Sequence record: PP400777
From: Escherichia phage JM10
Length of the DNA: 64,000 bases
Reading direction: 5' to 3' (one strand)
The position numbers and the translations under genes are program-made. How positions within the stretch are numbered: position 1 is the stretch's first letter; every line of letters begins with the position of its first letter. Shown here piece after piece: positions 1 through 64,000 of the stretch. The notes beneath the pieces were generated by a model that did no database searches, was not told the DNA's origin, and saw only the letters and a list, made by a program, of their open reading frames with translations.

Positions 1-207
1 ATGAGGAAGTTTTCCTTTAGATACTAAAGACTTGAATGTTTCATGGTCATACGCAGGCAGAATACATTCGTCAATGGAAGAAGGACGATATTTCTGTTCT
101 AGAATGTGTTCTTTGGAATTGATAGTAATCATGTAATTTTCCTCATTATCATTAAACTGGAGGATTTCTCCTCCATAATCGTATCACAATAAACGTAAAG
201 CTTTGAC

Positions 208-894
208 TTAGAAGTCGTGAGTAGAATCGGCTTCCATCGCAATAACATAACTTACTTGAGAGCTTTCAAACTTAGCTGCAACTTTATCACCAGATCCCCA
301 CAACATTACTTTATAGTTACCTGGCTGGATTTTCATATTAGCCATATTGATTACGAAGTTAAAGTTATTAGAACCGTCATAATCAGTAAGAGTCAAAGAA
401 TACTTAGGACGAGTTAGTCCGGAATCTTCAACTTTATTATAGCCATTGATAACAATTTTACCATCTTTATTTGTAATAGCAATTGTATCAATCTGAAGAC
501 CACGTGAAACTCGAAGTAATTGTTGAAGGTCTTCGGCTTTAATTTCAGTAATCACAGAAGCCACTGGGAATTGAATTGGCTTATTAGGAAAAACAATGGT
601 GCTCTTGTCAGCGGCAGGCCAATAAACTGTGGAACGTGTATCTGCAATTTTAATATTGCCATCAGTGTGCATTGAAATTTCAGCATCATCAGACACTAGA
701 CTCAAAATGCTTAAGAAGCTATTCAAATCATAAAGTGCTACGTCAAAATCAATTTCATCAGAGATATTTGCTTCCGCATAAGTGGTGCCATTAACTGCAC
801 GAGTCATAATAAATTTACCTTGACTCAGCAGAATGCCGGAGTTAATAGAGGCAAAGTTTTTCAGAATAGCGATAGTATCTTTAGACAGTTTCAT
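208..894 (-). CDS. 45: sliding clamp, DNA polymerase processivity factor gp45
   Basis: 228 aa from the second Met (MKLSKDT...), colinear with my recollection of T4 gp45; AGGA RBS 7 nt upstream of ATG at 894; the ORF-track start at 909 is a TTG. Confidence 0.9.
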   Translation of the reverse strand: MKLSKDTIAILKNFASINSGILLSQGKFIMTRAVNGTTYAEANISDEIDFDVALYDLNSFLSILSLVSDDAEISMHTDGNIKIADTRSTVYWPAADKSTIVFPNKPIQFPVASVITEIKAEDLQQLLRVSRGLQIDTIAITNKDGKIVINGYNKVEDSGLTRPKYSLTLTDYDGSNNFNFVINMANMKIQPGNYKVMLWGSGDKVAAKFESSQVSYVIAMEADSTHDF

Positions 895-936
895 TTTATT
901 TCCTTTCAAGACAATTCAAAGTTTATAACAAATTTA

Positions 937-1353
937 TTATGCAGCAACCATCTGCTTTTTAATAGCTTCAGGCAGTGATTCAATATATTCTGGAATTTTA
1001 GAAGCAACAATTTCGCCAGCTGCAATTAGTTGTTCGTCGGCATCAACACAGTAGAAATCTTCAAGGCGTTCAGAACCGTCTTTATCAAGAACGATTTTAG
1101 CACCTGCTTCGATAGAATCTTTATAGTGCTTACGCATCAAATGAATCCACATATCAGACACATCGTTATCAATAAAACCATAAATCATAAAACGAGTTTC
1201 TTGTGGCAAAGATTGGAGTTTTTTAGCACTTGCGTCATCACAATGCAGGACCCATGCTTTACGAACACGATTATGGTTATGCGGGTTAGCGTCAGTACGG
1301 ATAGAAGTAACTTTCAGATCAGCAGCAGTGAAACCTTTAGCAGTAGTAAACAT
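937..1353 (-). CDS. rpbA: RNA polymerase-binding protein RpbA-like
   Basis: 138-aa ORF immediately downstream of gene 45, as in T4; assignment by position and size only. Confidence 0.6.
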   Translation of the reverse strand: MFTTAKGFTAADLKVTSIRTDANPHNHNRVRKAWVLHCDDASAKKLQSLPQETRFMIYGFIDNDVSDMWIHLMRKHYKDSIEAGAKIVLDKDGSERLEDFYCVDADEQLIAAGEIVASKIPEYIESLPEAIKKQMVAA

Positions 1354-1365
1354 ATTATTTCTCTC

Positions 1366-1554
1366 TTATTCGTAGAAGTCGGTAACTGTCCATGCGGAAT
1401 TGCGATTAGACATTATTTTATTATACTCATCTTTAAAAGCAGATTTGAGCATTTGTTCAGTAACAATATGTTCTTCACCTGAAAACGTATTGGTCAAAAC
1501 ATATTTTTTAATTTCAGGGACAACTAGAAGATGTTGGCCAGTTGAATACTCCAT
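1366..1554 (-). CDS. small protein at the gp45.2 position (62 aa)
   Basis: GGAG RBS 6 nt upstream of the internal ATG (MEYSTG...); 62 aa matches the T4 45.2 size; position between 46 and rpbA. Confidence 0.55.
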   Translation of the reverse strand: MEYSTGQHLLVVPEIKKYVLTNTFSGEEHIVTEQMLKSAFKDEYNKIMSNRNSAWTVTDFYE

Positions 1555-1571
1555 GTTGTTCTCCATTTAAT

Positions 1572-1610
1572 TTGATGTGGTCATTATAACCACATCATGT
1601 TAAAGCGTTT
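1572..1610 (-). promoter_or_regulatory. middle-type promoter candidate (MotA-box-like CGCTTTA 12 nt upstream of TATAAT, -10 flanked by 8-bp inverted repeat)
   Basis: Minus strand reads ataaaCGCTTTAacatGATGTGGT TATAAT gACCACATCa; precedes 45.2-rpbA-45. Confidence 0.4.
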
Positions 1611-3297
1611 ATGAAACAGTCATTACCGTAAATCGTCCAACTTTGCTCATTTGAAGATGTTGTCCATAAGCTTGTGGGTCATGGTCTCTGTGACTAATTA
1701 TAAACACGTTTGCATCGGTTAGAGAGTTAAGAATTGTTGAAATAGCTTTAATACCTTCAGAATCAGTCGCGGAATCCATGACTTCGTCCATAATTAATGT
1801 ATTGATTCTAACACCAGAGACCTTTTCAGCGATATCTCGCCATGTAAACAACAATGCGATATCGATACGTGCCTTTTCACCTTGACTAAATGAAGCATAA
1901 CTGAATTCTTCACGTCCACGTGATTTTATAGATTCATTGAATTCTTCGTCAATAGAAAACACATAATCAGCTTCCATGATTTTAAGATAATGGTTAATCT
2001 GCTTGTTGAACAGAGGCACATATTTTTTAATGATAGCACCTTTAATACCAGAATCTTTTAACATATCTGTGATAATACCACGATGGTATTTTTCAAGAAC
2101 GATATCCGATTTTGTTTTAATGATTTTATCAAGTTCTTTTTGAAGCAAAGCTATCTCATCGGCATGGTCGATAAATTCCGCCGAGGCTTGTTCTATTGCA
2201 GCTTTAACTTTCTTAGCTTTATCAATAGTGGCAATCATTGCTTGTTTCTTGGTACGAATATCAGATGCAAGGTCCTGTTTAGTCTTAACATTAGCTCTAT
2301 ATTCGTCCACTAGGACACTCAGATTATCTCTGTGACATGTAAGTTGCTCGAATGAGTGATTACATTCGTGAAGCTTATCGGTAATCTTAGAGACAATAGG
2401 ATCACCCTGGTGCAACTGCGATGCACAAGTAGGACATGTACCACCATCATGATACATCTTAATAACTTTGTTATACGAGTCAATTTTAGATTTAATCAAG
2501 AATGCTTCTTGTCCGATCTTGTTGAATGCCTCAGTAGGGTCTTCATCAAGAACGATATTAAGTAGACGCTCGTTAGCTTCTTCGATTTCTGCTTTTAATG
2601 AACGAGCTTCTTTGGCTAGGTCGTCATACATATTCTGTAGACGCGCTACATTATCACCAGATAATTTCTTTTGACGTTCGATATTCTCGTTATAAATCTT
2701 AATTTGTTGGATAATACCATCTTTCTTGGCATCGAGAACTTGTCCCTGGGAATTAAGTTCTCGAACTTGAGACTTATTGATTTTATCCATTTCAGCGAGT
2801 GTGCCGACTTCTAAAAGGTCTTCGACAAGTTTTCTACGAGCAGGGGTGCTAAGAGCCATGAAAGGGGTATACCCTGCCGTCCCAAGCACAACGATTTGTT
2901 TAAAAGACGCGTATGACATTCCGATGCTACGTTCAAATTCTTCTTGGAAGTCACGACTGCTGGCAGATTCATCGAGACGAACACCGTCAACGGAGATTTC
3001 GAAAATATTGGGCTTTTGGCCACGTCTAATGAAGTATTTTTTATCATCGAATTCCATCCAAAGCTCAACTAAGAGCTCTTTCTTGTTCGTGCTATTAATG
3101 ATTTGTCCTTTCTTAACATCACGAAATGGTTTACCGAAAAGTCCGAAAGTAATGGCTTCTAACATCGTAGATTTACCACCGCCATTTTTACCAGTGATTA
3201 ATGTCTTTTGGACTTTATCTAATTGGATATCAATAGGATTCCCACCTACCGACATGATGTTTTGATAACGAACACGATTTAATTTAAATGATTTCAT
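1609..3297 (-). CDS. 46: recombination endonuclease subunit gp46 (Rad50/SbcC-like ATPase)
   Basis: 562 aa; Walker A GKNGGGKST, zinc hook CPTC, ABC signature FSQGEKAR, Walker B LIMDEV. Confidence 0.9.
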   Translation of the reverse strand: MKSFKLNRVRYQNIMSVGGNPIDIQLDKVQKTLITGKNGGGKSTMLEAITFGLFGKPFRDVKKGQIINSTNKKELLVELWMEFDDKKYFIRRGQKPNIFEISVDGVRLDESASSRDFQEEFERSIGMSYASFKQIVVLGTAGYTPFMALSTPARRKLVEDLLEVGTLAEMDKINKSQVRELNSQGQVLDAKKDGIIQQIKIYNENIERQKKLSGDNVARLQNMYDDLAKEARSLKAEIEEANERLLNIVLDEDPTEAFNKIGQEAFLIKSKIDSYNKVIKMYHDGGTCPTCASQLHQGDPIVSKITDKLHECNHSFEQLTCHRDNLSVLVDEYRANVKTKQDLASDIRTKKQAMIATIDKAKKVKAAIEQASAEFIDHADEIALLQKELDKIIKTKSDIVLEKYHRGIITDMLKDSGIKGAIIKKYVPLFNKQINHYLKIMEADYVFSIDEEFNESIKSRGREEFSYASFSQGEKARIDIALLFTWRDIAEKVSGVRINTLIMDEVMDSATDSEGIKAISTILNSLTDANVFIISHRDHDPQAYGQHLQMSKVGRFTVMTVS

Positions 3298-3548
3298 ATG
3301 TATTCTCTTCGAATGAAGTCCTCTACATATTTTAACATGTCATCCCTATCAGCAAAATATTCATCTAGTTCTGCATACATAACAACACCTGGTGCGTACT
3401 CACAGGTAACATATATTGTTCCAAAGAAACGAGGAGTTGATTCCTCGTAATTCTCAGTCCATTCAACGATACCAATATAACCGTCACCAATACTAAATTC
3501 ATGACGATGGATTTCATAATCAGTCTTCGTCATTATACGCATCCTCAA
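3294..3548 (-). CDS. hypothetical protein (46.1 position)
   Basis: 84-aa ORF between genes 46 and 47; start overlaps the upstream stop. Confidence 0.5.
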   Translation of the reverse strand: MRMRIMTKTDYEIHRHEFSIGDGYIGIVEWTENYEESTPRFFGTIYVTCEYAPGVVMYAELDEYFADRDDMLKYVEDFIRREYI

Positions 3549-3774
3549 TACACGCTTCAGCCATTTTAAGAATAGAGCCGGGAGTATCGTTGTCCATTAT
3601 ATTAAAGCTAAATTCAATAGCCCAGTCGGTGCAGACATGAACTGCTTTAACTTCATTGCCTTCAACACGTAATGGTTCAATCCAATACTTGATAGTGTTC
3701 TCGAATCCATCATCTTTAACGTCTATTTCAACTTCAAGCCCAAGACCAGCATTATTAAATTCATCTAAAGTCAT
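3520..3774 (-). CDS. hypothetical protein (46.2 position)
   Basis: 84-aa acidic ORF; its start overlaps the gene 47 stop. Confidence 0.5.
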   Translation of the reverse strand: MTLDEFNNAGLGLEVEIDVKDDGFENTIKYWIEPLRVEGNEVKAVHVCTDWAIEFSFNIMDNDTPGSILKMAEACIEDAYNDED

Positions 3775-4790
3775 TGTGTCGCCTCAATATAAAGTTCGTT
3801 GGAATATTTGACCAGCGCTTCTCTGTCTTCGTCTGAGATATCTGGAATCGCGTCAATATATTCTTTAATGATATCTTGAAGTGATTTAATCTCGATTTCC
3901 TGGTCGTCATCAGATTCAACACTGTTATCAACTTTAGAAACCATACGAAGAGAGTGAACTACTTTTTCAAGTTCAGATTCAAACTTAGTCAACTCTGAAT
4001 CAATTTCTGATACTATAACACGTACGGCTAGATTAGTATAATCAGAATAATTGATTTTGCCTTTAAATGGATAAGTGATTCGTCGATGCCATGTTGTTTC
4101 ATTAGGAATAAATTCCATACGTTCAACATCAGTGTCAAATACCCAGAATCCGCGAGGGTCGTTCTCATCACCTGCAGTAAGGGTCCATGGTGTCCCAATA
4201 TATTTGACGTTAGCCGCTTCAGAGATTGTGTGGAAGTGGCCGGACCAGACTTGTTTATAGGTCTTTAAGAAATCAGGTTCAAGCCCGTGAGACTTCATCC
4301 CTTTATAGAAATAAAAGCCATTCAGTTCCCAATGACCAACACAATACGCGGCAGAAGAAGTCTTGATGTGCTCTAAGATTTCACCTGTATTTTCTTCGCA
4401 CATCCATGGAACGATATCAATCAGACATCCGTCAAAATCTACAGTAGTCGGATGCTCGTAAATAGTAAAGTTTTCAAATTGAGTTAACAATTCAGAAACA
4501 GTGTTAGGTGTTATTGTATTCTTAAACGCCATGTCATGGTTTCCTATCGTGACATGAACGTGAATGCCTGCTTTAGAAATCATATCAACGATTTCACGAT
4601 TGAATTCCATTGTACGATGTGTTATTGCTTTACGGACGTCAAACCAATCACCGTACTGAATCCAAGTTTTAATCCCGTGTTTCTTAGAGTATTCAATTGC
4701 TTGACGAATACCGTCACGTTGAATATCTTGAACCCATGGGTCGTCTTGTTTGACTCCGATATGGAAGTCGCCTAAGTGCAAAATTTTCAT
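3771..4790 (-). CDS. 47: recombination endonuclease subunit gp47 (Mre11/SbcD-like phosphoesterase)
   Basis: 339 aa; calcineurin-like motifs LHLGDFH and GNHD. Confidence 0.9.
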   Translation of the reverse strand: MKILHLGDFHIGVKQDDPWVQDIQRDGIRQAIEYSKKHGIKTWIQYGDWFDVRKAITHRTMEFNREIVDMISKAGIHVHVTIGNHDMAFKNTITPNTVSELLTQFENFTIYEHPTTVDFDGCLIDIVPWMCEENTGEILEHIKTSSAAYCVGHWELNGFYFYKGMKSHGLEPDFLKTYKQVWSGHFHTISEAANVKYIGTPWTLTAGDENDPRGFWVFDTDVERMEFIPNETTWHRRITYPFKGKINYSDYTNLAVRVIVSEIDSELTKFESELEKVVHSLRMVSKVDNSVESDDDQEIEIKSLQDIIKEYIDAIPDISDEDREALVKYSNELYIEATQ

Positions 4791-4834
4791 ATTATTTCCT
4801 CATTAGTTAATTCATTCTATCATCCGTTTATAAA

Positions 4835-4860
4835 GCAAAAAAGGAACTCCGAAGAGTTCC
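4835..4860 (-). terminator. rho-independent terminator candidate
   Basis: Minus strand GGAACTC-TTCG-GAGTTCC hairpin followed by TTTTTTGC; sits upstream of gene 47. Confidence 0.55.
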
Positions 4861-5072
4861 TATCCACATAGTACACCGTACAAAGGCTCATTTGAACTTT
4901 TAAATCGAATGGGCTTGTATGTAATAGTTCCTTCGGCTTTAGCTTTATCGTAAGACTCTTTAAAACGTCTCATTCTTTCTGCTTTGCCTTTACGGATTTT
5001 ATCGAAATTTTCAGAGGTCAGGTCGTTCGTCATGCATAATCATCTCTCAGAAAATACCTAAACCGATTTCTC

Positions 5073-5294
5073 TCATCGTTTCCACCATTTCTTAACTTGA
5101 AATGAATCAACCCACACGAGTTGTTTTGGGTCAGCCTTTACAATAGGCGGACAAATTTCTGTAATAGAACCGTCGTGATATTCCTTTTCAGAGATTTTAA
5201 CACAAAGAGGACCTCCCAATTTAAGGGTGAACCCTGCGTTCAGCTTCAGACGTTTAAACTTTGTTTGAACTAGCGCCATTAATGATGTCCTCAA
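5073..5294 (-). CDS. hypothetical protein
   Basis: 73-aa ORF in the 47-55 interval; true start may be the internal Met at 5279. Confidence 0.35.
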   Translation of the reverse strand: MRTSLMALVQTKFKRLKLNAGFTLKLGGPLCVKISEKEYHDGSITEICPPIVKADPKQLVWVDSFQVKKWWKR

Positions 5295-5577
5295 TAGCCT
5301 GACGTGTAGTAACCCACTGGATTTTAATTAACTTGTCATTATATGGTTGTCGTAGAATATCCCGAGATTTCTTAATAGCATATTCGTAAGCTTCGAAGTT
5401 GTTTTTAATTGCTGCTTCTTGAGCATGAGCATAAAGACGGTTTAGTTCAAAACGATTCTTTTTAAGAATCTTTTCGGATTTTTTACGTGCTTCAGCTTCA
5501 TTTTTCTTTTGGATTTCTTGTAGCATTTTAGCTACTGCATCTTCTGCTTCTTTATTTTCAATAATCTCGGTAGTCAT
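5254..5577 (-). CDS. hypothetical protein (47.1 position), Lys/Glu-rich
   Basis: 107-aa ORF; no recognisable motif. Confidence 0.5.
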   Translation of the reverse strand: MTTEIIENKEAEDAVAKMLQEIQKKNEAEARKKSEKILKKNRFELNRLYAHAQEAAIKNNFEAYEYAIKKSRDILRQPYNDKLIKIQWVTTRQAIEDIINGASSNKV

Positions 5578-5578
5578 A

Positions 5579-5794
5579 TTATCTCATTAAATTAAAATAA
5601 AAACGTCCATCCTCTTCAATACAGAACTCATACTCAACCGGAGTCCCATTTATCGAAAATGACACGTCATGTGGGTTCAAAGGGTCGATGTCAAAATTAA
5701 TTTTAAATTCACGACCCAACAATTTTACCAAATAAGGGATTGCTTCGTCAAAAGGTTCTTCTAAGTAGTTAGAGATGTCAATTGTCATCCTCAT
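5579..5794 (-). CDS. hypothetical small protein
   Basis: ORF-track ORF 5579..5872 overlaps the gene 55 3' end; trimmed to the internal ATG at 5794. No clear RBS. Confidence 0.3.
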
Positions 5795-6353
5795 ATAAAA
5801 AATCCAAACTAGGCGAATCGCTAACAACTTCCTTCTTTTCAGCCCCAGGAGCTTTATAAGCGGATTCTTCATAACGCGTCATTTTATCGTAGATGTCTTG
5901 AATAAACGTTTCATCTACCAACGCTACCATATCATCGTCATGACTGTCGTAGACATTATGAACGAAGTAACTATATTTCTTTGCAACTTCCTTACGTTCT
6001 TTTTTGATACGTTGGACAAAAGCATTAAAACAAGCTCGAGTTATGTATGCATGTGGGTTATTGTACTTAGTTTCGTCGAAATTATGAAGTCCCTTAATAG
6101 AGGCTTCAATACCATCTGCAATCATCTCCTGCTTCCAAGACTGGGTATATCCTGAAAAGTTGAAACGTTTGGACAGGCCTTCGGCGATAAGCATAATTGC
6201 TAAACCGATGGTATCATTCTGACGAATAATTTTGTTTGGGTCTTTATTATTTAAGAGCTCCTTTTTCCACTCGATTATAGCGGCGAGAAGCTCTTTATTA
6301 TTCACATAGTTATTTTTATGTTTTTGTTCAGTCATAAGTACCTCTTGGCTCAA
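5778..6353 (-). CDS. 55: late-transcription sigma factor gp55
   Basis: 191 aa colinear with my recollection of T4 gp55 (…[32 protein letters not shown]…). Confidence 0.9.
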
Positions 6354-6490
6354 TTCATAGGTCTATTATATCATAATATTTAGAGACCTATCTTAAAGCA
6401 CGAGATACTATCAAAGATACGTAACTTTCATAAAGTTGTCGACTTAAAATTCACTAAACTTTTCTTCGGTTATAGCGATTCAAGATAGTT

Positions 6491-6718
6491 TCATTCTATT
6501 TCCTTTGCTGCAAATAAGGCAGCATCCAACGAATCAAATTGGTCAACAAAATCAATATTTAACGCATCGTCAACCGTAGCATATAACCACCATTGTTTGA
6601 ATTCATATTCAAGAATAAATCCAGGACCTTCAATCTGAGGAAGACCTAGGCTATTTGTACCAACTTCGTAACCAGCTAGACGCAGGTCATTAATCAAAGT
6701 TTCTGTTAATACGCTCAT
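6491..6718 (-). CDS. hypothetical protein
   Basis: 75-aa ORF, acidic. Confidence 0.45.
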   Translation of the reverse strand: MSVLTETLINDLRLAGYEVGTNSLGLPQIEGPGFILEYEFKQWWLYATVDDALNIDFVDQFDSLDAALFAAKEIE

Positions 6719-7047
6719 TTTGCCGCCTTAACAATTTTCAGGTCAACGAATTTTTTCTTACGCTGATTTTTCATACGACGGATAGTCTTTTCAGAGATTT
6801 CATGTTTCTGATAAGCTTTAGATTCAACACCAAATGCAGCAACGTCAAATTCAGAAAGAATATATTGTACTAGAATTTCGCGAATAGAATTACGTCCAAT
6901 TTTCTGGTCGTGTTTTTGCATGATTTCATAAAGACGGAATTCCCACGCGTCAAGAACTTGAGGAGTAACAATATTGCCGGATTCCAGAAGAGCAACAACT
7001 TTATCGAAAGCGAAAGAATTAACTACGTTTTTGATTTTAGTAGACAT
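6715..7047 (-). CDS. hypothetical protein
   Basis: Start moved to the internal ATG (MSTKIKNV) preceded by GAGGAAAATAAT; the annotated first ATG lies inside the promoter -10 element. Confidence 0.5.
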   Translation of the reverse strand: MSTKIKNVVNSFAFDKVVALLESGNIVTPQVLDAWEFRLYEIMQKHDQKIGRNSIREILVQYILSEFDVAAFGVESKAYQKHEISEKTIRRMKNQRKKKFVDLKIVKAAK

Positions 7048-7075
7048 ATTATTTTCCTCGGTTATTTTATTATCC

Positions 7076-7114
7076 AATGAGAGCATTATACTCTGCTCTC
7101 AAGAGTTTGTAAAT
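7076..7114 (-). promoter_or_regulatory. early promoter candidate with flanking inverted repeat (PeSL-like); duplicate copy at 35062-35100
   Basis: Minus strand gaTTTACAaactcttGAGAGCAgag TATAAT GCTCTCattgg; 45-bp near-identical copy at 35053-35100. Confidence 0.5.
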
Positions 7115-7116
7115 CG

Positions 7117-7329
7117 TTATCCGAACTTTTTAGCGCCTTTCCAGCCTTCGTACATAACTGCACAAGTCAGTAGTACAGCGTGCTGGCATTCTTTGTATTT
7201 GTAAATCCAGAACCAGCGTAAGAAGTCTTCATCCTCAACACCGTTGAGTTTCATATTGGCAAAGAATTCGGCACGTTCTTCACGAAGCTTTTGCGATAAC
7301 ATAGATTCAGGATTCATTTTGTGTTCCAC
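7117..7329 (-). CDS. hypothetical protein
   Basis: 70-aa ORF. Confidence 0.45.
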   Translation of the reverse strand: MEHKMNPESMLSQKLREERAEFFANMKLNGVEDEDFLRWFWIYKYKECQHAVLLTCAVMYEGWKGAKKFG

Positions 7330-7448
7330 GCCCCATTTTCATCGATGAACTTAATCCAGTCATTTACAGACCATTTAGTTGTATCACCCTTTGAATTAAC
7401 ATTTAAAGTATATAATCCATGCTTAAAAAGCATTCGTTTTATATTCAT
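7314..7448 (-). CDS. hypothetical small protein
   Basis: 44 aa from the internal ATG preceded by GAGGAA; the longer ORF-track version overlaps the upstream gene. Confidence 0.35.
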   Translation of the reverse strand: MNIKRMLFKHGLYTLNVNSKGDTTKWSVNDWIKFIDENGAWNTK

Positions 7449-7455
7449 AATTTCC

Positions 7456-7749
7456 TCAACTGTAACGATAACATTCGTTAGCTTTACGTTTGGCTTCAGT
7501 ATGAGAAGTATTATAATCATAATCTTCTTTACTGTAAACATCTTTTTTCAACTTACGAACTTCTTTGCGGAGTTGTCGATTCATTTCGTTCTTGACTTCA
7601 GAATCAACGCCTTTCATACGTTTCCATTTATCTGAGCGGAAAATGTTTTCAACCATGTCTTTGTGGCTAACACCGTCAGGAGCTTTACGTTTACCAAAAT
7701 AGTCATAATCACGAACTTTCAAATCTTTACGACGATACGTTTTACCCAT
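7456..7749 (-). CDS. hypothetical basic protein
   Basis: Start at MGKTYRRK preceded by GAGGT; Lys/Arg-rich. Confidence 0.45.
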   Translation of the reverse strand: MGKTYRRKDLKVRDYDYFGKRKAPDGVSHKDMVENIFRSDKWKRMKGVDSEVKNEMNRQLRKEVRKLKKDVYSKEDYDYNTSHTEAKRKANECYRYS

Positions 7750-7756
7750 AAGTACC

Positions 7757-8005
7757 TCAGAGGTTGATTGATACAACGCGTTTGATAAAATTCACTTCAC
7801 TTACTGAAAGGTCTTTAAGACCGATTGATTCTAAACGCTGAATAAAAGTCAACATTGGGATATAGTCCCAATGTGTTTTAGACGTTTGATAAGTACGGAC
7901 GCCATTAGCAATTTCAACGTTCAAATCGGAAATGGTAACGAATACCGGTCGCTCATCATTAACTTTAAGGGTTAGAACAACTTTCTTTGAATCTAAACTA
8001 ATCAT
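7757..8005 (-). CDS. hypothetical protein
   Basis: 82-aa ORF. Confidence 0.5.
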   Translation of the reverse strand: MISLDSKKVVLTLKVNDERPVFVTISDLNVEIANGVRTYQTSKTHWDYIPMLTFIQRLESIGLKDLSVSEVNFIKRVVSINL

Positions 8006-8184
8006 GGCTTAATTTCCTTCGCAATTGAACAGAAGATACCACGGTCACAAAGCATTTCACCAATTTCTGGATATTTGATTGAACGGTACCAAACATCCAG
8101 GCTTGAAACTCTGGTTATCTGTACTGCATTACCGTTGACAGAATAGTACTGGTCAACCTTAATTTCTTTATCTTCAATTGTCAT
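8002..8184 (-). CDS. hypothetical small protein
   Basis: Start at the internal ATG (MTIEDKEIKV) with a strong GAGGAAA RBS; a promoter-like GTTTAC-17-TAAGAT lies upstream at about 8196-8246. Confidence 0.45.
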   Translation of the reverse strand: MTIEDKEIKVDQYYSVNGNAVQITRVSSLDVWYRSIKYPEIGEMLCDRGIFCSIAKEIKP

Positions 8185-8349
8185 TTTATTTTCCTCTATA
8201 GTAGATGGTTTAATCTTAACACATCTATTGAGGATGTAAACTGTTTTATGAAAATATTTTTGTTTTGAGAGGGGCACAAGGAGATAGTGAAGTGAAGATT
8301 CCAATGGATTATATTAGAAATGAGATAAAGAAGACCAGGCGGCACCTGG

Positions 8350-8658
8350 TCAATCTTCTATGATATCAGAGTCATATCCTAATGAAATCAAGGACTTTTT
8401 AAACTCTGCAATATTCTTTTGTTTCTTATCATTTAAAAATATGACAGGATAACGAATATTAAGTGAAGTGAATCCTGCACGTTTAGCAAGAGATACGATT
8501 AAAGGACGGTCATATTCAATCTTACCATTATTAGTGAGGACTTTATAAAATGTATAAGGAGCATTGAGTTCCTTTAAAAGTTTTGTAACAGTATAACATC
8601 CTGGACAACGTCCAACTTCTTCAGGGATGCCATAAATTTCAATCTTGTTGTGTTCCAC
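8350..8658 (-). CDS. nrdH: glutaredoxin-like protein NrdH
   Basis: 102 aa with CPGC active-site-like motif; lies upstream of nrdG/nrdD as in T4. Confidence 0.75.
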   Translation of the reverse strand: MEHNKIEIYGIPEEVGRCPGCYTVTKLLKELNAPYTFYKVLTNNGKIEYDRPLIVSLAKRAGFTSLNIRYPVIFLNDKKQKNIAEFKKSLISLGYDSDIIED

Positions 8659-8660
8659 AA

Positions 8661-8873
8661 TTATTCCTTGCCAAGAACAGAATTCAGTTTATTAGTAATT
8701 TTGTCCAAACGTTCATTGAATTCGCTGGAGGATAAACCCTTTTCCGGAGAAATTAAACTAATCATGAAAAATACAACAGTAAAAGGAATAAGAAAAATAG
8801 CTCCAACTGCCATAAACAAAAAGAACGTTACAGTTGTAAGAAAATCAGCTAAACCTTTACGAAATTTATACAT
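8661..8873 (-). CDS. small membrane protein
   Basis: 70 aa with one long hydrophobic segment. Confidence 0.45.
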   Translation of the reverse strand: MYKFRKGLADFLTTVTFFLFMAVGAIFLIPFTVVFFMISLISPEKGLSSSEFNERLDKITNKLNSVLGKE

Positions 8874-8983
8874 ATTTACCCTTAATTAACTAAGCATTGA
8901 TAAGCACTAAACTATATTGCGAATAAAATTCTGGACCAAAACGAAAAATCATATCATTTATAGTATCCATAATGTAATTCAAT

Positions 8984-9454
8984 TTAATCATGTTTCCACA
9001 CCCCATCAGTATTTGACCAAAGTCGCTGATTATCTGATCCTCGCCACAGCTTTTTAGTCGGAAGATTTTTCTCATACTTCCCATCAATAATAACATCAAC
9101 ATATTTAAGCATTTCTAGTTGTTTAATATCTTCAAACTTATATCCTGTCCACAACCAAATGCTTTTATTTGGATAAAGATTTTTAATAGTTTGAACCACA
9201 GAGTGAATCACATCTCTGTTATCAGGATAGAGAGGGTCACCTCCGGTTATAGTCAATCCTTCTATATAATCATTATTCAAACATTCAATTAATTGTTCTA
9301 GTGTTTCACCAGTGAATGGAATACCATTTCTAGCATTCCATGTTGATTTATTATAACACCCTTCGCATTTATGCAAACAACCTGTGACGAAAAGAACGAC
9401 CCTGCAACCAGGGCCATTCACAAAATCGCAAGGATAAAATCTATCATAATTCAT
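8984..9454 (-). CDS. nrdG: anaerobic ribonucleotide reductase activating protein NrdG (radical SAM)
   Basis: 156 aa; radical-SAM cysteine cluster CLHKCEGCYN. Confidence 0.9.
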   Translation of the reverse strand: MNYDRFYPCDFVNGPGCRVVLFVTGCLHKCEGCYNKSTWNARNGIPFTGETLEQLIECLNNDYIEGLTITGGDPLYPDNRDVIHSVVQTIKNLYPNKSIWLWTGYKFEDIKQLEMLKYVDVIIDGKYEKNLPTKKLWRGSDNQRLWSNTDGVWKHD

Positions 9455-10730
9455 TGGTGTTTAACCCTATGCATGATTTCTTTATTTTTACCAAGATTAA
9501 ATCCGCGTTCGTTCGGATTTCCCAAATAACCGCATGTTCTTCTTATGGTGTTCATCTTTTTAGGATCACTTTCTCCACAAACTGAACAAACAAATCCGTT
9601 TTCAGTAGGAGTCATTTCATGGGTACTTCCACATGTAAAACATTTATCTACTGGCATATTAACACCAAAATAATCTAAATGTTGTGCAGCATAATCCCAG
9701 ACAGCCTCAAGTCCCTTTAAATTGTTTTTCATATCTGGAAGTTCAACATAAGAAATGTGACCACCTGTCGCAATGAAATGATATGGCGCTTCACGAGAAA
9801 TCTTTTCAAACGGAGTAATATTTTCTTCTACTGAAACATGGAAACTGTTAGTGTACCAGCCTTTATCGGTGACATCCTTTACACTTCCATATTTTTCTGT
9901 ATCAAGTTTACAGAAGCGATAACAAAGGTTTTCAGCAGGAGTAGAATATAAACTAAAAGCAAATCCAGTTCTTTCAGACCACTGTTTAAGATGAGCATTC
10001 ATTTTAGTTAAAATTTCTTGTCCAATATCACGACCGACAAGAATATTCAATTCGTGAATACCGATGTATCCCAAAGACACTGAACTTCTACCGTTTTTAA
10101 ATAACTCAATTATGTCGTCATCAGGTTTAAGACGAACCCCGAATGCACCTTCTTGGTAAAGAATAGGAGCTACAGTTGCTTTAACACCCTTTAAAGAACT
10201 AATTCTACACATCAAGGCTTCAAAACACAGATCCATTCGTTCATTAAATAGCTCAACAAATTTCTGTTCATTGAACTGTGTTCCAATATAAGAATCTAAC
10301 GCAATACGAGGAAGATTCAATGTTACAACACCAAGATTATTACGTCCGTCAAGAATTTCATTTCCAGTTGAATCTTTCCATACACTCAAGAAACTACGAC
10401 AGCCCATTGGAGAAACTGGAACTGAAGAACCAGTAATAGCTTTATTATTCTTAGCTGAAATAATATCAGGATACATCCTTTTGCTTGCGCACTCTAAAGC
10501 AAGTTGCTTAATGTCGTAATTCGGATCGTCTTTATAAAGATTAACGCCTTCTTCAACGAACATAACAAGCTTAGGGAAAATAGGAGTTATCCCATCACGT
10601 CCAAGACCTTTAATACGATTTTTCAGAATTGCTTTCTGAATCATTCGTTCGGTCCAGTCAGTTCCCGTACCAAATGTAATTGTTACAAAAGGAGTCTGTC
10701 CGTTTGAACTGAAAAGTGTATTTACTTCAT
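9451..10730 (-). CDS. nrdD: anaerobic ribonucleoside-triphosphate reductase NrdD, exon 2 (C-terminal part)
   Basis: Ends with glycyl-radical motif RRTCGYLG; joined to exon 1 (11776..12313) it gives a 605-aa product reading …DAFQAYE-Y-EVNTLFSSNGQ…. Confidence 0.85.
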
Positions 10731-11775
10731 CATTATATTCAGCATGAGTCGCAAATTCATGCCCGTTTATATGAAACAACAAAATTTGGATAGTCCATAG
10801 ATATGCAACGTTCTTTTATAGTGCTAGGATGAAAATTTAGCGCTTTAGCTGCTTCTATATAAGACGTATACTTAATACCGTCAACAACCACATATTCAGG
10901 AACTTTATGAATAGTAGTCTTAATACTCAAAACAAGAGGATGAGTTTCGACTTCACTTTCAGTGCAATTTAAATATTCCGCTGCTTTTTTAAAACTTCTA
11001 AAAGTTTTATTTTTAAGCTTTATCGATACTTGTTTTTTACTTTTTCGACTATTGATATTATTTTGCACATGTTCCTTAGATCTTCCGTTTTTAGCATAAT
11101 ATTCAGCTACAGAAGATTTTATATTGTTTTTATGAGATTCGGATAACACTTTACCCTTATGAGCATCTCTTAATTTTTGAATATGTTCTTCAGTATCCGG
11201 ATGCTTATAAAACTTTTTACCGCCTATGGATTTATTTAAACATTTTTTGCTATAAAAATATTTACGTATGACCTCTTCTTCATGTTTTAATGCATCTTTA
11301 TAACTATCAAATGTTTTTAAAATTATCCATTTAGTAGGTGTATCAGTTTTTAAGCGTTCATTTATATACTTAGATGACGTTGTGTAAGTTTTCCAGTTTG
11401 TGGGCTTGTTTTTAATTGTTCTAAATTTTTTATAACCGATATAAATGTCGCCATTAGAAAACTTAACTAAGTATGTAAATGCGTCTTTATCTTTTATTTT
11501 AGTACAACGTCTTTTTATCCATTTCATTGTTTCACCTCGTATTCATAAGATAATCTTATTTATACAAGATGACTGCTGCATGTCGCCATGCAGATTAGAC
11601 TATATCTTCATCTTTCGATGCCGGCCGTTTCGAATAGCATTAGCTTCTATTCTACACCGCTACATTCATCACGGTTAGTCGTTAGGCATTTAGTTCAAAA
11701 GAACATTTAGCACGGGATTGTCTACTAGAGAGGTTCCCCGTTTAGACCGGTTTTACATGAGCCTGAATTAAATTA
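10731..11775 (-). mobile_element. group I self-splicing intron in nrdD carrying a homing endonuclease ORF
   Basis: Conserved group I core on the minus strand (TCTAAACGGGGAACCTCTCTAGTAGACAATCCCGTGCTAAAT, AAATGCCTAACGACTA); P1 pairing of exon UAUGAGU with IGS GCUCAUG gives U-G at the 5' splice site; intron ends …GAATATAATG. Confidence 0.8.
10757..11527 (-). CDS. intron-encoded GIY-YIG homing endonuclease (I-TevII-like)
   Basis: 256 aa; GIY-YIG-like N-terminus (YLVKFSNGDIYIGY), NUMOD3-like basic repeats, I-TevI-like C-terminal DNA-binding module. Confidence 0.8.
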   Translation of the reverse strand: MKWIKRRCTKIKDKDAFTYLVKFSNGDIYIGYKKFRTIKNKPTNWKTYTTSSKYINERLKTDTPTKWIILKTFDSYKDALKHEEEVIRKYFYSKKCLNKSIGGKKFYKHPDTEEHIQKLRDAHKGKVLSESHKNNIKSSVAEYYAKNGRSKEHVQNNINSRKSKKQVSIKLKNKTFRSFKKAAEYLNCTESEVETHPLVLSIKTTIHKVPEYVVVDGIKYTSYIEAAKALNFHPSTIKERCISMDYPNFVVSYKRA

Positions 11776-12313
11776 ACTCATACGCCTGGAATGCATCGTA
11801 TACATCTTTTTCTGTTTTAGATTGAGCATAATTCAACGCATCAGCGATTTGCCATTTTTCTGCATCCTCAATATGTTTTGCATAGGTGCGTTTAACATAA
11901 GGAGAAAGAACTTTATCTACATTCGCAAATGTAGTTCCGCCATACTGGTGTGAAGCAACTTGTGCGGTAATTTGTGCCATAATTGCAGTAGCAACACCAA
12001 TAGATTTAGGCGTTTCAATTTGAGCATTGCCTAATTTAAATCCATTCTCAAGCATCCCCTTTAAATCGACTAAACAGCAATTGGTAAACGGAAGAGCAGG
12101 AGAATAATCAATATCATGCATGTGAATGATTCCACTTTCATGCGCATTCATAATAAAAGACGGGACCATATTTTTGGCAATGTGCTTAGACACAATACCA
12201 GCCATAAGGTCCCGTTGAGTTGGAAAAACACGAGAATCTTTATTAGCATTCTCGTTTAAAAGATCTTTATTAGTTTTATGAATCAGTCCTTCAATTTCTT
12301 TTTCAATTTTCAT
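11776..12313 (-). CDS. nrdD: anaerobic ribonucleoside-triphosphate reductase NrdD, exon 1 (N-terminal part)
   Basis: N-terminal 179 codons; the in-frame stop at 11768 lies in the intron just past the 5' splice site. Confidence 0.85.
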
Positions 12314-12783
12314 TTTAAACTCTTTCTAAGCTGCTTTTTGAATGAAGCTATTAATTGTGTTTTAGTATCAGATTCATTATATTCAAATCCTCTTTGAAGC
12401 ATCTCAGCCATCATTTCCTCTTTACCTAGTCTTGAGAACTCTTTAGTTTTGTCTGGAACAAAATTAGGATGGATATTATTATCAGAATAATCTTGTTTCA
12501 AATAAGCAAGAAGAGCTTCAAGCCATTCGAGGTAGTCAACATCACGTCCTTTAAGACCGGAACGGTTGAACTTATGCTTCATTTGACCTTCTGCTGCGTT
12601 GCACAGATTACAGAGTAATCCACGAACTCTACCGGCTTTTGGCCCGTTTAATTCGTGGTCGTGGTCAAGATGGTTACCTTGAACATCAGGGTCTAATTCA
12701 CGGTGGCAAATAGGACACTTACCGTTCTGTGCATCATAAAATTTTTGTTTTTCTTCTTTATATTTTGCGCCTGATAATAACAT
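12310..12783 (-). CDS. 49: endonuclease VII (Holliday junction resolvase) gp49
   Basis: 157 aa; zinc-binding CPIC…CNLCN; colinear with my recollection of T4 endo VII. Confidence 0.9.
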   Translation of the reverse strand: MLLSGAKYKEEKQKFYDAQNGKCPICHRELDPDVQGNHLDHDHELNGPKAGRVRGLLCNLCNAAEGQMKHKFNRSGLKGRDVDYLEWLEALLAYLKQDYSDNNIHPNFVPDKTKEFSRLGKEEMMAEMLQRGFEYNESDTKTQLIASFKKQLRKSLK

Positions 12784-12822
12784 GATAAACCCTTACCTTA
12801 AATAGATAAGGGTATTTATAAT

Positions 12823-12993
12823 TTAGTAAACGTTATAAAAGTTACGATGAGAACGTTTAGCTTTGCGAAGCTGACGTTTAGTAGGACGAACTGTAAATGG
12901 TTGTCCAGAGAAAAAATTCGGATCGGTTTTAATAAGCAAATACCAATCATGCTTGCCATTTTTTAATAAACGGTACAATAATTTAACTTGCAT
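12823..12993 (-). CDS. hypothetical small basic protein
   Basis: Start at the internal ATG preceded by GGAAGAG; the ORF-track start is TTG. Confidence 0.35.
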   Translation of the reverse strand: MQVKLLYRLLKNGKHDWYLLIKTDPNFFSGQPFTVRPTKRQLRKAKRSHRNFYNVY

Positions 12994-13121
12994 AATAATC
13001 TCTTCCCATTTCCATGTCAATTAATTCATTTATTGAAGGCTCATCATAACATGTTTCTTCGTCGTTGTAAACTGTTTCGACGTCTGGCTCGACAGTCTCC
13101 CATCGAGCCGAATACCACGGT

Positions 13122-13457
13122 TTAACCGCGGAGTTTATTGAGCTCTTCATAATCAATCCAGGATTCTAGTCCGGATGGCAAAGCTGATTCAATGTTCCAC
13201 AGAAGCTCTTCGATGGCTTGTAGGCGATTATATTCTTCAACAGTAATAGTAACCATTGTTTCAGGCTTTTTAACCAACATGTCATTCATCAGAATATACA
13301 GGTCTTCACAAACAGCCGGGTCGTCCCATGTCCATATTTCAGCATCTCGAACCAATGAAGTCGGAATCGAATTTAAAACTTCAAGCTTAGTAGGAGCGTC
13401 AGGGCCAAGAAGAGTTGCTACAAATTTATATGCTTTGGCGAAATCAATATTGTTCAT
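13122..13457 (-). CDS. hypothetical protein
   Basis: 111-aa ORF; start overlaps the nrdC stop. Confidence 0.5.
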   Translation of the reverse strand: MNNIDFAKAYKFVATLLGPDAPTKLEVLNSIPTSLVRDAEIWTWDDPAVCEDLYILMNDMLVKKPETMVTITVEEYNRLQAIEELLWNIESALPSGLESWIDYEELNKLRG

Positions 13458-13717
13458 TTAAAATATTCTCGCAGTTGGTCAAATCCACCAATATGACTTC
13501 CGTCAGGAGCAAACACTTGAGGCATAGTCAATCCGACTTGTGATTCACGCCCAAGCTTAACCAGAAGCTCAGCAATTTTCTCATCATCGAACACACCTTT
13601 TTCTGGCATAACATTAATGAATTCGAACGGCTGTTTCTTAACAGCCAGCAATCGTTTCGCATTATCACAATAAATGCATTTATGAATAGTAGAGTCATAA
13701 CCGTACACTTTAAACAT
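13454..13717 (-). CDS. nrdC: thioredoxin/glutaredoxin NrdC
   Basis: 87 aa from MFKVYGYD…; CIYC active site. Confidence 0.85.
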   Translation of the reverse strand: MFKVYGYDSTIHKCIYCDNAKRLLAVKKQPFEFINVMPEKGVFDDEKIAELLVKLGRESQVGLTMPQVFAPDGSHIGGFDQLREYFK

Positions 13718-14123
13718 TATTTTTCCTTTCATCGATTAAATATGCAACACCAAATACAATACATGTAATAAAACCTGTGATACCGATAGAGAACATCAAC
13801 ACTGTACCAAAGAACCAAATCAGGTTATCTTTAGTAGTTTGTTTGATATCCATCTCACGAATTTCTATAGCTATCGTATCACCTTTATTCAGAAGCGTAT
13901 AAAATGATGGAGATACATGCCTGTCAAAAACTCGTCCTTGTTCATCTTTATAAACTGCAATAAATTCTAATTTAGAATATTTTCCTGTAGATTGTCCTGA
14001 GATTAGCTCTACTACCTCCACAGGAATTACTTTAGTTTCCATATAAGTATTCTGGCTGTTCCAAATGAATGGAATAATGGCAAAAACTAAAGCTGCGATA
14101 AAACAACGAAGGCTATATCTCAT
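13710..14123 (-). CDS. membrane protein
   Basis: 137 aa with N-terminal and C-terminal hydrophobic segments. Confidence 0.5.
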   Translation of the reverse strand: MRYSLRCFIAALVFAIIPFIWNSQNTYMETKVIPVEVVELISGQSTGKYSKLEFIAVYKDEQGRVFDRHVSPSFYTLLNKGDTIAIEIREMDIKQTTKDNLIWFFGTVLMFSIGITGFITCIVFGVAYLIDERKNNV

Positions 14124-14428
14124 TATAATGTTCTCTCAAATTTGTGGAAGCATTTACGACATTTCAATTTCAAGTTATCAGTGGTCCAGTTAACCAGTTG
14201 GACTTGGATAGTTCCACATTCCGGACATGGGTGTTTTGCTGCCGATTTGGCAGCATTTTCACGTCGTTCAACCATTTTCATTATTTCGTCCCATGCCGGA
14301 GGAACGAACTCTTCTTCACCGTGGATTTTATTTCTCTGAACAAATTCAATCTTTGAACTATCGTCAATAAACTTAACCAAGCGGTGACTAGTGTTCATAT
14401 CAATATCCTCTAAAAGACGTAGGTTCAT
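14123..14428 (-). CDS. zinc-ribbon protein
   Basis: 101 aa; CPECG…CRKC motif. Confidence 0.5.
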   Translation of the reverse strand: MNLRLLEDIDMNTSHRLVKFIDDSSKIEFVQRNKIHGEEEFVPPAWDEIMKMVERRENAAKSAAKHPCPECGTIQVQLVNWTTDNLKLKCRKCFHKFERTL

Positions 14429-15378
14429 TATAACACCTCAATGGCATTTCGTAAACCATCCGCTTTCGCATTCAGAGCTTTTAACGATTTAGTCTGTTCT
14501 TTAATCTGAGCTTCGACTTCTTTCAGACGAGATTTGAGATATTCGCGTTCTTCTCTTAAGTTATCAACTTTTTCTGCTTTAGGCTCTTTAATAGGCTTAG
14601 GTTTATACGTATTAGGGTTCTTCAGCTTAATTTGAATACGAGAACTGAATAACATTGAACCGTTATCTTCGGATTCGTCGAACGTTTCAACAACATCCAT
14701 AGTCTCTAACAATGTAATAAGTTTATAAGACAACGAACGAACGGTTTTGTTATGCTTATTAATTTCTTCGGCTTTCATGGTACCGAGATTACGTGAGTAG
14801 TAATAAGGAACCTGGATATCAATTGACAATGATGCGTTACCATTACCAGTTGGTTTGAATACTGCAGTAACCCAATCTTTAACATGAACTTTATTTGTAC
14901 GACCATCACCGCCTGTGAATAATTTACGAGAATGTTTAAAAAGCATATTCACTTGGTTATTGAATTCACAAGCAAATTTATCAGCAAATTTAGTTTCAGG
15001 AATGGTAGAGAACCAATCAGCCAAATGAGCCTTTTTAACATCATTAACAATAGTGAATTCAACCAAATCGGTTTTAGATGTCACAGATTTAATAAAGCTC
15101 GGCTTCATAAAGTTTTTGATGTTATCACGAGCTACAGTAGAAGATAATAAACGAGAACGTTTGAACCATTGAAGCAGTGTCCCTAATGAATGAGAATATG
15201 CATTCTGAGTATCTTTACAGATATGATTTTCTTGGCCTGTGTATGTACCAAAATCGCGAAGAATACCACTTACTACATCTCGGTGTGGAACATCAAATCC
15301 TAGTGCACCAGAAGCGCGCTGAGCATGAACGTTAGCGATAAGACCGGCAAAGTATTCAATGTAATGTGAACGTGTCAT
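14428..15378 (-). CDS. hypothetical protein (nrdC.x region), coiled-coil C-terminus
   Basis: 316-aa ORF with long uninterrupted frame. Confidence 0.6.
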   Translation of the reverse strand: MTRSHYIEYFAGLIANVHAQRASGALGFDVPHRDVVSGILRDFGTYTGQENHICKDTQNAYSHSLGTLLQWFKRSRLLSSTVARDNIKNFMKPSFIKSVTSKTDLVEFTIVNDVKKAHLADWFSTIPETKFADKFACEFNNQVNMLFKHSRKLFTGGDGRTNKVHVKDWVTAVFKPTGNGNASLSIDIQVPYYYSRNLGTMKAEEINKHNKTVRSLSYKLITLLETMDVVETFDESEDNGSMLFSSRIQIKLKNPNTYKPKPIKEPKAEKVDNLREEREYLKSRLKEVEAQIKEQTKSLKALNAKADGLRNAIEVL

Positions 15379-15435
15379 AATATTTTCCTCTCGTTAAGAT
15401 AGAAAGATTATACTCCAACCATCCTTGGTTGTACA

Positions 15436-16431
15436 TCATTCCTTAAGAAGTTTTACTACCTGAATAAGATTAGCTCGTTCTGTTTTATTTTTACCATTTA
15501 AGCCTGCTAATCGTGAGATTTCATAGTCAGTCTGTTGAATAGTTACATTAAGTTCGTTAATCAAAGCTTCAAAGTATTTGATTTGCTCAGCATGTTTTGA
15601 TTCAAATTTCTGAACCGGAATAACGTCTTGGTTCAGTTCATCAATAAGGTCTTTAAGAGCATCTTCTTGGTTGATATCATATTCAACTTCTTTTATTTCT
15701 TCAGCGAGCTCGTCTTTATATCTAACGTCTTTTAGTCCTGGTGCTGGTCCTGAAATCTCTTCTTTAAGAGTACAAACATATCCAATACGGTATCCAATGC
15801 CGTCTCGCTTGATATCAACTTCGTCGATAAATCCACAATGTTTAAGACCGGAGCCGATTAGGTCAAAATATCCTTGACGTCGTCCTTCAAACGTTACACG
15901 AACTACTAAAACGGTTTTACCTGCAACCTTTTGAAGCTCGCATTTATAAAAGTCTGTTGAACCTGAATAACGCGGATGAGTTTTAAAGTTCATCTGACGA
16001 TCTAGACCCATTTGTAAGCGTGCTGATACAGCCAGAAAACGTGTTTGGTTCTCGTTAAGATGAGCAACAATCCATTTCAAAGGCATTTTACCCTGTTCAC
16101 GACCGAACAAATCAGTACGTCCTAAATTACGCAGGATATTGTTAGAGTTAATCATCGACAGAATGTTAAGTTTATTCAGCGCGCTGAAGATTCCATCGGC
16201 CATTGATTTTCCGTAACCTTTACACGCTTTAATAAGTGCTCGCGGTAGATTAGTATAGATTTCAGGCGGCATATGAAAATCAAATTTACTAACCAGTAAT
16301 TGATGAACTTGGATAGCAATTTGTTCATAATTAAGTGCTCTGCGATCGTTATGGTCTTTAAACCACACTTTAATCTGTGAAGCACATAAACCGTTAATTT
16401 CATGTTTTACCGCATCAGATGTAATGCTCAT
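15436..16431 (-). CDS. hypothetical protein (nrdC.x region)
   Basis: 331-aa ORF; GAGGAA RBS. Confidence 0.6.
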   Translation of the reverse strand: MSITSDAVKHEINGLCASQIKVWFKDHNDRRALNYEQIAIQVHQLLVSKFDFHMPPEIYTNLPRALIKACKGYGKSMADGIFSALNKLNILSMINSNNILRNLGRTDLFGREQGKMPLKWIVAHLNENQTRFLAVSARLQMGLDRQMNFKTHPRYSGSTDFYKCELQKVAGKTVLVVRVTFEGRRQGYFDLIGSGLKHCGFIDEVDIKRDGIGYRIGYVCTLKEEISGPAPGLKDVRYKDELAEEIKEVEYDINQEDALKDLIDELNQDVIPVQKFESKHAEQIKYFEALINELNVTIQQTDYEISRLAGLNGKNKTERANLIQVVKLLKE

Positions 16432-16461
16432 AACTATTTCCTCAGATTGAATTGGAACTCA

Positions 16462-16496
16462 AAACCATTATAACCCGTCCTTGGGTAAAGCGTTTA
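16462..16496 (-). promoter_or_regulatory. middle-type promoter candidate (MotA-box-like CGCTTTA + TATAAT)
   Basis: Minus strand ataaaCGCTTTAcccaaggacgggt TATAAT; the 12-mer ataaacgcttta is also found at 1599-1610. Confidence 0.4.
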
Positions 16497-17021
16497 TGCG
16501 TGAACCGTCTTTAAACGTTCTTCAAATTTCCGAAGAGTACTAATACGTTCTGCTTTCTGTTTTGTATAGTTTGCAATACGTTCTGAAGTGAGAGCGTATC
16601 GTTCGTTTACTGTTTCTTTCATGAAGTCAGGGATTTCACGAGAAGCTTTAATTTCATCAAACTTATCGAGTACTGCCTGGTCTTCAGCGATTAAATTTTC
16701 GTACATCTCGATATCTTTCTTGATAAACTCGATATCTTCCTGGGTTACTTTGGATAAATGAGATGCTTTATCCTTTTTGTACTGCTCGTTAGTTTCACGA
16801 GACCAGAATAATGTACGTTTTTTGTTAGTGTTTTTGTAGACTTCCACAATTCCAACCGAATCGATGATAACAATCCAATTCCAGCGAGATTTGAAAATCT
16901 GACCTCCGTCCACGGTAATCTCGTTACCATAAGCAACGTCATTAAAGAACTTGCTTTGTGCTTCAGATTTAAATTTACCGTCGTTATAATTTACCAGGTT
17001 GAAAATATCTTTAGCGTTCAT
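16494..17021 (-). CDS. hypothetical protein
   Basis: 175 aa; GGAGGT RBS. Confidence 0.55.
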   Translation of the reverse strand: MNAKDIFNLVNYNDGKFKSEAQSKFFNDVAYGNEITVDGGQIFKSRWNWIVIIDSVGIVEVYKNTNKKRTLFWSRETNEQYKKDKASHLSKVTQEDIEFIKKDIEMYENLIAEDQAVLDKFDEIKASREIPDFMKETVNERYALTSERIANYTKQKAERISTLRKFEERLKTVHA

Positions 17022-17037
17022 GTTTTACCTCCAGTAG

Positions 17038-17077
17038 TTGATAGGTCTATAATAACATAACCGTAGACCTTGTAAAC
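17038..17077 (-). promoter_or_regulatory. PeSL-like early promoter + stem-loop cassette
   Basis: Minus strand GTTTAC-17-TATTAT with inverted repeat AGGTCTA/TAGACCT, then GGAGG RBS. Confidence 0.45.
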
Positions 17078-17079
17078 AA

Positions 17080-17367
17080 CTAAAAGAAACTTTTTTCGGT
17101 ATTTTTTCCACTGAACCAAACAGACTTCGGGATTTTTTGTAATTTTTCAGATTTAAGTTTCTCTTCCTGTTCTTTCTTATATACACCCTTGTCGTACTGG
17201 AGCATCTCTATGGCATTCTTTTGCAAACGATCTAAGGTAATTAAGGCTTTAGTTTTTCCTTTCAAGGAAGAGTCCTGGCGAACCTCCTCACTATATTGCA
17301 TCGTAGAACTAACCATACGATGAGCATAGAGTTCGACTGCGGCTTTAATTTTTTGCATAAAATCCAT
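17080..17367 (-). CDS. hypothetical protein
   Basis: 95 aa; GAGGA RBS. Confidence 0.45.
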   Translation of the reverse strand: MDFMQKIKAAVELYAHRMVSSTMQYSEEVRQDSSLKGKTKALITLDRLQKNAIEMLQYDKGVYKKEQEEKLKSEKLQKIPKSVWFSGKNTEKSFF

Positions 17368-17505
17368 AACATATCCTCTTTGATTTGTACATCATTATTT
17401 TTAAATATTTCTATGCCCTCAGTAGGTTCCTGGTGTCCTTCTTTGAGGTAAGCCATATGATTATTCATCTTTATGGCTTTTGTTACCTCAGAACTTCCTA
17501 TAAGC

Positions 17506-18507
17506 TTATTTCAGTAAAGTTACTTCAGAGATTTCCTCCCAACCATCTTTATCAGTTGAAATAAAATCTGCTACATAAAGAGCCGTACGTAATGATACAT
17601 TGCGAAGACGAGATACGTTAGCCTTCATCCAGGACAATGCTTTATACGTTTCTGCATCCGTCAGACCACGTTTCTGCATCATGTCAGTAGATAATATTAC
17701 ATCTTCAACTCGAACCATAATCTCTTCATTAGAGTGTACTCCAAGGTCCAAATACACTGAACGAGATACTAAAGCTTGAAGGTGTGGAGCAAGTTTAGAA
17801 CCGCGTTCTAACTCTTTATCGATATCAACGTTTGTAATGAAAACGATAGTACCTTCAAACTCAAATTCTTTATCAATACCCTTATCATCGAGATAAGATG
17901 ACGCAGTGCTCCAACAAACTTTGCGTTTATCTCCGGTATCTAATGCTGCTTTAAGAAGGTTCAAGATGTCCATATCTGAGAATACGTCAACGTCGTCGAT
18001 TAAGAGAACGCTGTCTGCATCACGGTTGAGCCAAAGTTGTTCGTAAAGGCCGATACCAGAGATTTTACCATTAATGCTTTTGTATTTGATGAAACCATTA
18101 TCATTAGCATTATTAAGCGCTTTATCCAGAGAATACGTCTTACCAATACCGGCTGCACCTGAAATAATGAGTGAACGAATTTTGCCATCAATAATGCCAT
18201 TCGTCATCATGTTCATTACTTTAAAGCGTTTGTTGATACGAGTTTTCATATCTTCAGTGCTTTCAACAACTGCAACCGGTGACGTCTCAACTCCTTCCAT
18301 TACGATGTCTGATTTGAAGACCCATACTCCACGTTCAGAACCATCAATCATAACGAAAATTTTACCATCACCTAAGTGGGAACATTCAGGATTAAGCTTT
18401 GCCGGGAACCAGGTCTTTGTGGCGACATAAGAACCAGAGATTTCGTTATTACGGTAGATACCTTTTTTGATTTGAACGTTGAACATTTTATTCTCCAATT
18501 TACTCAT
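17506..18507 (-). CDS. P-loop NTPase (AAA-like ATPase)
   Basis: 333 aa; Walker A GAAGIGKT and Walker B LLIDDVD. Confidence 0.65.
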   Translation of the reverse strand: MSKLENKMFNVQIKKGIYRNNEISGSYVATKTWFPAKLNPECSHLGDGKIFVMIDGSERGVWVFKSDIVMEGVETSPVAVVESTEDMKTRINKRFKVMNMMTNGIIDGKIRSLIISGAAGIGKTYSLDKALNNANDNGFIKYKSINGKISGIGLYEQLWLNRDADSVLLIDDVDVFSDMDILNLLKAALDTGDKRKVCWSTASSYLDDKGIDKEFEFEGTIVFITNVDIDKELERGSKLAPHLQALVSRSVYLDLGVHSNEEIMVRVEDVILSTDMMQKRGLTDAETYKALSWMKANVSRLRNVSLRTALYVADFISTDKDGWEEISEVTLLK

Positions 18508-18515
18508 TTCGTTTC

Positions 18516-18554
18516 GATAGGTCTATAATAACATGTTTAAAGCAAAAGTAAACA
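18516..18554 (-). promoter_or_regulatory. PeSL-like early promoter cassette
   Basis: Minus strand GTTTAC-17-TATTAT-AGACCTATC, upstream of the ATPase gene. Confidence 0.4.
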
Positions 18555-18555
18555 A

Positions 18556-18774
18556 TTATTTGCGACGAGATTTTTTGGTAAGAGGTTGAAAGAACACTGC
18601 TTTACCGGCTGGGGTTAAGGTGACTCGTAACGCATTACCGATTCCTAAGGATGCTTTAACTAGACCTTTAGCTTTCAGTTCACCGAATGCTTGACGTTGG
18701 TCTGCATCACGAGTGTTAACCATAAGACCTTTATCACCAGTTTCACGAATCATTTCTAACATTTTGGTTTTCAT
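18556..18774 (-). CDS. hypothetical small protein
   Basis: 72 aa from the internal ATG with a strong GAGGAG RBS. Confidence 0.5.
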   Translation of the reverse strand: MKTKMLEMIRETGDKGLMVNTRDADQRQAFGELKAKGLVKASLGIGNALRVTLTPAGKAVFFQPLTKKSRRK

Positions 18775-18791
18775 TTTGTTCTCCTCTTGTT

Positions 18792-18830
18792 TTGATAGGT
18801 CTATAATAACATATCCTAAAAGCATGTACA
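18792..18830 (-). promoter_or_regulatory. PeSL-like early promoter cassette
   Basis: Minus strand TGTACA-17-TATTAT-AGACCTATCAA. Confidence 0.4.
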
Positions 18831-18849
18831 CTACTTTTTAAAAATATTT

Positions 18850-18877
18850 TGACCCCCTAAAGGGACCCGAAGGTCCC
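18850..18877 (-). terminator. terminator-like hairpin
   Basis: Minus strand GGGACC-TTCG-GGTCCC followed by TTT; downstream of 18883..19164. Confidence 0.4.
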
Positions 18878-18882
18878 CACAT

Positions 18883-19164
18883 TTACTTATCGCACTTAGC
18901 AACATAATTAGGCATATCACAGAATACGGAGCGAGTAACTACTCGACCCTTTGACCATGCTTCAGTTGCTTGTCCGGCCGTGCTATTAATATAGCTTGAT
19001 TTAATGTTCTCAATACCCTGAGAATGTGATGCATTTACCGAACCATTAGAAGGCCCAGAAGTCTGGTTACCACCAGCTCCTGTACTACCGTTGGCTGCAC
19101 CCGTGGTAGCACCAACAGAGAATGCCATCATTACTGCGAATAAACCAATTACTAATTTTTTCAT
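18883..19164 (-). CDS. secreted Gly/Ser/Asn-rich protein (signal peptide)
   Basis: 93 aa; N-terminal MKKLVIGLFAVMMAFSVGA, two C-terminal Cys; a TATAAATA late-promoter match lies 33 nt upstream. Confidence 0.55.
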   Translation of the reverse strand: MKKLVIGLFAVMMAFSVGATTGAANGSTGAGGNQTSGPSNGSVNASHSQGIENIKSSYINSTAGQATEAWSKGRVVTRSVFCDMPNYVAKCDK

Positions 19165-19195
19165 ATTTACCTCAAGTTAATGGTTATTTATCTAT

Positions 19196-20182
19196 TTATT
19201 TATAGTAAGAATTATGATTTTCGAGATAGACTTGCTCAAGGAAATCATCCCAGAAACTCATATCTACTTTTTGTTGCATACCATTCTTGGCAGCTTGTTC
19301 CGATGCTTGTTCAACTTGGTCAACGATATCTTCTAGGAATTCTTGTACAGTTTTAAACGTATGTTTACCAAGCTTAACATCGAGAATAAATGGAGCATCC
19401 TGAAGTGGGTAAACCAGGTCGCCGGTTTTGTAAATTTCCAATAATTGAAGTCCACCACGACATGCATGACTCAATGCTTTCCAGTCAATACCTTCGTTGG
19501 CTTCAGCCTTACGAGCACGTTCGCCATAGTTCTCTTCCAGTTTAACCAGGATGGCATTGAACTCTTTATTGGTTAACGTATCTTGGAATTTACGGTCTAA
19601 CAGATTATAGAATGTTTGCTTACCTGTTTTCTCGTTTTCGGTTTCAACCCACGAAGCAAATTCACCTACAGGCAGAACATTCTTCATATGTGATAAACGA
19701 ATTACTGCACCATTATCAAAGTATTGTCCCCATTCATTAGAACGTTTAAGGGCTTGACGAAGAACAGCCAGTCGAGAACCCTTGACACCGTATTTAGAAG
19801 CTTGCTTACGGACATACCCTAAATAAGATTTCATGTTAGTGGTATAGAAACGAGACCTGTTATCTTGAATATACTTCCATACATCAGGCAAATCAGATTT
19901 AACTACTAGACTTTGTGGAGTGTGAAGCATATCTAATGCGACGGTTTCACCATCCGCAGCTAGTTTAAAGAAATATTTGAGACTATATAACTCATGGTCC
20001 ACGTCGTCTTTTGTGTTCTTAGAAGATGTGTTATTCGTGTTCTTGCTCATGTGTTCTTTAACGTTACCGGACAAGATATCACGAGCATGAGGGACATAAA
20101 TTTCTTTAAAATCGACGTCAGATTCAGGAGTAGACGTTCCATAAAGGTGGCTACCAAAGTAAGCCTTAACAATCGTTTTCAT
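19196..20182 (-). CDS. nucleotidyltransferase-fold protein (Pol-beta superfamily-like)
   Basis: 328 aa; N-terminal FGSHLYGTSTPESDVDF fits the G[SG]x(9-13)DxD minimal NTase signature. Confidence 0.6.
   Translation of the reverse strand: MKTIVKAYFGSHLYGTSTPESDVDFKEIYVPHARDILSGNVKEHMSKNTNNTSSKNTKDDVDHELYSLKYFFKLAADGETVALDMLHTPQSLVVKSDLPDVWKYIQDNRSRFYTTNMKSYLGYVRKQASKYGVKGSRLAVLRQALKRSNEWGQYFDNGAVIRLSHMKNVLPVGEFASWVETENEKTGKQTFYNLLDRKFQDTLTNKEFNAILVKLEENYGERARKAEANEGIDWKALSHACRGGLQLLEIYKTGDLVYPLQDAPFILDVKLGKHTFKTVQEFLEDIVDQVEQASEQAAKNGMQQKVDMSFWDDFLEQVYLENHNSYYK
19197..19204 (-). promoter_or_regulatory. late promoter candidate (TATAAATA)
   Basis: Exact TATAAATA on the minus strand, inside the 3' end of the upstream ORF. 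Confidence 0.45.
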
Positions 20183-20580
20183 TATTTAGCCTTATATTCA
20201 AGAGTAGGACAGACTTTTTCTTTACGAGCTTTAAGGTATTCACCTATTAATGATTTCTTACGTTCAATAGGCTCAAGTCCATTTTTAATTCGTTCTTGGT
20301 TTTGCGCAATGAGCTCAATTTCTTTATAATATTTTCTGTCGTTATATTTGTCTAACAACCAAGACGGACCAATTACTAACCCGGTAGCAATAAAATCCAT
20401 GACTGCTACAATTAAAATGCCTAAACCAATTGAAGCCGGAACTAATGTCCATAGACTGCTAAAAACAAAGAATTTAGTTAAAATTTCCTGGCAAATGATT
20501 GTGACTGCTGCTAAAATCACAAATCCAATAATTGAAGCAGCCAATACCGGGATTAACGTTTTCCAAAAATAAGCACACAA
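20182..20580 (-). CDS. membrane protein
   Basis: 132 aa with about three hydrophobic helices. Confidence 0.5.
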   Translation of the reverse strand: MCAYFWKTLIPVLAASIIGFVILAAVTIICQEILTKFFVFSSLWTLVPASIGLGILIVAVMDFIATGLVIGPSWLLDKYNDRKYYKEIELIAQNQERIKNGLEPIERKKSLIGEYLKARKEKVCPTLEYKAK

Positions 20581-20664
20581 CGTTTTCGGACGATTCTATG
20601 TACTATTGAACGCGGTATAAAGTTTAAAGTGCCAAGAGTTTTCATTGATAATCATAATAATTCC

Positions 20665-21207
20665 TTATTTCAAAGTTGGGATAATAGAATCGAGATAAGC
20701 TTTAAGAGCAACTGCCTCATCTTTGTCTAATGTAATGATATGTTGACGAAGGTCATCAATTTGGCGAATAACTACGACATCACCATCTTCATAAGAAGGA
20801 TTAACGCCTAGGACTGTTGTATAGTCAGGGCGGTCCTGATTTGTAATAAAAGCATTACGGCATTTAGCCCATTGAAGTTTGGCCTTTTTGGCTGTTTCAG
20901 ATTCCATGAATTCTTTCACCTTAGTGACAAATGTTTTCCAATTATTAATAGAAAAACATTCATCTTCGGTTTCGATATTAACCCCACTATAAAGTCCGTG
21001 ATAAAAACGAACTTGAAGGTCTTCATCAATGTTAATTACAGATGCATGACCCGGTGGATTGAGTTTCAAAATCTTGTCTAGTTCCATAGGAAGAATAGTA
21101 ACAACATCATCTTCTTGCGTCAGAACGTACGCATAACCACGTTTTTCGATACATAAATCACCAAACAACTCAGTCGTTTCAATTACAGTTTTCATATTAT
21201 TCACCAA
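20665..21207 (-). CDS. hypothetical protein
   Basis: 180-aa ORF. Confidence 0.55.
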   Translation of the reverse strand: MVNNMKTVIETTELFGDLCIEKRGYAYVLTQEDDVVTILPMELDKILKLNPPGHASVINIDEDLQVRFYHGLYSGVNIETEDECFSINNWKTFVTKVKEFMESETAKKAKLQWAKCRNAFITNQDRPDYTTVLGVNPSYEDGDVVVIRQIDDLRQHIITLDKDEAVALKAYLDSIIPTLK

Positions 21208-21296
21208 TTAAAGTTTCAACAAAATTCACCAAATCATTCTGACGAGCATCAACCTGATTTCTATAAAAATTAAATAAGATTAGCTTGTTCACAGGT

Positions 21297-21406
21297 CATT
21301 TTACCATACTCGCTTCAATAAGATTCATTACACCATTTACCATGTTATACGTAAACATCGGATAATTGTATTGTATCACAACGTATACGATAAGCAAAAG
21401 TTTCAT
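21297..21406 (-). CDS. candidate small hydrophobic peptide (36 aa)
   Basis: Not in the ORF track; GGAG RBS 6 nt upstream of ATG and a PeSL-like promoter upstream; MKLLLIVYVV…. Confidence 0.3.
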
Positions 21407-21423
21407 TTTGTTCTCCATTTGTT

Positions 21424-21466
21424 TTGGTAGGACTACTATAACATAGTCCTACCAAGTTGTAAACTA
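21424..21466 (-). promoter_or_regulatory. PeSL-like early promoter + stem-loop cassette
   Basis: Minus strand GTTTAC-17-TTATAGT with 10-bp inverted repeat GGTAGGACTA/TAGTCCTACC. Confidence 0.45.
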
Positions 21467-21670
21467 CCGATTGTGTTTTAAATGTTGATAAAGTTCTTCA
21501 ACTTGTTTAGGGTCCAAAACAATTAAGTCATTTTCTTGACGAAGATAAATCCATCCCTTATCCCCAGGACCATTTTTACAAAACATCACCACCATATCAT
21601 CATCTTTAGCGCTTTCAGGTAAAAGTTCAAGTACACCGTCTTCAGATTTTCCAGTATAATCGTAAAGCAT
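21464..21670 (-). CDS. hypothetical small protein
   Basis: 68 aa from the internal ATG with GAGGA RBS. Confidence 0.4.
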   Translation of the reverse strand: MLYDYTGKSEDGVLELLPESAKDDDMVVMFCKNGPGDKGWIYLRQENDLIVLDPKQVEELYQHLKHNR

Positions 21671-21677
21671 AATATCC

Positions 21678-21857
21678 TCACATAATCTCGTTAACATACA
21701 TTTGCAATTCGGTGTGGGCGTCAGCCATCTTTTTCATAGCTCTGTTAATGTCGATGTCTCCATCTTCGCAACCATGAGCATTTTCCCAATCAGATACCGC
21801 ATTAGCGTACTCTTCAATCAAAAACATTAACTTAGAAATTTTTTCTTTACGTGACAT
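21678..21857 (-). CDS. hypothetical small protein
   Basis: 59 aa from MSRKEK…; GAGGAGA RBS; promoter cassette immediately upstream. Confidence 0.4.
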   Translation of the reverse strand: MSRKEKISKLMFLIEEYANAVSDWENAHGCEDGDIDINRAMKKMADAHTELQMYVNEIM

Positions 21858-21861
21858 AACG

Positions 21862-21914
21862 TTCTCCTCTAGTAAGTAAGGTTTACTATAACACAACCTG
21901 AGGAGAAGTAAACT
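21862..21914 (-). promoter_or_regulatory. PeSL-like early promoter; RBS is complementary to the -35/-10 spacer
   Basis: Minus strand GTTTAC-TTCTCCTCaggttgtgt-TATAGT…GAGGAGAA. Confidence 0.45.
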
Positions 21915-21924
21915 GATAGATGCC

Positions 21925-21951
21925 AAAAAGCCCCAACCTTTCGGAAGGGGC
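21925..21951 (-). terminator. rho-independent terminator
   Basis: Minus strand GCCCCTTCCGAAAGGTTGGGGC followed by TTTTT; downstream of rI; identical hairpin at 36551-36572. Confidence 0.6.
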
Positions 21952-21958
21952 TAGTAAA

Positions 21959-22261
21959 TTAGATAGATGTAGGCTCTAATTTTATTTTCATGAACTCAGC
22001 AAATTGTCTGGCAGTTTTTATGCCTTGTTCATGACATTCAAATGCATCATCACAGGGGCTATTTTTGTAATGCTTTGCCATATACTTATAGAATTTTTCA
22101 GAATTCTCGACATTTTGAATTTCAAACAAAGTATATACGTTTTTAATCCCTGATTCCATAAAGTTATCAAAATATGGGTCGATATATGCAGTACCAACGA
22201 TAGGAGTTGTTGCTGCAAAAAACCACAGCATCGCCATGACAGCTATCGCTCTTAAGGCCAT
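21959..22261 (-). CDS. rI: lysis inhibition regulator RI-like (signal-anchored periplasmic protein)
   Basis: 100 aa; resembles my recollection of T4 RI (…DPYFDNFMESGIKNVY…); located next to tk. Confidence 0.7.
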   Translation of the reverse strand: MALRAIAVMAMLWFFAATTPIVGTAYIDPYFDNFMESGIKNVYTLFEIQNVENSEKFYKYMAKHYKNSPCDDAFECHEQGIKTARQFAEFMKIKLEPTSI

Positions 22262-22273
22262 ATAGGCCTCCTG

Positions 22274-22486
22274 TTAATTTTGGCCAGTATTTATTTTTCG
22301 CCTTTGGACGGCCTTAACATCTGTGAGGTATTTTTCCAGCTTGCGCTTGCGTGTATAATCAGCTTTAGAACCAGTTTGACGGATATCCTCGTTTAAATGA
22401 GAAATAGAATGTCCTAATTCTCTTCGGATTTCATCCAATTGGGTTACAGTAAGATTACGAAGTTGTCTTTCGTTTAATTGCTGCAT
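22274..22486 (-). CDS. hypothetical protein (rI.1 position)
   Basis: 70-aa ORF between rI and tk. Confidence 0.5.
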
Positions 22487-22513
22487 ATATACCTCTTGGT
22501 TAGATATTAGTAT

Positions 22514-23095
22514 TTATAACAACCCTGTCAAATCATTCCAATGCTTCCGGCATAATGACACGTATCTATCGGTATCACCAATTTCAATTTGACTGCCATC
22601 TGTAATTGGAAGTCCGTCTTCCGTGACTCTAGCTACCATTGTGGCCTTTTTACCGCAATGACAGACACCTTTAAGTTCAACAAGCTTATCGGCAATAGCC
22701 ATTAATGCTTGAGAACCTTCAAATAGATTACCTTTAAAATCTGTTCGTAGTCCATATGCCATTACCGGCACATTGTATACGTCAACAATACGACTAAGTT
22801 GATACACCTTTTCAGTAGTTAAGAACTGAGCTTCGTCAACAAATACACAATGAATATCCTTTTGTGCTGCAGCCCATTTATAGAATTCAAAGATATCCAT
22901 GTCTTTTGTAATTATATTGGCATCCTGACGAATACCAATACGAGAGACTATTTCACCTTTTGAATCACGAGTATCAATAGCCGGTTTAAGAACTAATACA
23001 CCCATGCCACGTTCTTTATAGTTATGTGCGGCAGTAAGTAATGAAGCAGACTTACCGGCGTTCATAGCGGCATATGTAAAAATTAAACTAGCCAT
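22514..23095 (-). CDS. tk: thymidine kinase
   Basis: 193 aa; P-loop AAMNAGKS and C-terminal zinc cysteines. Confidence 0.9.
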   Translation of the reverse strand: MASLIFTYAAMNAGKSASLLTAAHNYKERGMGVLVLKPAIDTRDSKGEIVSRIGIRQDANIITKDMDIFEFYKWAAAQKDIHCVFVDEAQFLTTEKVYQLSRIVDVYNVPVMAYGLRTDFKGNLFEGSQALMAIADKLVELKGVCHCGKKATMVARVTEDGLPITDGSQIEIGDTDRYVSLCRKHWNDLTGLL

Positions 23096-23104
23096 AAGAG
23101 TCCC

Positions 23105-23287
23105 TTATAGTGAATTCACGTAGTCAATGAGTTCTTGTTCTTTCCTGTCAAATGATTCCATCAATGCGTGATATTCTTCGTCCGTCAAAGGAGCATATTC
23201 ATCGTACGCATTGGTGGCTGCTTGTTCATCCAATAGGTCATGGATAAGTTCGAACAGTTTAGCTTTCTCTTCTTTAGTTAATTTCAT
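23105..23287 (-). CDS. hypothetical acidic protein
   Basis: 60-aa ORF. Confidence 0.4.
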   Translation of the reverse strand: MKLTKEEKAKLFELIHDLLDEQAATNAYDEYAPLTDEEYHALMESFDRKEQELIDYVNSL

Positions 23288-23778
23288 TTAGGTTCCAAAT
23301 CAACAATCACAATTTCTAGTTTAGTGGAATACGTATCTAAAATCTCTTCGATGACATCCCAGTTTCCACCACCAATACCTGCACCAATTCTTGGCATATA
23401 AATTACAGGCTTTGTTATCTTATTCTTTCCGAATTCATTTAATTCTATTATACAATTCATTAAAGCAGAGTACTCAAAATTAGGTCCCGGCTCAAACTGT
23501 GTATAAAGATTAAAGCAATAAGCTTTATGGGTCTTAAAATATTTTTCATAAACCGAATAAGACCCGAGTTTAGACTCATCTCCGAATTCGGTTTGAAGTT
23601 TATCGGCTTCCAGAATTTTTGGATAAGCCTTTGCTAATTGTCCTGCTACACCAGCGCCCATTGTATGAAAACAATTACACCCATGCGCAATATTATTACC
23701 TTTAGAAAACAGGGCGACAATATCGCCCTTGATATAGTTTTTAATCACTTGCTGCAAGTCCTCTAGTATAAGAGTCAA
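23284..23778 (-). CDS. macro-domain protein (ADP-ribose binding/processing fold)
   Basis: 164 aa; macro-like motifs NIAHGCNCFHTMGAGVAGQL and IYMPRIGAGIGGGNW. Confidence 0.6.
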   Translation of the reverse strand: MTLILEDLQQVIKNYIKGDIVALFSKGNNIAHGCNCFHTMGAGVAGQLAKAYPKILEADKLQTEFGDESKLGSYSVYEKYFKTHKAYCFNLYTQFEPGPNFEYSALMNCIIELNEFGKNKITKPVIYMPRIGAGIGGGNWDVIEEILDTYSTKLEIVIVDLEPK

Positions 23779-24088
23779 CTAGGCGGTCCACCATAGAATT
23801 GCATGCTGCCTTATCTTTAGGTTCCGCCACCGAGCATTCTAATATTTGCCATTTTTTATAGTATCTTTTAATTAAGGTAGACGCCTTGAACCTACTAGAC
23901 GCCCCATCTTTTTCTCCGTCTTTATACGCATATAACAATTTTTGTGAAAAATCTACTTTACACTCTTGACTTTTACCACAATAATCAGACGCCGTTCTGT
24001 TTGTATACTCCGTTACATCAGTATATGTAGTATTAGCAAGAGCGTTAAATGAAACCAAGCCAACTATTAAAGCCAACATTTTGGTCAT
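23741..24088 (-). CDS. secreted protein (signal peptide)
   Basis: 115 aa; N-terminal MTKMLALIVGLVSFNALA. Confidence 0.5.
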   Translation of the reverse strand: MTKMLALIVGLVSFNALANTTYTDVTEYTNRTASDYCGKSQECKVDFSQKLLYAYKDGEKDGASSRFKASTLIKRYYKKWQILECSVAEPKDKAACNSMVDRLVDSYTRGLAASD

Positions 24089-24627
24089 TCTTTTATTTCC
24101 AGTAGTTTATTTGATTTAAGGTAATTAGCCTTTTCTAGGACTTCAGAAGCATATTTACTTCCAGCACTTGTCTTCCATCCTGCATTATATGAGGATATAG
24201 CTTTTCTTATATCCCCGTTATGTATATTTAACCAATAAGAAAATTCGATATAAGCCCATCTGGCTGAATTAGACCGCTTAGATAGCATTTTCTTAATTTG
24301 GGCATCAGTCATATTATAACCAAGCTGGTTAATTCTTGCCCTCATTGTCGGTAGATAATTTTGGAACATTCCATACGCATGGTGACCTTTCTTATCTTTA
24401 AGATTAATACCGGCAGATGATTCCTGCCATAGTATTGCGGCCATTATGTATCCAAGTCCTTTCTTATGCATATTTTCATGCGTTTTAAATTTTCCGTCCT
24501 TAGAAAACTGTTCCCCAAACTGATAAGCATAATTCAAGTTATCGAGTTGGACATTACTAAAAGTATGCTCGGAGCTATGTGCTGATAATGAAAGAGCAAA
24601 TAGACCAGCGAGTAGTGCTTTTCTCAT
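24085..24627 (-). CDS. lytic transglycosylase-like secreted protein (vs.1-like)
   Basis: 180 aa; signal peptide; SLT-like motif WQESSAG…AYGMFQ. Confidence 0.6.
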   Translation of the reverse strand: MRKALLAGLFALSLSAHSSEHTFSNVQLDNLNYAYQFGEQFSKDGKFKTHENMHKKGLGYIMAAILWQESSAGINLKDKKGHHAYGMFQNYLPTMRARINQLGYNMTDAQIKKMLSKRSNSARWAYIEFSYWLNIHNGDIRKAISSYNAGWKTSAGSKYASEVLEKANYLKSNKLLEIKE

Positions 24628-24635
24628 GTTTACCT

Positions 24636-25094
24636 CTAGATTTTAATCACTGCTTTAGAAGCTTTTCCTGGTAGTCGTTTATTGTTAATAATAGCCATTC
24701 TGCATTGAAGAGACTTCATTTTGAATGCTGGATTTTCGCGACAAACTGTAAGTCCTAACCAAAGATTTCCATCAGTTATTTCTAAACGGCCTGGGCGATA
24801 TTCGACACCTTCGACAAAATCTTCATCAACATCTGGACGTGCCGGCATTGATAAAAATTCTGCAACTTCTTTAACATGATTTTTTACTTTATGAAATAAT
24901 TCAAAAACGTAATTCTCATCTATTTCTCTCTGGATGGCACGATCTAAGAGATGTTGAGAATACTTGATATGAAAGCCTGGTAGTCCAAGAGACTTTGCAG
25001 CATCTTTTATACTGGCATTTATTTTGCGGAACTCCGTTTCAAAGATTCGACGGAGTTTATTACGGCGGATAAAAACGTCTGAATTGATAGTCAT
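24636..25094 (-). CDS. regB: endoribonuclease RegB-like
   Basis: 152 aa; position and size match T4 regB and the sequence resembles my recollection of it. Confidence 0.7.
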   Translation of the reverse strand: MTINSDVFIRRNKLRRIFETEFRKINASIKDAAKSLGLPGFHIKYSQHLLDRAIQREIDENYVFELFHKVKNHVKEVAEFLSMPARPDVDEDFVEGVEYRPGRLEITDGNLWLGLTVCRENPAFKMKSLQCRMAIINNKRLPGKASKAVIKI

Positions 25095-25100
25095 TTTGAT

Positions 25101-25153
25101 TTCTCCTCTAGTTGACAGGTCTATAGTAACACAACTAGAGGAGAAGTAAACTA
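25101..25153 (-). promoter_or_regulatory. PeSL-like early promoter with 13-bp inverted repeat pairing the spacer to the RBS
   Basis: Minus strand GTTTAC-tTCTCCTCTAGTTGtgt-TACTAT-agacctgt-CAACTAGAGGAGAaatcaaaATG. Confidence 0.5.
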
Positions 25154-25155
25154 CT

Positions 25156-25371
25156 TTATTGATAAAATGGAGTTAAAGCCCAAGATTCTTTAGATACTAT
25201 ATTGGCGAAATGCCTCATCTCTTCGATTTGGCGACGACGCTGGTCAGCATAGTCTTCTTCGCCTTCTTCCTTACAATCTTCAAGGTCTTCTTCAAGATAC
25301 TTTAAGTATTCACTACAAATTTTGTTGACCTTTTCTTGAAAGTCCAATAACCCAGTAATAGTAGAAGCCAT
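25156..25371 (-). CDS. hypothetical acidic protein
   Basis: 71-aa ORF. Confidence 0.45.
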   Translation of the reverse strand: MASTITGLLDFQEKVNKICSEYLKYLEEDLEDCKEEGEEDYADQRRRQIEEMRHFANIVSKESWALTPFYQ

Positions 25372-25636
25372 TAGTATTTTTCCTCAGGTCGAAATACTGC
25401 ACGACATGCCCACATGCTGGCTTCTTTTAGATGTTGCTTAGCATACTTAAGAGCCTGCACTGCATCCATATCTTCTTTGGTTTGTTGCTCTGTTTCATTT
25501 TCTTTCAAGATATATGCTTCTTCAATCAGAGCATCAAACAACAATCCAAGACGGACTTCGGCATCTTTAATAGCGTTCACTTTACCGATTTTATCATCGG
25601 TATGCGGCTTGTAGCCTTTGATGTCTTCAATCGACA
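25371..25636 (-). CDS. hypothetical protein
   Basis: 88 aa from the internal ATG with GAGGAA RBS; trimmed from ORF-track 25371..25805. Confidence 0.35.
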
Positions 25637-25851
25637 TAAGGAATTTCCTCATCAGTGGCAAGGTCATATTCGACCAATTGGATAGGCTCATTAATACCAT
25701 ATCCACGTACAGTGATATCAGTTGACGGATATTTTCCAGTAATATCACCCGTTCTAAATGCTTCAATGAATGATTGCTCGCCTGAGCAACTAAACCAGGC
25801 GGCAAAACATTTTAAAACATCTTCAGACCCTTCTATAATCAATTTAGCCAT
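25627..25851 (-). CDS. hypothetical protein
   Basis: 74-aa ORF abutting the GrcA-like gene. Confidence 0.4.
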   Translation of the reverse strand: MAKLIIEGSEDVLKCFAAWFSCSGEQSFIEAFRTGDITGKYPSTDITVRGYGINEPIQLVEYDLATDEEIPYVD

Positions 25852-26213
25852 TATAGACTCTCAGTAAAGGTACGAGCGATAACGTCGCGCTGCTGTTCCG
25901 GAGTCAGAGAGTTAAAGCGAACTGCATAACCGGATACACGGATGGTCAGCTGCGGATATTTTTCCGGATGCTTAACTGCATCTTCCAGAGTTTCACGACG
26001 CAGAACGTTAACGTTCAGATGTTGACCACCTTCAATTTTAACTTTAGGTTGATGTTCAATTTCAATTTCACGGGCATGCAAACCGTAGAAAATTTCCGGG
26101 TCTACAATAGCGTCTTCTTTAAAAGTCTTAGAGACAATAATCCGGGCTTGAGTACCGTCTTCAAAATAAATAGTGCCTTTATGCGCACCTTCAAGAATTT
26201 GATATGCTTTCAT
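25851..26213 (-). CDS. autonomous glycyl radical cofactor (GrcA/YfiD-like; T4 Y06I-type)
   Basis: 120 aa; glycyl-radical motif [13 protein letters not shown] in a C-terminal segment that appears near-identical to my recollection of E. coli GrcA. Confidence 0.8.
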
Positions 26214-26219
26214 ATAACC

Positions 26220-26528
26220 TCAATTAGAAAATAAATTTATCCAAGTTTTTTCTTTAATCAAAAATGGGTCGGAATTAAACGCCATTAAACTTTGAGTGAT
26301 TAATCCCTTAAATGGCCCATCAATAAATTCCATTTTGAAATGCGGAATACTAGTCATCAACCGTGCATTAGGAGCAGTACAAAGAACCTGCTGCCCTGCG
26401 AACGGACCTTTAGTCAAACGATATCGTTTAGGTTTAAAATGGTAAATCTCGTAATTTTCTACAAGAGCCCTTTTATTGCATACTGGGCTGTTATAACAAT
26501 ATTCAAAAACTTCAATAGTGGTCATCAT
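26220..26528 (-). CDS. hypothetical protein
   Basis: 102 aa from MMTTIEVF…; start overlaps the upstream stop. Confidence 0.4.
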   Translation of the reverse strand: MMTTIEVFEYCYNSPVCNKRALVENYEIYHFKPKRYRLTKGPFAGQQVLCTAPNARLMTSIPHFKMEFIDGPFKGLITQSLMAFNSDPFLIKEKTWINLFSN

Positions 26529-27064
26529 TGCATTCCAATCACAAAAAATTGAGGACGAGCAATACCGCCGATGCAATATTTGCTTTTGCAACAGTGTTGG
26601 ACTGTTTTAATATGGACATTGTAAATCTTATCCATATCAGGAGCTTTAATAGGCTCGTCAATTATGTACAGAATACGAGAAAGCGTTAATCCACGGAATT
26701 TAGAACCTTCATTGCCAATAAAACTACGAACAGAATCAGTAAATAAACGGAATCGAATATCATCGCTAGAATAACGAGAAAATTCTTTTTTAATGTTGCC
26801 AGCAGAAATTTTAGCATAAGCTGAAGTATTAGAAAGAACAATAACAGTTCCGCCATCATACAACCAATTAGCAGCGAAGTTAGTCACAGCAATTGATTTA
26901 CCTGATTGTCTGCCGCCGTCTAAACGAAGTGTACAGTACTGCTTGAGTACATCTTCAAATGGTGGGACATAACCGTTCTTACAAATTTCTTCTACTCTAG
27001 CATCAGAATGGTGTGTAAAAGCATTCATCAGGGATAGATAAGGTCCAGTTAAAAATGTTCTCAT
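26525..27064 (-). CDS. hypothetical P-loop-like protein
   Basis: 179 aa; GGRQSGKS Walker-A-like motif. Confidence 0.45.
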   Translation of the reverse strand: MRTFLTGPYLSLMNAFTHHSDARVEEICKNGYVPPFEDVLKQYCTLRLDGGRQSGKSIAVTNFAANWLYDGGTVIVLSNTSAYAKISAGNIKKEFSRYSSDDIRFRLFTDSVRSFIGNEGSKFRGLTLSRILYIIDEPIKAPDMDKIYNVHIKTVQHCCKSKYCIGGIARPQFFVIGMQ

Positions 27065-27130
27065 TTAGTTTCTCTTTTAGGTTGGGCCATTCCGTGGCGC
27101 ATGAATTGTCCATTTCTGTATTTACCCCTC

Positions 27131-27176
27131 CAAGTAATTATGAATATACTATCACAATTCTAGGAGAAAGTAAACT
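27131..27176 (-). promoter_or_regulatory. PeSL-like early promoter cassette
   Basis: Minus strand GTTTAC-17-TAGTAT…cttggagg. Confidence 0.4.
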
Positions 27177-27177
27177 G

Positions 27178-27480
27178 TTATTTACCTTTAATTACTTTAG
27201 CTGCTTCGATAGCCGCTTGCTGAAGGTCATCCATAGACATACCGAATTTAGAAGCAAAGTTATCAATTTTCTTTTCGACAGCATTCAAAGGCTTTGCCTG
27301 TTTACCTTCATTAGCGCCAGGAAGAGCGAGAATACGCTCTTTGTCAATATAAAGGCTTACAAGTTTCTTACGGTCTTTATCGGACAAATCATGAAATGAA
27401 TGGGCCTTTTTATTTATAGCGGCTTCTAATTTACCTGCACTCACTCGCGCTTCAGTAATAAATTCTTGATAGGTTTTCAT
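27178..27480 (-). CDS. ipII: prohead internal protein II-like (capsid targeting sequence)
   Basis: 100 aa starting MKTYQEFITEA; colinear with my recollection of T4 IPII. Confidence 0.7.
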   Translation of the reverse strand: MKTYQEFITEARVSAGKLEAAINKKAHSFHDLSDKDRKKLVSLYIDKERILALPGANEGKQAKPLNAVEKKIDNFASKFGMSMDDLQQAAIEAAKVIKGK

Positions 27481-27507
27481 GTGTTTCCTTGTTTGTTTTG
27501 ATAGAGT

Positions 27508-27538
27508 AATTATACCATATTAATACTTAAGCGTAAAC
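27508..27538 (-). promoter_or_regulatory. early promoter candidate (GTTTAC -35, TATAAT -10)
   Basis: Minus strand GTTTAC-17 nt-GTATAAT, then AGGAAA RBS and the ipII ATG. Confidence 0.5.
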
Positions 27539-27618
27539 CGTTTAAGCTTTACCGCCAGAAATAATTCCGAAGTTGTTAAAATCATATCCAATATCGTCAA
27601 CATCTACTTTAGGACTTG

Positions 27619-27804
27619 CTACAACATAAGCAATTTCACTACGTTTTGCATAGGTGTTTTGATTTCTTTACCATCGCCACCTAAGAAAGAATACCCATTA
27701 CGTTTTAATGAGCCAAAGTCTTCCGCATCACCAATGAAAGCTTTAACTTTAAATTTAGGACCTTTGGCATCTGCTTCAACGATAAATTCTTGATACATTT
27801 TCAT
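27619..27804 (-). pseudogene. internal protein-like ORF with CTS, apparently truncated or frameshifted
   Basis: 61 aa starting MKMYQEFIVEA; an alternative frame continues to 27542, suggesting a frameshift near 27640-27670. Confidence 0.35.
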
Positions 27805-27917
27805 TTTTCCTTAGTAAATTGATTTACCAAAGTATTTGTACCAAGTCGGGCGTTGAGCAATTTTTTATCTAAGCGTGCTTGACTTATCGCAATGGACGCT
27901 TCGGACGGGTCATAATT

Positions 27918-27970
27918 TCCTCCAAGTAGTTGATGAATGTATAGTATCAAAACCCTTGGAGGAAGTAAAC
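27918..27970 (-). promoter_or_regulatory. PeSL-like early promoter with 9-bp inverted repeat flanking -10
   Basis: Minus strand GTTTAC-tTCCTCCAAGggttttg-ATACTAT-…CTTGGAGGAaatt ATG. Confidence 0.45.
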
Positions 27971-27971
27971 A

Positions 27972-28253
27972 CTATTTTTCTGAAGCGCCTGAAATATATT
28001 TTTCAAGACGTTGTTTCATCAGCGAGCCGTTCTTAGCAATTTCTTCCGGTTTATCGCACATACGCAACAAGGCTTCAAGCTTAACGATATCACTGGTGCG
28101 CTCAAATTTGCGAGTATCTATCTTACTAGCAAGTTCAGAAATACGTGCTAATAGACTTTCAGCTTCAACCAAAGCTGCACCTAGCTTAGTTGCAAATGTG
28201 TCAGTAGCTTCGTTAAGAATAGATTCTGATAAAAATTCACTATATGTTTTCAT
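27972..28253 (-). CDS. internal protein-like (CTS-bearing)
   Basis: [10 protein letters not shown]… from the ATG overlapping the e stop (ATGA); the ORF-track start five codons upstream is inside e. Confidence 0.55.
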
Positions 28254-28738
28254 ATATACGCTTTCCAAGTTCCTGTTTTAAATGTTGAGATTACGCGTTT
28301 CGCGCGATTAGGTGTCTGACGATACCATTTAGATTGGGCTAGATTTACTGCCGCCTCGTCCCAACGTTTCTGTTGAAGCATACGAAGAGAATTAGTAAAA
28401 CCGGCGACGCCTGCTACACCCATTTGGAAGACCATATTGACCAATGCACATCGACGAACCGCATCTAAAGAATCATATACCGGTTTAAGTTTAGCATTAC
28501 CCAAGATTCCGCGAACGGCTTTATCAACGTCTTCATTAAATAGCTTTTCAGCCTCATCAAGGGTAATTGTACCGTTGCATTTACGACCGATAATTCTGTC
28601 AAGTTCAGCTTTAGCTACGGCTAAAGACGGGTTCTTTGTTACTAAATGGCCTATGCCAATCGTCCAAAAGCCTTCAGTGTCTTTATATAAAGTCAGTCTA
28701 AGACCTTCGTCATTACGAAGCATTTCAAATATATTCAT
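28250..28738 (-). CDS. e: lysozyme (endolysin) e
   Basis: 162 aa from MNIFEMLR…; catalytic EGLRL…YKDTEG…TIGIGH region as in T4 lysozyme. Confidence 0.9.
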
Positions 28739-28770
28739 AATACCTCCCACGTTTATAGGAGGTATTTATT
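28739..28770 (-). promoter_or_regulatory. RBS-sequestering hairpin upstream of e with embedded late-promoter-like elements
   Basis: Minus strand AATAAATA-CCTCC-TATAAACG-TGGGAGG-tatt-ATG; CCTCC pairs with the GGAGG Shine-Dalgarno. Confidence 0.5.
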
Positions 28771-28772
28771 AC

Positions 28773-29231
28773 TTATAGGAGGGTAGTGAGCACCTTATAT
28801 AATGATTTGCCCATTACATATTCCCATTGAGAAGGTTTAATTAAAGCGAATGCATCAAATTCAGGAATCTGTCGTCCGTCTGGGAATGTATGATAGGAAT
28901 TACAAACACTGTTTCTGAATTGCTCGTGCTCTACAGGGATGGTATATTGGAACAGATGAATATTCTTATTGTCTGAGTAATGATGTTCACCTAGGTCTTT
29001 CAGGAAGGCAGGGTCATATTGTGTAAACCCAGTTTCTTCTTCGCATTCACGAATAGCGGCTTCAATAGGAGATTCGCCAGGTTCGACACGGCCTTTAGGA
29101 ATATCCCACCGATGGGCTAATGCACCTTTAGGACGAGAACCAGTTACACGCCCCATGAATAATTCTTTATCTTTGGTAAGGAAAATAATACCGGCTGATA
29201 GTTCTTTCACTTTATTTTTCTTACTCATCAT
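28773..29231 (-). CDS. nudE: Nudix hydrolase NudE
   Basis: 152 aa; Nudix box GRVEPGESPIEAAIRECEEETG. Confidence 0.8.
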   Translation of the reverse strand: MMSKKNKVKELSAGIIFLTKDKELFMGRVTGSRPKGALAHRWDIPKGRVEPGESPIEAAIRECEEETGFTQYDPAFLKDLGEHHYSDNKNIHLFQYTIPVEHEQFRNSVCNSYHTFPDGRQIPEFDAFALIKPSQWEYVMGKSLYKVLTTLL

Positions 29232-29457
29232 CTCGGTCCAATGATTTGGCCATTAATTCGGACATAAATTCTTCAAGGCGCGTTTCTTTAGATGGACTTT
29301 CACTATTAGAGATCGCAAGTTTGTAATCTGCAATAGGACAGAACATATCAAGGTCCATATTAAGGTCGTCTTTGATTTTTTCTTCTGACACATCTTTATC
29401 GTATGTGTACAGATAACTATCACATGATTCTGATTTAATGTAAATTGCTATACTCAT
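29221..29457 (-). CDS. hypothetical acidic protein
   Basis: 78 aa from MSIAIYIK…; its ATG overlaps the stop of the upstream gene. Confidence 0.4.
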   Translation of the reverse strand: MSIAIYIKSESCDSYLYTYDKDVSEEKIKDDLNMDLDMFCPIADYKLAISNSESPSKETRLEEFMSELMAKSLDRDDE

Positions 29458-29945
29458 CTCAAATTCCTGCATTCGGTAATAAAACGTTCAACTTCATTAT
29501 TCTTGGCTTTTATCTTGTCTTTATGTTCTTGTAAACTACTTTTAATAAGATTAATAATGATGCCTACAGTACCTCCACCAATAATACCACCAATAATACT
29601 TACAATAGTAGATGATAATAAGATAGCGATAATATCTAGTACAGCAAAGGCACTTACTTTAGTACTAAAAAACCATACCGACGGTACAAATATAATCCAT
29701 CCTGTTATCCATTGGCACTTATTGAAAAACTTTTCAAGCTCAGCTTGGGTTGTTCGTATTACTTCATCGATAGGTTGATATCCATTAATGTATCTGTTCA
29801 CGATAATACCTGCTGGTTTGTCGATTTTAAATGCTTGACAATGGTGTTTCACTAAGTAGGATGGACATCCTGTCCAATCTACTGAATAGTATGAAATACC
29901 TTCGTCGCCATCGCCCATGTTTGACCAGTGAATTTTCTGTATCAT
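29454..29945 (-). CDS. membrane protein with C-terminal E-x-F-I-x-E-C-R junction motif
   Basis: 163 aa; C-terminal hydrophobic and Gly-rich segment, ends …ERFITECRNLR. Confidence 0.5.
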   Translation of the reverse strand: MIQKIHWSNMGDGDEGISYYSVDWTGCPSYLVKHHCQAFKIDKPAGIIVNRYINGYQPIDEVIRTTQAELEKFFNKCQWITGWIIFVPSVWFFSTKVSAFAVLDIIAILLSSTIVSIIGGIIGGGTVGIIINLIKSSLQEHKDKIKAKNNEVERFITECRNLR

Positions 29946-30631
29946 TACCAGCCTTCCATAGGGAATTCCAGATAAACTTGGGCATTGACACGAATTTCAT
30001 TGGTAATCTTTTTAACTCGGTCTGTACTACGAGATACACGTCCGAACCAACGCCATCCGTTACTAATTGCACGAGAACCAGTGTGCCATGTTTGCCAATC
30101 AAACTGAAGAAGAGTACGATCTGGAGCTTCCCATTTCTCTAGTTCACCTTTTTCAATTTTTTCGAGGACTTCTTTGTGCCACTGACGATAGATAAGTTCG
30201 CCATCAGGAATCTGACTGAACTCTGCAGTTCCTGTTGCAAAATGAGTAGGACACACATCAGCGTTAACAAGACCAAGAATATGTTCAGACAAATAGCGAG
30301 GATTGTCATAGTCAGGTTGTCCTGCAGTAATAAAGTGTTGACCAACTGGAATATCAGGGCGAGGAACATCATCATGGTGATATCCAGGAATAGCAGGGTA
30401 CCAGCCAGGCATCAGCATGTGGACTCGTGAATCAAATACTACATCCGAGTCTTTCCAATCGTCAGGAAGATTTTGGATAAAGCTACGAGTAATTGGGCCG
30501 CCATTATCAAAAGCAAAATTTAAATCGCAGTTAAAGAACATAGGCTCGTTTTTAATCTGGTCGTTTTTAATCGCATGAGCAAAACCACCTACTGCACGAG
30601 CTTGACTATTAAACACTTTAGAACTATTCAT
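29945..30631 (-). CDS. hypothetical protein
   Basis: 228 aa; GAGGAAAA RBS; His/Asp-rich segment GYHHDDVP; no family assigned. Confidence 0.6.
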   Translation of the reverse strand: MNSSKVFNSQARAVGGFAHAIKNDQIKNEPMFFNCDLNFAFDNGGPITRSFIQNLPDDWKDSDVVFDSRVHMLMPGWYPAIPGYHHDDVPRPDIPVGQHFITAGQPDYDNPRYLSEHILGLVNADVCPTHFATGTAEFSQIPDGELIYRQWHKEVLEKIEKGELEKWEAPDRTLLQFDWQTWHTGSRAISNGWRWFGRVSRSTDRVKKITNEIRVNAQVYLEFPMEGW

Positions 30632-30632
30632 A

Positions 30633-30938
30633 TTATTTTCCTCGGCATTCTTTAATGAAATTTTCTAGATTGGTAGATTCAATAGCTTTTTTACGAGCTT
30701 CTGCGTGTTCTTCTTCGGACAATTTACATTTATAATTGACCCAGACATTATGGTCAAAACTAGTCGTGGCATATAATAACAAAGCTCCGACGAATAATAA
30801 AAACGGTGATAAGAATACAAAACCAGGAACACCATCCATACTGTAAGCCTTTTGTAATACTGCAACAGAAAGAGCTACGTAAAAAGGTGTTGCAAATATT
30901 GTAAAAAGACCGATTCGATTGGTTTCGCCTAATTTCAT
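30633..30938 (-). CDS. small membrane protein ending ENFIKECRGK
   Basis: 101 aa with two hydrophobic helices; GAGGAGAA RBS. Confidence 0.55.
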   Translation of the reverse strand: MKLGETNRIGLFTIFATPFYVALSVAVLQKAYSMDGVPGFVFLSPFLLFVGALLLYATTSFDHNVWVNYKCKLSEEEHAEARKKAIESTNLENFIKECRGK

Positions 30939-30957
30939 AATATTCTCCTCATGTTTT

Positions 30958-30996
30958 AATAGGACTACTATAACATAGTCCTATAATTGTGTAAAC
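30958..30996 (-). promoter_or_regulatory. PeSL-like early promoter + stem-loop cassette
   Basis: Minus strand GTTTAC-17-TTATAGT with inverted repeat TAGGACTA/TAGTCCTA. Confidence 0.45.
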
Positions 30997-31008
30997 AGTT
31001 TTGCGAAA

Positions 31009-31965
31009 TTATTTGAAAGGTTTTACAATATTGAAATTTTGTTTGAAACGTTTGACGTAATCATCATGTCCTAAGCTTTGGTACATACTTACTACTTTGC
31101 TGTAGTTTTCCCAGGCATACTCACGGAACCAACCGGAGGTTATGCTTGTACAGACTTTTTCCAATGCCATCATGAAACTGGCTTCAGGGTTAATTTTAAA
31201 GTCATTAGGAATCTGAGAACGTTCTAATGCTAGTACACATGATTCTTCATATACACCGGCCAATTTGACCATTTCTGGTAACGATTCGAACTTCTCGCGT
31301 GAGGTCATTACTTCAGAACCATCTTTCATGTAAAATGTATAAGCCGGACGGTCTGTTAGTGCAATGGCTTCGTGAATAGTATCGTGGTCATATGTATAGA
31401 TGTCATCTTTAAAGAACGCACTTTTAGAAGTGTCAAGAACCGGGTGAGCATAGTTCAAGGTTTCTTTCTGGCGTTTCAGCATAATTTCGGTAAGTTCATC
31501 GTTCAGTGTAACACCTTTACCACGAAGATACTGAATATGGTTCATAGTCTTTAAAAAGAATGGATTATTTTTCTTGAAACGATGAGACATCTTAATTGCA
31601 AGACATATCTCAGGAGTTGCCCAGTAAAACCCGTTCAAACGGTCTTTAGTCAAATTTTTCTTGGCGTATTTTAAAAGGTCATAAGAAGACGTGAAATCTT
31701 CAGGAGTGAGTTCACCGACTAATTCACGGACATTAGTGATTGCCGGAACAATATATGCTTCAAAATGAGTTTCGCGTCCATTATGGAAGCATTTGAAAAC
31801 TTGGACATCAGGGTTATCTTGGTGAACATATACACCCATCATTTGATTTTTGAATGCATTCCAAGAACATTGGTCCGCAATAAAGTCCCAATCACTATTT
31901 TTAATAGCGCTAGAATCAATAAGACCGTGATAGTGAAGTGCACGAGAACCAATAACCAACATCAT
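31009..31965 (-). CDS. hypothetical protein (weak nucleotidyltransferase-like N-terminus)
   Basis: 318 aa; N-terminal IGSRALHYHG…NSDWDF weakly resembles a GS…DxD motif. Confidence 0.55.
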   Translation of the reverse strand: MMLVIGSRALHYHGLIDSSAIKNSDWDFIADQCSWNAFKNQMMGVYVHQDNPDVQVFKCFHNGRETHFEAYIVPAITNVRELVGELTPEDFTSSYDLLKYAKKNLTKDRLNGFYWATPEICLAIKMSHRFKKNNPFFLKTMNHIQYLRGKGVTLNDELTEIMLKRQKETLNYAHPVLDTSKSAFFKDDIYTYDHDTIHEAIALTDRPAYTFYMKDGSEVMTSREKFESLPEMVKLAGVYEESCVLALERSQIPNDFKINPEASFMMALEKVCTSITSGWFREYAWENYSKVVSMYQSLGHDDYVKRFKQNFNIVKPFK

Positions 31966-32033
31966 AATATTTTCCTCGGATTAATTCATTAACTTAAATT
32001 TCACGACATGCGATATCATATTCATCCCAGAGG

Positions 32034-32246
32034 TCATCGTGTGAAGCCTCTACCAATGGAACGATTGTACCCGTTTATGTCTTCATTATAAGGGCAAATT
32101 GTACAGTGCGCATCTTCGAATCGGATGCCTTTATGTTCAGATTTTTTATAACGCATATCGAATATCTTTGCAAACTTTTCACGAGTAATGGTTTTAGCAA
32201 CCACTTTGGTTCCGATACTTTCGTAATAAATCATTGTGGACTCCAT
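32034..32246 (-). CDS. hypothetical small protein
   Basis: 70-aa ORF with CTIC motif. Confidence 0.4.
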   Translation of the reverse strand: MESTMIYYESIGTKVVAKTITREKFAKIFDMRYKKSEHKGIRFEDAHCTICPYNEDINGYNRSIGRGFTR

Positions 32247-32251
32247 TTAAT

Positions 32252-32293
32252 TTGATAGAACTACTATAACATAGCCCTATCTTGTTGTAAACT
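32252..32293 (-). promoter_or_regulatory. PeSL-like early promoter + stem-loop cassette
   Basis: Minus strand GTTTAC-17-TTATAGTAGTTCTATCAA. Confidence 0.45.
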
Positions 32294-32296
32294 GTT

Positions 32297-32494
32297 TTAG
32301 CAAGAATAACTAGATGATACCCAGCCTTGAACAGTAATACTATTATTTGATAACGAGATTGCGTCCTGGAGATTCAGACCTGCGTTATCTTCAATCCATA
32401 ATATAACTTCTTCGCGTTCTTCTGTTGCAATTTGGAACAGGTTTTCCAGAGCAGCTACTGCCGTACGTACAGCGCAATCTAATTCACGAGACAT
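32297..32494 (-). CDS. small protein, W-V-S-S-S-x-x-C C-terminal family (member 3)
   Basis: 65 aa ending QGWVSSSYSC. Confidence 0.45.
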   Translation of the reverse strand: MSRELDCAVRTAVAALENLFQIATEEREEVILWIEDNAGLNLQDAISLSNNSITVQGWVSSSYSC

Positions 32495-32503
32495 ATGATT
32501 TCC

Positions 32504-32776
32504 TTAACAAGTGTGAGAAGACGCGACCCAACCACCAGTTTCGAGGCTAAGGTTGTAGTCGTATTGGTAAACGTCAGCCCATTCAGCATAGCCGTTTTTT
32601 GTACAACGTTCAAGATCGGCTTTAAGATGTCCGGGTGAATGATAGGTTCCACCCATACCATAAGCTGGGTACAAGTCGAATGTTGTGTTTTGTTTATCAG
32701 CAATTTCTTTGGCAGCCTCAATAGCTGCATAGATTTTTGCTACAGCTTCAGCCAGTTCGGTTTGTTCTTTAGACAT
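32504..32776 (-). CDS. small protein, W-V-S-S-S-x-x-C C-terminal family (member 2)
   Basis: 90 aa ending GGWVASSHTC; AAGGAA RBS. Confidence 0.5.
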   Translation of the reverse strand: MSKEQTELAEAVAKIYAAIEAAKEIADKQNTTFDLYPAYGMGGTYHSPGHLKADLERCTKNGYAEWADVYQYDYNLSLETGGWVASSHTC

Positions 32777-32785
32777 AATGATTCC

Positions 32786-33091
32786 TTAGCACAACGCAGA
32801 AGACGAAACCCAAGCACCTTCAGTAATAACGTAACCATTACCTTCACGCTTAACATCGCCACCATTATTTTCAATTTCATTTTTCATCCACTGGGATACG
32901 ATTTCACCCTTAGGATAATAAGTACGACCGCTACCATAATCACCTACAGAAAATGATACGGCATATTGGTCTGCGATCTTTGTTGCTTCTTCTTCGATAC
33001 GTTCAGCTTGATTCAGAAGTTTATAAATTGCATCTGAAGCGGATTTGGCATCATTAAACTCTGGTACTTTAATTTCAATAATCTTACTCAT
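32786..33091 (-). CDS. small protein, W-V-S-S-S-x-x-C C-terminal family (member 1)
   Basis: 101 aa ending GAWVSSSALC; its ATG overlaps the upstream stop. Confidence 0.5.
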   Translation of the reverse strand: MSKIIEIKVPEFNDAKSASDAIYKLLNQAERIEEEATKIADQYAVSFSVGDYGSGRTYYPKGEIVSQWMKNEIENNGGDVKREGNGYVITEGAWVSSSALC

Positions 33092-33447
33092 TTTCTACAT
33101 TCCTTAATAAAGTTTTCGATTGTTTCATTTTCACGTCTAGCTAGGAGTTCATTATAACTAATCATTTGAGAAGCGTAAACCTTTTTATTTTTCTTGTTAT
33201 GGTTTATAAAATCGTAGTAAAAATAGACTACAGTACAAAATGATGCGATGGATGCAAAGGCTTGGGTATACCGTAAGTCCTGCCATTGGTCTGTGAATCC
33301 ACCAGTGTTCCCTATAAATCCTAACACAACGCCGTCAATAAGAAATCCAACTAATCCAAAGGCAAATCCCATGCCAATACTCATAATAAAAATTAGAATG
33401 TTCTCACCAAGAGAAGGCCATACGGTTAAGAGTTGAGGCTTTTGCAT
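33088..33447 (-). CDS. membrane protein ending ENFIKECRK
   Basis: 119 aa with two or three hydrophobic helices. Confidence 0.5.
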   Translation of the reverse strand: MQKPQLLTVWPSLGENILIFIMSIGMGFAFGLVGFLIDGVVLGFIGNTGGFTDQWQDLRYTQAFASIASFCTVVYFYYDFINHNKKNKKVYASQMISYNELLARRENETIENFIKECRK

Positions 33448-33821
33448 CTTATTTCCTTAACGAATTCCATAGCTTCTTCATATTCATACTTTTTAACAGC
33501 TTCATCATACTGAGCTTGGGCTTTTGCGCACTGAACTTTCCATTCTCTTAATCGGGCTCTGTGATGACGACCTTGGTGCCAATATCCTACCCAATTAATA
33601 GGCATTAATAAAAATGGTACAATAAACGACCCGGCTATAATAAGTAAAAACACTGCATCAGACGATATAACTTCACTAGAATCTAAAACAGCTCCTATAA
33701 TCATAAAGATTAAAAATGCTAAAGCTAAAATAGGGCCAAATAGTACTTCATTTGGAATTAATTTACGCTTGTATTCATACGCCAAGGGTTTAATTGGCAT
33801 GTACAGGGTTGGCTTTGACAT
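33426..33821 (-). CDS. membrane protein
   Basis: Start uncertain (ATG at 33821 or 33800); the ORF-track start is TTG inside the upstream gene. Confidence 0.4.
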   Translation of the reverse strand: MSKPTLYMPIKPLAYEYKRKLIPNEVLFGPILALAFLIFMIIGAVLDSSEVISSDAVFLLIIAGSFIVPFLLMPINWVGYWHQGRHHRARLREWKVQCAKAQAQYDEAVKKYEYEEAMEFVKEIRCKSLNS

Positions 33822-34386
33822 ATTCTCTACATTCCATAATAAATTGCTCAAGGATTAAATTGTTAGTGAAATTAGGACTAACAACCATGGTTTCATAAAG
33901 CGCATCAATAGCACTTAAAGCATCAACTCTTTTAAGCAAAGGCTTGCCTTCATACATAGTTTCAGAATCGATGATTAACGTAAAGTAATATTTTTTATTA
34001 TCGACTAGAACTTCTGTATCGATATAAAACATATTAGACCTCAGAAGCTTATCTCTAAAACCATAATAATCTTCAGAGCGTTCGCTGATATATTCCAATT
34101 CAGTGTTTAAACAACAAACAGACCATGTAGGAGCAACGAAATCAGTGAATCTAATATCATGGTCTGCAACTAGTTTAGCAATAGCTCCGATATCATGAAT
34201 CATAATACCTGGGGCTAATAAAGATTTTCGGTGATTTGCATATTCAGTTGTCTCATAAGAAGACGACCAGTACCATTTACGTCCAGTTGCAACATATCGT
34301 AATGAATCAACTAAAGACGTAGGTGGATTTACCTTATCTCGGAACTCTTCGAACATTGAGTCAATATCATTATTTTGGTTTCGCAT
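33790..34386 (-). CDS. hypothetical protein ending …FIMECREYVKANPVHAN
   Basis: 198 aa from the ATG with a strong AAAGGAG RBS. Confidence 0.55.
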   Translation of the reverse strand: MRNQNNDIDSMFEEFRDKVNPPTSLVDSLRYVATGRKWYWSSSYETTEYANHRKSLLAPGIMIHDIGAIAKLVADHDIRFTDFVAPTWSVCCLNTELEYISERSEDYYGFRDKLLRSNMFYIDTEVLVDNKKYYFTLIIDSETMYEGKPLLKRVDALSAIDALYETMVVSPNFTNNLILEQFIMECREYVKANPVHAN

Positions 34387-34435
34387 GTTAACTCCTTTAT
34401 TATCCAAAAGGAGGACCGGAGTCCTCCGTATTATT

Positions 34436-35029
34436 TTATTTCAAAGAGTTAATATATTCTTGTACATCAGCAGAAGTGGTTTCTACACCAGCTGGAGTGC
34501 CATTGAACGTTTCAACACGAGTCAGAGTGTCTTCGATATCAACCTTAGTCAGTGCAGCGATTTCAATTACATCATCAGCCGTAGAGATACCAAGGGCATT
34601 GGCTGCTCGAGTTTCACGAATGTATTCGAGTTTGATTGCCAGGTTCTGACGAGCATCGTCAAGTTCAACCACCTTACGAGCAATTTCAATTCGCATAGCG
34701 GCATACCCATCAGCTTTTGTATTAAGTTGTTCGGCAGTTCTACGATACAGAAGACCAAGCTTAGCATGCATGGTAACATCTTGTCCTTCAGCCAGGAGCT
34801 TACGAATTTCACGTTCCTTAGAAGCGGCTTGCTTGTTCTTTTCATTAACAAGTTCGCGAATACGTTTTTCTTCATTAATAGATTTAACAGAAGCCGTTTT
34901 TAGTTCTTTGATTTGGGTAATCAACTTATCTGCAGCTGCGTTATACTGTTCTTCGACAGTCAGATTTTTAGCCATAGCAGTACCAAGTTTAGTGCGGATG
35001 AATTCGACAAGTTTCTTCAGTGTGTTCAT
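34436..35029 (-). CDS. coiled-coil protein
   Basis: 197 aa from the ATG with AAAGGT RBS; heptad-rich; shares its promoter/5'UTR with the gene at 6715..7047. Confidence 0.55.
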
Positions 35030-35061
35030 ATTATTACCTTTCAATTGGTGGTTTATTATCC

Positions 35062-35100
35062 AACGAGAGCATTATACTCTGCTCTCAAGAGTTTGTAAAT
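35062..35100 (-). promoter_or_regulatory. early promoter candidate, duplicate of 7076-7114
   Basis: 45 bp with 1 mismatch to 7065-7110: TTTACA-17-TATAAT with inverted repeat GAGAGCA/TGCTCTC. Confidence 0.5.
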
Positions 35101-35327
35101 TATTTTTTAATCAAATTGACATAAAACTTGGCGTCTTCGGGGTGCATGCCTTCGCAGTATTCTTCAACCATGAACTTCTTAACAGCTTCATAAGGACCAC
35201 TCAGATTAAGCTCAGTTGTCCAGAACTTGGAATCTTGGACTGAATCGATACGAACTTCAGGGTGTCGGTTGCGAATAACTTCTTCGGTGTATTCATAATC
35301 AACGACATCAATACTAACTTTAGCCAT
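35100..35327 (-). CDS. hypothetical acidic protein
   Basis: 75-aa ORF. Confidence 0.5.
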   Translation of the reverse strand: MAKVSIDVVDYEYTEEVIRNRHPEVRIDSVQDSKFWTTELNLSGPYEAVKKFMVEEYCEGMHPEDAKFYVNLIKK

Positions 35328-35342
35328 TTTGTGTTCCTCGTA

Positions 35343-35388
35343 TTTTGATAGGACTACTATAACATAAACTTACTTAGATGTAAATTAT
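35343..35388 (-). promoter_or_regulatory. PeSL-like early promoter + stem-loop cassette
   Basis: Minus strand ATTTAC-17-TTATAGTAGTCCTATCAA. Confidence 0.4.
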
Positions 35389-35538
35389 TTCAACGTCACC
35401 TTTAGCTGCTTTATAACCTTCGGCCCAAGATACAACAGAGTTTTTATCTGAGGATTCAAATTCAGGCATTGGACTTTCACCAATATTCACACAGTATGTT
35501 TCTTCATTTTCATCGAACCAAATAATTAAAGTAGTCAT
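35374..35538 (-). CDS. candidate small protein (54 aa)
   Basis: Not in the ORF track (under 60 aa); AGGAG RBS; PeSL-like promoter upstream. Confidence 0.35.
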   Translation of the reverse strand: MTTLIIWFDENEETYCVNIGESPMPEFESSDKNSVVSWAEGYKAAKGDVEIIYI

Positions 35539-35557
35539 TTTGTTTACTCCTCTGTAG

Positions 35558-35600
35558 TTGATAAGTCTATAGTATCACCGTCCTTGGTGCTTGTACATCA
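35558..35600 (-). promoter_or_regulatory. PeSL-like early promoter cassette
   Basis: Minus strand aatgatgTACAAg-…-TACTATAGACTTATCAA. Confidence 0.4.
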
Positions 35601-35606
35601 TTATTT

Positions 35607-35912
35607 TTAATTTTTCCAACTTAACAACTTGTAGTGTCCTTCATTCATACGTGGTTTATCCCAAGAAATACTAATATATGATTCACCGTCAATAGAAGTC
35701 GCCGGGTTTTTCTCTACCGTAAGACCTTCACTTTCCAGCCATTCGATAGTATTTGCGCATAAATCAGAAGAACACCTCATCGGGAACCGGCAAGATTTTT
35801 CACCTTTAGCTGCAGTGTTATACATCTTTTCTAAAATACGCTTTTGCACGTTTTTAAAAATAGTTTCAGCAGATTCTTCAGATTTTTTATTCAGTTCAGT
35901 GTAAAGACTCAT
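35607..35912 (-). CDS. hypothetical protein
   Basis: 101 aa; CRFPMRCSSDLC cysteine cluster. Confidence 0.5.
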   Translation of the reverse strand: MSLYTELNKKSEESAETIFKNVQKRILEKMYNTAAKGEKSCRFPMRCSSDLCANTIEWLESEGLTVEKNPATSIDGESYISISWDKPRMNEGHYKLLSWKN

Positions 35913-35929
35913 AATATTTTCCTCTGTGG

Positions 35930-35969
35930 TTGATAAGTCTATAATATCATGTCCTTAGAAGAAGTAAAC
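35930..35969 (-). promoter_or_regulatory. PeSL-like early promoter cassette
   Basis: Minus strand GTTTAC-17-ATATTATAGACTTATCAA. Confidence 0.4.
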
Positions 35970-36002
35970 AACTTTATGAAATATTTTTATGCCCTAGATA
36001 CC

Positions 36003-36029
36003 AAAAAGCCCCAACCATAAGGAAGGGGC
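36003..36029 (-). terminator. rho-independent terminator
   Basis: Minus strand GCCCCTTCCTTATGGTTGGGGC followed by TTTTT. Confidence 0.55.
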
Positions 36030-36035
36030 ATTCTA

Positions 36036-36500
36036 TTATTTAATTTGTTTAGCAGACCAGATACGGTCTTTAATAAGTTTTTGGATATCTTCAACATACT
36101 CAAGGCTATGAGCGTGAGGATTATCTTTGAAGCTATGTGCTCGTGCCAGTTTCTGGCCTTCTGTTTTGATTACTAAAAGCTCTTTAAGAATTGCTTCATA
36201 CTTAGAAATAATTCCTTTGGCGATATTTTTTTCTTGAGCTGCTTTAGGGTCTGCTTTTGGCGCAGGTGCTTTACCTGTAGCTTTCTGGAACAATTCACCT
36301 GATGCAGCTAGGCTTTTAAAAACTCGGCTAACAGTATTAGCATTAGTAAAACCTTCGGCTTTAAAATCTCTAATAAAACGGAAACGTTCTTCATCAGAGG
36401 CGTCTTTGTAAGAATATTTACCTGCTTGAATTGCTGCAATCGCAGCGGCTTTTACATCTGAACTAGATTGTTCAGTCAAAAATTCAGCGTATGATTTCAT
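36036..36500 (-). CDS. internal protein-like (CTS-bearing), 154 aa
   Basis: Starts MKSYAEFLTEQ (CTS-like); AGGAAAAG RBS; an AATAAATAG late-promoter-like element lies upstream. Confidence 0.55.
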   Translation of the reverse strand: MKSYAEFLTEQSSSDVKAAAIAAIQAGKYSYKDASDEERFRFIRDFKAEGFTNANTVSRVFKSLAASGELFQKATGKAPAPKADPKAAQEKNIAKGIISKYEAILKELLVIKTEGQKLARAHSFKDNPHAHSLEYVEDIQKLIKDRIWSAKQIK

Positions 36501-36545
36501 GTTGCTTTTCCTAAGTTAATTAACTTATCTATTTATTATTATGCC

Positions 36546-36572
36546 AAAAAGCCCCAACCTTTCGGAAGGGGC
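36546..36572 (-). terminator. rho-independent terminator downstream of the tRNA/stable-RNA cluster
   Basis: Same hairpin as 21930-21951, followed by TTTTT on the minus strand. Confidence 0.6.
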
Positions 36573-36614
36573 TATATACCTTGTCGGGGTTCCACCTGCT
36601 AAGGCAAGTGTTTG

Positions 36615-36707
36615 TACGAAACGCCGGGATTCGAACCCGGTTATTAAGCAGTTGACGCTACTCAATATTTTTAAAAGGCCATATCTCGACCATATCCGAA
36701 CGTTCCG
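36615..36707 (-). ncRNA. tRNA-like element / candidate stable RNA
   Basis: Canonical T-arm CCGGG-TTCGAAT-CCCGG and 7-bp acceptor pairing (CGGAACG/CGTTTCG), but 93 nt long and no clean D or anticodon arm could be folded by eye. Confidence 0.3.
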
Positions 36708-36880
36708 TCAAAAACGCTACTCGGCTTACGGCAAAGATATTTCCTCGAATCGATAATTCGGTGCGCCGTTTCTGCTGTGATGTAAGGGGATATTAACAAA
36801 TCATAAAGATTTATTAAGACCAGTCCTTACTCAGGGAACATCAGTCCGACGACTTACCGGTAGCGACCCGGCTTCTTATT

Positions 36881-36957
36881 TGGTCGAGGCAGAAGGATTC
36901 TAACCTTCAACCTACGGATTAGAAATCCGTTGCTCTATACAATTGAGCTATGCCTCG
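36881..36957 (-). tRNA. tRNA-Arg (anticodon UCU)
   Basis: Cloverleaf read by eye: acceptor CGAGGCA/TGCCTCG, D stem GCTC/GAGC, anticodon loop TTTCTAA, T arm GAAGG-TTAGAAT-CCTTC, CCA encoded. Confidence 0.8.
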
Positions 36958-36963
36958 AATATA

Positions 36964-37037
36964 TGACCCAGACCAGATTCGAACTGGTAACCTTTCCCTT
37001 ATGAGGGGACTGCTGCTAACCATTGAGCTACAGGGCC
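36964..37037 (-). tRNA. tRNA-Ile2/Met-like (anticodon CAU)
   Basis: Acceptor GGCCCTG/CTGGGTC, anticodon loop CTCATAA, T arm ACCAG-TTCGAAT-CTGGT; the D stem is imperfect as read. Confidence 0.6.
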
Positions 37038-37158
37038 TAAATAACTTTCTATTATGAAAGGCACTTTAGAGTACCTTTGGTAATAGAGGGTATGAATTAA
37101 TAATAACACATAATTCTTAAAGCAAATCAATCATTTTAACAGTTGGCAAAACGATTTC

Positions 37159-37443
37159 TCACCATATTTTGTATGTGTTCTGAATGCAATCAAGTCCTAA
37201 AGGATTCTTGAAAATATCATATTCAAGAGGGCCTTTTTCTGTTTCAATAAAGAAATCAAAGTTCACTGTATTAAATTTACGGTCTTCCCATAGTAATTTG
37301 ACCTGTGAAGACGAACGGTCGATATAAACCTTTTCAACCTCAAAGTTAGTCAGAATACCGTAGTCATTAACTAGTGCTTTAGCTGCACGTTGATCGCTTT
37401 CGTATCCATTCTCAACGGATTTTACCTTAGCGTAAAGAATCAT
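37159..37443 (-). CDS. hypothetical protein
   Basis: 94-aa ORF. Confidence 0.5.
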   Translation of the reverse strand: MILYAKVKSVENGYESDQRAAKALVNDYGILTNFEVEKVYIDRSSSQVKLLWEDRKFNTVNFDFFIETEKGPLEYDIFKNPLGLDCIQNTYKIW

Positions 37444-37802
37444 GAATGTTCCACCATTTCAAAGGTATGAGCATCAACAATATGATACCAGTCAAAATTT
37501 TCTTCTGCGTTTTTATAAATTTCGCGAAGAGCCTCAACAGTTTTTCCTGTAGCAACAAGGTCGTCAATACCGCCAAGAGGATAACAGTCATAACCAGCAA
37601 ACAGAAGGAAATTAATAGTTTCTGTAGGTTCTGGATGCAGAACACCGTTATCGTCTACCACTTCAAAGAAAGTGTAAGAAGGAGTACAAGTTTTAATCCA
37701 AGCCCATGCTTGAGCCGCTGAATCAAATGGTCTGCGTATCAAACGACAATCAGGGTCTTTAGAAGGATTTGCTTCAAAATCCGCATATACGTGATATTTC
37801 AT
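37440..37802 (-). CDS. hypothetical protein
   Basis: 120 aa from MKYHVYADFE…; GGTGA RBS. Confidence 0.5.
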   Translation of the reverse strand: MKYHVYADFEANPSKDPDCRLIRRPFDSAAQAWAWIKTCTPSYTFFEVVDDNGVLHPEPTETINFLLFAGYDCYPLGGIDDLVATGKTVEALREIYKNAEENFDWYHIVDAHTFEMVEHS

Positions 37803-37803
37803 T

Positions 37804-38010
37804 TTACTCACCTTTTGCAATTTTATCCATAACGATAGCGATTAAGCCGATTAGAAATGCTACTACCAACGAGATAGAGTTTTCAGTTGTTGTCAGTAGT
37901 CCACAAATGAATCCTACAAACATCGAAAAACTAAAAGCCATTGAAGCAATTACTACAGCAACATTACGAATCAGTTCAGCGCGTTTCATTTTATTTCTCC
38001 ATTTACTCAT
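37804..38010 (-). CDS. small membrane protein
   Basis: 68 aa with two hydrophobic helices. Confidence 0.45.
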   Translation of the reverse strand: MSKWRNKMKRAELIRNVAVVIASMAFSFSMFVGFICGLLTTTENSISLVVAFLIGLIAIVMDKIAKGE

Positions 38011-38015
38011 TTGTT

Positions 38016-38058
38016 TTGATAGGACTACTATAACATAGCCCTATAGGCTTGTATACCT
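38016..38058 (-). promoter_or_regulatory. PeSL-like early promoter + stem-loop cassette
   Basis: Minus strand GTATAC-…-TTATAGTAGTCCTATCAA. Confidence 0.4.
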
Positions 38059-38322
38059 TTATTTCAAATATATTGCGTATTTTTTATAGCCACCAGGCTC
38101 GTGTCGAAGACCTTTATCATTCGCAAAACGTTGAATGTTATTGAACTGATTTTCATCAAGTTCGGATGTGTCAAATATGAAAAAGTTTCGTTTGTTACCA
38201 AGCGTGATATGCGGAGTTAAGTCAATGTTATACAAATTAAGAATATCAGCAATAACCTGATTGACCGCTTTGTTAATTTTCACACCAGACGATTCTGAGA
38301 TGAATTCGTTGAAAGTTTTCAT
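38059..38322 (-). CDS. internal protein-like (CTS-bearing)
   Basis: CTS-like MKTFNEFISES begins at the fifth codon of the ORF-track ORF; no clear SD at either ATG. Confidence 0.5.
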   Translation of the reverse strand: MKTFNEFISESSGVKINKAVNQVIADILNLYNIDLTPHITLGNKRNFFIFDTSELDENQFNNIQRFANDKGLRHEPGGYKKYAIYLK

Positions 38323-38342
38323 TTTAGGTTCCATTTGGTTGT

Positions 38343-38386
38343 TTTGATAGGACTACTATAACATAGTCCTACCATGATGTAAACTA
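38343..38386 (-). promoter_or_regulatory. PeSL-like early promoter + stem-loop cassette
   Basis: Minus strand GTTTAC-17-TTATAGT with inverted repeat GGTAGGACTA/TAGTCCTACC; near-identical to the 21424-21466 copy. Confidence 0.45.
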
Positions 38387-38695
38387 TTTTATGCCTTTAG
38401 ATGAAATAGTATTCTGGCGTTTGACCCCAGTTTGTGAAAAATCATGGTTATCAATTTGGTCAACTCGCATAACACCAAATGCGGATTTAATTTTGGCTTT
38501 TGAACCTTTTTTGATACTAATTATCATATAAGTATCATTTTTCTTATATTCGAAATTTGTTACTTCAACGCCTTGATTAGAAATTGACTTAATAATAGCA
38601 TTAGCGTATTCATCATCTAACGGACCGGTGGTGTTAATAATAAAATTTTTATCGGCTTTAGTAGCTTCAGCGATAAACTCTTGATAGGTTTTCAT
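38384..38695 (-). CDS. internal protein I-like (CTS-bearing)
   Basis: 103 aa starting MKTYQEFIAEA; sits upstream of 57B as T4 ipI does. Confidence 0.6.
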   Translation of the reverse strand: MKTYQEFIAEATKADKNFIINTTGPLDDEYANAIIKSISNQGVEVTNFEYKKNDTYMIISIKKGSKAKIKSAFGVMRVDQIDNHDFSQTGVKRQNTISSKGIK

Positions 38696-38718
38696 TTTAT
38701 TTCCTTGAGGTTGTTTAT

Positions 38719-38760
38719 TTGATAGGATGATAGTAACACACCATCATCCTTATGTAAACT
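38719..38760 (-). promoter_or_regulatory. PeSL-like early promoter + stem-loop cassette
   Basis: Minus strand GTTTAC-17-TTACTAT with inverted repeat GGATGAT/ATCATCC, then AGGAAA RBS. Confidence 0.45.
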
Positions 38761-38772
38761 GTTTTGTGAAAA

Positions 38773-39458
<686 letters not shown>

Positions 39459-39462
39459 TTTA

Positions 39463-40197
39463 TTACCTTAAGATTGTTTCAATTTTAGAATAAAGCTCTT
39501 CTAAAGAGCCGTCGTTTGTAATAACTAAATCGCCTTCTTCAATAGGCAACCCAGCTTCTGTAATATGTTTATCAGTGGATTCCGTACCAGAGCGAACCAC
39601 ATGAATAACTGTAGCACCCATCGCTCTAGCGGTTTCCATTTCATGGACTTGGCGTGTATCGGTTACAATATAGTAATCGAAATCACTTCCAATATAATCC
39701 ATATAGTTTAATGCAAAAAGCTTAACCCAATACATACGGTCAAATAAATTAACGACAACATCCGTACCGAGGGCTTGCATAAGACGGCGGACTGACCATG
39801 TGTCGTTGATATTATTTATAGCTTCACGCAGGACTTCATATGGTTTAATATCTAGATACGAATATCCGCCTTCTAACGATGATAATACTTTAACATTATT
39901 AATCGGTAAATATTGACTTTGCAAATAAATTAGCGCTTCTTCCAATAATTCAATAACATCCAACTTATTGAGATTTAATGGTGTTTCACGGTCATATCCA
40001 ATGCCTTCAAAGTATTCGTATTTCAACTCTGTGAATACATCAGGATTTTCAGCATGCCTACGTCCCCAGGCTATTGCTAGAGCGTCTTTAATTGGATACG
40101 CTAATTGGTATTTTACGGATTTAAAGTTTGAATTGATGTAATCAGCAGTAGTGTCTTTACCGCTACGTTTGATGCCACTTAAAAAGATTAGCTCCAT
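39463..40197 (-). CDS. 1: deoxynucleoside monophosphate kinase gp1
   Basis: 244 aa; P-loop LSGIKRSGKDT; colinear with my recollection of T4 gp1. Confidence 0.9.
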   Translation of the reverse strand: MELIFLSGIKRSGKDTTADYINSNFKSVKYQLAYPIKDALAIAWGRRHAENPDVFTELKYEYFEGIGYDRETPLNLNKLDVIELLEEALIYLQSQYLPINNVKVLSSLEGGYSYLDIKPYEVLREAINNINDTWSVRRLMQALGTDVVVNLFDRMYWVKLFALNYMDYIGSDFDYYIVTDTRQVHEMETARAMGATVIHVVRSGTESTDKHITEAGLPIEEGDLVITNDGSLEELYSKIETILR

Positions 40198-40250
40198 AGG
40201 TTTTCCTCATATAATTTATGAGTGATTATAACATACGGAGCTAGAAGCGA

Positions 40251-40841
40251 TTAACGCAAGGAAGGGTGTCTAGAAATGGATTTAGATTCGACCGCTTGAC
40301 GTGGTTGTTGAGATACAATGACTTCACCATCTTTTTCTATCGTCATATACGCATAGTGAATAGTTGCTACGCACGTAACGGCCGGGTCAGAATCTTCAGT
40401 GTAACTAAATTCAATTTCGCTCAGATCGGAAATCCATGGTTTATAGAAATTCGCCGTCAAAACTACTTCAGTCTTATTGTTGTTTAAAATGTGCAAAGTA
40501 ACAAACTCAGGGCCATCGGAGTGTGCAGTATTATGTCCGGTTATATAGTTATTAGTGCTGAGCATCCATTTATACATGTTCATCCAGGACGTCATGTCTT
40601 CATCAACTATAAATCGTACAACAAAAGGGTCATATTCAAATGTGGTGCCTGCACGCATTGCACGTCCTAACCCCATTGTGCCTGTCACAGTTTCAACAAC
40701 AGGAATTCTCACACCTGGCAACGGTGCCGTTTGGGCATTGAGCACAAAACCTGAAGTTCGTGTACTATCTGGGATATCCACAACAAAGTTTGTTATATTT
40801 GTTTGGTTAAAAATCTGTCTCGTTGGACGAGTCATAAGCAC
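40251..40841 (-). CDS. 3: tail completion / sheath stabilizer protein gp3
   Basis: 196-aa ORF between genes 2 and 1 as in T4; assigned mainly by synteny. Confidence 0.65.
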   Translation of the reverse strand: MLMTRPTRQIFNQTNITNFVVDIPDSTRTSGFVLNAQTAPLPGVRIPVVETVTGTMGLGRAMRAGTTFEYDPFVVRFIVDEDMTSWMNMYKWMLSTNNYITGHNTAHSDGPEFVTLHILNNNKTEVVLTANFYKPWISDLSEIEFSYTEDSDPAVTCVATIHYAYMTIEKDGEVIVSQQPRQAVESKSISRHPSLR

Positions 40842-40937
40842 CTCAAAAACGCTTTAATAAAAATGCAGTATAATGGTTTTAGGTCTCTTCCATTAATCTG
40901 GTTCAACAGAATATCAGAAGAACGGAAGAGAATAGAA

Positions 40938-41759
40938 TTAAGATTTCCAAACAGTATTCGCAGAGAAACGTTTTCCTTTTGACATAAACTGCTGAGTAGG
41001 TAACATGATTATGTTAGCCCAGTCTTTAGGAGCTATTTCTGTTATTGTTCCTCTAATGTGGCCTGGCAAGTATGCTTTAATCATTTTGTCAGCACCTTGA
41101 AATCCTTTCACCTTGCTCCAGTCTATCTTCAACTTTGTGTTATTAGTAATAGTAGTTGTGCTAGCATATTGCTTCAGCAATTCTTCAAGAAACTGTTGTC
41201 GTGCTTTAGGTGGGATATAGTGCAAGTTTAACCCATACATCAAATTATGTTTACCTAATCCTAAATAAATAATCAAAGGATATCTGTCCCAGTATGGCAG
41301 AGTATCTTTATGTTTAGCATCATACACGTAAGTATAAATTTTGCCTGGCGTAGGCTTGACTACTTTATGACCTTTTACACTTTTCTTAATTGTTTCAACA
41401 AACCACTTAGATGATTTGTTGTTTACTGCTGCGCCTTCATTTCTAATCTTTTCTCGTATTGAACTGCGAAACGAGTTTATCATCAGAAGTTGACGTTCTT
41501 GCTTATTGAGTTTATTTTTAGGTTTAGATTCAAGCGTTTCAATTTTCTGTGCAGTCTTAATAGATGATGCATATCTAGACATTGCAGATGTAAACGACGA
41601 GTATTTTATTCCTTTTGATTCTGCAAATGCTTTTGCAGTGATTCCTTTCTCTTTAGCTTTCTTGTATTCTAATCCTATCTCAATCCATTTTCTTTCATTC
41701 ATAGACTGAGCAATCTTAGGGGCTTGTACGCCTTCAGATATAATTTGGAATATGCTCAT
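40938..41759 (-). CDS. 2: DNA end protector protein gp2
   Basis: 273 aa (T4 gp2 is about 274 aa); basic protein; synteny 4-2-3. Confidence 0.75.
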
Positions 41760-41761
41760 AA

Positions 41762-42211
41762 TTACCCCTTGTATCCGAGTTTTCTAAGACCATCTTCGGT
41801 TAGAACTCGAAATTTTATATTTCTCTTTTCAGCAACAGCTGAGGCAGCTTTCCATTTGTCGCAGTTCACAGACCAGGTATATATTTCATTCATATAACGT
41901 TTCTTTGCTGCAGTCGTAAGATTTGCAGGCTTAATAGGTGGTTGAGTTTCTTTCTTTGGTTTTATTTCTACAAAGAACTCTTGACCTGATGCATCTTTCA
42001 TCCATATGTCCATATAGTATCGACGTTTCTTACCTTCAGCATTACAAAAATATGGAATTACTGCTGTTTCACTACCCCATGCAATAATTTCTGGATTTTT
42101 ATCCAACCATTCGAAAAAGAATTTTTCCCAGTTTGAACGATACGTTATTTTGGTATGGTCTCCACGGTATTTTTTTAAATTTTTTGGGACCCATTTACCA
42201 GAGTAGGCCAT
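41762..42211 (-). CDS. 4: head completion protein gp4
   Basis: 149 aa from [11 protein letters not shown]… with AAGGAGG RBS; the ORF-track N-terminal extension is rejected. Confidence 0.8.
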
Positions 42212-42222
42212 GTTGTCCTCCT

Positions 42223-42230
42223 TATAAATA
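42223..42230 (+). promoter_or_regulatory. late promoter (TATAAATA) for gene 53
   Basis: Exact TATAAATA 43 nt upstream of the gene 53 start. Confidence 0.6.
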
Positions 42231-42237
42231 GTATTAT

Positions 42238-42245
42238 TATTTATA
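42238..42245 (-). promoter_or_regulatory. late promoter (TATAAATA) for genes 4-2-3
   Basis: Exact TATAAATA on the minus strand 27 nt upstream of the gene 4 ATG; divergent from the gene 53 promoter. Confidence 0.6.
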
Positions 42246-42272
42246 CCAATTTCATATTGGAAGGAGACTATC

Positions 42273-42848
42273 TTGTTATTTACATTCTTCGACCCAATAG
42301 GATATAGTGCTAAAACAGTTGATAAGAATGCACCTACTATTCCTATGACAGACATATTTCGTAACTATAAAGAGTACTTTAAGCGTGTTGCTGCCAATTA
42401 TAGATTACGTTCTTATTATATTAAAGGCTCTCCACGTCCTGAAGAACTAGCAAACATAATTTATGGCAACCCTCAATTATACTGGGTCCTTTTGATGTGT
42501 AATGATAACTATGATCCGTATTATGGTTGGATTACATCTCAGGAAGCAGCGTATCAAGCTTCTATTCAGAAATATGCTAATGCAGGCGGCGACCAAATTC
42601 TTTACCATATTAATGAGAACCGTGAGAAATTTTACAATTTAGTTTCATATCCAGACGAGCCTTTAGTGTGGTACGATAAAGGTGATGAAGCTCGTAAGTA
42701 TCCGCAATATAAAGGACCTTTAGCTGCAGTAGATACTTATGAAGCGGCAGTATTAGATAATGAAAAACTTCGTAAAATAAAAATTGTTGCAAAAGAAGAT
42801 ATAAACTCGTTTATCACAGATTTGATTCGTGAGATGGAGATTGCATAA
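42273..42848 (+). CDS. 53: baseplate wedge subunit gp53
   Basis: 191 aa; apparent TTG start 5 nt after GGAAGGAGA; colinear with my recollection of T4 gp53. Confidence 0.85.
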   Translation: MLFTFFDPIGYSAKTVDKNAPTIPMTDIFRNYKEYFKRVAANYRLRSYYIKGSPRPEELANIIYGNPQLYWVLLMCNDNYDPYYGWITSQEAAYQASIQKYANAGGDQILYHINENREKFYNLVSYPDEPLVWYDKGDEARKYPQYKGPLAAVDTYEAAVLDNEKLRKIKIVAKEDINSFITDLIREMEIA

Positions 42849-44581
42849 TGGAAATGATTAGCAGTAGCCTTAATTGGTTCGTGGGTGTTGTCGAGGACAG
42901 AATGGACCCATTGAAACAAGGGCGTGTTCGAGTACGAGTCGTAGGCCTGCATCCAGCACAGAGAGCACAAGGTGATGTACAAGGTATTCCTACAGAAAAA
43001 CTTCCATGGATGACTGTTATTCAACCTATTACGTCTGCATCAATGTCAGGTATTGGTGGTTCTGTTACAGGTCCTGTTGAAGGAACTCGAGTATATGGTC
43101 ATTTCTTAGACAAATGGAAAACAAACGGGATCGTACTTGGTACATACGGCGGAATCGTACGTGAAAAGCCTAATAGACTTGAAGGTTTTTCGGACCCGAC
43201 AGGCCAGTATCCACGACGTTTAGGTAATGATACGAACGTATTAAACCAAGGTGGTGAAGCTGGTTATTATTCAAACTCTAACGTAATTCAAGATAACAAC
43301 TTGGATTATGGTATAAACCCAGACGATACAGATTTAGCAAATATTCCAGAAGATGATGACCCTAATTTTACAATAACAGAAATGTTACGTCGTGACGAAG
43401 GTCTTCGTGATAAAGTGTATTGGGACCATCTCGGATATCCTACCGTAGGTATTGGACACCTTATCGTAATTGAAAAGACCCGAGATATGTCTCGAATTAA
43501 TAAATTGTTATCTGATCAAGTAGGGCGTGAAGTAACAGGAAATCCCGGGACCATTACATTAGAAGAAGCAACAGCGTTATTTGAGAAGGACCTTGCTAAG
43601 ATGCAGAAAGACATTCGTTCTAATTCTAAAGTAGGTCCTGTTTATGCTAAAATGAACAGATCTCGCCAAATGGCATTAGAAAACATGTGCTTCCAAATGG
43701 GCGTTGGTGGTGTAGCAAAATTCAATACTATGCTTAAAGCAATGGCCGAAGGCGATTGGAAAACTGCATACAAATCTGGACGCGATTCATTATGGTTCCA
43801 ACAGACTAAAGGACGCGCTTCACGTGTAACAACAATTATTTTAACTGGTAACATGGAATCATACGGTGTTCCTGTTAAAACACCACCTTCACCAGGAGTT
43901 GGTGCTGATTTAGTTACTAGAAATACCAATCCAGAAGACCCAGCCGGTCCTCCTGTTCCATTAGATTCACGCATCCTTTTTAAAGAACCGGAATCAAGTT
44001 ATCGTGGTGAGTATCCATACGTTCATGCTATGGAAACAGAAAGTGGTCATATCCAAGAATTTGACGATACTCCAGGTAATGAACGTTATCGCTTAGTTCA
44101 TCCAACAGGGTCATATGAGGAAGTTTCTCCGTCTGGGCGTCGTACTCGTAAAACTGTAGAAGACCTTTTTGACATCACTAATGGTGATGGAAACTTCTTG
44201 ATTTCTGGCGATAAGCTTGTTAACGTTGGTGCTAATGAAATATATTATAACATGGCAGACCGCCTCCATCAAATAGACGGCAATGACACAATCTTTATTC
44301 GTGGTAACCAATCTAAAACTGTTGAAGGCGATGGAACTCTTTACGTTAAGGGTAATATCAAAATAGTTGTTGACGGAAATGCAGATATTCTTGTTAAAGG
44401 CGATGCTAAAACTCAGGTCGAAGGGAATCATGATTACACTGTCAACGGAAACGTTAAATGGACCGTTAATGGTAATGTTGATATGACTGTTGCCGGGGAT
44501 TGGGCAGAAACAATGTCTACAATGAGCTCAGTAGCTTCAGGACAATACACTGTTGACGGATCTCGTATTGATATTGGGTAA
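42848..44581 (+). CDS. 5: baseplate hub subunit and tail lysozyme gp5
   Basis: 577 aa; internal lysozyme domain (…DEGLRDKVYWDHLGYPTVGIGH…) and C-terminal VxGxxxxx beta-helix repeats. Confidence 0.9.
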   Translation: MEMISSSLNWFVGVVEDRMDPLKQGRVRVRVVGLHPAQRAQGDVQGIPTEKLPWMTVIQPITSASMSGIGGSVTGPVEGTRVYGHFLDKWKTNGIVLGTYGGIVREKPNRLEGFSDPTGQYPRRLGNDTNVLNQGGEAGYYSNSNVIQDNNLDYGINPDDTDLANIPEDDDPNFTITEMLRRDEGLRDKVYWDHLGYPTVGIGHLIVIEKTRDMSRINKLLSDQVGREVTGNPGTITLEEATALFEKDLAKMQKDIRSNSKVGPVYAKMNRSRQMALENMCFQMGVGGVAKFNTMLKAMAEGDWKTAYKSGRDSLWFQQTKGRASRVTTIILTGNMESYGVPVKTPPSPGVGADLVTRNTNPEDPAGPPVPLDSRILFKEPESSYRGEYPYVHAMETESGHIQEFDDTPGNERYRLVHPTGSYEEVSPSGRRTRKTVEDLFDITNGDGNFLISGDKLVNVGANEIYYNMADRLHQIDGNDTIFIRGNQSKTVEGDGTLYVKGNIKIVVDGNADILVKGDAKTQVEGNHDYTVNGNVKWTVNGNVDMTVAGDWAETMSTMSSVASGQYTVDGSRIDIG

Positions 44582-44584
44582 TAT

Positions 44585-45100
44585 ATGGCACAAATACTTC
44601 CTTTAAATACCGACTTAGGAGAAGACATGGAAGGGGCGTCTATTGACGTCCTTTTTACTCCACAGTTAGAAACATCCGAAACTTTAGTGTCAATAAATAT
44701 AACAGATTATGAACCGACACAAGGCATTACGGTAGATGGTAATCGTTTATATGGAACATATGAAAGTGTGTTTAGCTTTTCTTCGGATGCATTGAAATAC
44801 CGATTAAATGATGATTTTGAAACCGCATCTTCATGGGATGATTTACCAAAAGATGAATCCACACAGTTATATTTGTGGAGGGCTCCTCAGAATCTTCGTA
44901 AAGTGTTTAGTTATACGGTTGAAATGATTTATAACTACCAAGAAGAAAGTTCATCAGGCGGTTCTAGAAGTGACTCTGGTACAGAACCTCCACCGGCTCC
45001 AGTACAAAAAACTCTTACTAAGGTTTATACAAAAACTATAGTAGGAAATTGGAGCAAATGGGCTCATCAATTACGAAACTATGTTTATGTGAGGCCGTGA
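44585..45100 (+). CDS. 5.1: gp5.1-like protein
   Basis: 171-aa ORF directly after gene 5. Confidence 0.6.
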
Positions 45101-45102
45101 AA

Positions 45103-45396
45103 ATGTCTGGCTTAAGTTACGACAAGTGCATTACAACAGGTCATGAAGCGTGGCCTCCTACTGTAATAAATGCTTCCCAATCTAAAGTGTTCACCGGCGG
45201 TATTCCTGTTCTTGTGGCAGGAGACCAAATAACACCTCATACAGAAATTAAAAAACCATACGAGACTCATGGAGGTGTTACTGAACCTCGTACATCTAAA
45301 GTATACGTCACCGGTAAAAAGGCCGTTCAAATGGCTGACCCAATTTCATGCGGGGATACTGTTTCTCAGGCCTCGTCAAAAGTCTTTATAAAATAG
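45103..45396 (+). CDS. 5.4: PAAR-repeat spike tip protein gp5.4
   Basis: 97 aa from MSGLSYDK…; Cys/His and Gly-rich PAAR-like repeats; ATG 2 nt after the 5.1 stop. Confidence 0.7.
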
Positions 45397-45404
45397 GAAT
45401 TAAA

Positions 45405-47378
45405 ATGGCAAACACTCCTGTAAATTATCAATTAACCCGAACAGCGAATGCTATTCCCGAGATTTTTATCGGGGGCACATTTGCCGAAATCAAACAGAAC
45501 ATTATCGAATGGCTTAATGGGCAGAATGAATTTCTTGATTATGATTTTGAAGGTTCACGCTTAAACGTATTGTGTGACCTTTTAGCATATAACACTCTTT
45601 ACATCCAACAGTTCAGTAATAGTGCAGTGTATGAAAGTTTTATGCGCACTGCAAACTTGCGTAGTTCTGTTGTACAAGCGGCTCAAGATAACGGATATCT
45701 ACCTTCATCTAAATCAGCAGCACAAACAGAAATTATGCTCACATGTACGGATGCATTAAATAGAAACTACATCACCATTCCACGTGGCACTCGTTTCTTA
45801 GCATACGCTAAAGATACTTCTGTTAACCCGTATAACTTTGTTTCTACCGAAGATGTCATTGTAGTTAAAGACAAAAATAACCAATATTTTCCACGTCTTC
45901 GATTAGCTCAGGGTCGTATTGTTCGCACTGAATTAACATTTGATAGATTAAAACCTATCATTATTCGTGATAAGAATATTGACCGTAATTTGGTTAAGTT
46001 GTATGTTGACGGAGCAGAATGGATTAACTGGACTCGTAAGTCGATGGTTCACGCTGGTTCTACGTCAACAATCTATTATATGCGTGAAACAGTTGATGGG
46101 AACACCGAATTTTATTTTGGTGAAGGCGAAATCTCTATTAACACATCAGAAGGTGCGTTAACATCTAACTATATTGGTGGTCTTAAACCTGTTCAGGGTT
46201 CTAAAATCGTAATTGAGTATATTTCTACTAATGGCGCAGATGCTAACGGTGCTGTAGGATTTTCTTATGCTGATACATTAGCTAATATCACGGTAATCGA
46301 TATTAACGAGAACCCTAGCAATAACCCAGACTTTGTTGGGGCTGACGGTGGCGGTGACCCTGAAGATATTGAACGTATCCGCGAATTAGGCACAATTAAA
46401 CGCGAAACTCAACAACGTTGTGTAACCGCTTCCGACTATGACACATTCGTCTCTGAGCGGTTTGGTTCTATTATTCAAGCGGTTCAAACATTCACAGATT
46501 CATCTAAACCAGGGTACGCATATATTGCTGCTAAGCCTAAATCCGGATTGTATTTGACTTCTGTCCAACGCGATGATATCAAAAACTATTTGAATGATTA
46601 TAACTTAGGGACTATTACACCTGTTGTTATTTCGCCTGATTATTTGTTTATCAAAATGAATATCAAAGTTACATACGCGTTGAATAAACTCCAAGAATCA
46701 GAACAATATCTTGAAGGGCAAATTATTAATAAAATTGACCGATATTATATTGAAGATGTAGAAATTTTTAACTCATCGTTTGCAAAATCTAAAATGCTAA
46801 CTTATGTCGATGATGCAGATATTTCTATTATTGGTTCTTCAGCTACCATTCAAATGGTTCGCGAAGTACAAAACTTCTATAAAACGCCTGAGGCCGGTAT
46901 TAAATACAATAATCAGATTAAAGATAGATCGATGGAATCTAATATATTCTCGTTTGATTCGCACAGACCTAATCCAGAAAATGCAAACGAAACTATTAAA
47001 TACGGTGTTCGCATAGTATCTTCTGACCGTAATGACCGTGGCATAGGTCAAGTTATTATTGGTCCATTTGCGGACGGTGATGTTGTTGAAAACGAAAATA
47101 TACAACCTTATACAGGTAATGATTTTAATAAACTTACTGTTACTGACGGACGAAACAAATATTATTCAATTGGTGAAGTGAATTATCCTGCCGATTCGAT
47201 TTATTGGAACATTGCTAAAATTGACCTCACTTCAGACCGTTTTGAAGTTCAAACAATTGAACTTTATTCCGACCCTGCAGATGATATTATTTTTACAAAG
47301 GATGGTTCTTTAATCGTATTCGAAAATGACTTACGTCCTCAGTACTTAACTATAGATTTGGAGCCTATTTCACAATGA
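45405..47378 (+). CDS. 6: baseplate wedge subunit gp6
   Basis: 657 aa from MANTPVNYQL…. Confidence 0.9.
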   Translation: MANTPVNYQLTRTANAIPEIFIGGTFAEIKQNIIEWLNGQNEFLDYDFEGSRLNVLCDLLAYNTLYIQQFSNSAVYESFMRTANLRSSVVQAAQDNGYLPSSKSAAQTEIMLTCTDALNRNYITIPRGTRFLAYAKDTSVNPYNFVSTEDVIVVKDKNNQYFPRLRLAQGRIVRTELTFDRLKPIIIRDKNIDRNLVKLYVDGAEWINWTRKSMVHAGSTSTIYYMRETVDGNTEFYFGEGEISINTSEGALTSNYIGGLKPVQGSKIVIEYISTNGADANGAVGFSYADTLANITVIDINENPSNNPDFVGADGGGDPEDIERIRELGTIKRETQQRCVTASDYDTFVSERFGSIIQAVQTFTDSSKPGYAYIAAKPKSGLYLTSVQRDDIKNYLNDYNLGTITPVVISPDYLFIKMNIKVTYALNKLQESEQYLEGQIINKIDRYYIEDVEIFNSSFAKSKMLTYVDDADISIIGSSATIQMVREVQNFYKTPEAGIKYNNQIKDRSMESNIFSFDSHRPNPENANETIKYGVRIVSSDRNDRGIGQVIIGPFADGDVVENENIQPYTGNDFNKLTVTDGRNKYYSIGEVNYPADSIYWNIAKIDLTSDRFEVQTIELYSDPADDIIFTKDGSLIVFENDLRPQYLTIDLEPISQ

Positions 47379-50300
47379 CAGTAAAAGCGCCAGCAGTCAC
47401 AAGTCTCAGAATATCCAAGTTGTCCGCTAACCAAGTTCAAATACGCTGGGATGACGTTGGTGCTAATTTCTACTATTTCGTAGAAATCGCTGAGACTAAA
47501 ACGGCAGACGGGGAAATAATTCCCCCTGCCAACTACAGATGGATAAATTTAGGATATACTCCTAATAGCAACTGGTTCGAAAGTAGCTTAGACCCATTAA
47601 CTTCTTATATTATTCGTGTATCAACTGCAGCCGAAGGCTTCGAGAGATCTGATTGGGTATATACCGAAATATTTGAATCATTTCAGACTAACGCGTATAC
47701 ATTTCAACATATGATTGAAATGCAATTGGCTAACACTTTTATTAGAGAAAAATTTACAAATAATAACATGGCTTATGTCGATTTTAATAACGACACTATA
47801 ATGGCAGCTCTAATGAATGAATCATTCCAATTTAGCCCTGCTTATGCGGATATTTCATCTATTAAAAATTTCATTATTGGCGAAAATGAGTATCATGAAA
47901 TTCAAGGTTCGATTCAACAGGTGTGTCATGATATAAACCGTGTTTATTTGATGGAATCCGAAGGAATTCTTTATTTGTTTGAACGGTATCAGCCTGTGGT
48001 TAAAGTCTCTAATGATAAGGGACAAACCTGGAAATCGGTTAAATTGTTTAATGACCGTGTAGGGTATCCTGTATCAAGAACAGTGTATTACCAGACAGAT
48101 TACACCACGTATGTTCTTGGGTATGATAAATTATTTTACGGTCGTAAATCAACAGACGTTCGATGGTCTGCTGATGATGTGAGATTTAGTTCCCAAGATA
48201 TAACATTTGCTAAAATTGGCGACCAATTAAATTTAGGATTTGATGTAGAAATATTTGGTAACTATGCATCATTACCTGCTAACGTATCACGTATTGCAGA
48301 AGCTATCGTTTGCAATGACGATTATGTATATGTCGCTGCTCGAGATAAAGTTCGTTTTATTAAAACTAGTAATGCCCCTATTGATTCAGACCCGTTATCT
48401 CCGACATATTCCGAACGTTTGTTTGAACAAGAAACATTTAACATCACAGGTAACCCTAAGGCAGTTTGCTATAAAATGGATTCTGTCGGTGGTAAAATAT
48501 TTGCACTGATTATCGGTGAAGTTGTTAATCTTAATGACGACCCGAGGACCACTCCTATTGTTGATTCTGCTGATAAGGGTGTTTATGTTCTAGACCATGA
48601 TGCTGGCACATTTAAACGTGTGTTTGGTAATACTGAAGAAGAACGCCGTCGTATTGAACCTGGGTACACCAGTATGTCTACTGATGGTGTTGAGTTATCT
48701 ATTTCATCTAGTAATTTTAAATTTCTAGAATCAGATATTGTTGATGACCAAAAAACACAAGTCAAGTACGGTTTAACTGGTGCTGTTAAATATGAGTATC
48801 CTCGCGAATGGTTGGCTGATAAACATTATCATATGATGGCATTTATTTCAACTGAAGACTCTCAATGGGAATCGTTCACTCCTCAACCGATGGAATACTA
48901 TGCTGAGCCATTCTTTAGTTATTCTAGAAAGTCTGGTACTCGATGTTGGATTAATAACTCAGACAAGGCCGTTGTAATTTATTCTGATTTACTTTACACT
49001 AAGGTTATTGAGAATCATCCACTTAGTTCTTCAGACCGTGAAGTTCATGAATATTGGAAGGACGGTGACTGTACAATAGTGATGCCTAACGTAGATTTCA
49101 CCGGATTTAAAAAATATGCATCCGGCATGATTTTCTATAAATCGTCAGGTGAGATTATTTCTTATTATGATTTTAGTTATCGTGTTAGAGATAATGTTTC
49201 TATAATTTGGAAGCCTACTAATATATTCTTAACAGCATCGTTACAAAACCAAGAAAAAGATACCACATGGACTCCTGTAGAAGAGAACGGTATTGCAGAC
49301 CCAGATTTACGTCCATTGCTCACTACAATGATGCCGGAGTCTTATCTTTTAGATAATACAAACTTCGAAGCATTCTGCGAGGCTTATATTCAGTATCTTT
49401 CTGATGGTTATGGGACCCATTATAATAACCTTTTGAATCTTATTAAAAATCAATATCCGCGAGAAGAACATGCGTGGGAATATTTATGGTCCGAGATTTA
49501 TAAACGAAACATTTACTTAAACGCCGAAAAACGCGATTTAGTGTCTCGTTTCTTTGAATCAAGAAGTTATGACTTCTATTCAACTAAAGGAACTGAAGCA
49601 TCATATAAATTCTTGTTTAAAGTGCTTTATAACGAAGATGTTGAAATTGAAATTGAATCTAGTTCCGGGACCGAATATGATATCATCATTGAATCTGATT
49701 CGTTGACAGAAGATTTGGTCGGACAAACCATATACACCGCTACAGGACGTTGTAATGTGACGTATATCGAGAGAAGTTACTCTAAAGGTAAATTACAATG
49801 GACTGTAACAATTCACAACCTCTTAGGTCGTTTAATCCAAGGACAGGAAGTTAAAGCTGAAAGACTCCCGGGTTTTGAAGGTGAAATTGTTCGTGGTATT
49901 AAAGGTAAAGAGCTTTCTCAGAACAACATCGATTACATAAATCGTGGTAGAGCATACTACGTAATGAAGATTAAATCTAAACTTCCATCATCTCGTTGGA
50001 AATCAGACGTATTACGTTTTGTTCATCCGGTTGGATTTGGATTTATCGCAATTACCCTTCTCACAATGTTTATTAACACCGGATTAACACTTAAACATGT
50101 TGAAACCATTATTAATAAATACAAAAACTATAAGTGGGATTCTGGATTACCGACTAAATATGCAGGCCGAGTGGCTAAATTAGACCCACAAGGAAATGTT
50201 GAGTTTGACCCTATTACAGGTAAAGCGATATATGAAATAGGCCCTATGGCTGGTCAAGATTATCCATTGCCTGAAGATTATAACGCTGAAAACAATAACT

Positions 50301-50473
50301 CCATATTTCAAGGTCAACTTCCATCGGAACGACGTAAACTGATGAGCCCATTATTTGATGCGTCCGGAACAACATTCTCTAGATTTAGAGATTTGGTTGA
50401 ACAACGGTTAATCGATAATGTAGGAAATCCAAGAGACCCCGTGAATCCACCACAGGTTAAATTAGATGAATGA
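47375..50473 (+). CDS. 7: baseplate wedge initiator gp7
   Basis: 1032 aa, the same length as T4 gp7. Confidence 0.9.
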   Translation: MTVKAPAVTSLRISKLSANQVQIRWDDVGANFYYFVEIAETKTADGEIIPPANYRWINLGYTPNSNWFESSLDPLTSYIIRVSTAAEGFERSDWVYTEIFESFQTNAYTFQHMIEMQLANTFIREKFTNNNMAYVDFNNDTIMAALMNESFQFSPAYADISSIKNFIIGENEYHEIQGSIQQVCHDINRVYLMESEGILYLFERYQPVVKVSNDKGQTWKSVKLFNDRVGYPVSRTVYYQTDYTTYVLGYDKLFYGRKSTDVRWSADDVRFSSQDITFAKIGDQLNLGFDVEIFGNYASLPANVSRIAEAIVCNDDYVYVAARDKVRFIKTSNAPIDSDPLSPTYSERLFEQETFNITGNPKAVCYKMDSVGGKIFALIIGEVVNLNDDPRTTPIVDSADKGVYVLDHDAGTFKRVFGNTEEERRRIEPGYTSMSTDGVELSISSSNFKFLESDIVDDQKTQVKYGLTGAVKYEYPREWLADKHYHMMAFISTEDSQWESFTPQPMEYYAEPFFSYSRKSGTRCWINNSDKAVVIYSDLLYTKVIENHPLSSSDREVHEYWKDGDCTIVMPNVDFTGFKKYASGMIFYKSSGEIISYYDFSYRVRDNVSIIWKPTNIFLTASLQNQEKDTTWTPVEENGIADPDLRPLLTTMMPESYLLDNTNFEAFCEAYIQYLSDGYGTHYNNLLNLIKNQYPREEHAWEYLWSEIYKRNIYLNAEKRDLVSRFFESRSYDFYSTKGTEASYKFLFKVLYNEDVEIEIESSSGTEYDIIIESDSLTEDLVGQTIYTATGRCNVTYIERSYSKGKLQWTVTIHNLLGRLIQGQEVKAERLPGFEGEIVRGIKGKELSQNNIDYINRGRAYYVMKIKSKLPSSRWKSDVLRFVHPVGFGFIAITLLTMFINTGLTLKHVETIINKYKNYKWDSGLPTKYAGRVAKLDPQGNVEFDPITGKAIYEIGPMAGQDYPLPEDYNAENNNSIFQGQLPSERRKLMSPLFDASGTTFSRFRDLVEQRLIDNVGNPRDPVNPPQVKLDE

Positions 50474-51470
50474 TTCAAGTGTTATCTATCGTGCAATAGT
50501 TACATCAAAATTTAGAACAGAGAAAATGCTGAATTTTTACAATTCAGTTGGGGATGGAGATGATAAGAACTCCATTTATATTACGTTTGGACGTTCAGAG
50601 CCTTGGGCGTCAAATGAAAATGAGGTGGGCTTCGCCCCACCTTATCCTACAGATTCTGTTCTTGGTGTTACTGATATGTGGACCCATATGATGGGTACCG
50701 TTAAAGTTTTACCTTCAATGTTAGATTCTGTTATTCCTAGACGTGATTGGGGAGATGTGCGATATCCAGACCCTTACACGTTTAGAATTAACGATATAGT
50801 CGCATGTAATACTGCTCCGTACAACGCGACAGAAGTTGGAGCTGGTTGGTTAATTTACCGTTGTTTAGATGTCCCTGACGTAGGGCTCTGTTCAATAGAA
50901 TCTTTAGATAATAAAGATGAATGTCTTAAATTGGGTGGTAAATGGACTCCATCTGTTCGTTCTATGTCTCCTCCTGAAGGCAGAGGCGATGCTAATGGGG
51001 TTATCGAAACCGGTGATGGATATATTTGGGAATATCTTTATGAGATTCCTGCCGATGTGTCAATTAACCGTTGCACTAATGAATATCTTGTAGTTCCATG
51101 GCCGGAAGAAATTAAAGAAGACCCCACCCGTTGGGGATATGAAAATAACTTAACTTGGCAACAAGATGACTACGGTTTGATTTACCGTGTTAAAGCTAAT
51201 ACGATGCGGTTTAAAGCATATTTTGATTCTGTTTATTTCCCTGAGGCAGCTTTGCCTGGTAACAAGGGTTTTAGACAGATATCAATTATCGCAAACCCGT
51301 TAGAAGCTAAGAAAAATCCAAATGACCCTAATGTTAAAGCAGAAAAGGATTATTACGACCCTAGAGATCTGCAACGTCATTCTGGTGAAATGATTTATAT
51401 GGAAAACCGACCACCTGTTATTATGGCAATGGACCAAACAGAAGAAATTAACATTTTGTTTATGTTTTAA
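50466..51470 (+). CDS. 8: baseplate wedge subunit gp8
   Basis: 334 aa, as in T4. Confidence 0.9.
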   Translation: MNDSSVIYRAIVTSKFRTEKMLNFYNSVGDGDDKNSIYITFGRSEPWASNENEVGFAPPYPTDSVLGVTDMWTHMMGTVKVLPSMLDSVIPRRDWGDVRYPDPYTFRINDIVACNTAPYNATEVGAGWLIYRCLDVPDVGLCSIESLDNKDECLKLGGKWTPSVRSMSPPEGRGDANGVIETGDGYIWEYLYEIPADVSINRCTNEYLVVPWPEEIKEDPTRWGYENNLTWQQDDYGLIYRVKANTMRFKAYFDSVYFPEAALPGNKGFRQISIIANPLEAKKNPNDPNVKAEKDYYDPRDLQRHSGEMIYMENRPPVIMAMDQTEEINILFMF

Positions 51471-51473
51471 TTA

Positions 51474-51497
51474 GGGAGCCTTCGGGCTCCCATTTTT
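51474..51497 (+). terminator. rho-independent terminator after gene 8
   Basis: GGGAGCC-TTCG-GGCTCCC hairpin followed by ATTTTT. Confidence 0.6.
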
Positions 51498-51502
51498 GTA
51501 TC

Positions 51503-51510
51503 TATAAATA
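51503..51510 (+). promoter_or_regulatory. late promoter (TATAAATA) for gene 9
   Basis: Exact TATAAATA 33 nt upstream of the gene 9 ATG. Confidence 0.6.
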
Positions 51511-51542
51511 GAATATAATATCGGACAACAAAAGGCAGAATT

Positions 51543-52415
51543 ATGGCATTTTTTAAGCAAACTCCTAAACAATTAATCGATACCGGCGAAATTGGTAATG
51601 CCTCAACAGGTGATATCTTATTCGACGGTGGTAATAAAATAAATGACGATATCAACGCTATTTACAATGCATTTGGCGATCAACGTAAAATGGCCGTAGC
51701 AGATGGAACCGGACCTACAGGTCAAACTATTCATGCCACAGGATATTATCAAAAAGGAAAGGCGGTCGATTATCAAACTCCTATTAAACCAGGCACTATG
51801 CATGATATTGATGCTTCTGATGGCGGTGTGATTGTTATTATTGACCGTCCTGAATTAGGTGACTCTGTAGAATTCATAAACTCTAATGGGTCTATTTCTG
51901 TTAACAATCCTTTAAGTATCCAAGTAACCGATGGTTCAATTAAAGGTGTTCTTAATAATCTTGTTATTTCCATCCCTTATACCCATGTTGTTCTTCGTTG
52001 TGTTGAACTTAATGGGACAACTTCAGTATGGAATTATTCTACTGATAGCATGTTTGGGCAGAAAGAATCTCCTGTCGATGGGACTTGGAGTCTTACAGGA
52101 AACACAGTTTCTATTCCTCTGTTTTATCGCACAGATTATAACACGGCTAAATTGCTTGTTACATGCCAATCCGCTGACGGTAGAAAAATAAAAACATGCG
52201 AAATAAATATTCTAATAGATACAATTAACTCAGAAGTTCTTTCTACCGAATTTGCAGTAATGCGAGTTGGTAATGTAGATGAAACCGACGAGATTGCTAA
52301 TATTAGCTTTAGTATTATTAACAACTTTGCTACTATGACGATTACATCCGATATTATTGGATTACGTTCGGCAGTTAAAATTATCTCAACTCAGAAAATT
52401 GGGGTCGCTCAATAA
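51543..52415 (+). CDS. 9: baseplate wedge tail fiber connector gp9
   Basis: 290 aa; N-terminus …KQLIDTGEIGNASTGDILFDGGNKIN… as in T4 gp9. Confidence 0.9.
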   Translation: MAFFKQTPKQLIDTGEIGNASTGDILFDGGNKINDDINAIYNAFGDQRKMAVADGTGPTGQTIHATGYYQKGKAVDYQTPIKPGTMHDIDASDGGVIVIIDRPELGDSVEFINSNGSISVNNPLSIQVTDGSIKGVLNNLVISIPYTHVVLRCVELNGTTSVWNYSTDSMFGQKESPVDGTWSLTGNTVSIPLFYRTDYNTAKLLVTCQSADGRKIKTCEINILIDTINSEVLSTEFAVMRVGNVDETDEIANISFSIINNFATMTITSDIIGLRSAVKIISTQKIGVAQ

Positions 52416-54220
52416 TGAAACAAAATATTAAAATTGGTAACGTCGTTGATGACGGACAAGGCGATTACCTTCGTCGAGGTGGTGAAAAAATAAATGAGAA
52501 CTTTGACGAAATCTATTATGAATTAGGTGATGGTGAAGTTCCTTATGCCGCTGGCGCATGGAAGACTTATGATGCGGCTGATGGTCTTAATCTTAAGGCT
52601 GCTTGGGGTAAATCTTATGCAATTAATACTACTTCTGGACGAGTTTCGGTAAATCTTCCTAAAGGGACAATTGCAGACTATAATAAAGTTATTCGTGCTC
52701 GTGACGTATTTGCAACTTGGAACATTAACCCTGTTACTTTAATTCCGGCAAACGGAGACACGATTAAAGGTTCTTCATCTCCGGTAGAAATTAACGTTCA
52801 GTTCTCTGACTTAGAATTAGTTTATTGTGCTCCTGGACGTTGGGAATACATCAAGAACAAACAAATTGACAAAATAGTTAGCTCTGACATTAGTAACGTT
52901 GCTCGTAGAGAATATCTGGTTGAAACCCAAGGTCAGACCGATTTCATGGATGTTTTTAATGGAACATCTTATAACGTTAACAACATTCGCGTAAAACATC
53001 GTGGCAACGAATTGTATTATGGTGATGTATTCAGTGATAATAGTGATTTTGGTTCTCCAGGCGCTAATCCTGGTGAACTGGTTGCACTCGATGGATTTAA
53101 TATTAGATTACGCCAACCATGTAATGTTGGGGACACTGTACAAATTGAGACATTTCTAGATGGCGTTTCTCAGTGGCGTAGTTCATATACTCGTCGACAA
53201 GTTCGCATTTTAGATAGTAAATTGACTGCTAAAAAGTCTATTGATGGAAGTATTTACGTCACTGATTTGAGTACGTTCCGGTCTATTCCATTTACAGCAT
53301 TTGGTATTAATCCTACAGAACCACCTAACCCGAATTCATTAGAAGTTCGCTTCAATGGTATTCTCCAAGAATTAGCTGGTACTGTTGGAACTCCTATTTT
53401 CCGTTGTGAAGGTGTGGATGCTGATTCTGAAGAGTCATGCGCTAATCTCGGTGGGACATGGACTCAATCGTATACAGATTATGCGATTGAATATACTGAT
53501 AATATCCCTAGCGCAATTCTGTTTGACCGTCAATTTGAAGACCAAGACATTATTACCATCACATGGTTTAATAACGATTTAGGAACTCTTCTTGAAATGG
53601 AAGAAATTCTTGATGTCGCTGATGAGAAATATGTTTCTCAAGGGTCTAACATTGAAATTACTGGTGACGTTGCATTAACCGATTTCGATAAAATTGGATG
53701 GCCTAATGTAGAACCTGTTCCTAAGTATGAACGTGAATTCTCGACTATCTCAGCAATATTTGACACAATTTATCCTGTTGGGACTATTTACGAAAATGCT
53801 GTTAACCCTAATAATCCGGCAACTTATTTAGGTTTTGGTTCGTGGAAAATTTGGGGACAAGGCAAAGTATTAGCAGGTTGGAATGACGACGCGTCGGATC
53901 CTAATTTTGCATTAAATAATAATGACCTTGACGTCAATGGTAACCCTACTCATACCGCAGGTGGTACCGTTGGTGTAACAACCATCACATTAGAAAATGC
54001 TGATTTACCAGCTACACAAACCGATGAAAAGGTTCTTATTTCTGATGATAATGGTACAGTAATTATAGGCGGTTGCCAATACGACCCGGATGCAGAAGGT
54101 CCTATTTACACTAAATATCGTGAAGACCATGCAAAGACTAACGGATCTCATGTTCCAGCGCGTTCTATAACTAATATTCAGCCATCTATAACTGTATACC
54201 GTTGGGTAAGGATTGCATAA
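52415..54220 (+). CDS. 10: baseplate wedge subunit and tail pin gp10
   Basis: 601 aa (T4 gp10 is about 602 aa). Confidence 0.9.
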
Positions 54221-54879
54221 TGACTGTACTTAATACAAAGGCGGGAGTTATTTCCCGTCATGCTGATTTTTTGAATTACAGAAAAAATCCAGCTCAAATT
54301 GATGTTTTAAACAACCAAGCTGTAGGTTCCGTGACTATTTCTCAGTTAGCTCGCGGTTTTTATGATGCTAACGTAGAATCTGCAATAAATGATGTCCATA
54401 ATATGGCACGAGCTGATATTGGTACTGTTGTCACAAACACTTCAGGCATATCGCCTGAAGGTACAGCACAAGTTGATTATTGGACTTTTTCTGGTGATGT
54501 TCTCGACGATACTTTGGCCCCTGGAACGCCGGTCGTTATTAACGTATTTGGACTTGCTGTTAAAGCAACAATCGGTATGACTGATAACGAATTAACGGCA
54601 CAAGTTCGTATAGCTTTACAAGAAGCCATTGCTAATCAAATCGCTATTTCTTCTTATAGAGACCATCCGTCCGAAGGTAATAAACTTCAGGTGACATATT
54701 TAGATAACCAACGTCATGTGTTGCCAACATATGCTTCGTTTGGTGTAACAATTTCGCAAGAAATTTTGTCTGAAGCAAAATCCGGATACGGAACATGGAA
54801 TTTATTGGGTGCCCAAACGGTTACTCTTGATAACCATGATACTCCTACCGTTTTCTACCACTTTGTGAGAGCCTCATGA
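54220..54879 (+). CDS. 11: baseplate wedge subunit and tail pin gp11
   Basis: 219 aa from [10 protein letters not shown]…; ATG overlaps the gene 10 stop (TAATG). Confidence 0.9.
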
Positions 54880-56459
54880 GTAATAACAATACATACCAAC
54901 ACGTTTCAAATGAATCTATTTACGTTGAATTCGACCCCGTAGGGTCGAATTTTCCAGATACAGTCACTAATGTCCAAGCCGCATTAGCTGCCATTTCTCC
55001 TTCAGGTGTTAATGGCGTACCGGAAGCAACAACTACTACACCTGGAATTATTCAAATAGCTACTCCACAAGAAGTTATTGATGGATTAGATAATAGTAAA
55101 GCTGTTACTCCGGCAACACTGAATGCTCGTCTACAATATCCTAATGCAACCGAAACTCAATATGGCTTAACTCGTTATGCTACTGAAGATGAAGCAGTAA
55201 CCGGAACTATTGACGATGCATCAATTACTCCGCTTAAATTGAATCAAAAAATAGACAATGTATTTCAGACAAAAGTGTCAACAGAAGCAACAAATGGTGT
55301 AATTAAAATTTCAACTTCTGCTGCGGCATTAGCTGGTTCTGACGATACAACGGCAATGACCCCGTTAAAAACACAACAATTAGCAATTAAACTTATTTCA
55401 CAAATTGCTCCAAATAATAGTGACGCCACCGAATCTATTACCGGTGTTGTTCGTTTGGCTACAGTTGCTCAAGCACAACAAGGCACCCTGCGTGAAGGCT
55501 ATGCAATTTCACCTTATACCTTTATGAATTCAGTAGCATCAGAAACTAATAAAGGTGTCGTTAAACTAGGGACACAGACTGAAGTAAATAGTAACAACTC
55601 TTCAGTTGTAGTGACTGGCGCAACATTAAACGGGCGTGGGGCTACAACTTCTTTACGTGGAGTTGTTCGTTTAACTACACAAGCGGGTAGCCAATCAGGT
55701 GGTGATGGTTCTTCTGCCCTTGCTTGGAATGCTGATGTTATCCACCAACGAGGTGGACAAACTATTAATGGCACGCTTCGCATTAATAATACGTTGACGG
55801 TTGGTTCTGGTGGAGCTAATATAACTGGTAATGTCAATATGACCGGTGGTTATATTCAAGGCAATCGTATTGTGACTCAAAATGAATTAGACCGAATTCT
55901 TCCAGTTGGCGCTATTACAATGTGGGCTGCAGATAGTTTACCGAGTTCTGACTGGCGCTTCTGTCACGGTGGGACCGTTTCTGCTTCAGAATGTCCGGTA
56001 TATGCTTCCAGAATTGGGACACGATATGGTGGTAGCTCTTCTAACCCAGGCTTGCCTGATATGCGTGGATTATTTGTTCGCGGCTCAGGTCGTGGTAACC
56101 ATTTAACTAACCCTAATGTTAATGGTAATGACCAATTCGGTAAACCTCGTCTGGCGGTAGGTTGTACCGGTGGATATGTTGGTGAAGTGCAAAAACAACA
56201 GATGTCATATCATAAGCATGCTGGTGGTTTTGGTGAACATGACGATTCCGGTGCATTTGGTAATACTCGTCGTTCAAACTTTGTTGGTACTCGTAAAGGA
56301 CTTGACTGGGATAACCGTTCATATTTTACTAACGAAGGATATGAAATTGATCCAGCGTCTCAGCGTAACTCTAAATATACCATGAATCGTCCAGAATTAA
56401 TTGGAAATGAAACTCGTCCATGGAATATTTCTTTAAACTATATTATTAAGGTAAAATAA
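54876..56459 (+). CDS. 12: short tail fiber protein gp12
   Basis: 527 aa, as in T4. Confidence 0.9.
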
Positions 56460-57907
56460 TGGCTGATATAACTCTGGTAGATTTACCATATGTTGACGGC
56501 CCGCCAGACGCGGGTCAGAGTCGTATTGAATGGATTAAAAACGATGAAGAAATAACAGGTGCTGACACAAAATACGGTTCTGAAGGTGTAATGAACCGTC
56601 CTATTGTTGAAGTTCAACGTAACGTAGAAGCGTTAGATGTTAATATTAAAACTATAGCATCTTCTTTGAATACGGCCAATGAAGATATCAAAGTTATTCA
56701 AGGTATTTTAGATGTTTCTGGGGATGTTGATGCTCTTGCACAGATAGGTCAGAACACCCAAGATATTGATGTCATTAAAGTCACAGTTCAAACCCATGCT
56801 AGTGAATTGAATGATTTGAATGAACATATTGATGCGAATACTGATGATATTGGTGTTTATAATCAGGAAACAGATTCAGTTTATAGAACGGTTCGTAATG
56901 ACCTGCTTTGGATTAAAAATGAATTAGGACAATATACTGGTCAAGATATTAATGGGGTTCCTACTCCAGGAAATGATAGCACTGGTATGAAACGCCGTAT
57001 TATGACTAATAGCTCTGTAATTGTTGACCACGGTGTTCGATTAACTGATTTAGAAACTAAATTTGCTGATTCTGATGTTGGCTCTTTAACTCTTGAAGTT
57101 GAACACTTGCGCGAAGAAATGGGGCCTCGTACTTCTTTCACTACTCCAGTGTTTAGTCGTCTTTCCGGTATTGATTTAACTTTGTCGCGTCAAAATGCTG
57201 ACTTGGATGGCATTAAACAGTCTATTGGGTATCCTAATACGACTTCTATTATTACTACAACTAATGCGAATAGTTCAGCAATAAACGACATTAATCTTGA
57301 GCTCAATCAATCCGGTGGTATTAAACCTCGTTTGACTACAGTAGAAACTGCCATTGGCGCTGATGATTTGCCTACTACAATCCAAGGACGTATTAAACTC
57401 AATACTGATGCTATCGGAGCATTGAACACTGTTGTCGGCTCTGATTCTTCGTCAGGATTGCGTTTTAATGTGTCATGGTTAAATAACGTAGTCGGTGTTG
57501 ACGCTTCAGGTGGTAAACCGGAACCAGACGGCTCTTTGCTTTATCGTACTCGAGAGCTTGAAGGAACTATCGGTGGGCTGAGTAATGACATTCAGAACAT
57601 TCAAACTGATGTTGGGACTAATTCCACAGGAATTAAGGGTTCTGTAAACACATTAAATACTCTTATAAATGGCACCAACCCAAATGGTTCAACTGTTGAA
57701 GAACGCGGTATATTGCCTACAGTTAAAAGTCATGATACGACAATTAATGGTTTAACTTCTAGAATTGCTACTCTTGAAACTGATTTGGCCGCTGCAGAAG
57801 CTGAAATTCAAACTCTTAAGGACGCTGGATATATTGAAGATGCTCCTTCAGACGGTAAATTCTATGTTCGCAAAGATGGTGCATGGGTTGAACTTCCTAC
57901 AGCTTAA
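56459..57907 (+). CDS. wac: fibritin (whisker) Wac
   Basis: 482 aa coiled-coil protein with foldon-like C-terminus …GYIEDAPSDGKFYVRKDGAWVELPTA. Confidence 0.85.
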   Translation: MADITLVDLPYVDGPPDAGQSRIEWIKNDEEITGADTKYGSEGVMNRPIVEVQRNVEALDVNIKTIASSLNTANEDIKVIQGILDVSGDVDALAQIGQNTQDIDVIKVTVQTHASELNDLNEHIDANTDDIGVYNQETDSVYRTVRNDLLWIKNELGQYTGQDINGVPTPGNDSTGMKRRIMTNSSVIVDHGVRLTDLETKFADSDVGSLTLEVEHLREEMGPRTSFTTPVFSRLSGIDLTLSRQNADLDGIKQSIGYPNTTSIITTTNANSSAINDINLELNQSGGIKPRLTTVETAIGADDLPTTIQGRIKLNTDAIGALNTVVGSDSSSGLRFNVSWLNNVVGVDASGGKPEPDGSLLYRTRELEGTIGGLSNDIQNIQTDVGTNSTGIKGSVNTLNTLINGTNPNGSTVEERGILPTVKSHDTTINGLTSRIATLETDLAAAEAEIQTLKDAGYIEDAPSDGKFYVRKDGAWVELPTA

Positions 57908-57913
57908 TGAAAA

Positions 57914-57934
57914 GGGCCTTCGGGCCCTAAAGGA
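57914..57934 (+). terminator. terminator-like hairpin after wac
   Basis: GGGCC-TTCG-GGCCC hairpin; weak U tract. Confidence 0.4.
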
Positions 57935-57939
57935 TTTAT

Positions 57940-58866
57940 ATGTCAGGTTATAATGCACAAAACCCTAAAGAATTAAAGGATGTAATATTACGTCGTTTAG
58001 GCGCTCCTATTGTAAATGTTGAATTAACTACAGACCAAATTTATGATTGTATTTCACGAGCGTTAGAACTTTATGGCGAATACCATTTTGACGGGTTGAA
58101 TAAAGGTTTCCATGTATTTTTTGTTGATGACGAAGAAAAATACCGTCACGGCGTATTTGATATGCGTGGTTCTAACGTATTTGCTGTAACAAGAATTATA
58201 AGAACAAATGTTGGCTCTATTACTTCAATGGACGGTAATGCAACTTATCCATGGTTCACTGATTTCCTTTTGGGGATGGCAGGTGTTTCAGGTGGTATGG
58301 GTAGTAATTGTGGTAAATTCTACGGCCCAAACGCTTTTGGCGCTGACCTCGGGTATTATTCTCAATTAGTATCTTATATGGGTATGCTTCAAGATATGAT
58401 TGCTCCTATTCCGGATTTTTGGTTTAACTCTGCAAACGAGCAATTAAAAGTAATGGGTAACTTTAGACAGAAAGATGTCATTATCGTTGAATCGTATGTT
58501 CGCTCTTATATCGAGACCCATAAGATGGTAGGAAATACAGTAGGGTACGGTCAGGTAGGTCCTCGTGATTCATGGTCTATTTCTGAACGTTATGATAATC
58601 CAGACAATAATTTGGTCGGACGTCGAGTTGGTGAAGATCCTGCAACTAAACAAGGCGCATATAACAACCGCTGGGTTAAAGATTATGCAACTGCATTAGC
58701 TAAAGAGCTTAATGGACAAATTCTTGCTAAACATCAAGGTATGATGTTACCAGGTGGCGTCACTGTTGATGGTGTTCGATTAATTGAAGAAGCTCGTTTA
58801 GAGAAAGAAGCTTTACGAGAAGAGTTATATTTACTGGACCCTCCTGCAGGTATTTTGGTAGGTTAA
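57940..58866 (+). CDS. 13: neck protein gp13
   Basis: 308 aa (T4 gp13 is about 309 aa); synteny wac-13. Confidence 0.85.
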
Positions 58867-58867
58867 T

Positions 58868-59503
58868 ATGGCAACATACTACAGATTGTATATTACAACA
58901 TTTGAAACATCCACCGGTATAAAGATTTATGGTGGTAAACACAAATCAGTTTACGAAGACCCTTCAAAAGACCCTTATACTGGGTCTGGTACCTTTATAC
59001 GAAGAGCCAAAAGAAAATACGGTCCGTCTTGTATAAAAGAAATTATATGGTCTAAGCCATTTGAATCTAAAGCTCTAATGGATGAAGCTGAAGAGTTACT
59101 GGTAGATGAATTATCCATTTTAGAAAATTGCGCAAATCTTGTTAAAGGGGGTGCAGGCGGAAGGTCGTATATTAACCCAGAAGATAATCCATCTATAGGA
59201 CAAAAACGTTCAGTCCAATCTAAAAAGAAAATGTCTGACGCCGCGAAATCAAGAAAATGGACTGAAGAAGGGTTAAGAAAACGTAAAGAATCTACAGCAA
59301 GAATGTGGAAAGATTTCAAACATAGACATCCTGATTTTTCTGGTTCAAAAAATCCAGCAGCTCGAAAAGTTAGTGTAAATGGTAAAATATTTAACACCTG
59401 CAAAGAATGTGGTGAAGAATTTAATATCACATCAAGCGCGGTTATAGGCCGATGCAAAAACAACAAACCTAAATGGGCAGGATGGAATTATGTCGACGTA
59501 TAA
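58868..59503 (+). CDS. free-standing GIY-YIG-type homing endonuclease-like protein (Seg-like)
   Basis: 211 aa; GIY-YIG-like [24 protein letters not shown]3-like basic repeats, Cys pair and I-TevI-like C-terminal module; 3' end overlaps the gene 14 start by 14 nt. Confidence 0.65.
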
Positions 59504-60254
59504 TTCAAATTTATTTGCAAAGTTAGAAAATCGAGAAGGCTATTCTAAAACTAATGAAACCGAGATTTTAAACAAATACGTGAACTTCAACAAATACGAA
59601 AATAGTCAAACCCTAGCTGATGTTCTAGTGGCAGAAAGCATACAGATGCGCGGTATTGAATGTTTTTATGTTCCGCGTGAATATGTTGCCGTGGACCTTA
59701 TCTTTGGTGAGGACCTTAAAAATAAATTTACTAAAGCATGGAAATTTGCTGCATATCTGAACTCTTTTGAAGGTTATGAAGGAGCGAAATCGTTCTTCAG
59801 CAACTTCGGAATGCAAGTTCAAGACGAAGTTACATTATCTATTAACCCGGGTCTTTTCAAACACCAGGTCAACAATCAGGAGCCCAAGGAAGGTGATTTA
59901 ATATACTTCCCAATGGACAACAGTTTGTTTGAGATTAACTGGGTTGAACCATATGACCCATTCTATCAAGTAGGTAAAAATGCGATTCGTAAAATTACTG
60001 CAGGCAAGTTTATTTACTCTGGCGAAGAAATCAATCCGGTGCTTCAGAAAAATGAAGGTATCAATATACCTGAATTTAGTGACTTGGAACTTAACCATGT
60101 TAGAAATCTTGACGGTATCCATGACATTAATATCGATGAATATTCTGAAGTTGAGCAAATCAATTCAGAGGCAAGTGAATACGTTGAGCCGTATGTAGTA
60201 GTTAACAACCGTGGTAGACAAAATTCACCGTTTGACGACGGGTTTATGAATTAA
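59490..60254 (+). CDS. 14: neck protein gp14
   Basis: 254 aa (T4 gp14 is about 256 aa). Confidence 0.85.
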
Positions 60255-60303
60255 TAAATAGATAAGATAAAGCAAACACCGGTCGAAAGGCCGGTTAGGA
60301 GAA

Positions 60304-61128
60304 ATGATGTTTGGTTATTTTTACAACTCGTCGTTCAGGCGATATATCACAATGATGGGCGATTTGTTTTCAAATATCCAAGTTAACCGTCAATTGTCTA
60401 CAGGCAATAAATTAATTAGAGTTCCTATTACGTATGCATCTAAAGAGCACTTTATGATGAAACTTAATAAATGGACCTCTATAAACTCACAAGAAGATGT
60501 GGCTAAAGTCGAAACTATTCTACCACGTATAAATCTCCAAATGGTGGATTTCGTTTATAACCCAACGTTTAAAACGAATATATTGAATAACTCTCTTTTG
60601 AGTAAATCGACTAAGGATATTGTAGACCAATACAACCCATCACCAATTAAAATGATTTTTGAACTGAGCATCTTTACTCGTTATGAAGATGATATGTTCC
60701 AAATCGTTGAGCAAATTATTCCATATTTTCAGCCGCATTTTAATACGACTATGATTGAGCAATATGGGCAGGATATTCCATTTGAAAGGGATATTAAAGT
60801 CGTATGGATGGCAGCAGCAATGGATGAACAAATAGACGGTGATAATTTATCTCGTCGACGTTTAGAGTGGTCATTAACATTTGAAGTAAATGGATGGATG
60901 TATCCTCCGGTAGGCGCAGCTGAAGGCCTTATTAAAACGACTTATCTTGATTTTCATGCTAATGAACGAGACCTTCAAACAGCCGCCAGTGTTTTTGAAT
61001 CAGTTGATACAGAAATTAAACCGAGAGACGTTGAAGCACAAGATTGGAATGGCGAAGTTGAACAAACTTATACTCATGATATTCCAATCCCGACTCCACC
61101 AACCCCTCCTGGTCCTAGAAAACAATAA
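60304..61128 (+). CDS. 15: tail sheath stabilizer and completion protein gp15
   Basis: 274 aa; AGGAGA RBS. Confidence 0.85.
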   Translation: MMFGYFYNSSFRRYITMMGDLFSNIQVNRQLSTGNKLIRVPITYASKEHFMMKLNKWTSINSQEDVAKVETILPRINLQMVDFVYNPTFKTNILNNSLLSKSTKDIVDQYNPSPIKMIFELSIFTRYEDDMFQIVEQIIPYFQPHFNTTMIEQYGQDIPFERDIKVVWMAAAMDEQIDGDNLSRRRLEWSLTFEVNGWMYPPVGAAEGLIKTTYLDFHANERDLQTAASVFESVDTEIKPRDVEAQDWNGEVEQTYTHDIPIPTPPTPPGPRKQ

Positions 61129-63454
<2,326 letters not shown>

Positions 63455-63481
63455 AAATAAAGCAAATTAAGAGGAATTAAA

Positions 63482-64000
63482 ATGTCACTTCTCTCTCCGG
63501 GCGTTGAGCTCAAAGAAACTACCGTACAGAGTACTGTAGTTAATAACTCCACTGGTACTGCTGCCCTGGCTGGAAAATTCCAATGGGGACCTGCATTCCA
63601 GATTAAACAAATCACTGATGAAGTTGCATTGGTTGATATGTTTGGTACTCCTAATACGGATACAGCAGATTATTTCATGTCTGCTATGAACTTCCTTCAA
63701 TATGGTAATGACCTTCGTGTTGTACGCGCAGTTGATCGTGATACTGCTAAGAACTCATCTCCTGTAGCAGGCAATATTGAATTCACAATCTCTGCTGCTG
63801 GTAGTAACTATGCGGTTGGTGATAAAATTATCGTTAAGTATTTGACCGAAACTGTTGAAGCAGATGGTTATGTCACTTCAGTTGATGTCGATGGTAAAAT
63901 TCGTAACATTTATATCCCAACCGGTAAAATTATTGCTCGTGCAAAAGAAATTAATGAATATCCGGCATTGGGTTCTAACTGGACCGCCGAAGTTGCCAGT
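63482..64000 (+). CDS. 18: tail sheath protein gp18 (5' partial; runs off the window)
   Basis: AAGAGGAA RBS then MSLLSPGVELKETTVQSTVVNNSTGTAALAGKFQWGPAFQIK…; no stop before the window end. Confidence 0.85.
   Translation, partial: MSLLSPGVELKETTVQSTVVNNSTGTAALAGKFQWGPAFQIKQITDEVALVDMFGTPNTDTADYFMSAMNFLQYGNDLRVVRAVDRDTAKNSSPVAGNIEFTISAAGSNYAVGDKIIVKYLTETVEADGYVTSVDVDGKIRNIYIPTGKIIARAKEINEYPALGSNWTAEVAS

Follow-up and report, generated by a model that had tools for sequence, protein, structure and literature searches.

We identified, on the minus strand of a 64,000-nucleotide stretch of Escherichia phage JM10 (PP400777; this whole stretch is referred to as the window), a gene that by its sequence and position is the RB69-type orthologue of T4 tk.4, also named adfM (anti-DarT factor, macrodomain). 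Its product, Tk.4, is likely to be a functional AdfM which shields phage DNA from the toxin DarT2, most probably by hydrolysing thymidine-linked ADP-ribose without the catalytic lysine of DarG and TARG1. The gene is already annotated and the anti-DarTG2 function is already known for the T4 orthologue; because this point is in the literature for T4, the contribution of the window is one further orthologue only. What remains of interest is the absence of the catalytic lysine and the non-DarG ancestry of a very widespread clade of phage macrodomains.

The tk.4 locus and its start codon

The open reading frame of tk.4 is located at 23284..23778 on the minus strand of the window and would encode 164 amino acids if translation started at a TTG codon. 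The sequence-only reading, which gave no strand, had described a macro-domain protein with two glycine-rich motifs at this position, and both motifs are present: NIAHGCNCFHTMGAGVAGQL corresponds to residues 29-48 and IYMPRIGAGIGGGNW to residues 126-140 of the 164-aa frame. The gene had also been placed in the tk-regB interval. The gene order in the window and in RB69 is tk, tk.2, tk.4, vs, vs.1, regB, and Pfam searches recognized the neighbours as tk (TK), tk.2 (DUF7438) and regB (REGB_T4). Given this gene order and the profile evidence, both the domain and the interval named in the sequence-only reading are literally correct. In T4 the order is tk, tk.1-tk.3, tk.4, vs, vs.1, regB, and the phage of the window is without the tk.1 and tk.3 genes that T4 has between tk and tk.4. 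The tk-regB block of the window is 98.9% identical at the nucleotide level to that of Escherichia phage RB69, and the source of the window is an RB69-like Mosigvirus. In other Mosigvirus relatives (APCEc01, SA79RD, KAW3E185, JK45, and others) window positions 22400-25200 were matched in two pieces that span ~3215 bp compared to 2801 bp in the window, indicating an extra insertion of ~415 bp in the tk-regB block of these phages. The insertion brings additional genes annotated as 'hypothetical protein' and is missing from both the window and RB69.

The length of 164 amino acids given in the sequence-only reading holds for the open reading frame from TTG, but not for the likely coding sequence, which is 154 amino acids long. 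This coding sequence (23284..23748, minus strand) starts with GTG, ends with a TAA stop codon at 23284-23286 and has the same extent as the RefSeq coding sequence of RB69, in which tk.4 is annotated to start at the GTG corresponding to window position 23748, 10 codons downstream of the TTG at 23778. T4 tk.4 has an ATG at the position homologous to this GTG and an in-frame TAG directly 5' of it. In tblastn searches the homologues from Tequatrovirus and most other T4-like phages align from residue 11 of the 164-aa frame, and a few more distant homologues span residues 1-160. Together, the T4 start codon with its upstream stop, the RB69 annotation and the alignments that begin at residue 11 argue that the true start is probably the GTG at 23748, and the TTG start at 23778 was rejected on the same three grounds. 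From the comparison with T4 and RB69, the ten-codon extension between the two start codons (23749..23778, minus strand), which overlaps the 3' end of vs, is probably untranslated.

A Shine-Dalgarno-like GAGGA motif (23759..23763, minus strand), conserved in RB69 and T4, is present 10 nt 5' of the GTG within the end of vs and may serve as the ribosome binding site. The GTG of tk.4 overlaps the TAA of vs in GTGATTAA (23741..23748, minus strand), an arrangement typical of translational coupling. A promoter scan near tk.4 returned 12 sigma-70-like sites compared to 15.5 expected. Within the first 40 nt of the coding sequence lies a terminator-like hairpin, AGGGCGATATTGTCGCCCT (23729..23711, minus strand), followed by a T-rich tail. 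A stretch of 26 nt around this hairpin is identical in T4, at a dS between the two genes of ~1.2. As 72 of the 153 codons are changed and the identical run covers only 8 unchanged codons, this identity is not statistically unusual.

Assignment of Tk.4 to the macrodomain family

Tk.4 matches the Pfam Macro domain (PF01661) over profile positions 2-117 of 118 with 27.4 bits (E = 3.5e-6), above the curated gathering cut-off of 22 bits, and PHROG 335 ("phosphatase") with E = 3.7e-66. A sequence search against the PDB identified BT1257 (2FG1/2AFC) from Bacteroides (4e-11) and yeast Poa1p (6LFQ-U; 8e-9) as the closest solved relatives, followed by weaker matches to SCO6735 and to the macrodomains of TARG1 and DarG (~1e-3). 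An AlphaFold2 model, computed with 75 homologues as input, reached a mean pLDDT of 96 and a pTM of 0.91. A Foldseek search with this model returned 122 PDB matches at E ≤ 1e-3, and the best 50 of these 122 consist of macrodomains and of serine hydrolases that had been designed on the scaffold of a macrodomain. The best structural match is human TARG1/OARD1 (4J5Q-S; 2e-10), followed by Poa1p (1.8e-9), BT1257 (7e-8) and the DarG macrodomains (5M31/5M3E/5M3I, 7OMU; ~1e-7, TM ~0.75), which share the ALC1/TARG1-like macro fold. The macro-domain call made from the DNA letters is thus confirmed by the Pfam match above cut-off, the matches to solved macrodomains and a high-confidence model. By sequence profile and predicted structure, Tk.4 is a macrodomain of the TARG1/Poa1p/DarG class. 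RefSeq labels both the RB69 and the T4 protein "phosphatase; contains A1pp phosphatase motif" and many GenBank records name tk.4 "macro domain protein" or "Poa1p-like".

The T4 orthologue and its reported anti-DarTG2 function

The Tk.4 protein of RB69 (NP_861803.1) is 98% identical to the window protein, from which it differs by three substitutions (A32G, S63T, and L151W in 154-aa numbering), and its gene is placed identically with respect to the neighbouring genes. T4 Tk.4 is identical to the window protein at 129 of 153 positions (84%) without gaps (E = 8e-103). It is 155 instead of 154 amino acids long, its gene occupies the corresponding slot between tk.2/tk.3 and vs with the same start/stop overlap with vs, and it has every family-invariant residue of the window protein. 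The 24 amino acid differences between the two include MGAGVAG in the window protein vs. MGSGVAG in T4 and GIGGGNW vs. GIGKGNW, and the start codon is GTG in the window and ATG in T4. Comparison of the window gene with T4 tk.4 gave a dN of 0.088 and a dS of 1.22 (dN/dS ~0.07), and comparison with RB69 tk.4 a dN of 0.008 and a dS of 0.088. These values indicate strong purifying selection.

DarTG2 is a toxin-antitoxin defence system that ADP-ribosylates phage DNA. According to the HIDEN-SEQ preprint of November 2025 (bioRxiv 10.1101/2025.11.20.689424), tk.4 was the sole significant hit of a screen with a T4 transposon library on E. coli cells that express DarTG2, and a clean tk.4 knockout of T4 was sensitised to DarTG2, upon which the gene was renamed adfM. 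In the screens described there, T4 tk.4 was not needed on plain E. coli K-12 and mattered only when DarTG2 was present. The functional evidence for T4 tk.4 is genetic and comes from this preprint, whose authors proposed that T4 AdfM removes ADP-ribose from DNA (bioRxiv 10.1101/2025.11.20.689424). An anti-defence activity against ADP-ribosylating host systems, which had been suggested from the window sequence, is in this way reported for an orthologue with 84% identity.

T4 lacking AdfA and AdfN, both anti-DarTG1 factors, stays resistant to DarTG2, and the tested Tevenvirinae, RB69 among them, were described as 'all DarTG2 resistant' (Tevenvirinae and T4 data: PMC11257639). Phage T5 is sensitive to DarTG2 according to the preprint (bioRxiv 10.1101/2025.11.20.689424). 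A search of positions 1-100,000 of T5, whose sequence extends for another 21.7 kb, found neither a Tk.4-type nor a DarG-type macrodomain; as a small consistency check, T5 sensitivity without such a macrodomain in its first 100 kb fits the anti-DarTG2 role. The presence of tk.4 helps to explain the natural DarTG2 resistance of RB69- and T4-type phages and matters when the host range of T4-like phages for therapy is to be predicted.

In the mechanism that we propose, Tk.4 would be expressed from the block of genes between tk and regB in the course of infection. Once thymidines in single-stranded phage DNA have been ADP-ribosylated by the host toxin DarT2, which blocks replication, the cleft of the Tk.4 macrodomain would bind the ADP-ribose adduct and the enzyme would hydrolyse the N-glycosidic bond between ribose and thymine, so that normal DNA would be restored and DarTG2 escaped. 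We infer this de-ADP-ribosylation of DNA by Tk.4; our literature search retrieved no biochemical work on Tk.4-type proteins, assays with ADP-ribose-1''-phosphate included.

A glutamine at the position of the catalytic lysine

Three conserved motifs of Tk.4 (154-aa numbering, all on the minus strand) were located by family alignment and hhalign. The first, HGCNCFHTMGAGVAG (aa 22-36; 23641..23685), contains Asn25 and the first Gly-rich loop, which is predicted to bind ADP-ribose and its phosphates. In an alignment of 75 family members G23, N25, G33, and A35 do not vary and H22, C26, M30, and G31 hardly do, and the region aligns to the 'VNTVGVMGKG' loop of DarG. The second motif is NLYTQ (aa 80-84; 23497..23511), in which N80, Y82, and Q84 are invariant in 75 diverse homologues. 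It pairs with NFPTK of DarG (probability 98.8%) and with YLITK of TARG1 (probability 98.3%; the TARG1 sequence used was checked against the PDB), which puts Gln84 at the position of DarG Lys80 and TARG1 Lys84, a placement in the cleft that comes from profile alignments and not from superposition. The third motif, PRIGAGIGGGNW (aa 119-130; 23359..23394), is the second Gly-rich loop and aligns to PRIGCGLDRLQW of TARG1 and PPLGAGNGGLPW of DarG. P119, I121, G122, and G124 are invariant among the 75 family members, and Gly126 is found at the site of TARG1 Asp125.

The residues for binding and catalysis, on which the sequence-only reading had made its claim conditional, are only in part present. The ADP-ribose-binding Asn and the pair of Gly-rich loops are conserved, but the catalytic Lys of DarG and TARG1 is not: by alignment, it is replaced in the Tk.4 family by an invariant Gln. 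Candidates for the active site are Asn25, Asp49, and Gln84, all of them invariant, and His22, which is nearly so. Lys80 of DarG was reported to be essential for turnover and its mutation inactivates DarG (PMC8120803), and TARG1, the other known reverser of thymidine ADP-ribosylation, has the same lysine (PMC8883491). If Tk.4 is a hydrolase, its chemistry should be unlike that of DarG, since this lysine is an invariant Gln in the whole Tk.4 clade.

Comparison of Tk.4 with DarG, TARG1, and PhiKZ AdfM

DarG counters the same toxin as Tk.4, and the two aligned with the high profile-profile probability (98.8%) given above. Differences were found in the motif FPTK of DarG, of which the catalytic Lys80 corresponds to the invariant Gln84, and in the domain organization: unlike DarG, Tk.4 consists of the macro domain only, without the C-terminal DarT-binding domain, and no darT gene adjoins tk.4, which has tk.2 and vs as neighbours. 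DarG models gave weak but real matches to Tk.4 (PADLOC DarG, 2.9e-8; NCBIfam DarG, 1.1e-7), and the NCBIfam DarG equivalog NF048014 scored 31.4 bits, below its cut-off of 250. By these comparisons Tk.4 is DarG-like in phenotype, yet outside the DarG family, as it shows none of the features that define it. In the same way, the catalytic dyad Lys84/Asp125 of TARG1 corresponds to Gln84/Gly126 in Tk.4.

The only phage macrodomain found in our literature search for which removal of DarT2-made ADP-ribose from DNA was shown biochemically is PhiKZ gp104. This stand-alone macrodomain strips the modification from DNA in vitro, was independently also named AdfM, and enters the phage nucleus by import; its motif VNVVGVMG has the corresponding Asn, and an N23A mutant is less active (PMC13309987). 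PhiKZ gp104 resembles Tk.4 in size, fold class, the conserved Asn and Gly loops, and in countering DarTG2. The two proteins share only ~25% identity, however, and PhiKZ gp104 is a true DarG-type macrodomain with the FPTK lysine, which matches DarG structures by sequence at 1e-24 compared to ~1e-3 for Tk.4.

Possible substrates and mode of action of Tk.4

Poa1p, the best solved sequence relative apart from BT1257, has the H-x-C-N-C motif of Tk.4 and, preceding the first Gly loop, a Ser/Thr ([ST]-x-G-x-G), with HSCNCNGSWGGG aligning on HGCNCFHTMGAG. The lysine of TARG1 and DarG is missing in Poa1p and BT1257, as it is in Tk.4. BT1257 is uncharacterised, and neither protein has been linked to DNA de-ADP-ribosylation or phage defence. 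Poa1p is the ADP-ribose-1''-phosphate phosphatase of tRNA-splicing metabolism (PMC8883491), and its similarity to Tk.4 (8e-9), including the common motifs, raises the alternative that Tk.4 acts mainly on small metabolites of ADP-ribose, for example ADP-ribose-1''-phosphate or O-acetyl-ADP-ribose, with the DarTG2 phenotype being secondary or indirect. The cellular relatives of Tk.4, which stand alone beside housekeeping genes, would fit such a metabolite-cleaning enzyme, and the label 'phosphatase' in RefSeq and PHROGs points the same way, although this label derives from the domain name only. It is not obvious how a metabolite hydrolase would rescue ADP-ribosylated DNA. Moreover, we know of nothing in a T4-type infection that would generate ADP-ribose-1''-phosphate. 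The sole phenotype of T4 tk.4 given in the preprint is specific to DarTG2, which modifies DNA (bioRxiv 10.1101/2025.11.20.689424), and we consider a metabolite as main substrate unlikely.

Slightly less likely still is protection without hydrolysis, in which Tk.4 would act as a reader or inhibitor that binds ADP-ribosylated DNA, free ADP-ribose or another NAD-derived ligand, or DarT2 itself. This would agree with intact binding loops in a protein that has neither the DarG/TARG1 Lys (Gln84) nor the TARG1 Asp (Gly126), with the reported inactivity of DarG K80 mutants (PMC8120803) and with the precedent of AdfA and AdfB, which were described as blocking DarT activity and not as reversing the modification (PMC11257639). 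Against it, the invariance of Asn25, Asp49, and Gln84 and the near invariance of His22 in both phage and cellular proteins resembles that of an active site more than that of a simple binding pocket, and Poa1p is an enzyme that, like Tk.4, has no such lysine (PMC8883491). To mask many DNA adducts stoichiometrically would presumably be costly as well.

The three ADP-ribosyltransferases Alt, ModA, and ModB that T4-type phages encode (PMC8120803) would make a phage-encoded eraser a logical partner, but the regulatory link to these enzymes suggested from the window sequence found no support, and reversal or tuning of their ADP-ribosylation or RNAylation by Tk.4 is very improbable since they modify arginine, a linkage which macrodomains are not known to cleave and of which the reversal is assigned to ARH1 (PMC8883491), and since tk.4 is dispensable on E. 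coli K-12 without DarTG2 according to the preprint (bioRxiv 10.1101/2025.11.20.689424), while the Tk.4 family itself extends over 2798 phage records from many genera.

Hydrolysis of thymidine-linked ADP-ribose by Tk.4 thus remains the reading that we favour. As the lysine is missing and Tk.4-type proteins are about ten times more common among phages than the DarG-type AdfM, a direct assay of the substrate range and chemistry of Tk.4 is worthwhile.

Distribution and origin of the Tk.4 clade

Homologues of Tk.4 were identified by tblastn in 2798 of 50,697 phage records. The phages that carry them belong to many genera and include Felixounavirus and phages of Pseudomonas, Vibrio, and Acinetobacter. 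The PhiKZ/DarG-type AdfM was found in 276 phage records. At least one jumbo phage, Serratia phage KpXa_1 (MN871449.1), encodes a Tk.4-type macrodomain with Gln as well as a PhiKZ/DarG-type macrodomain with Lys (173412-173864 and 295434-295754), and their presence in one phage suggests that the two types are not redundant.

Cellular relatives were searched in one genome per bacterial species, which yielded 364 relatives of Tk.4, of which 80 were kept. All 80 have Gln at the lysine position, within the motif N[ACGL]Y[TS]Q. Genuine chromosomal relatives with ~36-45% identity are present in Rhodobacterales, Desulfobacter, Verrucomicrobia, and other groups. Two homologues from metagenome-assembled genomes (P0107 and P0118) were rejected as bacterial, as both are on short phage-like contigs. 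To describe the neighbourhood of the cellular genes, 98 flanking genes on the same strand were scanned against Pfam. Most of the neighbours that recur have housekeeping functions, for instance aspartate-semialdehyde dehydrogenase, a class I tRNA synthetase and RNA polymerase, and DarT is absent among the 25 most frequent of the 79 families found in these 98 flanking genes.

With housekeeping neighbours, and with DarT not among the 25 commonest families, the Tk.4 clade does not have the appearance of an antitoxin orphaned from DarTG, unlike the PhiKZ-type AdfM and the NADAR-type AdfN. An orphan DarG antitoxin was accordingly considered and rejected as the origin of Tk.4 because of these neighbours and the Gln in 80 out of 80 relatives. 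It is possible, if somewhat less than probable, that the Tk.4-type AdfM represents a lysine-independent DNA (thymidine) ADP-ribosylglycohydrolase recruited not from DarG, but from the large NxYTQ clade with its mostly housekeeping context. If true, nature would have a second way to catalyse the reversal of base ADP-ribosylation, and this would hint that many cellular NxYTQ macrodomains, BT1257-like proteins included, repair ADP-ribosylated nucleic acids.

Two further observations concern the neighbourhood of these genes. NADAR domains, known as the other class of DNA ADP-ribosylglycohydrolases, are encoded by 3 of the 98 neighbours of the cellular NxYTQ macro genes (loci L005-L084). On a contig binned as Cetobacterium sp. 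(JBOGAE010000741.1; locus L004, 69-3159), which looks like a phage fragment, a Tk.4-type gene directly follows genes for a T4 Rnl1-type RNA ligase and a DUF4326 protein and is followed at its 3' side by a Dda-like helicase gene, which ties this macro gene to RNA-repair genes.

Other features of the window

The vs.1 gene (24085-24627, minus strand), annotated as 'hypothetical protein' in RB69, encodes a protein with a signal-peptide-like N-terminus. Its match to the Pfam SLT lytic-transglycosylase domain is below threshold (18.8 bits vs. a cut-off of 21.3), and motifs of the type E-S...GMFQ...YNAG are present. Further away in the window, ARAGORN and Rfam identified adjacent genes for tRNA-Arg(TCT) and tRNA-Met(CAT) at 36881-36957 and 36964-37037 on the minus strand.

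Follow-up and report, generated by a model that had tools for sequence, protein, structure and literature searches.

The genes e, soc, 49 and I-TevI of phage T4 are the closest described relatives of the elements that we report here. In RNA initiated at upstream promoters the Shine-Dalgarno (SD) sequence and/or the AUG of these genes is paired, and a promoter that lies within or beside the 5' arm of the structure gives a shorter RNA, which lacks that arm and is translated. The first-pass annotation of the present DNA had named lysozyme (e), gene 49 and soc as T4 precedents, which is correct according to a 2010 review of T4 post-transcriptional control, and the same holds for I-TevI. The review does not list regB or denV among its inhibitory structures, and an earlier mention elsewhere is possible. 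A different arrangement is found in PeSL cassettes (Arbiol 2010; Comeau 2014), where the entire stem-loop is upstream of the start site and the SD is separate and unpaired, and for which termination or attenuation has been proposed. As summarised in the review, hairpins are also found at homing-endonuclease genes (Aeh1 mobE, with T4 segB, I-TevII and I-TevIII predicted). The review further states that T4 early promoters are off 2-3 minutes after infection, that the mechanism of this abrupt shutdown is not completely understood, and that the RegB RNase, an enzyme inhibited by secondary structure in the RNA, cuts GG*AG in early SDs, its own SD included. Of the GGAG sites in T4, 16 that resist RegB are located in stable structures. 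Early promoters of T4 fall silent within minutes, at a time when upstream transcription still reads through the early genes.

For the cassettes analysed here the most fitting description is a variant, with an early promoter, of the T4 promoter-embedded hairpin that sequesters the ribosome binding site (RBS); their layout is PeSL-like and their structure distinct. They share with e, soc, 49 and I-TevI a predicted stable helix that holds the SD in RNA initiated upstream, and a promoter placed such that its own transcript, with a start predicted from geometry, lacks the 5' arm. In the late class the embedded promoters are late promoters (gp55, TATAAATA) that delay expression, whereas the promoters here are early and sigma-70-type, the anti-SD fills the -35/-10 spacer, and the predicted timing is the opposite, with expression confined to the first minutes. 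Because the embedded promoter is early and not late, we file the cassettes as a variant and not as a member of that class. The homing-endonuclease hairpins share the sequestration of an RBS, in their case that of a nuclease gene co-transcribed with upstream genes, so that translation is limited; as the review summarises them, they differ in having no tie to the spacer of an early promoter.

The window, by which we mean the whole 64-kb stretch of DNA that was analysed, is DNA of an RB69-like T-even phage of the genus Mosigvirus and is 98.6% identical to RB69 over positions 23000-27000. Genes around the inverted repeats are encoded on the minus strand, to which all features below belong, and their names are taken from the RB69 annotation. 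Three inverted repeats had been claimed, at regB, at 21862-21914 and at 27918-27963. All are present on the minus strand at early-type promoters of the form GTTTAC-N17/18-TAnnnT, which precede regB, mobD.2a and denV, respectively. The claimed complementarity stood, and the arm lengths were revised, to 14 nt instead of 13 at regB, 10 instead of 9 at denV and 8+5 at mobD.2a. The RB69 genome paper (Nolan et al. 2006) independently places a predicted early promoter at each of these three sites (Pe:61376 at regB, Pe:58138 at mobD.2a and Pe:64934 at denV), and it never mentions stems or hairpins at any of its 57 predicted early promoters. An inverted-repeat finder run over 20500-29000 ranked the regB pair first in that interval and also listed the denV site and the known hairpin of gene e. 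The 8-bp arms of the mobD.2a site were not listed, being under the length cut-off of the finder, and a length of 8 bp alone is within what chance would give.

At regB, the stop codon of the upstream ORF, a homologue of RB69ORF117c, is found at 25156-25158, 4 nt before the -35 hexamer GTTTAC (25146-25151), a promoter predicted independently in RB69. The 5' arm TTCTCCTCTAGTTG, which is the anti-SD, occupies the -35/-10 spacer at 25132-25145 and would be contained in read-through RNA only. The -10 hexamer TACTAT (25123-25128) falls in the hairpin loop, and the 3' arm CAACTAGAGGAGAA (25101-25114) carries the GGAG SD, which is at the same time the RegB cleavage motif. The coding sequence, assigned by the RB69 annotation and by RegB relatives, extends over 24636-25094 (152 aa, ATG at 25094). 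The complete layout is thus GTTTAC - TTCTCCTCTAGTTG TGT - TACTAT - AGACCTGT - CAACTAGAGGAGAA - ATCAAA - ATG. The arms are perfectly complementary over 14 nt and GGAG lies within the 3' arm, in agreement with the earlier proposal that the spacer pairs perfectly with the downstream segment containing the RBS. The regB SD, GGAGAAATCAA, agrees in part with the RegB/S1 consensus GGAGRAYARAA, and the short transcript is the only one in which it is predicted to be free of pairing. Since a terminator scan found no terminator between the stop codon of the RB69ORF117c homologue and the regB -35, read-through into regB is expected.

The denV promoter has its -35 hexamer GTTTAC at 27965-27970, followed in the spacer by the anti-SD TTCCTCCAAG (27955-27964), which both the repeat finder and the fold identified. 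It pairs over 10 bp with CTTGGAGGAA (27917-27926), which contains the SD of the ATG at 27913. Because about 300 bp that are present in RB69 have been deleted, denV is reduced here to a stub of 9 codons (27884-27913). The deletion begins right behind the cassette; in RB69 the cassette is the same and the denV that follows it is intact. Upstream of denV the terminator scan likewise found no terminator. At mobD.2a (coding sequence 21678-21857 in the RB69 annotation, ATG at 21857) the -35 hexamer GTTTAC is at 21908-21913. The 5' arm (21894-21907) consists of the anti-SD TTCTCCTC (21907-21900) and an inner arm AGGTT, and the 3' arm (21858-21884) consists of the inner AACCT, a 9-nt internal loop and the SD GAGGAGAA (21869-21862), so that the inner 5-bp stem AGGTT/AACCT surrounds the -10. 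Sequence and fold place an intrinsic terminator (AGCCCC..GGGGCU followed by U5; 21925-21952) just upstream of this promoter, and it is conserved in the related loci L126-L128. With a terminator directly before it, little read-through should reach the mobD.2a site. A search for deep homologues of mobD.2a turned up only close Mosigvirus relatives or Tequatrovirus genes of about 47% identity, and the T4 copy is without a promoter of its own. On the available sequences, the mobD.2a site is without deep phylogenetic support.

We determined how common such pairing is by a regular-expression scan for T4-type early promoters on the minus strand of the window, which returned about 24, 23 of them with a downstream SD and ATG. 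For each, the duplex energy between the segment formed by -35 and spacer and the segment from -10 to the ATG was computed, using either the promoter's own leader or non-cognate leaders. The mean over the 23 promoters was -12.4 kcal/mol with their own leader vs -8.3 kcal/mol with non-cognate leaders, and 0 of 20,000 permutations reached the own-leader mean (p~5e-5). A chance origin of the spacer/leader pairing was rejected by this comparison of cognate and non-cognate permutations. The hairpin covers the SD at 6 of the 23 promoters (-35 at 35969, 27970, 27175, 25151, 21913 and 8241), with the 5' arm between -35 and -10 in all six, the 3' arm ending 0-6 nt before the ATG, and GGAG or GAGG contained in every SD. 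At ten others (-35 at 38759, 38384, 38056, 35100, 32292, 30996, 21464, 17077, 7539 and 7114) the 3' arm flanks the -10 and the start site and leaves the SD free, and the remaining seven (-35 at 35385, 33180, 27538, 18831, 18553, 14456 and 13072) show no significant pairing. The first-pass annotation had called pairing of the spacer with the SD a general design here, and this was overstated: at 6 of 23 early promoters the design is recurrent and in the minority.

Three of the six SD-covering cassettes had not been named before. One (27119-27175) begins with GTTTAC-TTTCTCCTAG and folds onto CTTGGAGGGG with three G.U pairs. It is located upstream of vs.8 and precedes a 36-aa ORF to which the SD is poorly spaced. 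Some T4-like phages (L063) have almost the same cassette at denV, a context different from the one here. Another (8191-8241) precedes the homologue of gene 55.6 (ATG at 8184). The weakest of the six (35918-35969) precedes the homologue of RB69ORF146c (ATG at 35912), and homology with RB69 breaks inside it, at about 35921. An upstream stop codon lies 1-4 nt before the -35 at regB, denV and 27175, with the first paired base 2-9 nt past the stop; the upstream stop is 48 nt away at 21913 and 22 nt away at 35969. The denV and 27175 cassettes have been kept in front of a deleted and a doubtful gene, respectively, so the presence of a cassette alone is no proof of current function.

The layout of these units resembles that of PeSL cassettes, since both are intergenic units made up of an upstream stop, a strong sigma-70-like early promoter, a stem-loop, and an SD with ATG. 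Both are repeated many times, and an association with indels, as described for PeSLs, is suggested here by three junctions in the window (the denV deletion, 27175 and ~35921). The six SD-covering cassettes differ from PeSLs in that the 3' arm is the SD itself within the transcribed leader and that no T-run follows, and none of the PeSL subclasses fits them. The PeSL description does fit the ten -10-flanking hairpins of the window (TAGGACTA...TAGTCCTA), as well as the T4 ipII and ipIII hairpins.

The consequence of the pairing for the RBS was evaluated as an opening cost, defined as the free energy required to make positions -16 to +3 single-stranded. Read-through RNA was taken to start 80 nt upstream of the -35, and promoter-proximal RNA at the 7th nt after the -10. 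Being located between -35 and -10, the 5' arm is absent from the transcript of that promoter. The mean opening cost of the six SD-covering sites was 11.4 kcal/mol in read-through RNA and 3.9 kcal/mol in promoter-proximal RNA, with values of 18.4 and 4.9 kcal/mol at regB, 12.6 and 5.6 kcal/mol at denV, and 11.6 and 3.5 kcal/mol at mobD.2a. The corresponding means were 3.5 and 3.1 kcal/mol for the -10-flanking promoters and 4.3 and 3.1 kcal/mol for promoters without a hairpin. In read-through RNA the six sites ranged from 8 to 18 kcal/mol, compared with a median of 5.4 kcal/mol for a background of 46 other minus-strand gene starts. The highest background values belonged to lysozyme gene e (16.7), gene 1 (dNMP kinase; 16.5) and gene 49 (15.3). 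The established T4-type cases e and 49 (endonuclease VII) thus served as a positive control, and the copies of both in the window are comparable to regB on the same metric. In the minimum-energy folds at regB, denV and mobD.2a, the SD is held in a stem of 10-14 bp in the long RNA and is open in the short RNA. The earlier suggestion that read-through RNA hides the SD and local-promoter RNA frees it is therefore borne out at the level of predicted folds and opening costs. We also considered these three hairpins as Rho-independent terminators and rejected this on sequence criteria: there is no U-tract, the stems being followed by AAAUCAAAAUG, CGUUAUG and AUUAUG with no T-run, and the scanner called no terminator at these positions.

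The same property is predicted in T4 itself. The hairpin at T4 regB is 15 bp long, and opening the RBS there would cost 18.4 kcal/mol, compared with 15.8 kcal/mol by the same method for the experimentally validated structure of T4 e. The T4 denV arms are TCTCCTGTAG/CTACAGGAGA. A genome-wide scan of T4 evaluated 37 units of early-type promoter, SD and ATG, and counted those in which occlusion was higher in read-through RNA by 5 kcal/mol or more. Thirteen units reached this threshold (alt.-3, alc, ndd.4, regB, modB, nrdC.8, motB.2, 30.8, gene 1, denV, e.8, 55.6 and mrh.2), namely 12 of the 37 early-type units plus gene 1, which has a middle-type promoter. T4 55.6 has the same occlusion property as the cassette of the 55.6 homologue in the window. 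The T4 omics papers were silent on read-through and on the start sites of regB and denV. Since T4 carries both the regB and the denV hairpin, the idea is directly testable in the best-developed phage system.

Comparison among relatives provided evidence that the pairing has been maintained. RegB relatives from 43 IMG/VR loci represent about 15 distinct promoter/leader lineages, and in at least 10 of these the pairing of spacer and SD is kept with different arm sequences. The arms are TTCTCCTCTAGTTG/CAACTAGAGGAGAA in the RB69-like lineage of the window, TTTTCCTCTTGACTG/CAGTTAAGAGGAGAA in the T4 type, TTTCTCCTCTTTATG/CATAAAGAGGAGAAA in L011, TCTCCTGTAAG/CTTACAGGAGA in L013/L016, ATCTCCTTTTAGT/ACTAAAAGGAGAT in the L018 group and ATCTCCTGTAG/CTACAGGAGAT in the L027 group. 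In L030 (ATCCTCATTTG/CAAATGAGGAT) the SD core itself has changed together with its partner: this SD is GAGGA, without GGAG, and it still covaries. Pairs were counted on gap-free strings of arm, linker and arm; a MAFFT alignment of the leaders was set aside for this purpose, because it placed the SD cores out of register. Outside the SD/anti-SD core, cognate arms had a mean of 4.44 contiguous pairs and non-cognate combinations one of 1.49; a mean as high as 4.44 arose in 0 of 100,000 permutations. In the gap-free alignment of the arms, 13 of 16 pairs of the helix show changes on both sides. Compensatory cells numbered 44 vs 20.8 +/- 3.4 after shuffling (0 of 500 shuffles reached 44), and the covariation score was 0.361 vs 0.06-0.11 in slid registers. 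These covariation counts are biased towards structure, because each 5' register is the best helix of the sequence concerned. Across 36 distinct regB sequences, mean occlusion was 12.9 kcal/mol in the long RNA and 3.6 kcal/mol in the short RNA. When the promoter was swapped for that of another lineage, occlusion fell from 12.9 to 7.3 kcal/mol, and the value for cognate promoters was attained in 0 of 20,000 permutations.

For denV, all 28 of 28 distinct T4-type promoter/leaders were predicted to be occluded in the long RNA (mean 15.1 kcal/mol) and released in the short RNA (mean 3.3 kcal/mol). The anti-SD is placed in the spacer in some lineages and immediately 3' of the -10 in others, as in TAAGAT-GTCCTCCTA...TAGGAGGAC, where it is still upstream of the normal start site. 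The most distant regB relatives and the denV relatives of jumbo phages have no anti-SD and instead carry an intrinsic terminator, located at the promoter or overlapping with it. That distant relatives reach the same outcome by another device suggests that insulation from upstream transcription is the selected trait. The analysis thus establishes that the arms are complementary and where they lie with respect to the promoter elements, that the SD is predicted to be occluded and released, and, at regB and denV, that the pairing is conserved with compensatory change.

Our preferred reading, to which we assign a probability of roughly 0.6, is that an early promoter of the sigma-70 type here incorporates a transcript-specific translational gate. 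Support for the structure is good, and the gating function is proposed. The anti-SD sits right after the -35, within the spacer, or in some denV lineages just past the -10. A polymerase arriving from upstream would transcribe it, allowing a hairpin of 10-15 bp to form, with the SD of the following gene as its 3' arm. With the SD in this hairpin, binding of the 30S subunit would be blocked, and GGAG would be hidden from RegB as well; as structure blocks RegB, GGAG would be protected in the longer RNAs. Transcripts from the local promoter would start downstream of the 5' arm, leaving the SD free for translation, and short regB transcripts would be open to autoregulatory cleavage by RegB. In this way synthesis of RegB, DenV and similar proteins would be limited to the initial minutes in which their own early promoter is active, and later read-through transcripts could still carry the downstream cistrons. 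We infer the start site from promoter geometry and the read-through RNA from the lack of a terminator upstream of regB and denV, and the translational consequence is likewise an inference. More tentatively, and with more doubt than confidence, we suggest that a single T-even rule, to translate only from one's own promoter, places an anti-RBS in a non-transcribed part of the promoter in all three temporal classes. Under such a rule the anti-RBS may be located in the spacer of early promoters, between the MotA box and the -10 at gene 1, and in the late-promoter region of e and 49.

We weighed this translational gate against other readings. If the main function of the hairpin were to hide the GGAG of internal SDs in polycistronic read-through RNA, thereby sparing the downstream cistrons from RegB, then the translational block would be secondary. 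RegB does cut early SDs and is blocked by structure, the 16 resistant GGAG sites of T4 are structured, and GGAG or GAGG occurs in each of the six SDs here. The hairpin extends over the full SD and its flanks, however, which is beyond the need for protecting one bond, and the L030 SD of regB covaries with its partner in spite of having no GGAG. Experiments with T4 denV RNA and with motB/denV swaps reportedly put cleavage efficiency down to the sequence 3' of GGAG, which suggests that the RegB resistance of denV is sequence-based, yet the hairpin is found in every denV lineage. We consider shielding unlikely as the main function; it is compatible with the translational gate and does not exclude it. 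The other reading follows the PeSL literature, in which case the hairpin would terminate or attenuate upstream transcription and provide homology through which recombination shuffles gene cassettes, and pairing with the SD would be incidental. PeSLs composed of early promoter, stem-loop, SD and ATG are known from RB49/phi1, T4/PST and nt-1/KVP40, and in RB49 one of the stem-loops lowered lacZ expression as a strong terminator would. Cassettes in the window are located at points of rearrangement (the deletion in denV, the 27175 cassette with its changed context and the RB69 homology break in the 35969 cassette). Against this, none of the three hairpins has a T-run after it or was called as a terminator. 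The five published subclasses keep the SD separate and the stem-loop upstream of the start site, while the 3' arm here is the SD. The covariation in regB and denV, over about 15 lineages, is anchored on the SD, and what the two placements of the 5' arm preserve is only SD occlusion. A role in recombination could co-exist with the SD pairing and would leave that pairing unexplained. We therefore regard the PeSL reading as quite improbable for these sites.

Two further explanations concern the ribosome and the DNA. The proximity of the upstream stop codons, 1-4 nt before the -35 at regB, denV and 27175 with the first paired base 2-9 nt on, would fit translational coupling, in which translation of the long transcript requires a ribosome from the upstream ORF to melt the 5' arm and the hairpin is no off-switch. 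The distances of 48 nt at 21913 and 22 nt at 35969 do not fit such coupling, and in the orthologues the -35 hexamer consistently separates stop and arm. Given the ribosome footprint and helicase reach, unwinding about 10 nt past a stop is at or beyond the limit, and the regB arm begins at the 10th nt after the stop, which would put it at or beyond the reach of a terminating ribosome. We judge coupling to be very unlikely overall, although at denV and 27175 a ribosome ending at the nearby stop might open the lower part of the stem to some extent. The inverted repeat might instead act in double-stranded or extruded DNA and not in RNA, for instance as the site of a dimeric protein or in promoter melting. 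A wobble test on 32 distinct helices yielded 3 G.U vs 3 A.C mismatches, which does not favour RNA and is too few to separate RNA-level from DNA-level selection, and many other promoters of the window have inverted repeats tightly around the -10. In every lineage, however, one arm is the SD, 0-7 nt before the ATG, and loops of 17-30 nt are poor substrates for cruciform extrusion. The alternative denV layout shifts the 5' arm across the -10 and keeps the SD pairing, which makes a fixed DNA-binding geometry unlikely. A DNA-level feature is to us the least credible of these explanations, with hardly any chance of being correct.

If the translational gate operates as proposed, the promoter-embedded anti-SD would act in cis to confine potentially harmful proteins, namely the RegB RNase, the DenV endonuclease, Alc and ModB, to the early burst, irrespective of events at the RNA level. 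It would also be linked to regB autoregulation, as only the short transcript exposes GGAG, and it would impose an unusual constraint on the sequence of the promoter spacer. For phage engineers it would offer a compact cassette that combines promoter and insulator. Read-through RNA pervades these genomes, and should the wider rule hold as well, then about a quarter to a third of the early genes (regB, denV, alc, modB, alt.-3 and motB.2 among them) would be silent cistrons on such RNA, which would help to explain the abrupt end of early protein synthesis, and their GGAG would be shielded from RegB in long RNAs. Some of the stem-loops filed as PeSL 'terminators' would then be translational insulators, and part of the PeSL literature would need to be re-read in this light.

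The RBS-sequestering hairpins of lysozyme gene e (AATACCTCC/GGAGGTATT, 28739-28766) and gene 49 (~12783), both of the type known from T4, served as positive controls, and both were found in the JM10 window. Upstream of gene 1 (dNMP kinase), the minus-strand hairpin UAGCUCCGUA/UAUGGAGCUA (40197-40245) covers the start codon, and the computed cost of opening the RBS here was 16.5 kcal/mol. An extended -10 (TGTTATAAT) lies directly downstream of its 5' arm, with a MotA-box-like GCTTCTA near -30 of the promoter. The layout repeats the logic of a promoter placed inside the 5' arm, the promoter being of the middle type in this case. Similar behaviour was seen for gene 1 of T4.

In the T4 genome (L130-L133), alt.-3 and alc, two loci lying far apart, have in common a near-identical promoter/anti-SD cassette, GTTTAC AAGTCCCTCGTGTTGTGT TATAGT AGTCTTACT.ACATAACATGAGGA. 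The difference in RBS occlusion between read-through and promoter-proximal RNAs was 18.5 kcal/mol for alt.-3 and 16.9 kcal/mol for alc, the two highest values in the T4 genome.

Ten early promoters in the window (38759, 38384, 38056, 35100, 32292, 30996, 21464, 17077, 7539 and 7114) carry a hairpin that differs in type from the SD-covering hairpins: it encloses the -10, extends no further than the start site and does not involve the SD, which stays free. Typical arms are TAGGACTA..TAGTCCTA. Arm sequences vary among the ten hairpins, but complementarity is kept, in some cases with G.U pairs, and a T-run was found at none of them (0/10). These hairpins match the published stem-loops of the Promoter-early Stem-Loop (PeSL) cassettes of T4-type phages.

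At denV, about 300 bp of RB69 sequence is absent from the window, and the deletion remnant is a 9-codon ORF (27884-27913), ahead of which the promoter/hairpin cassette is intact. Another promoter/hairpin cassette, upstream of vs.8 (27119-27175), is almost the same as the one that precedes denV in some T4-like phages (L063), the promoter half of which is similar to that of T4 ipIII. Behind it lies a 36-aa ORF with an SD-to-ATG distance of about 13 nt. This cassette looks relocated or orphaned. We also observed that three small ORFs at 27178-28268 start with MKTYQEFI.., MKMYQEFI.. and ..MKTYSEFL.., which is how T4 internal proteins characteristically start at the N-terminus, and that the content of this internal-protein locus differs from that of RB69, in which window 27104-27450 had no match.

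At four loci with jumbo-phage denV relatives (L068, L070, L074 and L076), the -35 hexamer lies inside the stem of an intrinsic terminator (GGGTTGACTTCGGTCAGCCC plus T-run) that is immediately followed by TATAAT; terminator and promoter are fused here.

RB69 homology stops at window ~35921, within the 3' arm/leader of the SD-covering cassette at 35969, and the promoter half of this cassette is similar to the mobD.2a promoter. The homology break and the mobD.2a-like half fit with the PeSL model, in which promoter cassettes recombine internally.

Follow-up and report, generated by a model that had tools for sequence, protein, structure and literature searches.

The window, by which is meant the whole 64-kb stretch of DNA that was analysed, belongs to a T-even phage in the genus Tequatrovirus. 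Searches by tblastn with T4 proteins gave the gene order nrdH, nrdG, nrdD (split by an intron), 49, nrdC and, further along, tk, tk.4, vs, vs.1, regB, vs.3, vs.4, vs.5, vs.6, vs.7, vs.8, ipII, e and nudE. The gene studied here, vs.6, is placed between vs.7 and vs.5 as in T4, and the same layout is found in other Tequatrovirus records. The 12 kb around it (window positions 20000-32000) share about 97.6% identity with phages vB_EcoM_G2469 and FL18, and the closest match to the vs.6 gene alone is phage FL23, at 99.4%. The genes and signals of the locus, together with the two anaerobic reductase genes that are discussed below, are the following:

25851-26213, minus strand: vs.6, ortholog of T4 Y06I, encoding a 120-aa autonomous glycyl-radical protein of GrcA type (ORF, Pfam, TIGR04365, phrog_1209 and T4 synteny)
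25854-26213: vs.6 as delimited by tblastn with T4 proteins
26218-26221, minus strand: GAGG, ribosome-binding site, upstream of the vs.6 ATG at a distance of 4 nt, overlapping the vs.7 stop codon (read from the sequence and the ORF ends)
25929-25931, minus strand: GGT codon of Gly95, the predicted radical glycine, equivalent to GrcA G102 and PflB G734 (RVSGYAV motif aligned to 6OWR and 1H16)
26223-26528: vs.7 (tblastn with T4 proteins)
25683-25851: vs.5 (tblastn with T4 proteins)
8984-9454: NrdG (Pfam-confirmed)
9451-10782 plus 11768-12313: NrdD, intron-split (Pfam-confirmed)

The vs.6 ORF starts with ATG, encodes 120 amino acids and has its bounds exactly at 25851 and 26213 on the minus strand. 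Its stop codon and the start codon of vs.5 overlap by one base (TAATG), and the overlap of the ribosome-binding site with the vs.7 stop codon suggests that vs.6 is translated inside a vs.8-vs.7-vs.6-vs.5 run. A scan for promoters and terminators between 24000 and 29500 gave counts not above those of shuffled sequence and no site directly upstream of vs.6. The gene is apparently expressed together with its neighbours in the vs.8-vs.5 run.

Profile searches place the vs.6 product among the autonomous glycyl-radical cofactors. The Pfam Gly_radical domain (PF01228) covers residues 60-101 (E=2e-18, 67 bits against a cut-off of 22), and the best NCBIfam model is TIGR04365 'spare_glycyl' (autonomous glycyl radical cofactor GrcA; InterPro IPR011140), which scores 158.6 bits and aligns residues 18-120 with profile positions 23-126. 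The curated equivalog cut-off of this model (170 bits) is not reached because of the diverged phage-type N-terminus of vs.6, and by the NCBI threshold the product would be classed as a GrcA homolog and not as an 'equivalog'. In PHROGs the protein matches phrog_1209 over its full length (E=7.7e-63, residues 1-120 on positions 1-121 of a 121-position profile). When solved structures were searched with phmmer, the best matches were GrcA (6OWR, E=2e-42, residues 21-120 of vs.6 aligned) and the C-terminus of PflB (1H16, E=3e-26). A single-sequence AlphaFold model of vs.6 had a mean pLDDT of 37 and was unusable for the N-terminal half.

The product is a small stand-alone protein with a C-terminal Gly_radical domain and an RVSGY loop, which is the architecture of GrcA. 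It is 94% identical in amino acids to T4 Vs.6, whose record (NP_049730) carries the annotation 'autonomous glycyl radical cofactor GrcA'. Residues 61-120 (EGGQHLNV...TFTESL) are identical at 60 of 60 positions to residues 68-127 of GrcA from the RefSeq genome of E. coli K-12 MG1655, and the last 60 residues match PflB 700-759 at 48 of 60 positions (80%, counted by hand from the alignment). The earlier note on this DNA, which had proposed an alignment with PflB as well, had read the gene as a glycyl-radical cofactor gene of GrcA type with some 60 C-terminal residues essentially identical to the E. coli protein. Both points hold, the first by the Pfam, TIGR04365 and structure matches and the second by an alignment that is complete and not of moderate identity.

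The relation of vs.6 to E. coli grcA changes along the gene, which can be divided into three segments:

26036-26213, minus strand: gene nt 1-178, residues 1-59 plus base 1 of codon 60, N-terminal half of phage lineage (47% nucleotide identity to E. coli grcA)
25861-26035, minus strand: gene nt 179-353, a 175-nt patch, host-derived, comprising most of the glycyl-radical domain (near-identical to E. coli grcA)
25854-25860, minus strand: gene nt 354-360, the last coding bases, phage-type and marking the 3' edge of the patch (GAG AGT CTA, as in RB16)

In a codon alignment with E. coli grcA, the maximum chi-square breakpoint falls after nt 178, with 47% identity to its left and 97.3% to its right (0/2000 permutations). 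A three-way comparison with E. coli, in which the ortholog of Klebsiella phage KpnAMK2 served as proxy for the phage parent, gave 62 phage-type and 14 E. coli-type informative sites up to nt 178, and 26 E. coli-type sites against one of phage type between nt 179 and 353. Positions 354 and 360 are phage-type again. The window gene ends in GAGAGTCTA, an ending that it shares with RB16, where E. coli has GAAAGCCTG; the positions in nt 354-360 are variable among Tequatrovirus genomes. Since phage-type sites stand on both sides of nt 179-353, the host tract is an internal patch.

The likeness of this tract to the chromosomal gene is very close. The last 180 coding nucleotides of vs.6 are 97.2% identical to K-12 grcA, with an exact run of 134 nt and five differences, all of them synonymous. 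In a megablast search with gene nt 179-363, each of the 5,426 complete genomes of E. coli gave a match of 95-99% identity, and the best matches reached 97.8%. Over nt 179-353 there is a single mismatch, at nt 195, to grcA of strain SK1144, which is one of the best-matching alleles and was taken as the E. coli majority allele; phages L005, L007 and fPS-2 have no mismatch to it over the same stretch. The donor of the patch was grcA, since DNA identity to tdcE is only about 75%. Megablast of the rest of the window (62.7 kb) gave no match in the 5,426 E. coli genomes, and the patch is the only host-like DNA within the 64 kb. The alignments presented here indicate an old phage gene carrying a 175-nt host-templated replacement, acquired by homologous recombination with chromosomal grcA.

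The N-terminal half has a different affiliation. Its amino acid identity amounts to 90% with T4-type phages, 72% with Jiaodavirus, 65-70% with the CC31 group and 50-53% with RB16, RB43 and KP15, and to about 30% with bacterial GrcA. Unlike the C-half DNA it groups with phages, and its dN/dS of about 0.1 within Tequatrovirus corresponds to purifying selection. This half is evidently a diverged but homologous GrcA N-terminus belonging to the phage lineage. It had previously been taken as unrelated to GrcA, a view contradicted by that 30% identity and by alignments that begin well inside it, at residue 18 with TIGR04365 and at residue 21 with 6OWR. A comparison of codon usage between the two halves, suggested in the same place, did not discriminate: relative to 57-codon segments of window genes, the patch falls on the 30th percentile, the N-half on the 82nd, and GC3 of the two halves is 0.32 against 0.39. 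The reason is that the preferred E. coli codons in grcA largely coincide with the A/T-ending preferences of the phage. As independent evidence for the origin of the patch, codon usage is silent, the patch being not atypical for the phage.

The patch was compared base by base in 13 sequences, namely the window, T4, T2, RB10, fPS-2, FL23, PaulHMueller and six IMG/VR contigs. It is present in all 13 with an identical 5' edge, each sequence showing 0-3 mostly private differences from the E. coli majority allele, and the consensus patch does not differ from the E. coli allele that is in the majority today. In fPS-2, a phage isolated on Yersinia, the E. coli patch is perfect. At a broader scale, there are 632 phage records with a match of 95-99% to E. 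coli grcA, and among the matches listed the start base is the same. On these counts the patch is evidently common to essentially the whole genus Tequatrovirus, T4 included, in about 630 records. A second clear host patch was not found in the other phage lineages searched. Salmonella grcA matched phage records with nothing above 83.8% identity, grcA of a Klebsiella MAG matched them at no more than 95% with only 15 records above 90%, and the C-halves of Jiaodavirus, Slopekvirus and Pseudotevenvirus gave a best match of 80-88% to any sampled bacterium.

The age of the patch can be judged from the comparison of window-type with T4-type phages. The DNA flanking the patch is only 40-85% identical between the two types, against 97-100% exactly over the patch. 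Fixed differences occur up to nt 170 and again from nt 358, and between these limits only at nt 195. For the window against T4, the N-half has a dS of 0.44 and the C-half one of 0.095, and the Nei-Gojobori values between the two types are 0.35-0.60 and 0.09-0.15, respectively. The lower dS and the near-absence of fixed differences in comparison with the flanks argue strongly for a patch younger than the separation of the phage DNA on either side of it. Being genus-wide and nevertheless younger than its flanks, it would have been copied from the host repeatedly, or once and then passed between phages. In the earlier note the near-identity had been ascribed to recent capture from the host. Of that claim, the recent host origin of the C-terminal DNA is strongly supported, but the event concerns a 175-nt patch spread over the genus and not the capture of a gene or a domain by this genome.

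Three scenarios would fit this age, namely independent conversions from E. coli in different lineages, one conversion followed by spread from phage to phage, and flanks that were replaced by those of more distant phages. Host-templated conversion is favoured because the ends of the island coincide with the limits of phage-host homology. In its fullest form, the proposal is a recurrent, homology-limited gene conversion by the host chromosome, in which Tequatrovirus lineages would have re-copied grcA independently; it is advanced tentatively, as a possibility with the odds somewhat against it.

A single capture in the ancestor of Tequatrovirus, with vertical descent and a patch that looks young because it evolves slowly, is unlikely. 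It would account for the presence of the patch in the 13 sequences and the 632 records and for the 5' edge common to the 13 and to the matches listed, and within the T4-type group dS is indeed similar in both halves (N-half 0.11-0.15, C-half 0.095). However, between lineages the N-half and C-half values separate as described above, and only one fixed difference (nt 195) is found in the whole of nt 171-357, in spite of flanks so diverged. Slow synonymous evolution of the segment is also not seen in other clades. C-half dS is 1.05 against 0.68 in the N-half for RB16-RB43, 1.11 against 0.87 for E. coli-Salmonella and 0.40 against 0.53 for E. coli-Citrobacter; throughout the other phage clades and the bacteria it is at least about three quarters of N-half dS and usually higher. 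Since it is not low in these clades, the segment appears to be without special synonymous constraint. The identity of the consensus patch with the current majority allele likewise speaks against such a single ancient capture.

Concerning function, PMC8683613 and PMC13450708, both citing Wagner 2001, describe E. coli YfiD and T4 Y06I as proteins on which the PFL-activating enzyme installs a glycyl radical; in complex with PFL that oxygen has cleaved, they make the enzyme active again. The N-terminus of YfiD is disordered, and its removal lowers radical installation (PMC13450708). The vs.6 gene was kept in six of six T4-like genomes and is among the few ORFs common to all those compared (Nolan et al. 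2006, PMC1524935). A role of the T4 homolog Y06I as spare part for oxygen-cleaved PFL had also been named in the earlier note; it agrees with PMC8683613, and the window gene is the ortholog of Y06I. By analogy, on the strength of the 94% identity to Y06I, the 60/60 match to GrcA and the RVSGYAV loop with G95, the window protein would equally be a spare part for oxygen-cleaved PFL.

The host activase PflA would put the radical on Gly95 and, in cells where host PflB has been cleaved by O2, the activated phage protein would dock on the truncated enzyme and restore catalysis, as reported for the T4 ortholog. The benefit to the phage may lie in keeping PFL working in micro-oxic gut infections after host expression has been shut off. 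Formate is the reductant of the class III ribonucleotide reductase NrdD. A working PFL could thus sustain the supply of acetyl-CoA and ATP and, in addition, that of formate for the phage NrdD. Overall, it is highly probable that vs.6 (Y06I) of this Tequatrovirus phage is a copy of the PFL glycyl-radical domain that would rescue cleaved PflB, and that the gene is a mosaic with a patch of E. coli grcA.

A role of the protein in the service of the phage NrdD, for repair or for relaying a radical, instead of host PflB, is very improbable. It is brought to mind by the occurrence of NrdD and NrdG in the same genome, which had been pointed out before and which Pfam verifies in the window. Nolan et al. 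2006 speculated on a role of vs.6 in nucleotide metabolism (PMC1524935), and reviews leave room for spare parts of other glycyl-radical enzymes (PMC8683613, PMC13450708). However, BLASTP of vs.6 against the window NrdD gave E=6 with the radical loop not aligned, in comparison with 80% identity to the PflB C-terminus and 100% to GrcA; with no detectable similarity between the two proteins, repair of NrdD is without sequence support. Moreover, vs.6 is not adjacent to nrdD and nrdG, from which it lies about 13 kb away, and for the T4 ortholog PMC8683613 reports activation by the PFL activase and complementation of PFL. Host PflB is preferred as the partner of the protein.

Slightly less credible still, and effectively refuted, is the explanation that there was no transfer at all and that the identity results from extreme purifying selection, imposed by the fit to PflA and PflB, together with shared codon preference. 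In its favour, many Enterobacterales and phages RB16, leE and L015 have the 60 C-terminal residues with 100% identity, convergence of codon bias raises DNA identity even between distant bacteria (91% for E. coli-Edwardsiella), and the codon usage of the patch is compatible with that of the phage. The comparison set, made of 80 bacterial grcA loci (a sample from which K. pneumoniae itself is absent) and 80 viral loci, provides the measure of what such conservation gives. For the same 60 residues, DNA identity to the window is 90.6% in Citrobacter, 90.0% in Trabulsiella, 88.3% in Edwardsiella, 86.1% in Serratia and 82.2% in Erwinia, and Salmonella, which has 58 of the 60 residues, shows 81.7%. 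RB16, an E. coli phage that encodes these 60 residues too, is at 83.9%, and RB16, Cronobacter phage leE and L015 together span 84-85%. The same protein is thus encoded by DNA only 82-91% identical in bacteria and 84-85% in phages, against 97% with K-12 over the 180 nt and 99-100% within the patch.

Exact in-register runs point in the same direction, since they measure 101-137 nt between Tequatrovirus and E. coli against 18-56 nt in all other phage-bacterium and bacterium-bacterium pairs. When the C-half DNA is arranged in a neighbour-joining tree, Tequatrovirus comes out inside Escherichia with a bootstrap of 0.99, which becomes 1.00 when only third codon positions are used. The explanation without transfer is also opposed by the C-half dS of other clades, which is not specially low, and by identity that steps at nt 178 with no gradient. 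The near-identity accordingly seems well beyond what protein conservation alone would give, and transfer is retained.

Identity of DNA shows no direction by itself, and it could be argued that E. coli took the 3' half of its grcA from a T-even phage, but this is extremely improbable. E. coli grcA diverges similarly in both halves from its relatives, with N-half and C-half dS of 0.85 and 0.78 to Klebsiella in addition to the Citrobacter and Salmonella values given above, and it stands in the context ung-grcA-eamB, conserved in all 5,426 genomes. This even divergence and normal context indicate that the transfer was most probably from host to phage. The breakpoint, in addition, is in the phage gene, and sister phage genera hold a diverged version of the segment. 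An assembly chimera or contamination by host reads, conceivable because host DNA occurs in phage lysates and no other DNA in the window resembles E. coli, is refuted by junctions that recur in 632 independently sequenced records, including the T4 reference, T2, RB10 and RB14, and is opposed by the intact reading frame and the lineage-specific substitutions within the patch.

Knowledge of the gene and of its biochemical role dates from 2001, and the gene is annotated in reference genomes, so that vs.6 does not represent a new kind of system. An earlier description of its mosaic at the DNA level was not found in the literature searched, the 2003 T4 genome review and the 2001 primary paper being outside its reach. 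What is added here is the genus-wide patch of 175 nt, templated by E. coli grcA and younger than the phage DNA that surrounds it.

T-even phages degrade the DNA of their host, and DNA exchange between them and the chromosome is generally regarded as slight. For this reason, a clean and datable patch offers a handle for measuring host-to-phage recombination, and it bears on why phages keep a radical domain matched to that of the host. Were the tentative proposal of recurrent conversion true, vs.6 would be a natural case of host-to-T4 homologous recombination in a strictly lytic phage that degrades host DNA, and the patch would mark the recent host history of a phage lineage. It would also suggest a selection that keeps the phage radical domain identical to that of the current host.

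The arrangement found in the window can be compared with those of known systems. Orthologs in RB16/RB43, KP15, Jiaodavirus and CC31 have the same architecture, with a phage-type N-terminus 50-72% identical to that of the window protein. Orthologs of other T4-like phages and the 'formate-lyase' ORFs of T5-like phages belong to the same PHROG family, and their C-terminus is often 95-100% identical to the GrcA protein; they differ from vs.6 in being without a recent E. coli patch, and the identity of their C-half DNA to sampled bacterial grcA does not exceed 88%, with exact runs of at most 56 nt. The C-terminal domain of PflB (1H16) and TdcE shares the fold family and the radical loop and is the part that the phage protein would replace; in PflB, however, the domain sits in a 760-aa enzyme, whereas the phage protein is stand-alone.

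E. coli GrcA (YfiD, WP_000627807; NMR structure 6OWR) is likewise a stand-alone glycyl-radical domain and has the same C-terminal 60 residues. The N-terminal 59-60 residues of the phage protein are instead of a conserved phage type (...ARIIVSKT), seven residues shorter than the corresponding part of GrcA, and the gene is located in a phage gene run and not in the ung-grcA-eamB context. The closest of the known systems is T4 Vs.6/Y06I (NP_049730), which also has 120 amino acids, the position between vs.7 and vs.5 and a 3' patch of E. coli type whose 5' edge is the same. The T4 protein differs from that of the window at seven residues, six in the N-half and one in the C-half, and the N-half haplotype shared by the window, FL23, L004 and L005 has 19 nucleotide differences from T4. 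The C-half residue is position 73, at which T4 has histidine where the window and E. coli have arginine, and hence the window protein matches GrcA at 60 of 60 residues and the T4 protein at 59 of 60.

Host-like DNA in the window is limited to the vs.6 patch, the part of this glycyl-radical protein gene (gene nucleotides 179-353) that is near-identical to E. coli grcA; megablast of positions 801-25800 and 26250-64000 against 5,426 complete E. coli genomes gave zero matches. The vs.6 protein shares 94% amino acid identity with that of T4, well above its immediate neighbours (window 25100-27100, minus strand; tblastn), which reach 37-78% for vs.5, 63% for vs.7, 66% for vs.4 and 40% for vs.3. Within 100 nucleotides downstream of the vs.6 stop codon, the nucleotide identity to T4 falls from 97-100% to about 70%.

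The phage fPS-2 is a Tequatrovirus with Yersinia in its name. Across the patch, its vs.6 locus (L165, nucleotides 301-663) matches the majority allele of E. coli grcA with 0 differences, and a Yersinia grcA is only 83% identical to the 3' half of the window gene, itself near-identical to that of fPS-2. These alignments suggest that the fPS-2 lineage has lately lived in Escherichia. In the vs.6 C-terminal half of Klebsiella T4-like phages (loci L020, L021, L169, L170 and L171), the motif reads LLDAVEH, as it does in GrcA from Klebsiella, Raoultella and Salmonella, rather than the E. coli-type LEDAVKH. A 20-nucleotide run, CTGGATGCGGTTGAACATCC, is common to KP15 vs.6 and Raoultella/Klebsiella grcA, and RB16, a relative of KP15, differs within it at both synonymous and non-synonymous sites. 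Such resemblance may stem from a short tract converted by host DNA, or from matching to the host at the protein level.

The following features of the window were compared with T4, ipII being located by tblastn with T4 proteins:

27178-27480, minus strand, ipII
9451-10782 and 11768-12313 (span 9451-12313), minus strand, nrdD, split into two exon ORFs
10757-11527, minus strand, GIY-YIG/NUMOD1 endonuclease ORF, inside the insert separating the nrdD exon ORFs

All that remains of denV, with the T4 protein as tblastn query, is two short fragments (27814-27938, minus strand) corresponding to T4 residues 96-137. They are placed after ipII (region 27178-28256, minus strand), whereas in T4 denV precedes it. 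The T4 genes ipIII, pin, mobC, mobD and e.2 were not found by tblastn of the window. A second region resembling T4 lysozyme e (43373-43864, plus strand; 40% amino acid identity by tblastn) probably belongs to gp5, the baseplate hub protein, as its lysozyme domain. Finally, the endonuclease in the nrdD insert is only 56% identical to T4 I-TevII, and the insert looks like a diverged form of the T4 nrdD intron with its homing endonuclease.

Follow-up and report, generated by a model that had tools for sequence, protein, structure and literature searches.

The window analysed here, which comprises the whole stretch of 64,000 nucleotides taken from Escherichia phage JM10 (sequence record PP400777), is 96-97% identical to RB69-like Mosigvirus phages, ~97% in the case of phage pEB20, and its source is on sequence grounds assigned to the RB69-like T-even phages (Mosigvirus). 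The region carrying the repeats described below contains nrdC, tk, regB, denV, e, tRNA genes and the internal-protein (ipI) locus; the denV gene behind the cassette at 27913..27970 is truncated in JM10. Each repeat has the form of a cassette that successively presents an A-rich UP-like tract, a -35 element GTTTAC, a spacer of 17-18 nt, a TG-extended -10, a conserved and initially transcribed stretch ..CTATCAA.., an SD and an ATG, and the genes behind these cassettes are early and mostly accessory. All the 16 sites listed in the first-pass annotation of this DNA do possess, on the minus strand, a -35-like hexamer, a spacer of 17-18 nt, a TG-extended TAnnnT -10, an SD and an ATG; the hexamer is GTTTAC in 11 of them and GTGTAC, GTATAC, ATTTAC or ATGTAC in the others. 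The 22 nt lying 5' of the -35 are 71% A+T and 42% A (background 63% and 33%, respectively).

The abundance of the module far exceeds that expected by chance. The pattern GTTTAC-N15-19-TANNNT has 21 matches in the window (19 of which are minus-strand sites within 7.5-38.8 kb) against 5.65 +/- 2.36 in shuffled sequences, none of which reaches 21, while the published T-even promoter pattern of PeSL (promoter-early stem-loop) elements, with one position relaxed (TTTACW-N17-TAYWRT), has 11 matches against 0.64 expected. A nhmmer profile built on 21 aligned cassette copies (cut-off E<0.01) recovered these 21 copies and added two (-35 at ~13072 and ~15436), all 23 lying within 7-39 kb on the minus strand, and it found zero matches in the late-gene half of the window. 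The earlier count of more than 20 copies is thereby confirmed for the promoter module. The statement that the module precedes almost every small gene was instead overstated, because cassettes occupy 23 of the ~75 junctions that separate genes in the 6-41 kb region (~30% of genes), with nine cassettes for ~19 protein genes in the segment 30958-38760. When the window and eight relatives are considered together, 168 of 168 profile matches fall on the early-transcribed strand; the homologous region of T4 contains 14, on one and the same strand. Moreover, of the 21 matches in RB69, 20 coincide with early promoters from the predictions of Nolan et al. (2006). The promoter role of the JM10 cassettes is predicted from this consensus and from T4/RB69 orthology.

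Table 1. Early-promoter cassettes and associated repeats in the JM10 window (p and z refer to pairing of the inverted repeat, E to the nhmmer profile).
Feature	Position	Strand	Characteristics
Early-promoter cassette	7045..7114	-	ATTTAC-N18-TATAAT; hairpin GAGAGCA/TGCTCTC around -10; p=0.003
Early-promoter cassette	8182..8241	-	Spacer TCCTC..ATAGATG pairs with downstream CATCTA..GAGGA including SD; p=0.000, z=-3.3
Weaker promoter-like copy	13008..13072	-	GTTTAC-N18-TATGAT; without inverted repeat; E=0.0016
Early-promoter cassette	14396..14456	-	Inverted repeat not significant (p=0.84)
Early-promoter cassette	15376..15440	-	ATGTAC -35; small in-spacer hairpin CAACCA/TGGTTG; E=0.0058
Early-promoter cassette of nrdC.8	17019..17077	-	Weak 7-bp repeat AGGTCTA/TAGACCT around -10; p=0.14
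Early-promoter cassette	18484..18553	-	Without inverted repeat (p=0.86)
Early-promoter cassette	18772..18831	-	GTGTAC -35; inverted repeat not significant (p=0.57)
Early-promoter cassette	21404..21464	-	12-13 bp hairpin TTGGTAGGACTA/TAGTCCTACCAA, 8-nt loop containing -10; p=0.000, z=-5.3
Early-promoter cassette	21855..21913	-	Spacer anti-SD CTTCTCCTC pairs with SD GAGGAGAA; p=0.013
GC-rich terminator-type hairpin, then T-run	21920..21953	-	GCCCC..GGGGCTTTTT (minus strand); directly upstream of 21913 promoter
Early-promoter cassette of regB	25092..25151	-	14-15 bp pairing of spacer CTTCTCCTCTAGTTG with SD region CAACTAGAGGAGAA; p=0.000, z=-4.25
Early-promoter cassette	27109..27175	-	Spacer pairs with downstream stretch including SD; p=0.010
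Early-promoter cassette of an internal-protein gene	27478..27538	-	Without inverted repeat (p=0.99)
Early-promoter cassette of denV	27913..27970	-	Spacer TTCCTCCAAG pairs with SD region CTTGGAGGAA; p=0.000, z=-4.9
Early-promoter cassette	30936..30996	-	Hairpin TATAGGACTA/TAGTCCTAT(T)A around -10; p=0.007
Early-promoter cassette	32232..32292	-	Hairpin ATAGGGCTA/TAGTTCTAT, G-U pairs in sense RNA; p=0.003
Early-promoter cassette	35027..35100	-	Hairpin GAGAGCA/TGCTCTC; p=0.037, z=-2.9
Early-promoter cassette, TAGTCCTA family	35325..35385	-	5' arm decayed, no pairing left (p=0.81)
Early-promoter cassette	35536..35598	-	ATGTAC -35; merely weak 6-7 bp repeat (p=0.87)
Early-promoter cassette	35910..35969	-	Spacer TTCTTCT pairs with AGAGGAA, the SD; p=0.030
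GC-rich terminator-type hairpin, then T-run	35998..36031	-	Copy of the 21920-21953 repeat (82%); just upstream of 35969 promoter
Early-promoter cassette of tRNA.4	37987..38056	-	GTATAC -35; hairpin ATAGGGCTA/TAGTCCTAT; p=0.007
Early-promoter cassette of an internal-protein gene	38320..38384	-	Hairpin TGGTAGGACTA/TAGTCCTA(T)CA; p=0.003, z=-4.5
Leader-coding repeat, ~35 nt	38664..38698	-	5' end of coding sequence; encodes internal-protein leader MKTYQEFIAEA
Early-promoter cassette, gene at ipI position	38693..38759	-	Hairpin AGGATGAT/ATCATCCT around -10; z=-3.7

We then compared the gene junctions with those of the eight relatives. Breakpoints of indels or replacements are present at 17 of 23 cassette junctions and at 16 of 52 others (odds ratio 6.4, p=0.0009), a difference that persists when the comparison is restricted to junctions whose gap is 25 nt or longer (16 of 21 vs 7 of 19, p=0.024). 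Of the 51 unique breakpoints, 16 are no more than 20 nt away from a cassette; 3.9 would be expected, and none of 5000 randomisations reaches 16. In four clean single-gene indels the crossover is inside a cassette. That of nrdC.5 maps to a 27-nt stretch, from -35 to -10, which is identical in the two flanking RB69 cassettes, and the cassette at 15376..15440 is a hybrid between those found on either side of nrdC.5 in relatives; the crossover is at the -35 in the remaining three, namely a ~290-bp ORF insertion of relatives at 7109 (cassette 7045..7114), a 262-bp insertion of an ORF plus cassette in two relatives at 30993 (cassette 30936..30996) and a 291-bp ORF insertion in phage SA79RD at 35101 (cassette 35027..35100). 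The ORFs flanked by cassettes are thus not invariant among the relatives, so that the synteny check set out in the first-pass annotation does not refute its proposal. Exact shared runs of at least 15 nt occur in 22 of 253 cassette pairs (0-5 in random controls), and in some pairs runs of 24-36 nt cover also the non-consensus spacer. The 49-nt twins at 7066-7114 and 35052-35100 are 98% identical although 28 kb apart and surrounded by unrelated flanks.

Replacement of internal-protein genes follows a related pattern, with breakpoints at the cassette 27109..27175, at the cassette 37987..38056 in three relatives and at 38389, beside the cassette 38320..38384, also in three relatives. Other breakpoints (27451, 38293 and 38673) fall in the repeat coding for the leader MKTYQEFIAEA, further copies of which lie at 27449-27483, 27773-27807 and 38291-38325, and this repeat is the second homology patch bounding the swapped gene bodies. 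Taken together, these comparisons indicate that cassette positions mark sites of gain, loss and swap of accessory genes, even if the association could be partly indirect, because accessory genes may vary and be separately promoted for independent reasons. Only between about one third and one half of the rearrangements can be attributed to cassettes: 16 of the 33 breakpoint-bearing junctions have no cassette, and several clean indels (23293, 36880, 37159, 8660 and 6413) are without flanking cassettes.

The inverted repeat of 7-13 bp that had been reported around the -10 is real in the aggregate but not universal. Summed over the cassettes, the duplex energy between the spacer and the sequence following the -10 is -250.7 kcal/mol, against -138.0 +/- 10.8 in shuffles, and seven cassettes tested by RNA folding have z-scores of -2.9 to -5.3. 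Individually, the repeat is significant in 13 of the 21 cassettes tested (p<=0.04; about two thirds), with arms straddling the -10, and absent from six of the 21 (those with -35 at 35598, 35385, 27538, 18831, 18553 and 14456), so that promoter function does not require the hairpin; in ~12 of the 16 copies listed earlier, the repeat reaches 7 bp or more. Two classes of pairing can be distinguished, a short hairpin around the -10 and an anti-SD in the spacer that pairs with the downstream SD. The latter, which had been noted as a repeated pairing, is real in six cassettes (25151, 21913, 27970, 27175, 35969 and 8241). At least eight unrelated kinds of arm sequence occupy the same position, and arm positions vary, with loops of 8 to 23 nt.

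Pairing is significant (p<=0.05) in 7-8 of the 14 matches of the homologous T4 region, and in six orthologous pairs of T4 and window promoters it is kept in both phages with differing arm sequences, and in 11 of 12 comparisons the native duplex is stronger than its chimeric counterpart. Of 23 strongly paired cassettes, 18 fold more stably as sense than as antisense RNA, the mean difference being -2.06 kcal/mol, a value that none of 200 composition-matched shuffles reaches (null, -0.15 +/- 0.46). The core stem has 15 G-T cells and 2 A-C cells, a per-copy count which, like other such counts, overstates independent events because many cassette copies are paralogous; the independent wobble events are roughly six G-T vs two A-C. 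From these sequence patterns, the pairing looks selected, and at the level of mRNA-sense RNA.

We consider that the repeats are T4-type early-promoter cassettes representing the T-even version of PeSL elements, an explanation to which, as a whole, we assign a probability of about 0.8. Judging from the consensus and published T4/RB69 work, the host sigma-70 RNA polymerase would start transcription ~7 nt past the -10 right after infection. As dispersed direct repeats with exact runs of 15-36 nt, the cassettes also provide, as the comparison with relatives shows, crossover points for phage homologous recombination, whereby single genes or gene bodies are deleted, inserted or replaced between them; for internal-protein genes, the conserved leader-coding repeat is the second crossover point. 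In about two thirds of the cassettes the spacer can pair with the bases immediately past the -10, and since transcription would start downstream of the 5' arm, only RNA reading through from an upstream promoter could form the hairpin, whereas the cassette's own transcript could not. Where the 3' arm is the SD, as in six cassettes, read-through RNA would hide the ribosome-binding site, so that translation of the gene would depend mainly on transcripts from its own promoter. In the remaining paired cassettes, the hairpin would stand at the end of the upstream message and most likely attenuates read-through or protects the 3' end of that message.

This interpretation is supported by its match with the published PeSL concept (Arbiol et al. 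2010; Comeau et al. 2014). As defined there, a PeSL lies beside indels in hyperplastic regions and combines an early promoter, preceded by an AT-rich tract, with a stem-loop and with an SD and start codon at the end; of the five positions that the stem-loop may take, those between -35 and -10 or across the -10 are the most frequent (PMC2839356, PMC4122927). The PeSLs of phages PST and T4 (Comeau, Arbiol and Krisch 2014, PMC4122927) share with those of JM10 the phage subfamily, the promoter consensus TTTACW-N17-TAYWAT, the stem type AGNA-loop-TCNT (AGGA..TCCT in JM10), the SD and ATG at the 3' end and the location in hyperplastic regions, where close relatives differ by indels and gene exchanges; PST stem-loops, according to the figure legend, lie just upstream of the promoter, whereas in JM10 most arms lie on either side of the -10 or join spacer and SD. 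The PeSLs of RB49 and phi1 (Arbiol et al. 2010, PMC2839356) have the same succession of AT-rich tract, -35, -10, stem-loop, SD and ATG, the commonest stems being likewise between -35 and -10 or over the -10, as well as crossovers within the element and single ORFs between two elements. However, RB49 promoters are near-perfect sigma-70 promoters (TTGACA rather than GTTTAC) and RB49 stems are GC-rich (GGGG..CCCC), while those of JM10 are AT-rich and lack a T-run; promoter and terminator activity and minicircles were demonstrated experimentally for RB49/phi1, whereas the JM10 cassettes are known from sequence alone. The same authors regard T-even elements as analogues, not homologues, of RB49 PeSLs. 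The internal-protein loci on the ipI and denV sides also resemble the flanking repeats of T-even internal-protein genes (Repoila et al. 1994, as summarised in PMC2839356), the swapped gene bodies being bounded on one side by a T4 early promoter that carries an AT-rich stem-loop and on the other by a conserved leader; relative to the repeats covered by that summary, JM10 cassettes are present also in the nrdC, mobD, regB, e and 55.x regions. Finally, the 20 orthologous sites predicted in RB69 belong to a list of 58 early promoters (Nolan et al. 2006, PMC1524935), a study which has no occurrence of stem-loops or inverted repeats and, unlike the present analysis, did not link promoters to rearrangements. 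The sequence-testable features of PeSLs are therefore found in JM10, as the first-pass annotation had proposed together with modular gene shuffling, but the scope of that proposal has to be narrowed, for the hairpins are not canonical terminators and the cassettes cover only part of the rearrangements.

Alternatively, the cassettes may be ordinary T4-type early promoters that are maintained independently, their similarity reflecting only an unusually long consensus and their repeats and link with indels being by-products of a tendency of accessory genes to have their own promoters. The UP tract, GTTTAC, TG-extended -10 and C-rich positions -3 to -1 fit the T4/RB69 consensus (PMC1524935, PMC2988021), and both the six copies without repeat and the breakpoint junctions without cassette (about half) accord with this view. 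We nevertheless deem it unlikely, since the similarity far exceeds consensus positions (as in the 49-nt twins and the exact runs extending into the spacer), crossovers map inside cassettes, and pairing that is kept with differing arms in T4 orthologues, together with its sense-RNA bias, is unlike a by-product. A role of the inverted repeats as DNA-level signals, either palindromic operators of a phage protein that switches early promoters off or cruciforms that help to open the -10 or attract a recombinase, is most improbable. The repeats do overlap the -10, a natural place for a repressor, the shut-down of T4 early promoters has been described as not completely understood (PMC3014915) and Arbiol et al. 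speculated on a stem-loop-binding protein (PMC2839356), but the diversity of arms implies no common recognition sequence, their positions and loops vary, and strand asymmetry with G-U pairs tolerated in sense RNA only is not expected of a DNA palindrome or cruciform.

It is possible, if doubtful, that the stem-loops are rho-independent terminators ending the upstream transcript, which would render the cassette a true terminator-promoter pair. WebGeSTer annotations in phage SA79RD place 'terminators' on orthologous hairpins, the RB49/phi1 PeSL stem-loop lowered downstream reporter expression (PMC2839356), and the pairing is selected in sense RNA and contained in read-through transcripts only. 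Furthermore, the 21913 and 35969 cassettes have a separate GC-rich hairpin with T-run just upstream, a repeat of three copies of which that at 36541-36574 is 100% identical to 21920-21953. The hairpins bracketing the -10 are AT-rich, though, and are followed by TCAAAAC instead of a T-run, for which reason they are not canonical intrinsic terminators; none was flagged by the terminator-like scan, and the PeSL authors themselves call T-even stem-loops weaker and AT-rich (PMC2839356). For these hairpins, the terminator role that belongs to the definition of a PeSL is putative, and translational masking explains the anti-SD class better.

PeSLs are thus a known kind of element, and the novelty of our analysis is modest: they are newly spelled out for the RB69-like lineage, which is unmentioned in both PeSL papers (PMC2839356, PMC4122927). 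The masking of the SD has precedents in T4 genes e, soc, 49 and I-TevI, in which RNA structures hide the SD (reviewed in PMC3014915), a gene-proximal promoter starts inside the hairpin and only long read-through transcripts are masked. The same SD-sequestering geometry is present in six JM10 cassettes and at least three T4 early promoters (denV, regB and nrdC.8). In those T4 genes, the internal promoter is late (or middle) and the hairpin delays expression until late, whereas in the SD-pairing cassettes of JM10 the internal promoter is itself early; if SD masking holds true, its predicted effect would be to insulate adjacent early units from one another and not to time their expression.

The position of the window on the T4-type map was set by its annotated relatives and RB69. 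The 7.9-kb span of the finding matches 811 phage records and shows 96-97% identity to RB69-like T-even phages of the genus Mosigvirus, with pEB20 as the best match. The gene order runs from 55.x through nrdC, mobD, tk, regB and denV, then e, the e.x genes, the tRNAs and the ipI internal-protein locus, to end at 57B. All early genes from 55.x to 57B lie on the minus strand, and the plus-strand late baseplate genes begin near 42 kb. Homologues of the T4 small stable RNAs rnaC and rnaD (see table) adjoin tRNA-Arg, and most relatives carry an ORF-bearing extra insertion of ~356 bp at 36880, between rnaD and tRNA-Arg.

All 16 copies of the promoter cassette that the first-pass annotation had located hold the same module on the minus strand, namely a -35-like hexamer, a spacer of 17-18 nt, a TG-extended TAnnnT, a Shine-Dalgarno (SD) sequence and ATG. 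A profile of 21 aligned cassette copies, applied to the window at a threshold of E<0.01, recovered all its input together with two more copies, so that the earlier count of more than 20 becomes 23; all of these are minus-strand copies located from 7 to 39 kb, in the early accessory-gene region, and at the same threshold the profile search found no copies among the late genes of the window. Across the window and eight relatives together, this profile gave 168 hits, every one of them (168/168) on the early-transcribed strand. The pattern GTTTAC-N15-19-TANNNT has 21 matches in the window versus 5.65 ± 2.36 in shuffled sequences, 19 of the 21 lying on the minus strand from 7.5 to 38.8 kb, while the promoter pattern of T-even promoter-early stem-loop elements (PeSLs), relaxed at one position to TTTACW-N17-TAYWRT, has 11 matches versus 0.64 expected. 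A generic sigma-70 promoter scan, in contrast, finds no enrichment (71 sites versus 65.2 ± 8.5 in shuffles), and the enrichment is thus confined to the T4-specific GTTTAC form. The 22 nt upstream of the -35 hexamer are modestly enriched in A+T (71%, with 42% A, versus a background of 63% and 33%), with the recurrent motif ..TTTCACAAAAC.. preceding the hexamer. An SD-like motif lies 5-12 nt before an ORF-opening ATG in 19 of the 21 copies; the two exceptions are the cassettes with -35 at 27970, which precedes a truncated denV, and at 27175, which precedes a short reading frame. The RefSeq record of T4 has no annotated promoter features.

The observation of repeated promoter plus stem-loop cassettes is real but somewhat overstated. 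The module had been said to recur before almost every small gene, but it is present at only ~23 of 75 gene junctions; the span 30958-38760 contains nine cassettes versus ~19 protein genes, and many small genes form tightly overlapping runs devoid of cassettes. The inverted repeat, too, holds for about two thirds of the copies and is missing in six, from which it follows that the stem-loop is frequent, not universal; these six would be classed as simple early promoters or as 'degraded' PeSLs. Pairing was evaluated by duplex folding of the spacer (all bases between -35 and -10) against the stretch that separates -10 from the ATG, in place of a fixed-register search with loops of ≤24 nt that missed the class of anti-SD pairings. 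The summed duplex energy of the 21 cassettes is -250.7 kcal/mol versus -138.0 ± 10.8 in shuffles, with individually significant pairing (p≤0.04) in 13 of 21 and folding z-scores from -2.9 to -5.3 in seven representative copies. Single-linkage clustering places 61 of 101 unique cassettes in one family and only 5 of 13 families reach a shuffle p≤0.05, indicating that cassette copies are not independent.

Two layouts of the repeat can be distinguished. In one, the -10 element lies in the 8-14 nt loop of a hairpin whose 7-13 bp stem brackets it; this stem is TAGGACTA/TAGTCCTA at about six loci, GAGAGCA/TGCTCTC at two, and AGGATGAT/ATCATCCT and AGGTCTA/TAGACCT at one locus each. In the other, the spacer contains an anti-SD sequence, for example CTTCTCCTCTAGTTG, and this forms 7-15 bp with CAACTAGAGGAGAA, the SD region of the gene downstream. 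Duplex folding finds this arrangement in six cassettes (see table), in agreement with the pairing of spacer and downstream SD noted previously. The cassette with -35 at ~15436 has a small hairpin entirely within its spacer.

Positions of selected features in the window
Feature	Position	Strand	Remarks
GC-rich terminator-type hairpin with T-run (D12)	21920-21953, 35998-36031, 36541-36574	minus	GCCCC..GGGGCTTTTT
Cassettes with anti-SD in spacer (n=6; position of -35)	25151, 21913, 27970, 27175, 35969, 8241	minus	
Twin cassettes	7066-7114, 35052-35100		98% identity over exactly 49 nt, flanks unrelated
~35-nt leader-coding repeat at 5' CDS end, four genes	27449-27483, 27773-27807, 38291-38325, 38664-38698		MKTYQEFIAEA or close variants
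denV (endonuclease V)	27801-27970		deletion junction 27905-27917
rnaC homologue	36615-36753	minus	98.6% over 139 nt
rnaD homologue	36760-36879	minus	86.8% over 121 nt

PeSLs were defined by Arbiol et al. (2010) in RB49 and phi1 as elements of hyperplastic regions that mediate indels, give rise to minicircles by recombination between neighbouring copies and show promoter and terminator/attenuator activity in reporter assays; the stem-loop has one of five positions, mostly between -35 and -10 or overlapping -10 (PMC2839356). The same paper regards the T-even elements as analogues whose stems are AT-rich and weaker, and credits Repoila et al. (1994) with having seen such sequences at T-even internal-protein loci (PMC2839356). 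Comeau et al. (2014) carried the concept over to the T-even phages PST and T4, where the promoter reads TTTACW-N17-TAYWAT and the stems have the form AGNA-loop-TCNT; in their proposal, it probably holds for every T4-like phage (PMC4122927). RB69 is unmentioned in either paper (PMC2839356, PMC4122927). The 58 early promoters predicted in RB69 by Nolan et al. (2006), with no mention of stem-loops (PMC1524935), include the orthologues of 20 of 21 window cassettes. Like PeSLs, our cassettes combine an early promoter of ~17 nt spacing with an upstream AT-rich tract and an SD plus start codon at the 3' end, carry a stem-loop in about two thirds of cases, and reside in hyperplastic regions with adjoining indels or replacements. 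Their interpretation as PeSLs is hence supported by comparative evidence, all the defining features that can be tested in sequence being present, and they represent a known kind of element in a lineage for which it had not previously been set out.

The association with gene shuffling was evaluated by aligning to the window eight Mosigvirus genomes (SA79RD, AV118, RPN187, RB69, pEB20, mogra, KAW3E185 and NHEP11), chaining collinear blocks and collecting the 51 unique breakpoints that derive from events of at least 80 bp. Sixteen of these 51 breakpoints fall ≤20 nt from a cassette versus 3.9 expected at random, a value of 16 being reached in 0 of 5000 randomisations. Breakpoints occur at 17 of 23 junctions with a cassette versus 16 of 52 other junctions (odds ratio 6.4, Fisher p=0.0009), and at 16 of 21 versus 7 of 19 when junctions with a spacer of at least 25 nt are compared (p=0.024). 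This excess, together with four single-gene crossovers within cassettes among the eight relatives, sustains the suggested link to gene shuffling. In RB69 and five others nrdC.5 is present between two cassettes sharing an identical 27-nt stretch from -35 to -10, TACAACCAAGGATGGTTGGAGTATAAT, whereas the window lacks nrdC.5 and has a single, hybrid cassette there. Three further indels, at 30993, 35101 and 7109, each comprise ~260-300 bp with one ORF and one cassette, the crossover lying at the -35 hexamer. We considered that the ORFs inserted at 7109 and 35101, the sites of the twin cassettes, might be one gene moved between loci, but rejected this because their proteins are unrelated (no blastp hit); only the cassette is thus common to the two sites. 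Exact shared runs of 15-36 nt are found in 22 of 253 cassette pairs versus 0-5 in random segments. At the two internal-protein loci, the replaced gene bodies are bounded by a cassette on one side and by the 35-nt repeat coding the leader MKTYQEFIAEA on the other, the replacement breakpoints falling just after this repeat.

About half of the breakpoint junctions have no cassette, and several clean indels are located in runs of overlapping genes or in the tRNA region. At 23291-23295, in the tk.3 region, a 410-bp insertion with two ORFs is present in six of the eight relatives; this junction lies in a run of overlapping genes, with ~5 nt of overlap and no cassette, and represents gene gain or loss by a route other than cassettes. 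The breakpoint at 27911 was rejected as cassette-mediated, being an internal deletion of denV between two short AATTATG.C.CGT direct repeats, one at the start codon and the other further downstream. The deletion removed 297 nt and left a frame of 9 codons (MTRPKRPLR, then stop) followed by an out-of-frame C-terminal remnant; all seven relatives covering the site (7/7) have full denV.

Five cassette hairpins of SA79RD (OL960576; 3051-3087, 3324-3362, 4618-4651, 11541-11574 and 11897-11933) bear WebGeSTer 'terminator' labels, one of which overlaps an annotated early promoter. Despite these labels, we did not classify the hairpins as rho-independent terminators, because none of the -10-bracketing hairpins is among the 24 terminator-like sites of our terminator scan, and the AT-rich cassette hairpins have TCAAAAC after their 3' arm, not a T-run. 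By sequence rules, they are not canonical intrinsic terminators, and the rho-independent labels are probably misleading. Hairpins of the terminator type do exist in the window as the GC-rich D12 repeat family; two D12 hairpins sit just upstream of cassettes and two copies are 100% identical over 34 nt at a distance of 14.6 kb, so that modular repetition appears to extend from promoters to terminators. Rfam 15 covariance models, searched over 30000-39500 at E≤0.1, detected only two tRNAs and one sub-threshold chance match overlapping a tRNA, and no cassette family.

Alternatively, the repeats could work as a DNA palindrome or as the operator of a protein. A protein operator needs a common sequence, yet the stems at the equivalent position of the cassettes comprise at least eight unrelated sequences. 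Comparison with T4 also bears on this possibility. The profile finds 14 sites in the homologous 42 kb of T4; they share the same strand, and 7-8 of them pair significantly (p≤0.05). Six orthologous promoters (denV, regB, nrdC.8, the ipI position, tRNA.4 and mobD.2) retain pairing in both phages with different arm sequences, as in mobD.2, where the arms are GTTGACAAGATTA/TAATCTTGTCAAC in T4 versus TTGGTAGGACTA/TAGTCCTACCAA in the window phage, and in 11 of 12 comparisons the chimeric T4/window duplex is less stable than the native one. Among strongly paired cassettes, RNA of mRNA sense folds better than antisense in 18 and less well in 5; the difference (sense minus antisense) averages -2.06 kcal/mol versus -0.15 ± 0.46 for a composition-matched null, the observed value being reached in 0 of 200 shuffles. 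The non-Watson-Crick cells in the main stem family are G-T in 15 instances and A-C in 2, which collapse to roughly six G-T versus two A-C events. Taken together, the arm changes between T4 and window, the sense-RNA bias and the G-T excess speak against a DNA palindrome or operator; on these comparative grounds, the conservation of pairing in T4, the strand asymmetry and the G-T excess argue for selection on an RNA hairpin in sense orientation.

The geometry of the cassettes suggests how such an RNA hairpin could operate. With the T4/RB69 early-promoter numbering, in which the -10 box occupies -12 to -7 (PMC1524935), transcription is predicted to start about 7 nt (6-8 nt) after the -10, at the A of ..CCTATCAA... 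The cassette's own transcript would consequently lack the 5' arm and, in copies with the -10-bracketing layout, also most of the 3' arm, so that the hairpin would form only in read-through RNA coming from upstream. The six anti-SD cassettes share this geometry with the T4 genes e, soc, 49 and I-TevI, whose ribosome-binding site is hidden in long transcripts and which yield translatable RNA only from the proximal promoter (PMC3014915). An early gene with the 5' arm inside the spacer would accordingly be folded shut in RNA from upstream, either by masking of its SD or by a hairpin capping the upstream message, and would be open only in RNA begun at its own promoter. The recurrent anti-SD-in-spacer design at early promoters suggests a module insulated from upstream read-through. 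That the inverted repeats constitute a genome-wide insulation device of T-even phages, both real and previously undescribed, is a tentative proposal to which we assign a probability of roughly 0.3. We found no description of insulation at early promoters in the literature compared, and older T4 promoter work may already contain it; the compensating changes between T4 and RB69-like phages combined with the sense-RNA bias of pairing, as well as the recurrent anti-SD-in-spacer design, may represent small advances on that literature.

Our results extend the PeSL picture to RB69-like phages, a group that is widely isolated for therapeutic use. The repeated promoter cassettes mark the seams of accessory-gene exchange, which also involves injected internal proteins active against host defences, and hence tell annotators where gene content will vary; hairpins labelled as 'terminators' in some records overlap promoters. 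If insulation is true, a promoter-gene module would be expressed alike wherever recombination places it, and this could be why cassettes shuffle freely. Pairing selected in read-through RNA, in T4 too, would offer a simple and testable idea of how packed early genes stay independent of their neighbours.
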